DNA of 29,705 bases, filler included, from an uncultured virus (IMG/VR IMGVR_UViG_2061766007_000535) (lineage: Duplodnaviria; Heunggongvirae; Uroviricota; Caudoviricetes). It is 2 parts of one record of this genome, joined end to end, with 100 filler letters (N's around TTAATTAATTAA, not from the genome) between each part and the next. Parts side by side here need not be neighbours in the genome. Positions count along the whole stretch, not along the records: positions 7,157 to 29,705 come from IMGVR_UViG_2061766007_000535; 1 more part is not named here. The stretch is one strand, 5' to 3'. Position numbers and translations under genes: made by a program. This document shows positions 1 to 29,705 of this stretch, piece after piece. Each line of letters opens with the position of its first letter. Within the stretch, counting starts at the first letter, position 1. The notes beneath the pieces were generated by a model. It worked only from the letters and a program-made list of their open reading frames with translations, had not been told where the DNA came from and did not search any database.

Positions 1-813
1 ACCGAAAAGAAATACGACGGACAGGTATTTGTTACCTCCGAATCTGTCTCCATGGTCGACCCGGATATCGTGAATACGGCATCCCCGTTCAAAGACCTGT
101 TTCAGGTTCGCCCGACCGACCTCGCAAATGTCGAGGCGGACATGAAGACCAATGGATACGACTCCGCGCACCCCATCATCATCTGGGCAGGACACAATAT
201 GACCGTCATCGATGGTCATACCCGCCTGGCCGCCGCAAAGAAGCTGATGTTCCCGCAAATCCCCGCGATCATCAAGAATTTCAAGGATGAATCCGATGCT
301 CTGGAATACGCGATCAAGACGCAGCGCAACCGCCGCAACCTGACCGATGCCGAGCTGCTTCGTTGCATGAATGAGCTTGACAAACGCAGTGTCGCCGGTC
401 GTCCGAAATTAGCCCGAAGTCGGGCTAATTCCGGGAAGAGCGCCGAAGCTACCGCATCACTCCTTGGGATTTCCCGCACGAAGGTCGAGCAGCTCCGCAC
501 GCTCAACGACCACGCGTCCGATGAGGTCAAGGAAGCAGTCAAGGACGGCAAGCTCTCCATCAATAAAGCTTACAAGGCAACGATGGACGCCCGTCATGCC
601 ACTGAGGCGGAAAACAGCGATCCGGAACAGATCAAGGCCGAACGTCTGCTCGCCCTGGAGGCCAGCTATAGCAGCGCTCTGACGGCACGAACCGACCGCG
701 AACTGAAGCAGTACCCCGATATCCGCTATACGGACGACGAACTCACCGACCTCGCCGTGAAAATCATCGACAAGCTCAAAGACGAACTCAAAAGACTCAA
801 AAAGGACAACTGA
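1..813 (+). CDS. ParB/Srx-domain protein with C-terminal HTH region (ParB-like paralogue 1), 5'-partial
   Basis: HPIIIW...VIDGHTRLAAA...QRNRRNLT motif, then an ASLLGISRTKVEQL HTH. The frame is open from base 1, and the allele at 13641/14760 shows a start about 20 codons upstream of the Met at 52. Confidence 0.85.
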   Translation, partial: TEKKYDGQVFVTSESVSMVDPDIVNTASPFKDLFQVRPTDLANVEADMKTNGYDSAHPIIIWAGHNMTVIDGHTRLAAAKKLMFPQIPAIIKNFKDESDALEYAIKTQRNRRNLTDAELLRCMNELDKRSVAGRPKLARSRANSGKSAEATASLLGISRTKVEQLRTLNDHASDEVKEAVKDGKLSINKAYKATMDARHATEAENSDPEQIKAERLLALEASYSSALTARTDRELKQYPDIRYTDDELTDLAVKIIDKLKDELKRLKKDN

Positions 814-815
814 CC

Positions 816-1634
816 ATGAAAACGAACTATCCCTCCAAACAGGATGCGGGCTGCACCTTTGTGAACGGAACCATCATGATGGCAAAGACCGATTCCCTCC
901 GCACCGCAGCTCCGTTCAAAGACCTCTTCCCAATCCGCGAAGATATCCTGAACAGAATCATGACCGACATGAAACAGCACGGATTCGACAGCGGCCATCC
1001 GATTATGGTCTGGTCCGGGAAGAAACTGACCGTAGTCGACGGACACACTCGGCTCCTTGCCGCCATCAATCTCGGCATCGAAGCGATCCCCATTGTGTTC
1101 CGGGAATTCGCAGACGAGAAAGCCGCCCTGGAATATGCCATCGGTTCCCAGCGGAACCGCAGGAACCTGACGGACGCCGAGCTGATGAAGTGCATCTCCG
1201 CGCTCGACAAGCGGAAAAAGACCGGTCGCCCCAAAAACGGAGATGTGCTTCCTGGCAAAAGCGCCGACCGTACTGCTATGCTCCTCGGCACGTCTCGGAT
1301 CAAGGTCGAGAAGATTCGCTCCATCATCGACCATGCGCCGGAGGAAATCAAGGAAGCTATCAGATCCGGCAACCTCACCATCAACAAGGCATACGTCATC
1401 ACGATGGGAAAACGGAAAGTCAGCAAATGCCGGGATGAGGACGAACTCCGGGCTGCGATGGCAGAGGAGCTGCAAAAGGGCCTCATCAAAGTTGTTCGCG
1501 ACATCATCGTGGACCTCAAAAAGAAGTATCCCGGCATCCTGCTGACCGGAGAGCAAGCTGCGGAGGTGCTGAAAGTAGCCTGCGCAACACTCAAAACCGA
1601 GCTCGACAAGCTCACAGAGAAAGGAACAAACTGA
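816..1634 (+). CDS. ParB/Srx-domain protein with HTH (ParB-like paralogue 2)
   Basis: VVDGHTRLLAA...SQRNRRNLTDAEL; HTH AMLLGTSRIKVEKIR; clear paralogue of the upstream gene. Confidence 0.85.
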   Translation: MKTNYPSKQDAGCTFVNGTIMMAKTDSLRTAAPFKDLFPIREDILNRIMTDMKQHGFDSGHPIMVWSGKKLTVVDGHTRLLAAINLGIEAIPIVFREFADEKAALEYAIGSQRNRRNLTDAELMKCISALDKRKKTGRPKNGDVLPGKSADRTAMLLGTSRIKVEKIRSIIDHAPEEIKEAIRSGNLTINKAYVITMGKRKVSKCRDEDELRAAMAEELQKGLIKVVRDIIVDLKKKYPGILLTGEQAAEVLKVACATLKTELDKLTEKGTN

Positions 1635-1636
1635 TA

Positions 1637-2816
1637 ATGGGAATGCTTGATAACATTCAGACCGGACGCGAGAACAAGCCGCCTCGCATCATGGTATACG
1701 GCCAGGAAGGCGTCGGGAAGAGCACCTTCGGTGCATCCGCTCCCGATCCCGTCTTCATCCAGACCGAGGACGGCCTCGGCGAGATCGACACCTGCAAGTT
1801 CCCGCTCGCCCAGAGCGTCGGCGACGTCATCGCCGAGCTGACCGCCCTTCGCGACGAGGAGCACAGCTTCCGCACTGTCGTCATCGACTCCCTCGACTGG
1901 CTGGAACGCCTGATCTTCGACGAGGTGTGCAAGGAATTCGGCGTCCGCAGCATTGAAAAGGCGGACGGCGGATACGGCAAGGGCTATGTGGATGCCCTCG
2001 TTCACTGGCGCAAAGTCCTCGCACTCCTCGACGACCTCCGAAACAAGCGTGGCATGATGGTCATCCTGCTCGCTCACGCCAAGGTCGAGCGCTTCGAAGA
2101 CCCGGAGAACATCGCCTACGACCGCTACGCTCCCCGCCTGCACAAACANNNNNNNNNNTTCCATCGAAAAGGCGGACGGCGGGTACGGCAAGGGCTATGT
2201 GGATGCACTTGTCCACTGGCGCAAAGTCCTCGCGCTCCTCGACGACCTCCGGAACAAGCGCGGCATGATGGTCATTCTGCTCGCTCACGCCAAGGTCGAG
2301 CGTTTCGAGGACCCGGAGAACATCGCCTACGACCGCTACGCTCCCCGCCTGCACAAACACGCGGCAAGCCTCATCTCCGAGTGGGTCGACGCCGTGCTCT
2401 TTGCCGCGAAGCGCCTCCGCGTCTCCAAGGACGGCGACAGCCGCGCCATTGCGGCCCCCATCGGGGCAGACGGCGGCGAACGCATCCTCCGCACGAACGG
2501 AAGCCCGGCCTGCCTCGCGAAGAACCGTTTCAGCCTGCCGAACGAAATCCCGCTTCGCTGGGACGCCTTCCTCCAGGCGTATGGAAACTCCGTNNNNNNN
2601 NNNATGAAGCGCATGCGTGTCAGCAAGGACGGCGATGCCCGCGCTATCGCGTCTCCCATTGGCGCGGACGGCGGCGAACGCATCCTTCGCACGAACGGGA
2701 GCCCGGCCTGCCTCGCGAAGAACCGTTTCAGCCTGCCGAATGAAATCCCGCTTCGCTGGGACGCCTTCCTCCAGGCGTATGGAAACTCCGTTGCTCTCGC
2801 GGCCGCGGCCTCATAA
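1637..2816 (+). CDS. Phage AAA_24 / Sak4-like ATPase, assembled as three overlapping allelic fragments (1637-2148, 2159-2593, 2604-2816)
   Basis: Walker A YGQEGVGKST and Walker B VVIDSLD. The intact copy is at 16493-17263. Confidence 0.8.
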
Positions 2817-2828
2817 AGGAGAACCACC

Positions 2829-3053
2829 ATGTCCGAACACATCGCTGTCGCGAAGCACAACCACTTCTGCGACTTCTGCGGCGGGCTGATCCCGAAGGGG
2901 ACGAAATGCAGGATCATTCATGACGATTTCATGCCGAAGCTCGTCTACTTCGAACATCTGCACTGCCCGCCGTCGAAACCCGTGTTCGTCAGCTCCTCCA
3001 TCCCGAAGAAACCGATCAAACCCAAATTCACGCCCGCATTCTGCGTGTGCTAA
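2829..3053 (+). CDS. Small Cys/His-rich putative zinc-binding phage protein (74 aa)
   Basis: HFCDFC...EHLHC motif; RBS AAGGAG; conserved in three copies. Confidence 0.75.
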   Translation: MSEHIAVAKHNHFCDFCGGLIPKGTKCRIIHDDFMPKLVYFEHLHCPPSKPVFVSSSIPKKPIKPKFTPAFCVC

Positions 3054-3070
3054 ACGAAAGGATTATCATC

Positions 3071-3641
3071 ATGGCCACTCTCAATTTCAACGCCAACGAA
3101 GTCGAGCCCAGCAAAGCGTTCGATCCCATTCCCGCAGGAAAGTACATCGCCGTCATNNNNNNNNNNTATCATCAACTTCAACGCCAATGAAGTCGAACCC
3201 AGCAAAGCGTTCGACCCCATCCCCGCAGGGAAATACATCGCCGTCATCACGGACTCCGAGATGAAGGAAACCAGAGCCGGAACCGGCCGCTACCTCCAGC
3301 TCGAATTCGAGATCACGGACGGCGAGTATGCCGGACGCAAGCTTTGGTCGCGCCTGAACATCGAGAACCAGAACGCCGAGGCTGTCCGCCTGGCCCGTGC
3401 CGACCTCTCCGCCATCTGTCGTGCGGTCAACGTCCTCACGCCGAGCGACTCCATCGACCTCCACAACCTCCCGCTCGTCATCAAGGTTCACTGCCGGAAG
3501 GACAAGAACACCGGCGAGATCACCAACGACATCCGCGGGTACGAGTCCAAGGCGAACTACAAGCCGGAACCGAAACAGGCTCCCGCGACGCCGACGAACG
3601 CCCAGACCGCCAGAATTCCCAGCAAACCGCCGTGGATGTGA
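3071..3641 (+). CDS. DUF669-type phage ssDNA-binding-like protein (two allelic fragments across the gap at 3157-3166)
   Basis: FDPIPAGKY...YLQLEFEITDGEYAGRKLW...KPPW signature; follows the AAA_24 gene. Confidence 0.8.
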
Positions 3642-4009
3642 TGCCGGTCGAGCTCGAACTGCCGTGGCCGCCGAGTTTGAACCACTATTACCGGCACGTC
3701 GGTCCCCGCGTCCTCATCAGCCGCGATGGCCGTCGATACCGGGAAAGCGTGACGGCAATCACCCGGAGGACGGGGCATCCCATGTTCAGATGCCCCGTTC
3801 AAGTCGAACTGGACCTCTATCCGCCCGACAACCGCAGGCGCGACATCGACAATTCCCAGAAGAGCTTACTGGACGCGCTCACCTGCGCGGGCGTGTACGA
3901 AGATGACTCCCTCATCCATAAAATCACTGTCACCAAACGAGAACCCATGCCCCCGAACGGAATGGCATTCATAAGGATCATGGAATATGACAAAAATCGA
4001 CCGCCGTAA
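3641..4009 (+). CDS. rusA: RusA-family Holliday junction resolvase
   Basis: LPWPPSLNHYYR and PPDNRRRDIDN..KSLLDAL...DDS motifs; TGATG coupling to the DUF669 stop. Confidence 0.9.
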   Translation: MPVELELPWPPSLNHYYRHVGPRVLISRDGRRYRESVTAITRRTGHPMFRCPVQVELDLYPPDNRRRDIDNSQKSLLDALTCAGVYEDDSLIHKITVTKREPMPPNGMAFIRIMEYDKNRPP

Positions 4010-4063
4010 ACAAATTGAAGCCGTGCAGAACTTCTGCAAGAACCTGCCTGATGGCAAGGAATT
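3987..4063 (+). CDS. 72-aa HTH protein, 3'-truncated allele
   Basis: MTKIDRRKQIEAVQNFCKNLPDGKE matches 4082-4300 and 18348-18566; cut by a gap. Confidence 0.6.
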
Positions 4064-4081
4064 NNNNNNNNNNATCGGAAT

Positions 4082-4300
4082 ATGAAAAAAATCGACCGCT
4101 GCAAACAGATTGAGGCCGTGCAGCGTTTCTGCAAAGACCTGCCGGACGGAAAGGAATTCACCGTCTGCGTCCTTCTGATGAAGGGCATGAAGGAAAGCAA
4201 GGTCCGCAGGCGCATGCGCATGAAGCCGGATGCCTGGAAAGAACTCAAGGAACAGATTGCCGAGGGACTGAAGAAGGCCGGGGTACAGCTGAGGGACTGA
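4082..4300 (+). CDS. Small basic putative HTH (sigma region-4-like) protein
   Basis: 72 aa, sits between rusA and the helicase; pattern L..E..VC.LLM.G..E..V.R.M.M. Confidence 0.65.
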   Translation: MKKIDRCKQIEAVQRFCKDLPDGKEFTVCVLLMKGMKESKVRRRMRMKPDAWKELKEQIAEGLKKAGVQLRD

Positions 4301-4303
4301 AAA

Positions 4304-4607
4304 ATGAACTTGCGACCCTACCAACAGGAAGCGGTCGAGGCTGTGTATGAACATCTCCGCACGAAGAAAAACAATCCCTGCGTCGTGCTTCCCACGGGCA
4401 CGGGCAAAAGCCTTGTCCTGGCGCAGATCGCAAAAGACGCGGTGACGCTGTGGGGAGGCCGGGTGCTGATTCTTGCTCATGTGAAAGAGCTGCTGGAACA
4501 GAATGCGGACAAAACTCGCCGTCTCTGCCCCGACCTCCCCATCGGGATCTACTCCGCGGGACTGAACTCTCGGAACACGGACGAGCCGGTCATTGTGGCG
4601 GGCATCC
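4304..4607 (+). CDS. SF2 helicase N-terminal fragment (allele)
   Basis: MNLRPYQ Q-motif and LPTGTGKS Walker A; ends at a gap. Confidence 0.75.
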
Positions 4608-4640
4608 NNNNNNNNNNGTTTATAAGGATTTCTGAATACA

Positions 4641-4859
4641 ATGCAAAAACAAGATCTGCAAACTAGGAAGAAGATTGTCAACGACTGTCTTAACAACATC
4701 GAGGACCCGGAAATGCGCAGCGTATGTTTCATGTTGTATAAAAACTACAGTGAACATGATATTTCCAAACAACTGCACATGAGTAAAAAGAAGGTTCACA
4801 AGCTGATTGTGCGCTTCTCCGTTGACCTCCTTCTTGCGGGATTGAAACCGAGGTGGTGA
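4641..4859 (+). CDS. Divergent 72-aa HTH protein in the rusA-helicase slot
   Basis: Same length and position as 4082-4300 (preceded by the rusA tail FIRISEY); YSEHDISKQLHMSKKKV looks like an HTH; AT-rich. Confidence 0.7.
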   Translation: MQKQDLQTRKKIVNDCLNNIEDPEMRSVCFMLYKNYSEHDISKQLHMSKKKVHKLIVRFSVDLLLAGLKPRW

Positions 4860-4865
4860 TGCACA

Positions 4866-5908
4866 ATGAACTTGCGACCTTACCAACAGGAAGCGGTTGA
4901 GGCCGTATACAACCATCTCCGCGAAAAGAAAAACAACCCATGCGTCGTTCTCCCCACTGGGACGGGCAAGTCTCTGGTGATCGGACAGATCGCAAAGGAT
5001 GCCGTGACGCTATGGAACGGTCGCGTGCTCATTCTCGCTCATGTGAAGGAGCTCCTCGAGCAAAATGCCGACAAGATTCGGAAGCTCTGCCCGGAAGTCC
5101 CCATCGGAATCTTCTCTGCGGGGCTGAACTCCCGGAACACAGAGGAGCCGGTCATCGTGGCCGGGATTCAGAGCGTGTACAATAAGGCCGAGTTGCTGGG
5201 CAAATTCGACTTGATTATCGTCGATGAAGCACATCTCATTGCTCCGGACGGAGATGGAATGTACCGGACGTTCCTGCAGGACATGAAGTGCATCAATCCC
5301 CGCGTCCGGCTCATCGGACTGACGGCCACGCCGTTCCGACTGAAGGGCGGCCTCATCTGCAAGCCTGATAATCTGCTGAATGAAATCTGCTACGAAGCAG
5401 GCTTGAAGGAGATGATACAGCAGGGATACCTTTCCCCGCTCGTGTCCCGTGCCGGTCGCGCCGAAGCCGACCTCAGCAACCTGCACATCCGTGGCGGCGA
5501 GTTCATCGGCGATGAGATCGAGGCGGCGATGGATACGGAGCAGCTCGTCCTGTCTGCCTGCCGGGAGATCGTCGACCTGACACGAGATCGGAAATCCGTC
5601 CTGATATTCACCTCATCGGTGAAACACTGTCAGCACGTCGCCGAGGCAATCCGAGGGTACAGCGGGCAGGAATGTGCCGTCGTAACCGGCGATACTCCGG
5701 CTGGCGAACGTGCCGAAATCCTCGACCGCTTCAAGGGTAAACCCGTTCCTGCAGACCTGTTCGGGACGCCGAAGCCGCCGCTGAAGTTCCTGTGCAACGT
5801 GAACGTTTTGACGACCGGCTTTGACGCCGTGAACACGGACTGCATCGTTCTGCTCCGGCCGACGAACTCGGCGGGCTTGCTGATCCAGATGGTCGGACGC
5901 GGAACACG
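4866..5908 (+). CDS. SF2 DEAH helicase (RadD/YejH-like), N-terminal part
   Basis: PTGTGKS, IIVDEAH, GLTATP, LTTGFD, QMVGRGTR; truncated by a gap. Confidence 0.9.
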
Positions 5909-5948
5909 NNNNNNNNNNCTGTTTTCCTTCCGTTGAGGGGTTATTGTT

Positions 5949-6401
5949 TTAATCGTGATGAACGCCAACTTTTAGCATTCCGTCGAGTTTGCGATGGCAT
6001 ATTCGGCATAGCCAATACACTTTCAGTGGCTGAGAATAATCCGGGTGATGCATCTCCAGATTGTCCGTTCCTCCACAGAAATAACATTCTGTTCCGCGAG
6101 GGATTCTCCCGTCGCGGATAGCATTGCCCGCTGCAGTACGGGCTTTGTACTTTTCAGGTTCCATTTCTTTTTGTCTTCTCCATGTCGCTTTGCGCAGAAC
6201 AATCCTATGCGGTTGTGTTGTACGGTTTCGGTCATAAGCTCGATAATAGTCTGCCTTTCGCCGTCTGTTTTGCAAAGCATCTGAACGGCAACATTCTTTG
6301 CACTTGTTAAGATGACCATCCGCCATTTGAGGATGTATGTAAAACTCGGAAAGAGGACGTATCTGTCCACATTTGAAACACGTTTTATCCATGTTTTGCA
6401 C
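5949..6401 (-). CDS. Phage HNH endonuclease-like protein with N-terminal zinc finger
   Basis: N-terminal CxxC...CxxC; C-terminal CYFCG...MHHPDY...WLCRICH HNH-type core. Starts 1 bp after the helicase stop on the same strand. Confidence 0.8.
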   Translation of the reverse strand: MQNMDKTCFKCGQIRPLSEFYIHPQMADGHLNKCKECCRSDALQNRRRKADYYRAYDRNRTTQPHRIVLRKATWRRQKEMEPEKYKARTAAGNAIRDGRIPRGTECYFCGGTDNLEMHHPDYSQPLKVYWLCRICHRKLDGMLKVGVHHD

Positions 6402-6402
6402 C

Positions 6403-7056
6403 TCAGAACGGAATTTCTGACGGATCGAAGTCTTCGACGTGGAGATCGCCGGACATCACGACCTCCGCAGTGTCGTCGCCCGGCTCGCGTTCGGGACGCT
6501 CGCCAAGCTCATATCTCGTTATGGTTTCGAACTTCTCGCCCGCGGTCGAGCGGACGGTGATTCTCTTCGGCTCAGCGAGGATGCCGGAGCTTGCCAGTCG
6601 GACAGCCTCAGCGGCACTGTGCGGCACGGGACACCATTCCGGCGCCCGCTCCTTCCACCACTTGACGAACTTGGACCGTGCGTACCCGGAGTGTTCCGGG
6701 CAGACCCATTCGGACTTGTACGTCTGAAATGCCACCTCATAGTCGACCCGCATCGTGCTCGGCGTATCGTCCGGCGCATACCGTTTCCTGTGGACTGCAT
6801 AGAATGTGCGCCGCACCTCGTATTCGTCGAAGAACACCTCGCCGGAGATGATGCCGTCGTGGGCGGCATGAGCCGTAAGGTCCGAGTGCTGCGACGGAGG
6901 GAATTCGTATCCGCATTCCGGGCATTTCGCGTATGCCGCGTGGATCAGGGCGTAACATTCCGGGCATTTCTTTGCCGGAGCCTCGCCGTTGCCGGGAGTC
7001 TTGTCTTTCACGCGGATCATGTCCACGGGACCGTGGCGCATGATGTTCCCGCCGTA
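6403..7056 (-). CDS. SF2 helicase C-terminal part (zinc ribbon and acidic tail) on a probably mis-oriented contig
   Basis: YGGNIMRHGP...CPEC...CPECG...EIPF; nearly identical to the 3' third of 18569-20311. Confidence 0.85.
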   Translation of the reverse strand, partial: YGGNIMRHGPVDMIRVKDKTPGNGEAPAKKCPECYALIHAAYAKCPECGYEFPPSQHSDLTAHAAHDGIISGEVFFDEYEVRRTFYAVHRKRYAPDDTPSTMRVDYEVAFQTYKSEWVCPEHSGYARSKFVKWWKERAPEWCPVPHSAAEAVRLASSGILAEPKRITVRSTAGEKFETITRYELGERPEREPGDDTAEVVMSGDLHVEDFDPSEIPF

Positions 7057-7156
7057 NNNNNNNNNNNNNNNNNNNNNNNNNNNNNNNNNNNNNNNNNNNN
7101 TTAATTAATTAANNNNNNNNNNNNNNNNNNNNNNNNNNNNNNNNNNNNNNNNNNNN
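7057..7156. other. Artificial scaffold linker N44-TTAATTAATTAA-N44
   Basis: Exactly 100 bp, with a six-frame stop 12-mer at 7101-7112. Confidence 0.97.
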
Positions 7157-7421
7157 GGCTTACATGGCCATGACGCCTCCCGCCTACGCGAAGGACGACG
7201 AGGGCCACGAATACCCGTGGCCGGAGTTCATCGCTATGAAACTCAACGAATTCCGCGAGGAGATCGAAGAGAACAACATGCTCGTCGCCCGTCTGGATGA
7301 CTGCGACGAAGCTCTGCGCGAGAACCCCGAAAACGTGACGGAGGGCTGACCTATGGCAAAAGAAAAAGACTACCGCGAACAGATCGACCGTTCCGTCAAG
7401 CGTCTGGCGAAGGCGCTGAAC
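7157..7421 (+). CDS. Allelic fragments of the two small hypothetical genes at 20330-20641 and 20647-20865
   Basis: AYMAMTPPAYAKDD...EG stop at 7349; MAKEKDYREQIDRS from 7353 to the gap. Confidence 0.7.
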
Positions 7422-7431
7422 NNNNNNNNNN

Positions 7432-7686
7432 TCCCAGGTTCGGGATTGTGCCGCCTTCAGGGAGTTCTGCGATCTGTTTCTCCCAGCTTTCCCTCTGCTT
7501 CCGTTCTTTCTCGGTCTGCGCCTCAGCAGGCGGGAGCAGACGCTTCGGCCGCGTCGCACCGAACCGCTGTTGCAGAACAGCGGCGGGGAATGGTTCGACC
7601 TCGGCGAAGAACACCGCCTTCCAGCCGAGCGGTCCCCAGGCAAGGGTCGCGGCCTCCACGCCGCTGCATACGCTTCCATAGTTCAT
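7432..7686 (-). CDS. DNA cytosine-C5 methyltransferase, N-terminal fragment
   Basis: MNYGSVCSGVEAATLAW...FFAEVEPFPAAVL...PNLG matches motifs I-III of phage-type C5 MTases; RBS AAGGAG; truncated by the gap at 7422-7431. Confidence 0.8.
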
Positions 7687-7768
7687 AATTTATAAAGACT
7701 CCTTCGAAAAGACATGTTATGGACAGCAGAGAGGCCCTGTCCCGAAAAACAGCGGGAAACAAGTTCTC

Positions 7769-7815
7769 CCTACCAATATTATTTCAGAAATTCGGCTAAG
7801 TGGACGGTATAAAAC
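7769..7815 (-). promoter_or_regulatory. 47-bp conserved motif, left copy (putative promoter of the leftward operon)
   Basis: Reverse complement GTTTTATACCGTCCACTTAGCCGAATTTCTGAAATAATATTGGTAGG is 42/47 identical, ungapped, to 11530-11576; A-tracts lie upstream. Confidence 0.65.
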
Positions 7816-7904
7816 TGGTGTTTTTTCGTTTTTTTTTGGATTTTTTCTTTAAACTGACATTCCTTGGCAGTGTACCGTGCTACATTATAGGAGAAACACG
7901 ATAA

Positions 7905-7932
7905 CGGATGATGCGGAATCACGGAGATTCCG
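7905..7932. promoter_or_regulatory. Palindromic operator-like site, copy 1
   Basis: CGGATGATGCGGAATCACGGAGATTCCG, 26/28 identical to 8068-8095. Confidence 0.6.
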
Positions 7933-8067
7933 ACCCGAAACGAAGAACATAACAACGGAGAGACTACACGATGTTCCGGAAAAATACCGTTTTTTCGGAT
8001 ACCCCCGGAGCTAACTGACGTTAGATGGCAAATAGACAGTGTATAGTAAAATCGGAGACCATACAAT

Positions 8068-8097
8068 CGGATGACGCGGAATCTCGGAGATTCCGCG
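8068..8097. promoter_or_regulatory. Palindromic operator-like site, copy 2
   Basis: Perfect palindrome CGCGGAATCTC-G-GAGATTCCGCG at 8075-8097, about 65 bp upstream of the 763-aa gene. Confidence 0.6.
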
Positions 8098-8161
8098 GAG
8101 TCTCCCGCCGCTTCGTCGCGGTTCGAATTGACGCATCACTTAAATTCGAAAGAAGAAAAAA

Positions 8162-10453
8162 ATGGCTACCTATGACACAATTTCTTTAATCAAGCATCTT
8201 CAACCTCTGACCATCGAAAAGCTCTTCGCCCCTATCAGCAAGCTCCTCGAACAGCCTACCGATGAATATCCGAACATTGAATTTCATCATCTGCTCGAAG
8301 ATATTGATGAACTTGGGCGACGCTGGCACATTTGCCTCAGCATCGAACATACGCCGAAAGAAGCAGGCCTCATTTCGAAAATCCATGACGCTCTTCAGTC
8401 TTTCCAAACCATACGCGATTCATCGTGCGATGGCATTCAAATCGCGAAACGCCTTTCGGAAACTGAAGAGAGCATGAATCTCGACGAAGACTTCGGGAAA
8501 TGGAACCGATATGAACAGGCTGCATATATTTATCTTTCGAACAAGAAGTTCTGGGATAAATGGTCGAATCTTGTCATTATCAGCGACTGCAGCCGGAAGA
8601 AGACTTGCATCAAGTATCCCAATCTTCCTTTGAAGATGCCGACGCAAAAGAAGTCGGACCTGAAGGCAATGGAGACGGTCGCAGTTGATTTTTTCAGGCT
8701 CATCAAGGGCAGTCGAAGCTGCAATATCCAAACTTACAGGCTTGGTCCGAACTACCATTATTTCGCGACGCTTCAGGAGAAACCCATTGTTCTGGAGATC
8801 GACAACCCGGAAAAGGACAAGTTTGAGCCGACCCGTGTCGTTCTGCCTTACCGTTTCGTTTTTTCGTTCAACGAGGAAGAGGGTGTGTTCTCCCTCTATG
8901 GCGTGGATGGTGTTTCCGACAGCAACACCCTGGCGTCTTTGCTCCTGAAGGTGCTGATCGGATATAATGGTGAATTGCTGCGGGAACCGAAACCTATCTA
9001 CAATCTCTCCCCCCTGAAGGACAGGAGCTTTCTGTTCGACATCGACGGATCGGATGGAATCGAGGACGTGATTTTCAAAAGCGTAACAGTACGTCCGATT
9101 GATGACCCAAAAAGTCAGATTACATTCTGTAACGGTGAAGACGGAGTATTTCACTGCATTGACAGGTATCTTGATGAAAAAGAACTGAAAATGGAGAACA
9201 TCGAATTCGTCCGCGCTGTTGTTCTTTTCAGGATGCGCCCAGAGTTCACAGCGTTTCGCCAGGCAACTTTTGATCTGAGTCTGACTGGTGACAACCTCTC
9301 CGAAAAGACTGATGCTCAAGCAAAACTGTTGAGGAAGTATATTCGGAGATGGAAGCTTCGCCTTGCCGGGGAACAGCTCAACACGACCTTGATCACGGAA
9401 CTCATCAAGTTTTCGTCCGGGGAAAAACCGATTATGAGCTACCAGTACAGGGAAATGCTGCCGAGTGCAGTGCGTTACGGCCTGATGGAATGGGGGTTTC
9501 TGAAGCGGACGCAAAATGCGGCATCCATACAAATCGGAGACTCCGCATTCAAAGTCGAATACTTTCAGAAGGCAAGCGGTGACGACCTTGCGCCTGTCGT
9601 GATCGGACAGAACGGAGATGTTGAAGAAATTGAAGATGAAGACATTGAACGATATCTTGTTGATTACTCTGCGTTGGCCGCACTTTTGCATGATGAACTG
9701 GAATGCAGAGGTCAGGCCAGAATGGAGCTGGACAATAAGGTCTGGTGGCTCGGAACCAAAGGGCAAGAAGGCCGGAACATATACTTTGTTCGCAACTGGC
9801 ACGGATTTCAGGATGTCCGCAATTTCCTCAGAGGTGTCAAGGACAGTTCTATCGTCATTTATATTGGCGACAGGCCGGAACATATTCGCATTGGGAACCG
9901 ATCTTCGGAAACGCCCGGCGCAGCATCCGACCTCCAGAATCAGTATTACGACATCAATGGGCTTGTAGAGTATTCCGATACTCAGGGATTCTTTGTTTCC
10001 GCTGAACCCATTTGGGAGAATCTCAAGACCATGTACGCCAGACGTCCCGTCAAACGGCGTGTCAAGGCTCCAGGCAAACAGGATCAAATACAGGAGGCTG
10101 TCGAAAGCTATGTCTGGCAGCATGGGATTGCGCTTGTCGATCTGATCAAGAGAAACATTGAGGGCGATGATCTGAATGAAACTGAAACGAAATGCCTGAC
10201 AGCCGTTTTCGGTTATACCAACAGGGATTTCTGCAAGAAGGTTTCCATTGAAGACTATCAGCTTTCCCGCGTAAAGGAGAAATGGGATGATTCGAAGGAA
10301 TGTCCCTTTGGCGTCATATACAAGGAACTGTTCAATATCCTTATCCCGCCGCAAAAGGATCGGTTCAATATCCTTGAAGCAAGGGAAGAGCGCGTCTCCT
10401 TCCTTCATAACTATTACCCTGAACTGCTCCGAAAGCTCCGCGACATTCGCTAA
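8162..10453 (+). CDS. Large hypothetical protein (763 aa), possibly with a C-terminal HTH
   Basis: Long gap-free ORF with a purine-rich RBS, followed by a terminator; more AT-rich than the replication genes; no recognisable catalytic motif. Confidence 0.85.
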   Translation: MATYDTISLIKHLQPLTIEKLFAPISKLLEQPTDEYPNIEFHHLLEDIDELGRRWHICLSIEHTPKEAGLISKIHDALQSFQTIRDSSCDGIQIAKRLSETEESMNLDEDFGKWNRYEQAAYIYLSNKKFWDKWSNLVIISDCSRKKTCIKYPNLPLKMPTQKKSDLKAMETVAVDFFRLIKGSRSCNIQTYRLGPNYHYFATLQEKPIVLEIDNPEKDKFEPTRVVLPYRFVFSFNEEEGVFSLYGVDGVSDSNTLASLLLKVLIGYNGELLREPKPIYNLSPLKDRSFLFDIDGSDGIEDVIFKSVTVRPIDDPKSQITFCNGEDGVFHCIDRYLDEKELKMENIEFVRAVVLFRMRPEFTAFRQATFDLSLTGDNLSEKTDAQAKLLRKYIRRWKLRLAGEQLNTTLITELIKFSSGEKPIMSYQYREMLPSAVRYGLMEWGFLKRTQNAASIQIGDSAFKVEYFQKASGDDLAPVVIGQNGDVEEIEDEDIERYLVDYSALAALLHDELECRGQARMELDNKVWWLGTKGQEGRNIYFVRNWHGFQDVRNFLRGVKDSSIVIYIGDRPEHIRIGNRSSETPGAASDLQNQYYDINGLVEYSDTQGFFVSAEPIWENLKTMYARRPVKRRVKAPGKQDQIQEAVESYVWQHGIALVDLIKRNIEGDDLNETETKCLTAVFGYTNRDFCKKVSIEDYQLSRVKEKWDDSKECPFGVIYKELFNILIPPQKDRFNILEAREERVSFLHNYYPELLRKLRDIR

Positions 10454-10522
10454 GGACTCAATCGTTTTTGTGATTTAACAATGGCGCCAGACGGCGCGTT
10501 TGTAAGTCACTGTCAAGGGTTG

Positions 10523-10558
10523 CCCCGCACTGGCAGATTTGCTGGTTGCGGGGTTTTT
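10523..10558 (+). terminator. Probable intrinsic terminator after the 763-aa gene
   Basis: CCCCGCA...TGCGGGG stem followed by TTTTT. Confidence 0.6.
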
Positions 10559-10800
10559 CGTCTATCGACATCACGAAACGAATGCATGAAAAGAAGCAAT
10601 GCGGCTTCTTTCTTGCAGAATTGCAGCAAACGTCCGATTTGCAAGACGCAAAAACAAAAATATTCATTTATATCTCGCTGACTGTTATATAGTTGCACAA
10701 GGATAAACCTTGCAACGAACGAAAATTTTTGCAATTCCGCACTGGGTGTTCACCCGGAAATAATCCGGCAAGGAAACCAAACGAACCCAAGAGGTGCGCA

Positions 10801-11466
10801 ATGCAAAACACAATCAAGAAGGCTGCGGCCGCTCCAGCCCGCATCGGGATTCCCTCCGATGAGGAAATCTACACATCCCCCGAAATCAACCGCATGATCA
10901 GCGTTGCGGGGAACCGTCTCATCTCGTCCGGTCTCTTCCCTCCCTGGAGCCGCGAAGACGAGGAAGAGGATCTGAAACTGAAGCTTCTCGAAAAGATTCA
11001 CGAAAGCAACTTTGACCCGAAGAAGGGAGATTTCAATGCTTTCGCCGGGGCCATTATCAGACGTCTTGCCGGTCTCCGAATTTATGAAGCTCGGAAAAAG
11101 GCCTTTGCCGATGGGCATATCTGGTCTGATGACATTTCCCTGGATTCACCGGAAGGAGAGAAACTGAAGGTCATTGATTGTTTGGTTGATGACCATGATT
11201 ACTCCGCAGAAGAACGGCATGCCAGGCTCGAACGCATTGAGAAGGTTCACAAGGTCCTGGAAACCATGCCGGAAGAGTATCGCTATGTTTGGAAACGCCT
11301 CTGCGAGGGAGTGTCCCAGCGCCAACTCGCAAAGGAATTGGGATACAAGTCACATGCCGGATTTCAGCAGAAATACATGTGGCGCTTCAAGGCTGAATTC
11401 GTCAAAGCGGGAATCCGCCGGATAGAAACGAAAGGAGGGGGTGCAAGACAGAAAACTGTTGAATAA
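10801..11466 (+). CDS. Sigma-70 family (ECF/group 3-4-like) RNA polymerase sigma factor
   Basis: Region-2-like EDEEEDLKLKLLE...FDPKKGDFNAFAGAIIR; ISLD linker; region-4 LETMPEEYRYVW...GVSQRQLAKELG; RBS GAGGT before the ATG at 10801. Confidence 0.8.
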   Translation: MQNTIKKAAAAPARIGIPSDEEIYTSPEINRMISVAGNRLISSGLFPPWSREDEEEDLKLKLLEKIHESNFDPKKGDFNAFAGAIIRRLAGLRIYEARKKAFADGHIWSDDISLDSPEGEKLKVIDCLVDDHDYSAEERHARLERIEKVHKVLETMPEEYRYVWKRLCEGVSQRQLAKELGYKSHAGFQQKYMWRFKAEFVKAGIRRIETKGGGARQKTVE

Positions 11467-11529
11467 CCATCCCGCTTCAAAAAAACGTGAACAACAAAAA
11501 AAATCAAAAAAAGTTATCCCAAAAGCCAG

Positions 11530-11576
11530 GTTTTATACCGTCCACATCGACGATTTTCTGAAATAATACTGGTAGG
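11530..11576 (+). promoter_or_regulatory. 47-bp conserved motif, right copy (putative promoter of the replication operon)
   Basis: GTTTTATACCGTCCACATCGACGATTTTCTGAAATAATACTGGTAGG, 31 bp before the ATG at 11608 and preceded by A-tracts. Confidence 0.65.
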
Positions 11577-11607
11577 AACAAGTCACTTCAACCGAAAGAA
11601 AAACACC

Positions 11608-12408
11608 ATGACAAACTTCATCATCCACGAACCCGCCAACGAATACCACGAACGCAGCCGCAACGGTGAATACATGTCGAGCCACCTTCTGGCCGACTTC
11701 CGCGAAAGTCCTGCCCTGTACTACAAAGAAATAACGGGACAGATCGAACAGAAAGAGTCCGCGGCTTTCACCCTTGGTCGTGCCGCCCACAGCCTGATCC
11801 TCGAAGGCCGCCACGTTTTCGAACACGATTTTGTGGTCTGCAACGGCCCCGTCAATCCCCGGACTGGCGAACCCTTCGGCAAGACCACCAAGGCCTATGC
11901 GGACTGGCTGGCGGAACAGGACCGCGAAGTCATTTCCGAGAAGGACTTCGGTTTCATCATGAAGCTCCAGGCGGCCGTCAGCATCCACCCCGAAGCCCTG
12001 AAACTTCTCGCGAAAGGCGAGGCTGAGGGCGTTGTTCGGGCCTGCTGTTGTGGTGTCCCCTGCCAGATCAGGATGGATTGGTTCAACCCGGAATTCGGCC
12101 TCGTTGACCTCAAGACCTGCGACAGCCTGCGCTGGTTCGAGTCCGACTGCCGCCGCTACGGCTACATCCACCAGATGGCATTCTACCGCATGGTCCTCCG
12201 CGCCGTTTCCGGCACGACCTTCCCGGTCTACATGATCGCGGTCGAGAAGAACGAGCCGTTTTCGGCTGGCGTCTGGAAGCTCACGGATGAAGTCCTCGAC
12301 CTCGCCGAGAACACGAACAAGGCGGCGTTGAACCGCTACCGCGAGTGCGACAACTCCGGCATATGGCCCACCGGCTTCGAAGAAATCCGCATTATCGACA
12401 CCCTCTAA
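11608..12408 (+). CDS. PD-(D/E)XK exonuclease, RecE/exonuclease VIII-like (DUF3799-type)
   Basis: EYH...MSSH.L...LGRAAHSLILE...IRMDW...VDLKT...YGYIHQMAFY. Confidence 0.88.
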   Translation: MTNFIIHEPANEYHERSRNGEYMSSHLLADFRESPALYYKEITGQIEQKESAAFTLGRAAHSLILEGRHVFEHDFVVCNGPVNPRTGEPFGKTTKAYADWLAEQDREVISEKDFGFIMKLQAAVSIHPEALKLLAKGEAEGVVRACCCGVPCQIRMDWFNPEFGLVDLKTCDSLRWFESDCRRYGYIHQMAFYRMVLRAVSGTTFPVYMIAVEKNEPFSAGVWKLTDEVLDLAENTNKAALNRYRECDNSGIWPTGFEEIRIIDTL

Positions 12409-12441
12409 TTCCATTCCATAACAACACACAGGAGAAACATC

Positions 12442-13641
12442 ATGAACAAAACCGCTACCCCCAAAATCATCGTCAAGCTCGTTGAAGTCACTCCCGACAT
12501 GGCCTGCGAAATGCTTGAGAAGAACACCATGAACCGGAACATCGACCAGAAGCGTGTCGACCAGTATGCTCAGGACATGAGATGCGGACGCTGGCAGATG
12601 AACGGCACGACCATCGTCTTTGCCGATGACGGAACGCTCCTTGACGGTCAGCACCGTCTCTGGGCTGTTGTCGAAGCCAAGGTTTCTGTTCAGCTCCTCA
12701 TCGTCTACAATGCAGACAAAGACAGCATCGTCACGTTCGACATCGGCAAGACCCGCACGGCCAGTAACATCATGCAGATCGAACGTTCGGCGCATTCCGT
12801 CACCGCAGCAACGCTGACGAAGCTTCTCTGGCTCCACGATTTCGTTGACTGCAACCTCTCCCCAAAAACCTGCCAGAGGGACGTCAGCAACAACGACCTC
12901 CGCGAGTTCTACAACGAACGCAAGGACATGATNNNNNNNNNNTGCCTACTGCGTCATCGGCAGAAACACCGCCTACCGCTACAAGCTGAAAGCCTTCTTC
13001 GATACGCTCAAGACCGGCTCCGATATCGGNNNNNNNNNNTTCCGTCACCGCCGCGACCCTGACGAAGCTCCTCTGGCTCCACGATTTCGTTGACAGCAAC
13101 CTCGCCCCCAAAACCTGTCAGAGGGATGTCAGCAACAACGACCTCCGCGAGTTCTACAACGAACGCAAGGACATGATCGAACTGGCCGCCGACGTTGCCG
13201 AACACGGCGGACACCACTTTGTGAAGTCCCACATGGCGCTCGCCTACTGCGTCATCGGCAAGAACACCGCCTATCGCTACAAGCTGAAAGCCTTCTTCGA
13301 CACGCTCAAAACCGGCTCCGATATCGGCATGAAACACCCGATTATGACACTCCGCAACAGACTGTTTGAAAATCGCCTTGGCGTCCGGTCCCTCTCCGTT
13401 CAGGAAACCCTCGCCGCCTACATCCGCGTCTGGAACGCCTACGTCCGCGGNNNNNNNNNNAATGAAACACCCGATCATGACTCTTCGCAACAGACTGTTT
13501 GAAAACCGCCTTGGCGTCCGGTCTCTTTCCGTCCAGGAAACCCTTGCCGCCTACATCCGTGTCTGGAACGCCTATGTCCGCGGCAACGACCTGAGCGTCA
13601 TCCGCTGGAACGCAACCGAACCGATGCCTGAGGTGCTCTGA
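12442..13641 (+). CDS. Phage ParB/Srx-like protein with DGQHR motif, in four overlapping allelic fragments
   Basis: VTP..A..ML..N..NR...YA.DM..G.W..NG..I.F...G.LLDGQHRL.A; ends PMPEVL with stop at 13641, coupled to the ParB-1 start. Confidence 0.75.
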
Positions 13642-13757
13642 TGGACAACACCACTGAGAAATTCGACGATTTCCTTTTCNNNNNNNNNNCTTCCTCCAGG
13701 CGTATGGAAACTCCGTTGCGCCCGCTGTGGACGCGGCCTCATAAAAGGAGATTCACC

Positions 13758-13982
13758 ATGTCCGACCATATCGCTGTCGCGAAGCACAACCACTTCTGCG
13801 ACTTCTGCGGCGGGCTGATCCCGAAGGGGACGAAATGCAGGATCATTCACGACGACTTCATGCCGAAGCTCGTGTACTTCGAACATCTGCACTGCCCGCC
13901 GCCCAGAGCCGTATCCGCCGAAACCATCAACCCGAAGAAACCCGTCAAAACCAACTTCAAGCCCGCAGTCTGCTGCGGCTGA
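13758..13982 (+). CDS. Small Cys/His-rich protein (allele)
   Basis: Homologue of 2829-3053. Confidence 0.75.
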   Translation: MSDHIAVAKHNHFCDFCGGLIPKGTKCRIIHDDFMPKLVYFEHLHCPPPRAVSAETINPKKPVKTNFKPAVCCG

Positions 13983-13999
13983 CAGAAAGGAATAACATC

Positions 14000-14476
14000 A
14001 TGGCCATCCTCAATTTCAATGCCAACGAAGTCGAACCGAGCAAAGCGTTCGATCCCATCCCCGCAGGGAAATACATCGCCGTCATCACCGACTCCGAAAT
14101 GAAAGACACCCGTGCCGGAACCGGACGCTACCTTCAGCTCGAATTCGAGATCACAGACGGCGAGTTCGCCGGACGCAAGGTCTGGGCTCGCCTGAACATC
14201 GAAAACAGAAATCCCGAAGCCGTCCGCATGGCCCGCGCCGACCTGTCCGCCATCTGCCGTGCAGTCAACGTCCTCACCCCCGGCGATTCCGCCGACCTCC
14301 ACAACCTCCCGCTCGTCATCAAGGTCCACGTCAGGAAGGATAAGAACACCGGCGAGATCTCCAACGAAATCCGCGGGTACGAAAGCAAGGCCGCGTTCAA
14401 GCCGGAACCGAAACAGGCCGTGGCTCCGGTCTCCTCCCAGACCGCGCGTGTCCCCGCGAAGCCGCCGTGGATGTGA
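14000..14476 (+). CDS. DUF669-type SSB-like protein (complete allele)
   Basis: MAILNFNANEVEP...KPPWM; followed by a rusA start fragment at 14476-14564. Confidence 0.82.
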   Translation: MAILNFNANEVEPSKAFDPIPAGKYIAVITDSEMKDTRAGTGRYLQLEFEITDGEFAGRKVWARLNIENRNPEAVRMARADLSAICRAVNVLTPGDSADLHNLPLVIKVHVRKDKNTGEISNEIRGYESKAAFKPEPKQAVAPVSSQTARVPAKPPWM

Positions 14477-14759
14477 TGGCGGTCGAACTTGAACTGCCGT
14501 GGCCGCCAAGCCTAAACCACTATTACCGGCACGTCGGTCCCCGCGTCCTCATCAGCCGCGATGGNNNNNNNNNNACGACCTGGAGCATGTCATGGCCAGC
14601 ATGAAGGCTAAAGGTTACGACAACGGACACCCGATCATCCTGTGGGAAGGACATGATCTGACGGTCATTGACGGGCATACCCGTCTTGCCGCCGCCCAGA
14701 AGCTTCTGTTCGCCAGAATCCCCGTAATCCTTAAGAAGTTCAAGGACGANNNNNNNNNN

Positions 14760-15585
14760 GGACAACACCACTGAGAAACTCGACGATTTCCTTTTCGTCA
14801 CGCAAGACCCCACCACGATGGCAAATCCGCTGGAAATCAAAACAGCCTCTCCGTTCAAGGATCTGTTCCCCGTCAAGCAGAACGACCTGGAGCGCGTCAT
14901 GACCAGTATGAAAGCCAAAGGGTACGACAACGGACACCCGATCATCTTGTGGGAAGGACACAATATGACGGTCGTTGATGGGCATACCCGTCTGGCCGCC
15001 GCACAAAAGCTTCTGTTCGCCAGAATCCCCGTGATCCTTAAGAAATTCAAGGACGAGGCCGAAGCTCTGGAATACGCCATCGAATCGCAGGTCAATCGCA
15101 GGAATCTGACAGATGCCGAACTGCTCAAATGCCTGACGGAACTCGACAAAAGGAAGAAAACGGGACCGGCAAAGAGTTTAGCCTCACGTGAGGCTAAACT
15201 CGGAAAGAGCGCCGAAGAGACGGCGTCCATCCTCGGTGTCTCCCGCGCGAAAGTCGAGCGCCTCCGCACCGTCAACGACCACGCATCGGACGAGATCAAG
15301 GACGCCGTCAAGGACGGAAAGCTATCCCTCAACAAAGCGTACAAGGCGACAATGGACGCGCGACACGCGGAAGAATGTTCCGATGAGGCCGATCCCGTCG
15401 ACACCAAAGCAGACCGGCTGCTTGCCCTGGAAAACAGCTACTGCTGCGCCCTGACCGCGCGAACCGACCGCGAGTTGAAGCAGTACCCGGAAATCCGGTA
15501 TTCCGCAAAGGAACTCGCTGCTCTCAGGAAAAAAATTGTCGAAAAGCTCGACGCAGAACTCAACAGATTCAGAGGAAACAACTGA
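14760..15585 (+). CDS. ParB-like paralogue 1 (start codon lost in the gap; an allele fragment lies at 14575-14749)
   Basis: VVDGHTRLAAA; orthologue of 1-813. Confidence 0.85.
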
Positions 15586-15587
15586 CT

Positions 15588-16406
15588 ATGGCAAACCGCG
15601 AAATCGATAAGACCGAATCCATCTTCAAGGAAATGGATTACACCTCCACGCTTGTGAACACCGATAGCCTCCGCACTGCGGCTCCCTTCAAAAACCTCTT
15701 CCCGATCCGCGAAGATATCCTTAGCAAAATCACCGAGGATATGAAGCAGCACGGCTTCGACAGGGCTCATCCGATTGCCGTGTGGTCGGGACATAACCTG
15801 ACGGTGGTCGACGGACACACCCGGCTTCTCGCCGCTATCAAGCTCGGCTTTCCGCAGATCCCAGTTGTCCTCAAAAAGTTCGCCAATGAGGAAAAGGCTC
15901 TGGAGTACGCCATTGATTCGCAGGCCAACCGCCGGAACCTGACCGATGCCGAACTCATGAAATGTCTTTCTCTTCTCGACCGCCGCAGGAAGGCCGGACG
16001 TCCCAGAACGGGCGACCCCACTCCGGGAAGAAGCGCCGAAAGAACAGCCATGCTCCTCGGAACCTCACGGGGGACGGTCGAGAAGATTCGCTCGATCCTG
16101 GATCACGCGCCGGAGGAAATCAAGGAAGCCATCAGGTCCGGCAACCTCACCATCAACAAGGCGTATGTCATCACGATGGGGAAACGGAAAATCAGCAAAT
16201 GCCGGGATGAAGATGAACTCCGGGCTGCGATGGCGGCCGAACTGAAAAAGAACCTCAGCAAGGCATTCCGAGACTGCATCGCAGAACTCAAAAAGAAGTA
16301 TCCCGGCATCCTGCCGACCAAAGAGCAAGCTGCAGAAGTGCTGAAAGTAGCCTGCGCAACACTCAAAACCGAGCTTGATAAGCTCACACAGAAAGGAAAG
16401 AAGTGA
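15588..16406 (+). CDS. ParB-like paralogue 2
   Basis: Orthologue of 816-1634, also 272 aa. Confidence 0.85.
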   Translation: MANREIDKTESIFKEMDYTSTLVNTDSLRTAAPFKNLFPIREDILSKITEDMKQHGFDRAHPIAVWSGHNLTVVDGHTRLLAAIKLGFPQIPVVLKKFANEEKALEYAIDSQANRRNLTDAELMKCLSLLDRRRKAGRPRTGDPTPGRSAERTAMLLGTSRGTVEKIRSILDHAPEEIKEAIRSGNLTINKAYVITMGKRKISKCRDEDELRAAMAAELKKNLSKAFRDCIAELKKKYPGILPTKEQAAEVLKVACATLKTELDKLTQKGKK

Positions 16407-16492
16407 GAATGGGAAAATAAGTTCACCTAAGACAGCATCATAGTTTCAGAAAAAGTGTTCAGAAAAGAGTTCATAATGAAAGGAAAAGGAAA

Positions 16493-17263
16493 ATGGGAAT
16501 GCTTGAAAGCATTAAGTCAGGACGAGAGAACAAGCCGCCGAGAATCATGGTTTACGGTCAGGAGGGAGTCGGGAAGTCGACCTTCGGGGCGTCTGCACCC
16601 GCTCCCATCATCATCCAGACCGAGGATGGTCTTGGCGAGATAGACTGTTGCAAGTTCCCGCTTGCGCAGAGCGTCGGCGATGTTCTCGATTCTCTGACTG
16701 CCCTCCGCGATGAGGAACACAACTTCCGCACCGTGGTCATCGACTCTCTCGATTGGCTTGAACGCCTGATCTTCGACGAAATCTGCAAGGAGTTCGGCGT
16801 CCGATCCATCGAGAAAGCCGATGGGGGGTATGGCAAGGGATATGTGGACGCCCTCGTCCACTGGCGCAAGGTCATCGCTCTCCTCGACGAGCTTCGCAAC
16901 AAACGCGGCATGATGGTCATCCTGCTCGCCCATGCGAAGGTCGAGAGATTCGAGGACCCGGAGAACGCGGCCTATGACCGTTACTCGCCCAGACTCCACA
17001 AACATGCCGCAAGCCTTATCTCCGAATGGGTCGACGGCGTCTTCTTCGCCACCAAGCGCCTCCGCGTCTCCAAGGACGGCGACAGCCGCGTTATCGCCGC
17101 TCCCATCGGCGCGGACGGCGGTGAACGCATCCTTCGCACGAACGGAAGCCCCGCCTGCATCGCCAAGAACCGCTACAGTCTCCCCAGCGAGATTCCGCTT
17201 TCCTGGAATGCATTTATCGAGGCTTACAGAAACTCCGTTGCTTCTGCGGCAACGGCCTCATAA
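16493..17263 (+). CDS. Phage AAA_24 / Sak4-like ATPase (complete)
   Basis: GQEGVGKST, VVIDSLD, ILLAH and AKNR motifs. Confidence 0.88.
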   Translation: MGMLESIKSGRENKPPRIMVYGQEGVGKSTFGASAPAPIIIQTEDGLGEIDCCKFPLAQSVGDVLDSLTALRDEEHNFRTVVIDSLDWLERLIFDEICKEFGVRSIEKADGGYGKGYVDALVHWRKVIALLDELRNKRGMMVILLAHAKVERFEDPENAAYDRYSPRLHKHAASLISEWVDGVFFATKRLRVSKDGDSRVIAAPIGADGGERILRTNGSPACIAKNRYSLPSEIPLSWNAFIEAYRNSVASAATAS

Positions 17264-17274
17264 GGAGATTCGAA

Positions 17275-17499
17275 ATGTCCGACCACATCGCCATCGCAAA
17301 GCATAATCACATCTGCGACTTCTGCGGCGGCATGATTCCCAAGGGAACGAAGTGCAGAATCATCCACGACGACTTCATGCCGCATCTCGTCTACTTCGAG
17401 CATCTGCACTGCCCGCCCTCAAAGCCCGTGTTCGTCAGCTCATCCACCCCGAAGAAACCCGTCAAACCCAAAATCACGCCCGCATACTGCGGCTGCTGA
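17275..17499 (+). CDS. Small Cys/His-rich protein
   Basis: HICDFC...EHLHC; RBS AAGGAG. Confidence 0.75.
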   Translation: MSDHIAIAKHNHICDFCGGMIPKGTKCRIIHDDFMPHLVYFEHLHCPPSKPVFVSSSTPKKPVKPKITPAYCGC

Positions 17500-17525
17500 A
17501 CAACAAACCGAAAGGACTATTCACT

Positions 17526-18005
17526 ATGGCCATTCTCAATTTCAACGCGAATGAAGTCGAACCCAGCAAAACTTTCGACCCGATCCCCGCAGGGAAATAC
17601 ATCGCCGTCATCACGGATTCCGAGATGAAGGAAACCAGAGCCGGGACCGGACGCTACCTCCAGCTCGAATTCGAGATCACGGACGGTGAATTCGCCGGAC
17701 GCAAGCTCTGGTCCCGCCTGAACATCGAGAACCAGAATGCCGAAGCGGTCCGCATGGCCCGTGCCGACCTGTCCGCCATCTGCCGTGCGGTCAACGTCCT
17801 CACTCCGAACGATTCCGCCGACCTCCACAACCTCCCGCTCGTCATCAAGGTCCACTGCCGGAAGGACAAGAACACCGGGGAGATCACCAACGACATCCGC
17901 GGCTACGAGCCCAGGGCGAACTACAAGCCGGAACCGAAGCCGGCTCCCGCGATGCCGACAACCGCCCAGCCCGCCCGCGTTCCCAGCAAGCCGCCGTGGA
18001 TGTGA
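17526..18005 (+). CDS. DUF669-type SSB-like protein
   Basis: Same signature as 14000-14476. Confidence 0.82.
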   Translation: MAILNFNANEVEPSKTFDPIPAGKYIAVITDSEMKETRAGTGRYLQLEFEITDGEFAGRKLWSRLNIENQNAEAVRMARADLSAICRAVNVLTPNDSADLHNLPLVIKVHCRKDKNTGEITNDIRGYEPRANYKPEPKPAPAMPTTAQPARVPSKPPWM

Positions 18006-18379
18006 TGCTCGAACTCGAACTGCCGTGGCCCCCAAGTCTCAACCATTACTATAGGCATGTGGGACCGCGCGTCCTCATCAGCCGTGATGGCCGGAAGTAC
18101 CGGGAGAGCGTGACGGCGATTGCACGGAGAACGGGGTATGCGAAATTCACATGCCCCGTTCAAGTCGAGCTTGACCTTTATCCGCCCGACAACCGCAGGC
18201 GCGACATCGACAACTCGGAAAAGAGTTTACTGGACGCGCTCACCTGCGCGGGCGTGTACGAGGATGACTCCCTCATCTACAAAATCACAGTCACCAAAAG
18301 AGAACCTATGCCCCCGAATGGAATGGTGTTCATAAGGATTTCAGAATATGAAAAAGATCAACCGCAGCAAGCAGATTGA
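18005..18379 (+). CDS. rusA: RusA-family Holliday junction resolvase
   Basis: LPWPPSLNHYYR; RRRDIDN; DDS. Confidence 0.9.
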   Translation: MLELELPWPPSLNHYYRHVGPRVLISRDGRKYRESVTAIARRTGYAKFTCPVQVELDLYPPDNRRRDIDNSEKSLLDALTCAGVYEDDSLIYKITVTKREPMPPNGMVFIRISEYEKDQPQQAD

Positions 18380-18566
18380 TGCCGTGCAGAACTTCTGCAA
18401 GAACCTGTCCGACAGAAAGGAAATCAACGTCTGTAATATGCTGATGAGGGGAGTCCCGGAAAACAAGGTCCGCAGGATTATGCACATGAAGAAGAAAGAC
18501 TGGGAAGAAATGAAGAAAAATATCGGCGACGGCTTGAAGAAGTCGGGCGTTCAGCTGAGGGACTGA
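18348..18566 (+). CDS. 72-aa putative HTH protein
   Basis: Orthologue of 4082-4300; overlaps the rusA 3' end. Confidence 0.65.
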   Translation: MKKINRSKQIDAVQNFCKNLSDRKEINVCNMLMRGVPENKVRRIMHMKKKDWEEMKKNIGDGLKKSGVQLRD

Positions 18567-18568
18567 CA

Positions 18569-20311
18569 ATGGAATTGCGGCCCTACCAGCGGGAGGCGGT
18601 TGAGGCCGTATACAACCACCTCCGCGAAAAGAAAAACAATCCATGCGTCGTTCTCCCCACGGGCACGGGCAAGTCTCTGGTGATCGGACAGATCGCGAAG
18701 GACGCCGTAACGCAATGGAGTGGCCGTGTGCTCATTCTCGCTCACGTGAAGGAACTCCTTGAACAGAACGCCGACAAGATTCGGAAGCTCTGCCCGGAAG
18801 TTCCCATCGGAATCTTCTCCGCAGGGCTGAAGTCGCGGAACACCGAGGAGCCGGTCATTGTGGCCGGAATCCAGAGCGTGTACAACAAGGCCGAGTTGCT
18901 GGGCAAATTCGACTTGATTATCGTTGACGAAGCACACCTCATCGCTCCGGACGGGGATGGAATGTACCGGACGTTCCTGCAGGACATGAAGGGCATCAAT
19001 CCCCGTGTCCGGCTTATCGGGCTGACGGCCACGCCGTTCAGATTGAAGGGCGGCCTCATCTGCAAGCCGGACAACCTCCTGAATGAAATCTGCTACGAGG
19101 CCAACCTCAAAGAGATGATTCAGCAAGGGTACTTGTCGCCATTGATATCCCGTGCCGGACGCGCGGAGGCCGACCTCGGCAATCTGCACATCCGTGGCGG
19201 AGAGTTCATCGCCGACGAAATCGAGGCGGCGATGGATACGGAACAACTCGTTCTGTCCGCCTGTCGGGAAATCGTCGACTTGACGCGGGACCGCAAGTCC
19301 GTGCTGATATTCACCTCGTCGGTGAAGCACTGCCAGCACGTCGCCGAGGCTATCCGAGGATACAGCGGGCAGGAATGCGCAGTCGTGACCGGAGACACTC
19401 CGGCTGGCGAACGCGCCGAAATTCTCGACCGATTCAAAGGCAAGACTGTTCCCGCAGACCTGTTCGGAACGCCGAAGCCGCCGCTGAAGTTTCTGTGCAA
19501 CGTGAACGTATTGACGACTGGATTCGACGCTGTGAACACGGACTGCATCGTCCTGCTCCGCCCGACGAACTCGGCGGGCTTGCTGATCCAGATGGTCGGA
19601 CGCGGAACACGCCTCTCACCCGAAACAGGGAAGACGAATTGCCTTGTCCTGGACTACGGCGGCAACATCATGCGCCACGGCCCCGTGGACATGATCCGAG
19701 TCAAGGACAAGACCCCCGGCAACGGCGATGCTCCGGCGAAGAAATGCCCGGAATGCTACGCGCTCATCCATGCGGCATATGCGAAATGCCCGCAGTGCGG
19801 ATACGAATTCCCGCCATCGCAGCATTCCGAGCTTACCGCCCATGCCGCCCACGACGGCATTATCTCCGGCGAGGTCTTCTTCGACGAATACGAGGTGCGC
19901 CGCACATTCTACGATGTCCATCGGAAACGGTATGCGCCCGATGACGCGCCGAGCACGATGCGCGTCGACTACGAGGTGGCGTTTCAAACGTACAAGTCGG
20001 AATGGGTCTGTCCGGAACACTCCGGGTACGCACGAACCAAGTTCGTCAAGTGGTGGAAGGAGCGTGCGCCGGAGTGGTGTCCAGTGCCGCACAGCGCCGC
20101 CGAGGCAGTCCGCCTGGCGAACTCCGGCATCCTTGCCGAGCCGAAGAGAATCACCGTCCGCTCGACAGCAGGCGAGAAGTTCGAAACCATAACCAGGTAC
20201 GAGCTTGGCGAGCGTCCCGAACGCGAGCCGGGTGACGATTCAGCGGAGGTCGCAATGTCCGGCGAAGACCCGCACGTTGAGGACTTTGACCCGGACGACA
20301 TACCGTTCTGA
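18569..20311 (+). CDS. SF2 DEAH-box helicase, RadD/YejH-like, with C-terminal zinc ribbon
   Basis: SF2 motifs (Q-motif, Walker A, DEAH, TAT, GFD, QxxGR), CPEC/CPQC ribbon and acidic DDIPF tail. Confidence 0.93.
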   Translation: MELRPYQREAVEAVYNHLREKKNNPCVVLPTGTGKSLVIGQIAKDAVTQWSGRVLILAHVKELLEQNADKIRKLCPEVPIGIFSAGLKSRNTEEPVIVAGIQSVYNKAELLGKFDLIIVDEAHLIAPDGDGMYRTFLQDMKGINPRVRLIGLTATPFRLKGGLICKPDNLLNEICYEANLKEMIQQGYLSPLISRAGRAEADLGNLHIRGGEFIADEIEAAMDTEQLVLSACREIVDLTRDRKSVLIFTSSVKHCQHVAEAIRGYSGQECAVVTGDTPAGERAEILDRFKGKTVPADLFGTPKPPLKFLCNVNVLTTGFDAVNTDCIVLLRPTNSAGLLIQMVGRGTRLSPETGKTNCLVLDYGGNIMRHGPVDMIRVKDKTPGNGDAPAKKCPECYALIHAAYAKCPQCGYEFPPSQHSELTAHAAHDGIISGEVFFDEYEVRRTFYDVHRKRYAPDDAPSTMRVDYEVAFQTYKSEWVCPEHSGYARTKFVKWWKERAPEWCPVPHSAAEAVRLANSGILAEPKRITVRSTAGEKFETITRYELGERPEREPGDDSAEVAMSGEDPHVEDFDPDDIPF

Positions 20312-20329
20312 GCAGAAAGGAAAAAGAAC

Positions 20330-20641
20330 ATGGGCTGGGGAACATACTACAAGTACGACGGCTATCTCTCCCGCATCGGGAAGAATGAGATCGAAAGCAA
20401 ACGCGAAGAATGCGAAAGCATCAATGAGATGCTCTGGCGCGAGATTCTCGCTTATATGGCGATGACGCCTCCCGCCTACGCGAAGGATGACGAGGGCCAC
20501 GAATATCCGTGGGCTGAATTCATCGCAATGAAGCTCCGTGAATTCCGAGAAGAGATCGAGGAGAACGCACGGCTTGTCGCCCGTCTGGATGACTGCGAAG
20601 AGGCCATGCGCGAAAACCCGGACAGCGTAACAGAAGGATAA
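20330..20641 (+). CDS. Hypothetical phage protein (103 aa)
   Basis: RBS AAAGGA; a conserved allele lies at 7157-7349. Confidence 0.75.
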   Translation: MGWGTYYKYDGYLSRIGKNEIESKREECESINEMLWREILAYMAMTPPAYAKDDEGHEYPWAEFIAMKLREFREEIEENARLVARLDDCEEAMRENPDSVTEG

Positions 20642-20646
20642 ACATC

Positions 20647-20865
20647 ATGGGAAAAGAAAAAGACTATCGCGAACAGATCGACCGTTCCGTCAAGCGTCTG
20701 GCGAAGGCGCTGAACATCATCGAAGCCCTGCACGGCGAACTCGAATTCGTGTTCGAGCACACCGACTGGAACAGCGAAGTCAACTGGCAGATCGAAGAGG
20801 CCGCGTCGAAGCTCGGCTTCGCGCTCGCCACGCTCAACAACTGGTACGACGACCCGGAAGAATAA
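20647..20865 (+). CDS. Hypothetical phage protein (72 aa, helical, acidic C-terminus)
   Basis: RBS AAGGA; an allele starts at 7353. Confidence 0.75.
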   Translation: MGKEKDYREQIDRSVKRLAKALNIIEALHGELEFVFEHTDWNSEVNWQIEEAASKLGFALATLNNWYDDPEE

Positions 20866-20887
20866 CAAACCAAGAAAGGAACTTCCA

Positions 20888-21253
20888 ATGCCCAACAAAC
20901 CCGAAACCGTGTTCTACGGTGCAACCCCCGTCCGCACGTTCGCGGTCAATGGCAGAATCAAGTACGCCGCCCGCGATCTCTGCGGCATCCTTGGCTATCA
21001 CGCACCGCACGACATGCTGAACCCGTTCGTCAAGTCGAAGCCGGAATACATCGATGCCATCACTCGTGGAGGTACGCAGAAGCTCCGCGTGGCCGAACGC
21101 GGCGACATCGAAAAAGTGCTTGACCGCTGCCGCCACCGCAATGCTCCGAAGCTCCGCGCCTGGCTCCGCAGAGGTACGGCGCAGATTGCTCCGAAGCCCG
21201 CCGAAAAGCCGAAGAAGGATGAAAACGTCCTGCTCGTGTTCGTCTTCGACTGA
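20888..21253 (+). CDS. BRO-N domain protein (antirepressor-like)
   Basis: FYGATPVRT...YAARDLCGILGY...TRGGTQKL...APKLRAW. Confidence 0.78.
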   Translation: MPNKPETVFYGATPVRTFAVNGRIKYAARDLCGILGYHAPHDMLNPFVKSKPEYIDAITRGGTQKLRVAERGDIEKVLDRCRHRNAPKLRAWLRRGTAQIAPKPAEKPKKDENVLLVFVFD

Positions 21254-21264
21254 TGGGAGGAAGC

Positions 21265-24200
21265 ATGACAAACCGCGAAGAAATCGTTCGCGCGCTGCGT
21301 CTGCTGTTCTCCNNNNNNNNNNTGCTCCGAAGCCCGCCGAAAAGCCGAAGAAGGACGATAACGTCCTGCTCGTGTTCGTCTTCGACTGATGGGAGGAGGC
21401 ATGACAAACCGCGAAGAAATCGTTCGCGCGCTGCGTCTGCTGTTCTCCGAGGGGGATGTGTTCGAGGTCAGAATATTGAAGGCTGTGTCGGCGAATTACA
21501 TGAGGCCGCACACGGAATCCGGNNNNNNNNNNCGGCATGACAAACCGCGAAGAAATCGTTCGCGCGCTGCGTCTGCTGTTCTCNNNNNNNNNNAGCACAT
21601 CCCCCAGGCTGCTGATGCCATCGCAAAGATTCGAGCCTTCGCAGGTGCGTATGTCACGCTCAACCCCGTCGACCCCGACCTCCTGGCACGGGCGTTCAAC
21701 AGGCTCGGTCCAGCCGAGCAGAATGCGACCACGGCGGACGATGACGTCGTGCGACGACGTTGGCTTCCCATCGACTGCGACGCAGTGCGGAAAAGCAACA
21801 TCTCCAGCACGGACGAGGAACACAAAGCGGCGCTCGAACTCGCAGACCAGATCCGCAACGGGCTTGCCTCAGTCGGGTGGCCGCAGCCGGTCGTGCTTGA
21901 TTCCGGCAACGGCGCACAACTCCTTTACCGCATCGACCTTCCTGCAAAGGACGACGACCTTGTCCAGAACGTCATTGCGAGCATCGCGGCCGCATCGACC
22001 GACAAGGTGCATGTCGATCTCACGGTGTTCAACCCGGCACGGATCTGGCGCATCCCCGGCACGCTAAACTGCAAGGGCGACAGCATCCCGAACCGTCCGC
22101 ATCGCATGGCGAACATCGTGTCAGTGCCGGATGTCGTTCAGACTGTGNNNNNNNNNNTGCACGGATCTGGCGTTTGCCCGGCACAATGAACTGCAAGGGC
22201 GACAGCATCCCGAACCGTCCGCACCGAATGGCGAACATCGTGTCTGTGCCGGATGTCGTTCAGGCGGTAACGAAGGAACAGCTCGAAGCCGCCGCAGGAT
22301 ATGAACGTCCCGAACCCGTGCCGGTGCAGACGGCGTCCAATGGATTCGTCCTTGACGATTGGATTCTCCGGCATGGCCTCAACGTGAACAGCCCCGTTCC
22401 ATANNNNNNNNNNGCCGAAGCCCGTCGATATCGGCGACCTCGAAAAGAAGGAGAACAGCCTTGAATTCACTGGCGACCCAGGCAGGATCAGCGAAAAGCT
22501 TCTGCACGTTCCCGGCCTCATCGACGAGATCACGGACTTTTCCATGAGCTGCGCTCCGAAACCGAACAGGCTCCTGTCGTTCTGCGGCGCTCTGTCCTGT
22601 CTGTCGCTCCTGGTCGGTCGCAACGTAGCCGACACACGGAACAACCGCGCAAACATTTACCTTATCGCGCTCGCGGGATCGGGNNNNNNNNNNCCTGCAC
22701 GTTCCCGGCCTCATCGACGAGATCACGGACTTCTCCATGAGCTGTGCCCCAAAGCCGAACAGGCTCCTGTCGTTCTGCGGCGCTCTGTCCTGTCTGTCGC
22801 TCCTGGTTGGACGCAACGTCGCCGATACACGGAACAACCGCGCGAACATTTATCTTATCGCGCTCGCGGGATCGGGNNNNNNNNNNCGACTGGCGCAAAC
22901 TCCGGGAGATGTACGAGCCGGGCTGCTACGACAAACCGAAACCGCAGGAGCCTGTCTCCGTGGACATCAGCGGCTTGATGAAACCGAAGCCCGTCGACCT
23001 TGGCGACCTCGAAAAGAAGGAGAACAGCCTTGAATTCACGGGCGATCCCGGCAAAATCAGCGAAAAGCTCCTGCACGTTCCCGGTCTCATCGACGAGATC
23101 ACGGACTTCTCCATGAGCTGTGCCCCAAAGCCGAANNNNNNNNNNCGCCGATACCCGGAACAACCGCGCGAACATCTACCTTATCGCGCTCGCGGGATCG
23201 GGCGTCGGCAAAGACCACCCGCGACGCATCACCAAGACCATCGCCTGTGCCGCGAAGCCCGCCATGAACCAGTGCATCGCGAACTCGTTCGCATCCGGCG
23301 AAGCCCTGGAGGACGCCCTCTTCATCAGCCCGTCAATGCTGTTCCAGGTCGACGAGATCGACACCCTCATCAACAGCATGAAGTCGGGCGACCCGCGAGC
23401 CGAGGCGATGATTGGAAAGATGCTCGAAATCTTCACCTCGTCTTCAAGCTCCTACACCATCCGAAGCAAGGCTATGGGCCGTGCTGAACTCATCAAACGC
23501 AAAAAAGAACAGAAAGAGAAAGGATTTGATTCCATGGCCGTTGACATTCAGAACCCGTACCTCGTCATCTTCGGCACGGCCATCCCGGAGATGTTTTTCC
23601 AGTCGCTCAACAAGCGTCTGCTCGCCAACGGCCTTATCGCACGATGCCTCATCTTCGAAGCCGGAGAACGCGGCAAAAAGAACCACGCCCAATTCATCAG
23701 CGTTCCACCTCCCATCATCCGACAGGTCAAAACGATTCTCAATTACGGTCAAAGCAGNNNNNNNNNNTTACACCATCCGCAGTAAGGCTATGGGCCGCGC
23801 TGAACTCATCAAACGCAAAAAAGAACAGAAAGAGAAAGGATTCGATTCCATGGCCGTTGACATCCAGAACCCGTACCTCGTCATCTTCGGCACGGCCATC
23901 CCGGAGATGTTTTTCCAGTCGCTCAACAAGCGTCTGCTCGCCAACGGCCTTATCGCACGATGCCTCATCTTCGAAGCCGGAGAACGCGGCAAGAAGAACC
24001 ACGCCCAATTCATCAGCGTCCCGCCACCCATCATCCGACAGGTCAAAACTATCCTCAATTACGGTCAGAGCAGAGGAAATCTCTGCGTGGAATTCCCGAC
24101 GCCGATGGTCATCCAGTCCACCGAGGCCGCGGCCAAGATGCTCGACAAGCTGGACGACAAGTATGACGAGATCTACAGTAAATATGACAAGCTCAAAGCA

Positions 24201-25443
24201 ATCATCCCGACCGCATTCTGGGCTCGCGCATTCGAAAAAGTGTGCAAGCTNNNNNNNNNNCATCCTCAATTACGGTCAAAGCAGAGGAAACCTCTGCATG
24301 GAATTCCCGACGCCGATGGTCATTCAGGCGACCGAGGACGCGGCAAAACTCCTCGACAAGCTGGACGACNNNNNNNNNNTGAAGCAGGAGAACGCGGCAA
24401 AAAGAACCACGCCCAATTTATCAGCGTCCCACCTCCCATCATCCGACAGGTCAAAACTATCCTCAATTACGGTCAAAGCAGAGGGAATCTCTGCATGGAA
24501 TTCCCGACGCCGATGGTCATCCAGTCCACCGAGGACGCGGCCAAGTTGCTCGACAAGCTGGATGACAAGTACGACGAGATCTACAGCAAGTACGACAAGC
24601 TCAAAGCCATCATCCCGACCGCATTCTGGGCTCGCGCATTCGAAAAGGTGTGCAANNNNNNNNNNACTGCTCGACAAGCTGGATGACAAGTATGATGGCA
24701 TCTACGAAAAGTACGACAAGATGAAAGCCATCGTGCCGACTGCCTTTTGGGCGCGCGCCTTTGAAAAGGTGTGCAAGCTGTCCATCCTGTACGCCGTCAG
24801 CGAGAACGTCAACGATCCCGTCATCTCCGTGGATGCAGTCAAGTGGGCAAGCCAGTTCGTGGAATACCAGATCAATAAAACCCTCTTCCTTACAAACTCT
24901 TACACGTTTGAAAACCCGTTCGACGAGAAATGCCAGAAGGCATTACGGTACATCCGCGAGGCCGGTGGCACATACACCCACAGCGCTTTGCTGAAACGCA
25001 TGCACGAATCCAGAGAAATGTTCCGACAGATCATCGACACCCTCAAGGAAAACGGCAGCATCGTCGCAGAAGAAGCTGAATCAGGCGGCAGAAAACCGCT
25101 GGTATACTATCGCCTGACGTGATAATTCCCAAAAATGGATTCCCAAATCAAAAATTCCCAAGATGATGGTCNNNNNNNNNNATATCAGATCAATAAAACC
25201 CTGTTCCTCACCAATTCATACACCTTCGAGAACCCGTTCGATGAGAAATGCCAGAAGGCTTTGCGGTACATCCGCGAGGCCGGTGGCACATACACCCACA
25301 GCGCTTTGCTGAAACGCATGCACGAATCTAGAGAAATGTTCCGGCAGATCATCGACACCCTCAAAGAAAACGGCAGCATCGTTGCGGAGGAAGCCGAGTC
25401 CGGAGGCAGAAAACCGCTGGTCTATTACCGACTGGTTCAATAA
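21265..25443 (+). CDS. Phage primase-helicase (AEP/Prim-Pol-like N-terminus plus DUF3987-like P-loop domain), as many overlapping allelic fragments
   Basis: WLPIDCD, DSGNGAQL and FNPARIWRIPGT (AEP-like); LAGSGVGKD Walker A and FQVDEID Walker B; alternative stops at 25122 and 25443. Confidence 0.72.
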
Positions 25444-25744
25444 TTCCCCAAAATGGATTCCCAAATCAAAAATTCCCAAGATGATGGTCAGAAAAAAAAT
25501 CGGACTTTTGGGAATTTATACCCGATTTGGGAATTTCTTGGGAACTTTTGAAAAAGACAGAGTATGCTGATAATGAATATAATATAAATTCTCAAAATCA
25601 AAAATTCCCAAATTCCCAAAAGTTCCCATAGGGTCTTACATGCAGGTCATTTTCGGCCATTTATACGCGTCTCCGCGGTTTGGATTGGGAATTTGTGAAT
25701 TTATAACTTATCTATCTCACAATCAAAGACCTAACGATTCCCAA
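25442..25744. repeat. AT-rich cluster of ATTCCCAA/TTGGGAAT octamers, candidate replication origin
   Basis: Exact copies at 25457, 25472, 25604, 25612, 25737 (+) and 25508, 25527, 25685 (-), plus about 5 variants. The start of the cluster recurs in the allele at 25123-25171. Confidence 0.7.
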
Positions 25745-25759
25745 TGAGCTTATGAGCTC

Positions 25760-25795
25760 AAAAAAGCCGGTGGAAACATGTGCGAAACCACCGGC
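25760..25795 (-). terminator. Probable intrinsic terminator for minus-strand transcription
   Basis: GCCGGTGG/CCACCGGC stem with a T6 tract on the minus strand. Confidence 0.6.
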
Positions 25796-25857
25796 AAAAT
25801 TGGAACAGNNNNNNNNNNTTAATTACTGATAATATTGAAGAACAAAACATCACAATT

Positions 25858-25885
25858 AATATATCACCGTTCCGACAAATTGCAA
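25858..25885 (-). promoter_or_regulatory. Sigma70-like promoter for a gene lost in the gap at 25809-25818
   Basis: TTGCAA-N16-TATATT with extended TG; the leader shares CTGATAATATTGAA with 28067-28080. Confidence 0.5.
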
Positions 25886-25915
25886 GATTCAGAAAGCGGA
25901 AAGAATTCTGAAATG

Positions 25916-27250
25916 TCAGCCCCCGACTCGTTCCATAGCTAGTTTCATCAATCTTGGGAACTCACCAATGAGGTACAACGGAATGTTAAGAAGACCGCCA
26001 TCAAGCCGCAGGTTCTGCATAGAGAAACGAACTGAAAGTTTTGGAGAGTATTTCTCTCTATATATCCGAAGTGATTTCGCGTTCAAATTTGTTCCGGATT
26101 TCACCTCAATCGGAATAACGCCTTGATCCGATTGAATCAGGAAGTCAACTTCTGCCTTTCCTATGGGATTGGTCCAGTAGCTAATAGGAGATATGTGCAT
26201 TGCCTTCAACTGTTCCAGAACATAGTTTTCCGCGATTTTTCCGTTGAATTCAGAAAAAATGTCGGGCGTGTTTAACGGGATGTTTGGCAGAATCTCCGCC
26301 AATTTCCTTAATACTCCGACATCCGAGGGGTAGAGCTTGAACAGTTTTCTGTCTTCGAAGCCCTTCAATGGTATTTCAGGCTTCTCGACTTGATTGACCT
26401 TGATTACCATTGAAGCATCAACAAGCCACTGCAGGGCATCCTCCAGGTCTTTTGCTCTGGCGCCTTTCCGGACTTCGCCGAATATGAATCGTTTGTTCTC
26501 CCGCGCAAATTGCACGGGGATGGAATTCCATATCATGGACAGTTTCGGAATGTCGCGAGCCGGAATATGTTTCATGAAGTCTTTCTTGAAGTTCTCCAGA
26601 ACGTTTCTCAGCGTCTCTTCTGTATCGTCGATGTTCCGTTCATCAAGGAATATAGATGCGACTTCCGGCATCCCTCCGAAAGTCAGGTATTCCCGAAGAT
26701 ATTCGGTCAGACGGCTTGCAAAAGCATCCGGCAAGGGTTCGAGAGGAACCGTTTCAATATGCTTTACCAGCATTGGAGCTGAAGCGTGAACATATTCCTT
26801 GAATGAACAGGGGCTCATGTCGAGAATACTGACTTTCCCAACGGGGAAACCTTCTTTTGCGGCAATCGAAATTCCAAGCAGAGAACCAGCAGAGGCTATG
26901 GCGTATTCCGGTGCATCTTCACAGAAGTATTTCAGGGAAACCAATGCGCGGGGACATACCTGAATCTCGTCGAAGATCACAAGTGTTTTTTGCGGAAGGA
27001 TTTGCTTGTTGGCAAAAGCACTTAATTGTGTGATGATTTTGGAAGGTTCATACGATCCGTCAAAGAACGACAGAATCTCACTGCTGTGTTCAAAGTTGAA
27101 GTAGGCGAAATCCTCAAAGTAGTGCTGACCGAAATACTTCAGAAGCCAGGTCTTTCCGCACTGGCGAACACCATTCAGGATCAATGGCTTTCTGCGGGGA
27201 GAATCTTTCCAGCGAATCAGGTCTTGGATAAGGAATCGTTCAATGTTCAT
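25916..27250 (-). CDS. AAA_14 ATPase with C-terminal DUF4143 / PD-(D/E)XK-like domain
   Basis: GVRQCGKT, VIFDEIQ, ASAGSLLG, FGGMPE, EVDFLI...PIEVKSG; RBS GGAGG before the start at 27250. Confidence 0.92.
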   Translation of the reverse strand: MNIERFLIQDLIRWKDSPRRKPLILNGVRQCGKTWLLKYFGQHYFEDFAYFNFEHSSEILSFFDGSYEPSKIITQLSAFANKQILPQKTLVIFDEIQVCPRALVSLKYFCEDAPEYAIASAGSLLGISIAAKEGFPVGKVSILDMSPCSFKEYVHASAPMLVKHIETVPLEPLPDAFASRLTEYLREYLTFGGMPEVASIFLDERNIDDTEETLRNVLENFKKDFMKHIPARDIPKLSMIWNSIPVQFARENKRFIFGEVRKGARAKDLEDALQWLVDASMVIKVNQVEKPEIPLKGFEDRKLFKLYPSDVGVLRKLAEILPNIPLNTPDIFSEFNGKIAENYVLEQLKAMHISPISYWTNPIGKAEVDFLIQSDQGVIPIEVKSGTNLNAKSLRIYREKYSPKLSVRFSMQNLRLDGGLLNIPLYLIGEFPRLMKLAMERVGG

Positions 27251-27278
27251 CTTGAGAACCTCCGTGTTGATACCAAAC

Positions 27279-27307
27279 AATATAGCACACTGGTTCCAGA
27301 AATGCAA
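27279..27307 (-). promoter_or_regulatory. Sigma70-like promoter of the AAA_14 gene
   Basis: TTGCAT-N17-TATATT with TGn extension. Confidence 0.6.
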
Positions 27308-27474
27308 GTGAAAACCCTAAATCTCCCTCGACATTTGCGATTGTTTGTCGCAAATCTCGTTCGACTTTTGCAAGTCTAAGCTTATAATGGGAACCAACCC
27401 CATAACCATTCAAAGAAAGGACACCTTTCAATGCAAATCCAAAACGTACCGATCACGTCGGTGANNNNNNNNNN

Positions 27475-28044
27475 AGTGATGACTTTATCCGTCGCCACAG
27501 CAGAAGCGGCAACGGCAACCGTCTTGGCAACCTTCGGAGCTCTGGGCTTTCTGGCCTTCTTTGCGGGCTTGTCGGCCTTTGCGGGCTTGGCAGCCTTGGT
27601 AGGCTTCTTGGCGACTTCGGCGGGAGCTTTCTCCGCCAGGAGCGCGGCAACTTTTCTCTTGCCGAGTTTGGTAAGAGCGCTGATAGCCGCGACCTGCGTG
27701 GCACGAGGACGATTCTTGCCAAGCTCCCAATGGCTGACCGTGAAGGTGGCAACGCCGAGAAGCGCGGCAAATCCCTTCTGGGAGATGCCGTATTTCTTGC
27801 GGAATTTGATAATGGTCTTCGGGGAGAATCTGGCTTTGCCGGATTTCGCGGGGACAACAACTTCTGCCGGTTTATCAGCTTTCGGTACAACGGGAACAGC
27901 CTGCTTCTTTTCGAGGGCTTCAATGCGCTTCGTCAGCTCACGGATGGTCTTCTGCTGCGCGGCGAGGGTTTCGCTAGCGACTTTTACTTCCTTGCGGGCA
28001 AGGCGACGCACTTCTTCTTGGAATGTCAGCTTGAAATCAGACAT
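27475..28044 (-). CDS. XRE-family HTH protein with N-terminal coiled coil and Lys/Ala/Pro-rich tail (3' end in gap)
   Basis: FRKKYGISQKGFAALLGVATFTVSHWELGKNRPR; tail KKPTKAAKPAKADKPAKKARKP. Confidence 0.85.
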
Positions 28045-28097
28045 GGTGTTTCTCCGTTGTAATTTGCTGATAATATTGAAATTGAGCGATCACCTAT

Positions 28098-28126
28098 AAT
28101 ATACCACGCCACGAACGAAAAAGCAA
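28098..28126 (-). promoter_or_regulatory. Sigma70-like promoter of the XRE gene
   Basis: TTGCTT-N17-TATATT with TGG extension. Confidence 0.65.
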
Positions 28127-28154
28127 GTTCCAAAATCCACAAAAACGCTTTTGC

Positions 28155-28240
28155 AATCATCCCGTACAAATCTTCCCGTTCGGGATGATTATTGAGAATT
28201 TGAAGCGCAAACCAACGAAATCTTCCCGTTCGGGATGATT
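28155..28240. repeat. Two exact 23-bp quasi-palindromic direct repeats plus a half-site
   Basis: AAATCTTCCCGTTCGGGATGATT at 28168-28190 and 28218-28240; AATCATCCCG at 28155-28164. Confidence 0.85.
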
Positions 28241-28273
28241 CCATAACCTTTTTAACTCGAAAGNNNNNNNNNN

Positions 28274-29705
28274 GCCCGAACAGGTGAAGGCCTATCGCAT
28301 CGCCGACAACAAAACCGGCGAGCTCGCGGAATGGAACTACGACCTGCTCCCGTTCGAGATCAAAGACCTGCAGGACGCGAACTTCGACCTGTCCCTCCTG
28401 GGCTTCGANNNNNNNNNNGATCAAGGAGTTCGGCTGGCAGCAACCGATTGTAACGGACAAGGACATGACCGTTATCTGCGGCCACACGAGATTAAAGGCA
28501 GCAGAGCGCCTCGGACTGACGGAAGTCCCGGTTATCGTCGCTGACAACTTGACCCCCGAACAGGTCAAGGCATACCGCATTGCAGATAACAAGACCGGGG
28601 AGCTTGCNNNNNNNNNNCTCGCCGGACGCTGTGCCGGAAGCACCCGAAGTGGCCGTCAGCGTTCGGGGCGAGGTTTATCAACTCGGCGAACACAGGCTGA
28701 TGTGCGGGGACAGCACGGATGCAGCCGACACNNNNNNNNNNGGCCCTGCAGGGAAGCAACGGCCTGACCATCCAGAACGATGACATGCCGGATGCCGACT
28801 TCCGCAAATTCCTGAACAATGCGTTCAAGTGTGCTTCGGGCGTGATGGAGCCGGGAGCAGTGTTCTACATCTTCCATTCGGACAGCGAGTCCGCGAACTT
28901 CCGCCTCGCGGCGAAGGAGAACGACCTTGAGGTGCATGAGACGCTGTACTGGATCAAGAACAGTTTTGTGCTCGGAAGNNNNNNNNNNTGCGAAGGAGAA
29001 CGACCTGGATGTGCATGAGACTCTGTACTGGATCAAGAACAGTTTTGTGCTCGGAAGATTTGATTACCAATATCAGAGCGAGTCCGCTCTCTACGGATGG
29101 AAGCCCGGAGCCGCGCATCAGTGGTATTCCGACCGATGCCAGACGAACTTGCTCCACTACGACAAGCCGAAGTGCAATGACGCCCATCCCTCGATGAAGC
29201 CCGTCGAGATGCTCGTCTATCTCGTCCAGAACTCGTCCCGTCATGGGGAAATCGTCCTCGACAACTTCGGAGGTTCCGGCTCCACGCTGATNNNNNNNNN
29301 NAATCGTCCTTGACAACTTCGGCGGCTCCGGCTCGACGCTCATTGCTTGCGAACAGACCGGCCGCGTGTGCCGGATGATGGAACTGGACGAACACTATTG
29401 CGATGTCATCCGCCGCCGCTGGGCCGAATTCAAGTATGGCGAGGGCTGCGACTGGAAACGGATGACGNNNNNNNNNNGCTCGGAAGGTTTGATTACCACT
29501 ATTCGTCGGAGTCCGCCCTCTACGGTTGGAAGCCCGGCGCCGCGCATGCGTGGTATTCCGACCGCTGTCAGACGAATCTCCTGCACTACGATAAGCCGAA
29601 GTGCAACGACAAGCATCCCTCGATGAAGCCCGTCGAGATGCTGGTCTACCTCGTCCAGAACTCGTCCCGACATGGGGAGATCGTCCTCGACAACTTCGGC
29701 GGTAG
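28274..29705 (+). CDS. ParB-N-terminal plus N6-adenine/N4-cytosine DNA methyltransferase, shuffled allelic fragments (probable start fragment at 27431-27464)
   Basis: FGWQQPIV...CGHTRLKAA...AYRIADNK; HRLMCGDST; HPSMKPV; VLDNFGGSGSTLIACE; MELDEHYCDVI. Confidence 0.85.

What the first reader, a model, noticed from the sequence alone, without database searches (positions are those of the whole stretch)
7769..11576. Outward-facing 47-bp inverted motif brackets a sigma factor and a 763-aa unknown gene: candidate self-contained transcriptional switch
Seen: on one gap-free contig (7432-12932), the reverse complement of 7769-7815 and 11530-11576 are 42/47 identical with no gaps. Both have long A-tracts upstream, and each lies shortly before the first ATG of a divergent operon (C5 methyltransferase leftward; exonuclease-ParB-replication rightward). 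Four of the five mismatches fall in the centre, between the conserved blocks TTTTATACCGTCCAC and TTTCTGAAATAATA, as expected for -35/spacer/-10. The motif does not resemble the TTGC-N17-TATATT housekeeping promoters elsewhere in the window. Inference: these are cognate promoters for the element's own sigma factor (10801-11466), which would switch on self-methylation and replication together. An alternative is recombination sites of a 3.8-kb invertible cassette.
Basis: partly seen in the sequence, partly recalled or inferred. Interest (0 to 1): 0.8.

Follow-up and report, generated by a model that had tools for sequence, protein, structure and literature searches.

The report
Swappable phage sigma-factor cassette with twin promoters
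Two matching outward-facing control sequences flank a phage's own sigma-factor gene and sit just ahead of its head-assembly and DNA-replication operons, and related phages have swapped the whole unit (sigma gene plus both sequences) for different versions, which suggests a self-contained, exchangeable gene switch.

Summary
Revcomp(7769-7815) matches 11530-11576 at 42/47. Four of the five mismatches lie in a 9-nt spacer between two invariant blocks.

The window is a gapped phage pseudo-molecule. The left arm sits 82 nt before a C5-methyltransferase gene, which in intact relatives is followed by portal and protease/head genes. The right arm sits 31 nt before an exonuclease-ParB-Sak4-SSB-RusA-helicase-primase operon.

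ORF 10801-11466 is a divergent two-domain ECF-like sigma factor. It has no Pfam hit, but TIGR02937 gives E 2e-8, and relatives and predicted fold agree.

The 763-aa protein has no assignable function. It is a fusion of two genes that are separate in sister phages.

New here: four sister phage lineages keep the same methyltransferase and exonuclease genes (about 87-92% protein identity). Between the two start codons each carries an unrelated cassette with its own sigma (17-39% identity) and its own long inverted repeat in the same two positions. Arms match within a lineage and not between lineages.

So a cassette-encoded factor most likely reads the arms, and the sigma is the best candidate (about 0.6). 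This is inferred, because no transcription starts could be mapped. No evidence supports inversion. Verdict: new variant of a known kind.

The parts
7432..7686 (-). N-terminal 85 codons of a C5 cytosine DNA methyltransferase. It is the first gene of the leftward operon and is cut by the N-gap at 7422-7431.
   Evidence: phrog_116 and phrog_363. The intact ortholog is 680 aa in L010 and 647 aa in L004, with PF00145 at E 2e-32. It is followed by a lambda-type portal and a protease/major head gene.
7769..7815 (-). Left arm: putative outward (leftward) promoter. On the minus strand, block A is 7814-7800, the 9-nt spacer 7799-7791, block B 7790-7777, then TTGGTAGG. The inferred start is near 7770-7765.
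   Evidence: 42/47 match to the right arm. The blocks are invariant in L002, L004, L010, L021 and L022. There is no dyad symmetry beyond shuffles. The transcription start is inferred, not mapped.
7816..8161 (+). Non-coding leader before the 763-aa gene. It begins with a T-rich tract (an A-run on the minus strand, upstream of the left arm). Two tandem units of about 160 nt follow (7846-8008, 8009-8165), each with a GGAATC/GATTCC hairpin.
   Evidence: It is conserved with indels in L004, so it is non-coding. No Rfam family matched. The same unit occurs twice in L036 beside a WYL regulator gene.
8162..10453 (+). 763-aa protein of unknown function. It is a fusion of a ~420-aa part (phrog_37634-like) and a ~320-aa part, which are separate adjacent genes in sister cassettes.
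   Evidence: No Pfam, PHROG or PDB sequence hit. Only 6 homologs were found. It co-occurs with the sigma gene in every window-type record that spans both genes (L002, L004, L010). BLASTP links residues ~110-400 to the 394-442-aa proteins and ~470-640 to the 318-320-aa proteins of L039-L043. The model is low confidence (pLDDT 61). Residues 72-284 resemble a CENP-N / TBP-like fold at Z 8.3.
10522..10559 (+). Terminator-like hairpin with a U-run between the 763-aa gene and the sigma gene.
   Evidence: Fold of -23.3 kcal/mol, z -3.15.
10801..11466 (+). Divergent two-domain (sigma2 + sigma4) ECF-like sigma factor, 221 aa, with AAGAGG 6 nt before the ATG.
   Evidence: TIGR02937 at E 2.2e-8, 33.9 bits, below the curated 42.9. 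No Pfam hit. 23 of 29 distant profile hits carry Sigma70_r2 or Sigma70_r4. Foldseek and VIA-align top rows are sigma factors.
11530..11576 (+). Right arm: putative outward (rightward) promoter. Block A is 11531-11545, the spacer 11546-11554, block B 11555-11568, then CTGGTAGG. The inferred start is near 11575-11579. A-runs lie upstream at 11484-11529.
   Evidence: Homology to sister phages begins only at the exonuclease ATG, so the arm belongs to the cassette.
11608..12408 (+). PD-(D/E)XK exonuclease (DUF3799, exonuclease VIII-like), the first gene of the rightward operon.
   Evidence: PF12684 at E 8e-33 and phrog_412 at E 1e-46.
12442..12932 (+). ParB-like protein (phrog_5931), cut by an N-gap. 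In the intact relative L010 the operon continues with two ParB genes, Sak4, SSB, RusA and a helicase. Matching window ORFs, and primase pieces, lie at 14818-24683.

Best explanation
The two 47-bp arms are a matched pair of outward-facing promoters. They belong to a replaceable regulatory cassette of a phage found in ruminant-gut metagenome runs. The cassette (about 7687-11607) sits between two conserved genes, the C5 methyltransferase (leftward) and the exonuclease (rightward).

The cassette holds the fused 763-aa protein and an ECF-like sigma factor on the plus strand. Both arms and both 5' untranslated regions belong to it.

Proposed mechanism. Shown: the gene identities, the positions and the co-replacement. 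Inferred: every transcription step.
1. Host RNA polymerase transcribes the 763-aa gene and, after a terminator-like hairpin, the sigma gene. Each has its own upstream region, and neither carries the arm motif.
2. The phage sigma then binds host core polymerase. It reads block A (about -46 to -32) with its sigma4 domain and block B (about -22 to -9) with its sigma2 domain.
3. Transcription fires leftward into methyltransferase-portal-protease/head and rightward into exonuclease-ParB-Sak4-SSB-RusA-helicase-primase. One protein therefore turns on both main lytic operons.

In sister lineages the same slot holds other cassettes. Each has its own sigma, its own arm pair and, in some, a CI-like (S24) or WYL regulator. 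This makes the unit resemble a lambdoid immunity module built around a sigma factor.
For: (1) Repeat and layout. The match is 42/47, with two invariant blocks about 23 bp apart centre to centre.

(2) Constraint. Between the window type and L004 (sigma 89% identical), 0 of 74 block positions differ. By contrast 8 of 18 spacer positions and 13 of 80 flank positions differ (Fisher p 5e-7 and 2e-4).

(3) Directionality. The arms have no dyad symmetry beyond shuffles. Both lie 31-82 nt before first-gene start codons.

(4) The sigma is real.
- TIGR02937 gives E 2.2e-8.
- A profile search returned 141 hits. Of the 29 scanned, 22 have Sigma70_r2 at E<=1e-3 (13 above Pfam's cut-off) and 1 has Sigma70_r4.
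- In the structure model, residues 16-108 fit ECF sigma2 (Z 8.6, rmsd 2.4 A, 78 aligned).
- Residues 140-210 fit sigmaE region 4 bound to -35 DNA (Z 7.9).
- The Foldseek list is dominated by sigma chains, best E 4e-3.

(5) Natural swap.
- In L039, L040, L041 and L043 the right arm of a 67-89-nt inverted repeat lies directly before the exonuclease ATG. The left arm lies directly before the methyltransferase ATG.
- DNA homology to the window type (through L010) stops at those two start codons.
- Arm-to-arm local alignment scores are 40-60 within a lineage and 6-18 between cassette types. Shuffles average 8.5 with a maximum of 17.
- Every one of these cassettes has a sigma-like ORF as its last gene.
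- The repressor-type gene differs: S24 in L039 and L040, WYL in L041 and L043, none detected in the window type.

(6) Copy number. Exactly two copies per record were found in G002, G003, G006 (98.5 kb, rated 100% complete), G007 and G008.

(7) Partial sharing of motifs. Lineages with related sigmas share part of the upstream motif. L039 and L040 (39% identical) share TTTAAA.CCTAAAATT. L041 and L043 (31%) share GCACAAAAA.
Against: No transcription start was mapped. Only assembled contigs of RNA libraries were available.

The sigma, both arms and every other cassette gene are physically linked.

The ~420-aa (phrog_37634-like) protein is present in all five cassette types and is an equally universal candidate.

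A similar A/T-rich ...ATAC(T/C) element lies at the -10 position in four or five cassette types whose sigmas are only 17-25% identical. The window arm also reads as a near extended -10 (TG-N-AATAAT). A host primary sigma could therefore read the -10 part.

In L039 and L040 the shared upstream motif lies about 29 nt from the -10-like hexamer, too far for a -35 element (my reading).

The sigma2 and sigma4 halves are equally diverged (23.6% and 22.0%), so there is no domain-specific signal.

The window sigma scores below the curated cut-offs of TIGR02937 and has no Pfam hit.

L036 and L032 have a sigma upstream of the exonuclease but no arm pair.
Confidence: 0.6

Rival explanations
1. PL/PR-type promoters read by the host's own sigma factor. 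The type-specific conserved block is the binding site of a cassette-encoded regulator: the 763-aa protein here, and a CI-like or WYL protein in sister cassettes. The phage sigma serves other promoters elsewhere.
For: The layout copies the lambdoid immunity region: regulator genes between divergent outward promoters, exchanged as a module (my recollection of lambda; the module exchange is shown). Sister cassettes carry S24 CI-like repressors or WYL regulators next to the left arm. A common -10-like ATAC(T/C), and a TG-N-AATAAT near-extended -10 in the window arm, could serve a host primary sigma. L040's arm has a 14-bp near-palindrome over the -10-like element (CTGAGTATACTTAG; my reading).
Against: The window-type cassette has no recognisable repressor. 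No HTH, S24 or WYL hit was found for any ORF of 7432-12932 that was scanned. The window arms lack dyad symmetry. Repressor families differ between cassette types, while a sigma is present in all five. No other copy of the arm motif, and so no other target for the sigma, was found in about 30 kb of window, in the 15.8-kb and 15.7-kb records G002 and G003, or (for the L039 type) in a 98.5-kb record rated complete.
Confidence: 0.27
2. Recombination sites of an invertible 3.8-kb segment.
For: Inverted repeats of 47-89 nt bracket a 3.7-5.7-kb segment in five lineages.
Against: All 8 records that hold both arms have the sigma next to the exonuclease and none has it next to the methyltransferase. These are the window, G002, G003, L010, L039, L040, L041 and L043. 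Contigs of an independent DNA run cross both arms in the reference orientation (7682-8342 and 11105-11593), and no strand-change joint was listed. Contigs do drop rare variants. No recombinase family was found in any of the five inverted-repeat-flanked cassettes. L046, which has no such repeat, carries a serine recombinase upstream of its sigma gene. Inversion would also uncouple both operons from the sequences just before their start codons.
Confidence: 0.04
3. Terminal inverted repeats of a mobile element (transposon-like cassette) that inserted between the methyltransferase and exonuclease genes.
For: Inverted repeats lie at both ends of a segment with lower G+C (0.475-0.485 over 8001-11000) than most of the surrounding window (0.55-0.60 over 12001-23000). 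The content between the repeats differs between lineages.
Against: No transposase or integrase family was found in the window cassette. Five different cassettes occupy the same slot, and homology breaks exactly at the two start codons. This fits replacement by recombination in the conserved flanking genes rather than independent insertions. The arm sequences differ between types, so no common end sequence exists. I did not see target-site duplications, but I looked only by eye.
Confidence: 0.04

Closest known systems
Phage phiEco32 gp36 (divergent sigma) with its co-factor gp79
   Same: Both are phage-encoded, two-domain, distant sigma homologs (N-terminal domain like sigma2, C-terminal like sigma4). 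gp36 redirects host core RNA polymerase to phage middle and late promoters, and it works with a partner protein of no known family (passages of PMC12276001 read). The gp79-dependent open complex 9m7y_F appears in the fold list at Z 5.9.
   Different: phiEco32 has many gp36 promoters with a short -10-centred consensus (AATGTA, per the paper). Here there are exactly two long bipartite sites, both flanking the sigma's own cassette. No sequence relationship to gp36 or gp79 was shown. A partner role for the 763-aa protein is only suggested by conserved synteny.
Lambdoid immunity region (PL/OL - rexB rexA cI - OR/PR), exchanged as a module between heteroimmune phages
   Same: Regulator genes are bracketed by two similar outward-facing control regions that drive the two main early operons. 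The whole block, control sites included, is swapped between otherwise similar phages (swap shown; the lambda facts are recalled, not from a call). Sister cassettes contain CI-like S24 repressors.
   Different: The universal cassette gene here is a sigma factor, a positive specificity factor, and not a repressor/Cro pair. The window-type cassette has no recognisable repressor, and its arms have no dyad-symmetric operators. The left operon leads into head genes.
Bacillus subtilis PBSX Xre / Xpf
   Same: [quoted passage not shown] That the repressor Xre holds it off is recalled. This resembles the L039 and L040 cassettes, which combine an S24 repressor with a sigma.
   Different: No homology was tested. 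As far as I recall, the PBSX arrangement is not a twin inverted promoter pair around the sigma gene.
Sigma cascades of lytic phages (T4 gp55, SPO1 gp28 and gp33/34) and late activators of the RinA/ArpU type
   Same: A phage-encoded sigma or sigma-like activator is placed near its target operon and times gene expression (recalled; a survey of phage sigma factors is in PMC9429907, passages read).
   Different: Those systems act on many promoters or on one late operon. None is known to me as a swappable unit of one sigma plus two divergent cognate promoters.

Membership tests
Sigma-70 family, ECF-like (two-domain) sigma factor - for ORF 10801-11466 | Significant sequence match to a curated sigma-70 / ECF profile | tested here: inconclusive
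   TIGR02937 gives E 2.2e-8 at 33.9 bits over residues 51-183, below the curated cut-off of 42.9. Pfam gives no hit even at E 10. The sister ORFs of L041, L043, L035, L032 and L052 pass the cut-off at 46.5-55.7 bits. The family profile A1 finds those ORFs at E 4e-11 to 3e-5.
Sigma-70 family, ECF-like (two-domain) sigma factor - for ORF 10801-11466 | Sigma2 and sigma4 domains joined by a linker, without region 1.1 or region 3 | tested here: met
   The AlphaFold model (pLDDT 69.5) has two helical domains (20-103 and 136-202) and a disordered linker. VIA-align fits 16-108 to ECF sigma2 (5uxx_C Z 8.6; 4nqw_A Z 8.3). It fits 136-212 to sigma4 (3mzy_A Z 8.4; 2h27_D Z 7.9). Foldseek's best row is 6dv9_F at E 4e-3, and no row reaches E<=1e-3. 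The Z values are in the range the tool calls middling. The weight comes from nearly all top rows being sigma factors.
Sigma-70 family, ECF-like (two-domain) sigma factor - for ORF 10801-11466 | Binds core RNA polymerase and confers promoter-specific initiation | not testable with these tools
The host and its polymerase are unknown.
Sigma-dependent bipartite promoter - for the two arms | Two conserved elements at -35/-10-like spacing, a variable spacer, and directionality | tested here: met
   The blocks are 15 and 14 nt with a fixed 9-nt variable spacer. 0 of 74 block positions differ between lineages, against 8 of 18 spacer positions. No dyad symmetry was found. Both arms point at the adjacent start codons.
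Sigma-dependent bipartite promoter - for the two arms | Transcription start a few nt downstream, dependent on the cognate sigma | not testable with these tools
   Only Logan contigs of RNA libraries were available, and the 'many molecules begin or end' table was empty.
Sigma-dependent bipartite promoter - for the two arms | Promoter sequence co-varies with the sigma across relatives | tested here: inconclusive
   Five cassette types each have their own sigma and their own arm pair. Related sigmas share part of the motif. But the sigma and the arms are linked, so co-inheritance is not excluded. DNA around the 48-56% identical sigma relatives could not be fetched.
Lambdoid-type immunity module | Regulator genes between two similar outward promoters, exchanged as a unit between related phages | tested here: met
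Lambdoid-type immunity module | Repressor gene in the cassette and dyad-symmetric operators in both arms | tested here: not met
   In the window type, no repressor family was found by Pfam or PHROGs, and the arms have no dyad symmetry beyond shuffles. The repressor part is met in L039 and L040 (S24).
Invertible DNA segment (Hin/Gin-type or similar) | Site-specific recombinase gene in or next to the segment | tested here: not met
   No recombinase family was found in the ORFs of 7432-12932 or in the cassettes of L039-L043. The only weak row was PF10136 at E 0.14 on the sigma ORF.
Invertible DNA segment (Hin/Gin-type or similar) | Both orientations present in populations | tested here: not met
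   0 of 8 records with both arms are inverted. Contigs of DNA run X11 cross both arms in the reference orientation with no strand-change joint. Contigs cannot exclude a rare form.

The most novel reading that the evidence does not exclude
A family of phages from ruminant-gut metagenomes carries, at one fixed slot between the methyltransferase/head operon and the replication operon, interchangeable 'sigma immunity' cassettes. Each cassette encodes an orthogonal ECF-like sigma, exactly two cognate divergent promoters and two conserved partner proteins of unknown fold (fused into one 763-aa protein here). Those partners would gate the sigma, for example as a new kind of anti-sigma, sensor or co-factor. 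Cassette identity would then set which phages can cross-activate or cross-silence each other. That is heteroimmunity built on positive control by sigma factors rather than on repressors.
Probability: 0.35. Interest if true: 0.75.

Novelty: new variant of a known kind. Interest (0 to 1): 0.55.

Why it matters
Phage sigma factors and swappable lambdoid immunity modules are each well known. I did not find a description of a module that joins them: one sigma gene plus exactly two matched divergent promoters, moving together, with five mutually unrelated versions in the same slot. The one search aimed at this returned no paper, and my searches were few.

If the sigma reads the arms, nature has supplied a ready set of orthogonal sigma/promoter pairs with minimal promoter sets. 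That is useful for understanding how lytic programmes are wired and re-wired by recombination, and for building orthogonal expression switches.

It would also give the ORFan 763-aa protein and its ~420-aa and ~320-aa relatives a testable role as sigma partners.

If the arms are instead host-sigma promoters with operators, the region is an ordinary immunity region with an unusual passenger sigma.

Tried and rejected
(1) Pfam on the sigma ORF and the 763-aa ORF gave nothing. PDB sequence profiles gave only 3hug_A at E 0.61 for the sigma and nothing for the 763-aa protein.

(2) Rfam on 7432-12932 at E<=1 gave no family.

(3) A search for distant carriers of the motif found 17 loci in a viral-collection scan with ACCGTCCAC-N8-10-TTTCTGAAA. 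Eight belong to this phage type. Nine are unrelated sequences with no similarity outside the pattern, which I judged chance matches.

(4) I tried to fetch DNA around the 48-56% identical sigma relatives (P0006-P0008, P0010).
- Viral, genome and metagenome scans with the alignment gave only the same close type, or unrelated weak hits.
- tblastn in the phage collection gave no match.
- A scan with P0007 alone gave none.
- Cluster look-up gave no accessions or names.
So covariation within the window's own sigma clade could not be tested.

(5) megablast of 7432-12932 against GenBank phages gave no match.

(6) Reads. All four runs laid were Logan contigs.
- RNA-library contigs cover bits of the 763-aa gene, the sigma gene and the exonuclease gene.
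- One 243-nt contig spans 7753-7995.
- This shows neither transcription nor 5' ends.
- Parts without cover mean nothing.

(7) ESM Atlas for the 763-aa protein: best score 0.83, unnamed clusters, no lead.

(8) The 763-aa fold is low confidence. The weak Foldseek rows for RdgC, RnlA and lambda RexA (E 6.5e-3 to 0.15) and the CENP-N-like match at Z 8.3 are leads only.

(9) sigma2 versus sigma4 divergence across types was 23.6% against 22.0%, with no difference that would tell which promoter half varies with which domain.

(10) L036 and L032 have a sigma upstream of the exonuclease but no arm pair. A 25-nt core from L036 occurs once in its 19.8-kb record.

(12) Earlier-findings look-ups by place and by sequence returned nothing.

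(13) The leftward 5'UTR (7690-7770, minus strand) folds no better than shuffles, z 0.03.

Full report
**What the window is**

The 29.7-kb window is a pseudo-molecule. It has 10-N gaps throughout and a 44N-TTAATTAATTAA-44N contig spacer at 7057-7156. The stretch 7432-12932 is gap-free. Its own assembly is not held, and the nearest held record is a 10-kb viral contig.

The gene content is that of a tailed phage. To the right of the finding lie:
- a DUF3799 / exonuclease VIII-like nuclease (11608-12408)
- a phrog_5931 ParB-like protein
- SSB
- two ParB-like proteins
- Sak4
- SSB
- RusA
- a helicase
- primase pieces

A second, related copy of the ParB-Sak4-SSB-RusA-helicase module lies on another scaffold at 52-5933.

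Near-identical DNA is held by 14 DNA runs at half or more of the sampled words. Where a label is given, the runs are labelled bovine, sheep or unspecified gut metagenomes. In all, 20 rows from 12 studies hold some of it.

**The observation**

Revcomp(7769-7815) and 11530-11576 agree at 42 of 47 positions. Four mismatches are in a 9-nt centre, and one follows the second block.

The pattern TTTTATACCGTCCAC-N9-TTTCTGAAATAATA occurs twice in the window at up to 3 mismatches, and no shuffle gave two matches. Twenty shuffles of the contig gave at best 32 of 47 for any inverted 47-mer. A looser scan found no weaker third copy.

Both arms have A-runs upstream, which extends the repeat to 86 nt at 73%. 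The left arm ends 82 nt before the ATG at 7686 (minus strand). The right arm ends 31 nt before the ATG at 11608.

**The flanking operons**

The ORF at 7432-7686 (minus strand) is the N-terminus of a DNA methyltransferase, cut by a gap (phrog_116 and phrog_363). In the intact relatives L004 and L010 it is a 647-680-aa C5 methyltransferase (PF00145, E 2e-32). It is followed on the same strand by a lambda-family portal and a protease/major-head gene. The leftward operon therefore leads into head assembly, not only methylation.

**The sigma factor**

Pfam finds nothing in 10801-11466, even at E 10. The protein family is small, with 9 hits among 5.8 billion clusters.

Several independent lines identify it as a sigma factor.
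- Profile search: a profile of 7 members against 1.84 billion representatives gave 141 hits at E<=1e-3, mostly full-length proteins of 180-220 aa.
- Pfam on distant hits: I scanned 29 of the best-ranked distant ones. 22 have Sigma70_r2 at E<=1e-3 (13 above Pfam's cut-off), one has Sigma70_r4, and 6 have neither.
- Curated model: NCBIfam's TIGR02937 (sigma70-ECF) matches the window protein at E 2.2e-8, but at 33.9 bits it is below the curated 42.9.
- Structure model: the AlphaFold model (pLDDT 69.5) has two helical domains joined by a disordered linker.
- Foldseek: the 48 listed rows are led by ECF sigma-RNAP initiation complexes (6dv9_F, E 4e-3), and none reaches E<=1e-3.
- Independent all-against-all aligner: it fits residues 16-108 to ECF sigma2 (Z 8.6, rmsd 2.4 A over 78 residues). 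It fits 140-210 to sigmaE region 4 bound to -35 DNA (Z 7.9).

I accept it as a divergent, two-domain ECF-like sigma factor.

**The 763-aa protein**

It has no Pfam, PHROG or PDB sequence match. It has six homologs down to 47% identity. It accompanies the sigma gene in every window-type record that spans both genes.

BLASTP shows that residues ~110-400 are related to the 394-442-aa proteins of sister cassettes (phrog_37634, function unknown). Residues ~470-640 are related to the 318-320-aa proteins encoded just downstream of those. The window gene is therefore a fusion of two neighbouring genes.

The structure model is weak (pLDDT 61). Residues 72-284 resemble the CENP-N N-terminal / TBP-like arrangement at Z 8.3, which is a lead only.

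A terminator-like hairpin with a U-run (10522-10559, z -3.15) separates this gene from the sigma gene. The sigma gene has its own 240-nt upstream region and an AAGAGG ribosome-binding site.

**Constraint on the arms**

Both arms are present, in the same places and orientation, in the close relatives G002 (L002), G003 (L004) and L010, with exactly two copies per record.

Between the window type and L004 (sigma 89% identical) the counts of changed positions are:

| Region | Changed | Positions compared |
|---|---|---|
| Blocks | 0 | 74 |
| Spacer | 8 | 18 |
| Ungapped flanks | 13 | 80 |

Fisher p is 5e-7 for blocks against spacer and 2e-4 for blocks against flanks. The arm-specific T/C difference is kept in both lineages.

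The arms have no internal dyad symmetry beyond shuffles. That argues against a classical dimeric operator and for a directional site.

The block centres are about 23 bp apart. If the -10 is AATACT (11565-11570), block A covers about -46 to -32 and block B about -22 to -9. This placement is my inference.

**The decisive comparative result**

A search with the exonuclease found 27 viral loci. In L039, L040, L041 and L043 the exonuclease is 87-89% identical to the window's. The methyltransferase is 87-92% identical in L039, L040 and L041. L043's locus holds only the methyltransferase start.

DNA homology to the window type, measured through its intact relative L010, stops at the methyltransferase ATG on one side. 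It resumes at the exonuclease ATG on the other.

Between those points each lineage has a different cassette of 4.2-5.9 kb. Each cassette has its own long inverted repeat:

| Lineage | Repeat length | Complementarity |
|---|---|---|
| L039 | 76 nt | 89% |
| L040 | 68 nt | 82% |
| L041 | 67 nt | 88% |
| L043 | 89 nt | 74% |

In each, the right arm lies directly before the exonuclease start and the left arm directly before the methyltransferase start.

Local alignment scores between the two arms of one lineage are 40-60. Between arms of different cassette types they are 6-18, which is the level of shuffled arms (mean 8.5, maximum 17).

Each cassette ends with a sigma-like ORF. All match TIGR02937 at E 4.6e-14 to 4e-4 and PHROG sigma families. 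They are only 17-39% identical between types.

The other regulators differ. L039 and L040 have a CI-like S24 repressor, L041 and L043 have a WYL-WCX protein, and none is detectable in the window type.

The arm cores occur exactly twice in the records of L039 (98.5 kb, rated 100% complete), L041 and L043.

Types with related sigmas share part of the upstream motif. L039 and L040 share TTTAAA.CCTAAAATT. L041 and L043 share GCACAAAAA.

**Interpretation**

The arms are not a private oddity of this phage. They are part of a replaceable regulatory module whose two ends always match each other and change together with the cassette. A cassette-encoded factor most likely reads them.

The sigma is the natural candidate. 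It is a promoter-recognition protein, it is present in all five types, and it has no other detectable target. I put this at about 0.6.

The caveats are real.
- All cassette parts are linked, so covariation cannot separate the sigma from the equally universal ~420-aa protein.
- A similar ATAC(T/C) element at the -10 position in most types, and a near extended -10 in the window arm, would suit a host primary sigma helped or blocked by a cassette regulator. That is the lambda-like rival, at about 0.27.
- In L039 and L040 the shared upstream motif is too far from the -10-like element to be a -35.
- The sigma2 and sigma4 halves are equally diverged.
- L036 and L032 have a sigma upstream of the exonuclease but no arm pair.

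**Inversion and transposition**

All 8 records with both arms have the same orientation. An independent DNA run's contigs cross both arms in that orientation with no strand-change joint, although contigs miss rare forms. No recombinase or transposase family was found in the five inverted-repeat-flanked cassettes.

Five cassettes in one slot, with homology breaks exactly at the start codons, point to exchange by recombination in the conserved flanking genes.

**Comparison with known systems**

- phiEco32 gp36/gp79 is the closest in mechanism. It is a distant two-domain phage sigma with a partner of no known family, but it serves many promoters with a short -10-centred consensus (passages of PMC12276001).
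- The lambdoid immunity region is closest in layout and in module exchange, but it is built on a repressor (recalled).
- PBSX Xpf is a sigma-like lytic switch (passages of PMC4243946; the role of Xre is recalled).
- A survey of phage sigma factors was read in passages only (PMC9429907).
- A search for prophage + ECF sigma factor + late genes + repressor + divergent promoters (at least 4 of 5 terms) returned no paper. My searches were few, so the claim of novelty is modest.

**Verdict**

The inversion alternative is not supported. The finding is a new variant of a known kind, with an interest score of 0.55.

Noticed in passing
window 1-7056 versus 14818-20308: The window holds two related copies of the ParB-ParB-Sak4-SSB-RusA-helicase module on different scaffolds of a pseudo-molecule. 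The scaffolds are joined by a contig spacer at 7057-7156 (44N-TTAATTAATTAA-44N). So at least two related phages or strains are concatenated here.
   Followed up: partly
window 7846-8165; L036 2335-2632: The leader before the 763-aa gene consists of two tandem ~160-nt units. Each begins AACTGAC(A/G)TT..GGCA and holds a GGAATC/GATTCC hairpin (the second has z -3.7). The same unit occurs twice, in the opposite orientation, next to a WYL regulator gene in the otherwise different cassette of L036. It may be a shared operator, promoter or small-RNA unit. No Rfam family matched.
   Followed up: partly
window 8162-10453; L040 2237-4418; L041 2654-4931: The 763-aa ORFan is a fusion of two genes (~420 aa phrog_37634-like and ~320 aa) that are adjacent but separate in sister cassettes and always lie upstream of the sigma gene. 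The conserved synteny suggests a functional link with the sigma.
   Followed up: partly
window 10610-10745: Six TTGCA words lie in the 240 nt upstream of the sigma gene, after a terminator-like hairpin at 10522-10559. This could be the sigma gene's own promoter/operator region.
   Followed up: no
window 27385-28044 (minus strand): A 220-aa ORF matches phage transcriptional-repressor families (phrog_2104, phrog_2328, phrog_3). It lies on a lower-G+C, heavily gapped part of the pseudo-molecule. Whether it belongs to the same phage is unknown.
   Followed up: no
L036 254-2188, L032 762-2624, L046 402-2212: Other cassette variants upstream of the same exonuclease carry an AAA_21/AAA_15 ABC-type ATPase (Abi-like) with a WYL regulator, or a serine recombinase with DUF2924. 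So this slot also collects defence-like and integration genes.
   Followed up: no
L039 (record G006, 98.5 kb): This record is rated 100% complete although the relatives suggest a genome of roughly 55 kb (15.8 kb is rated 28% complete). It may include host flanks and could reveal the host.
   Followed up: no
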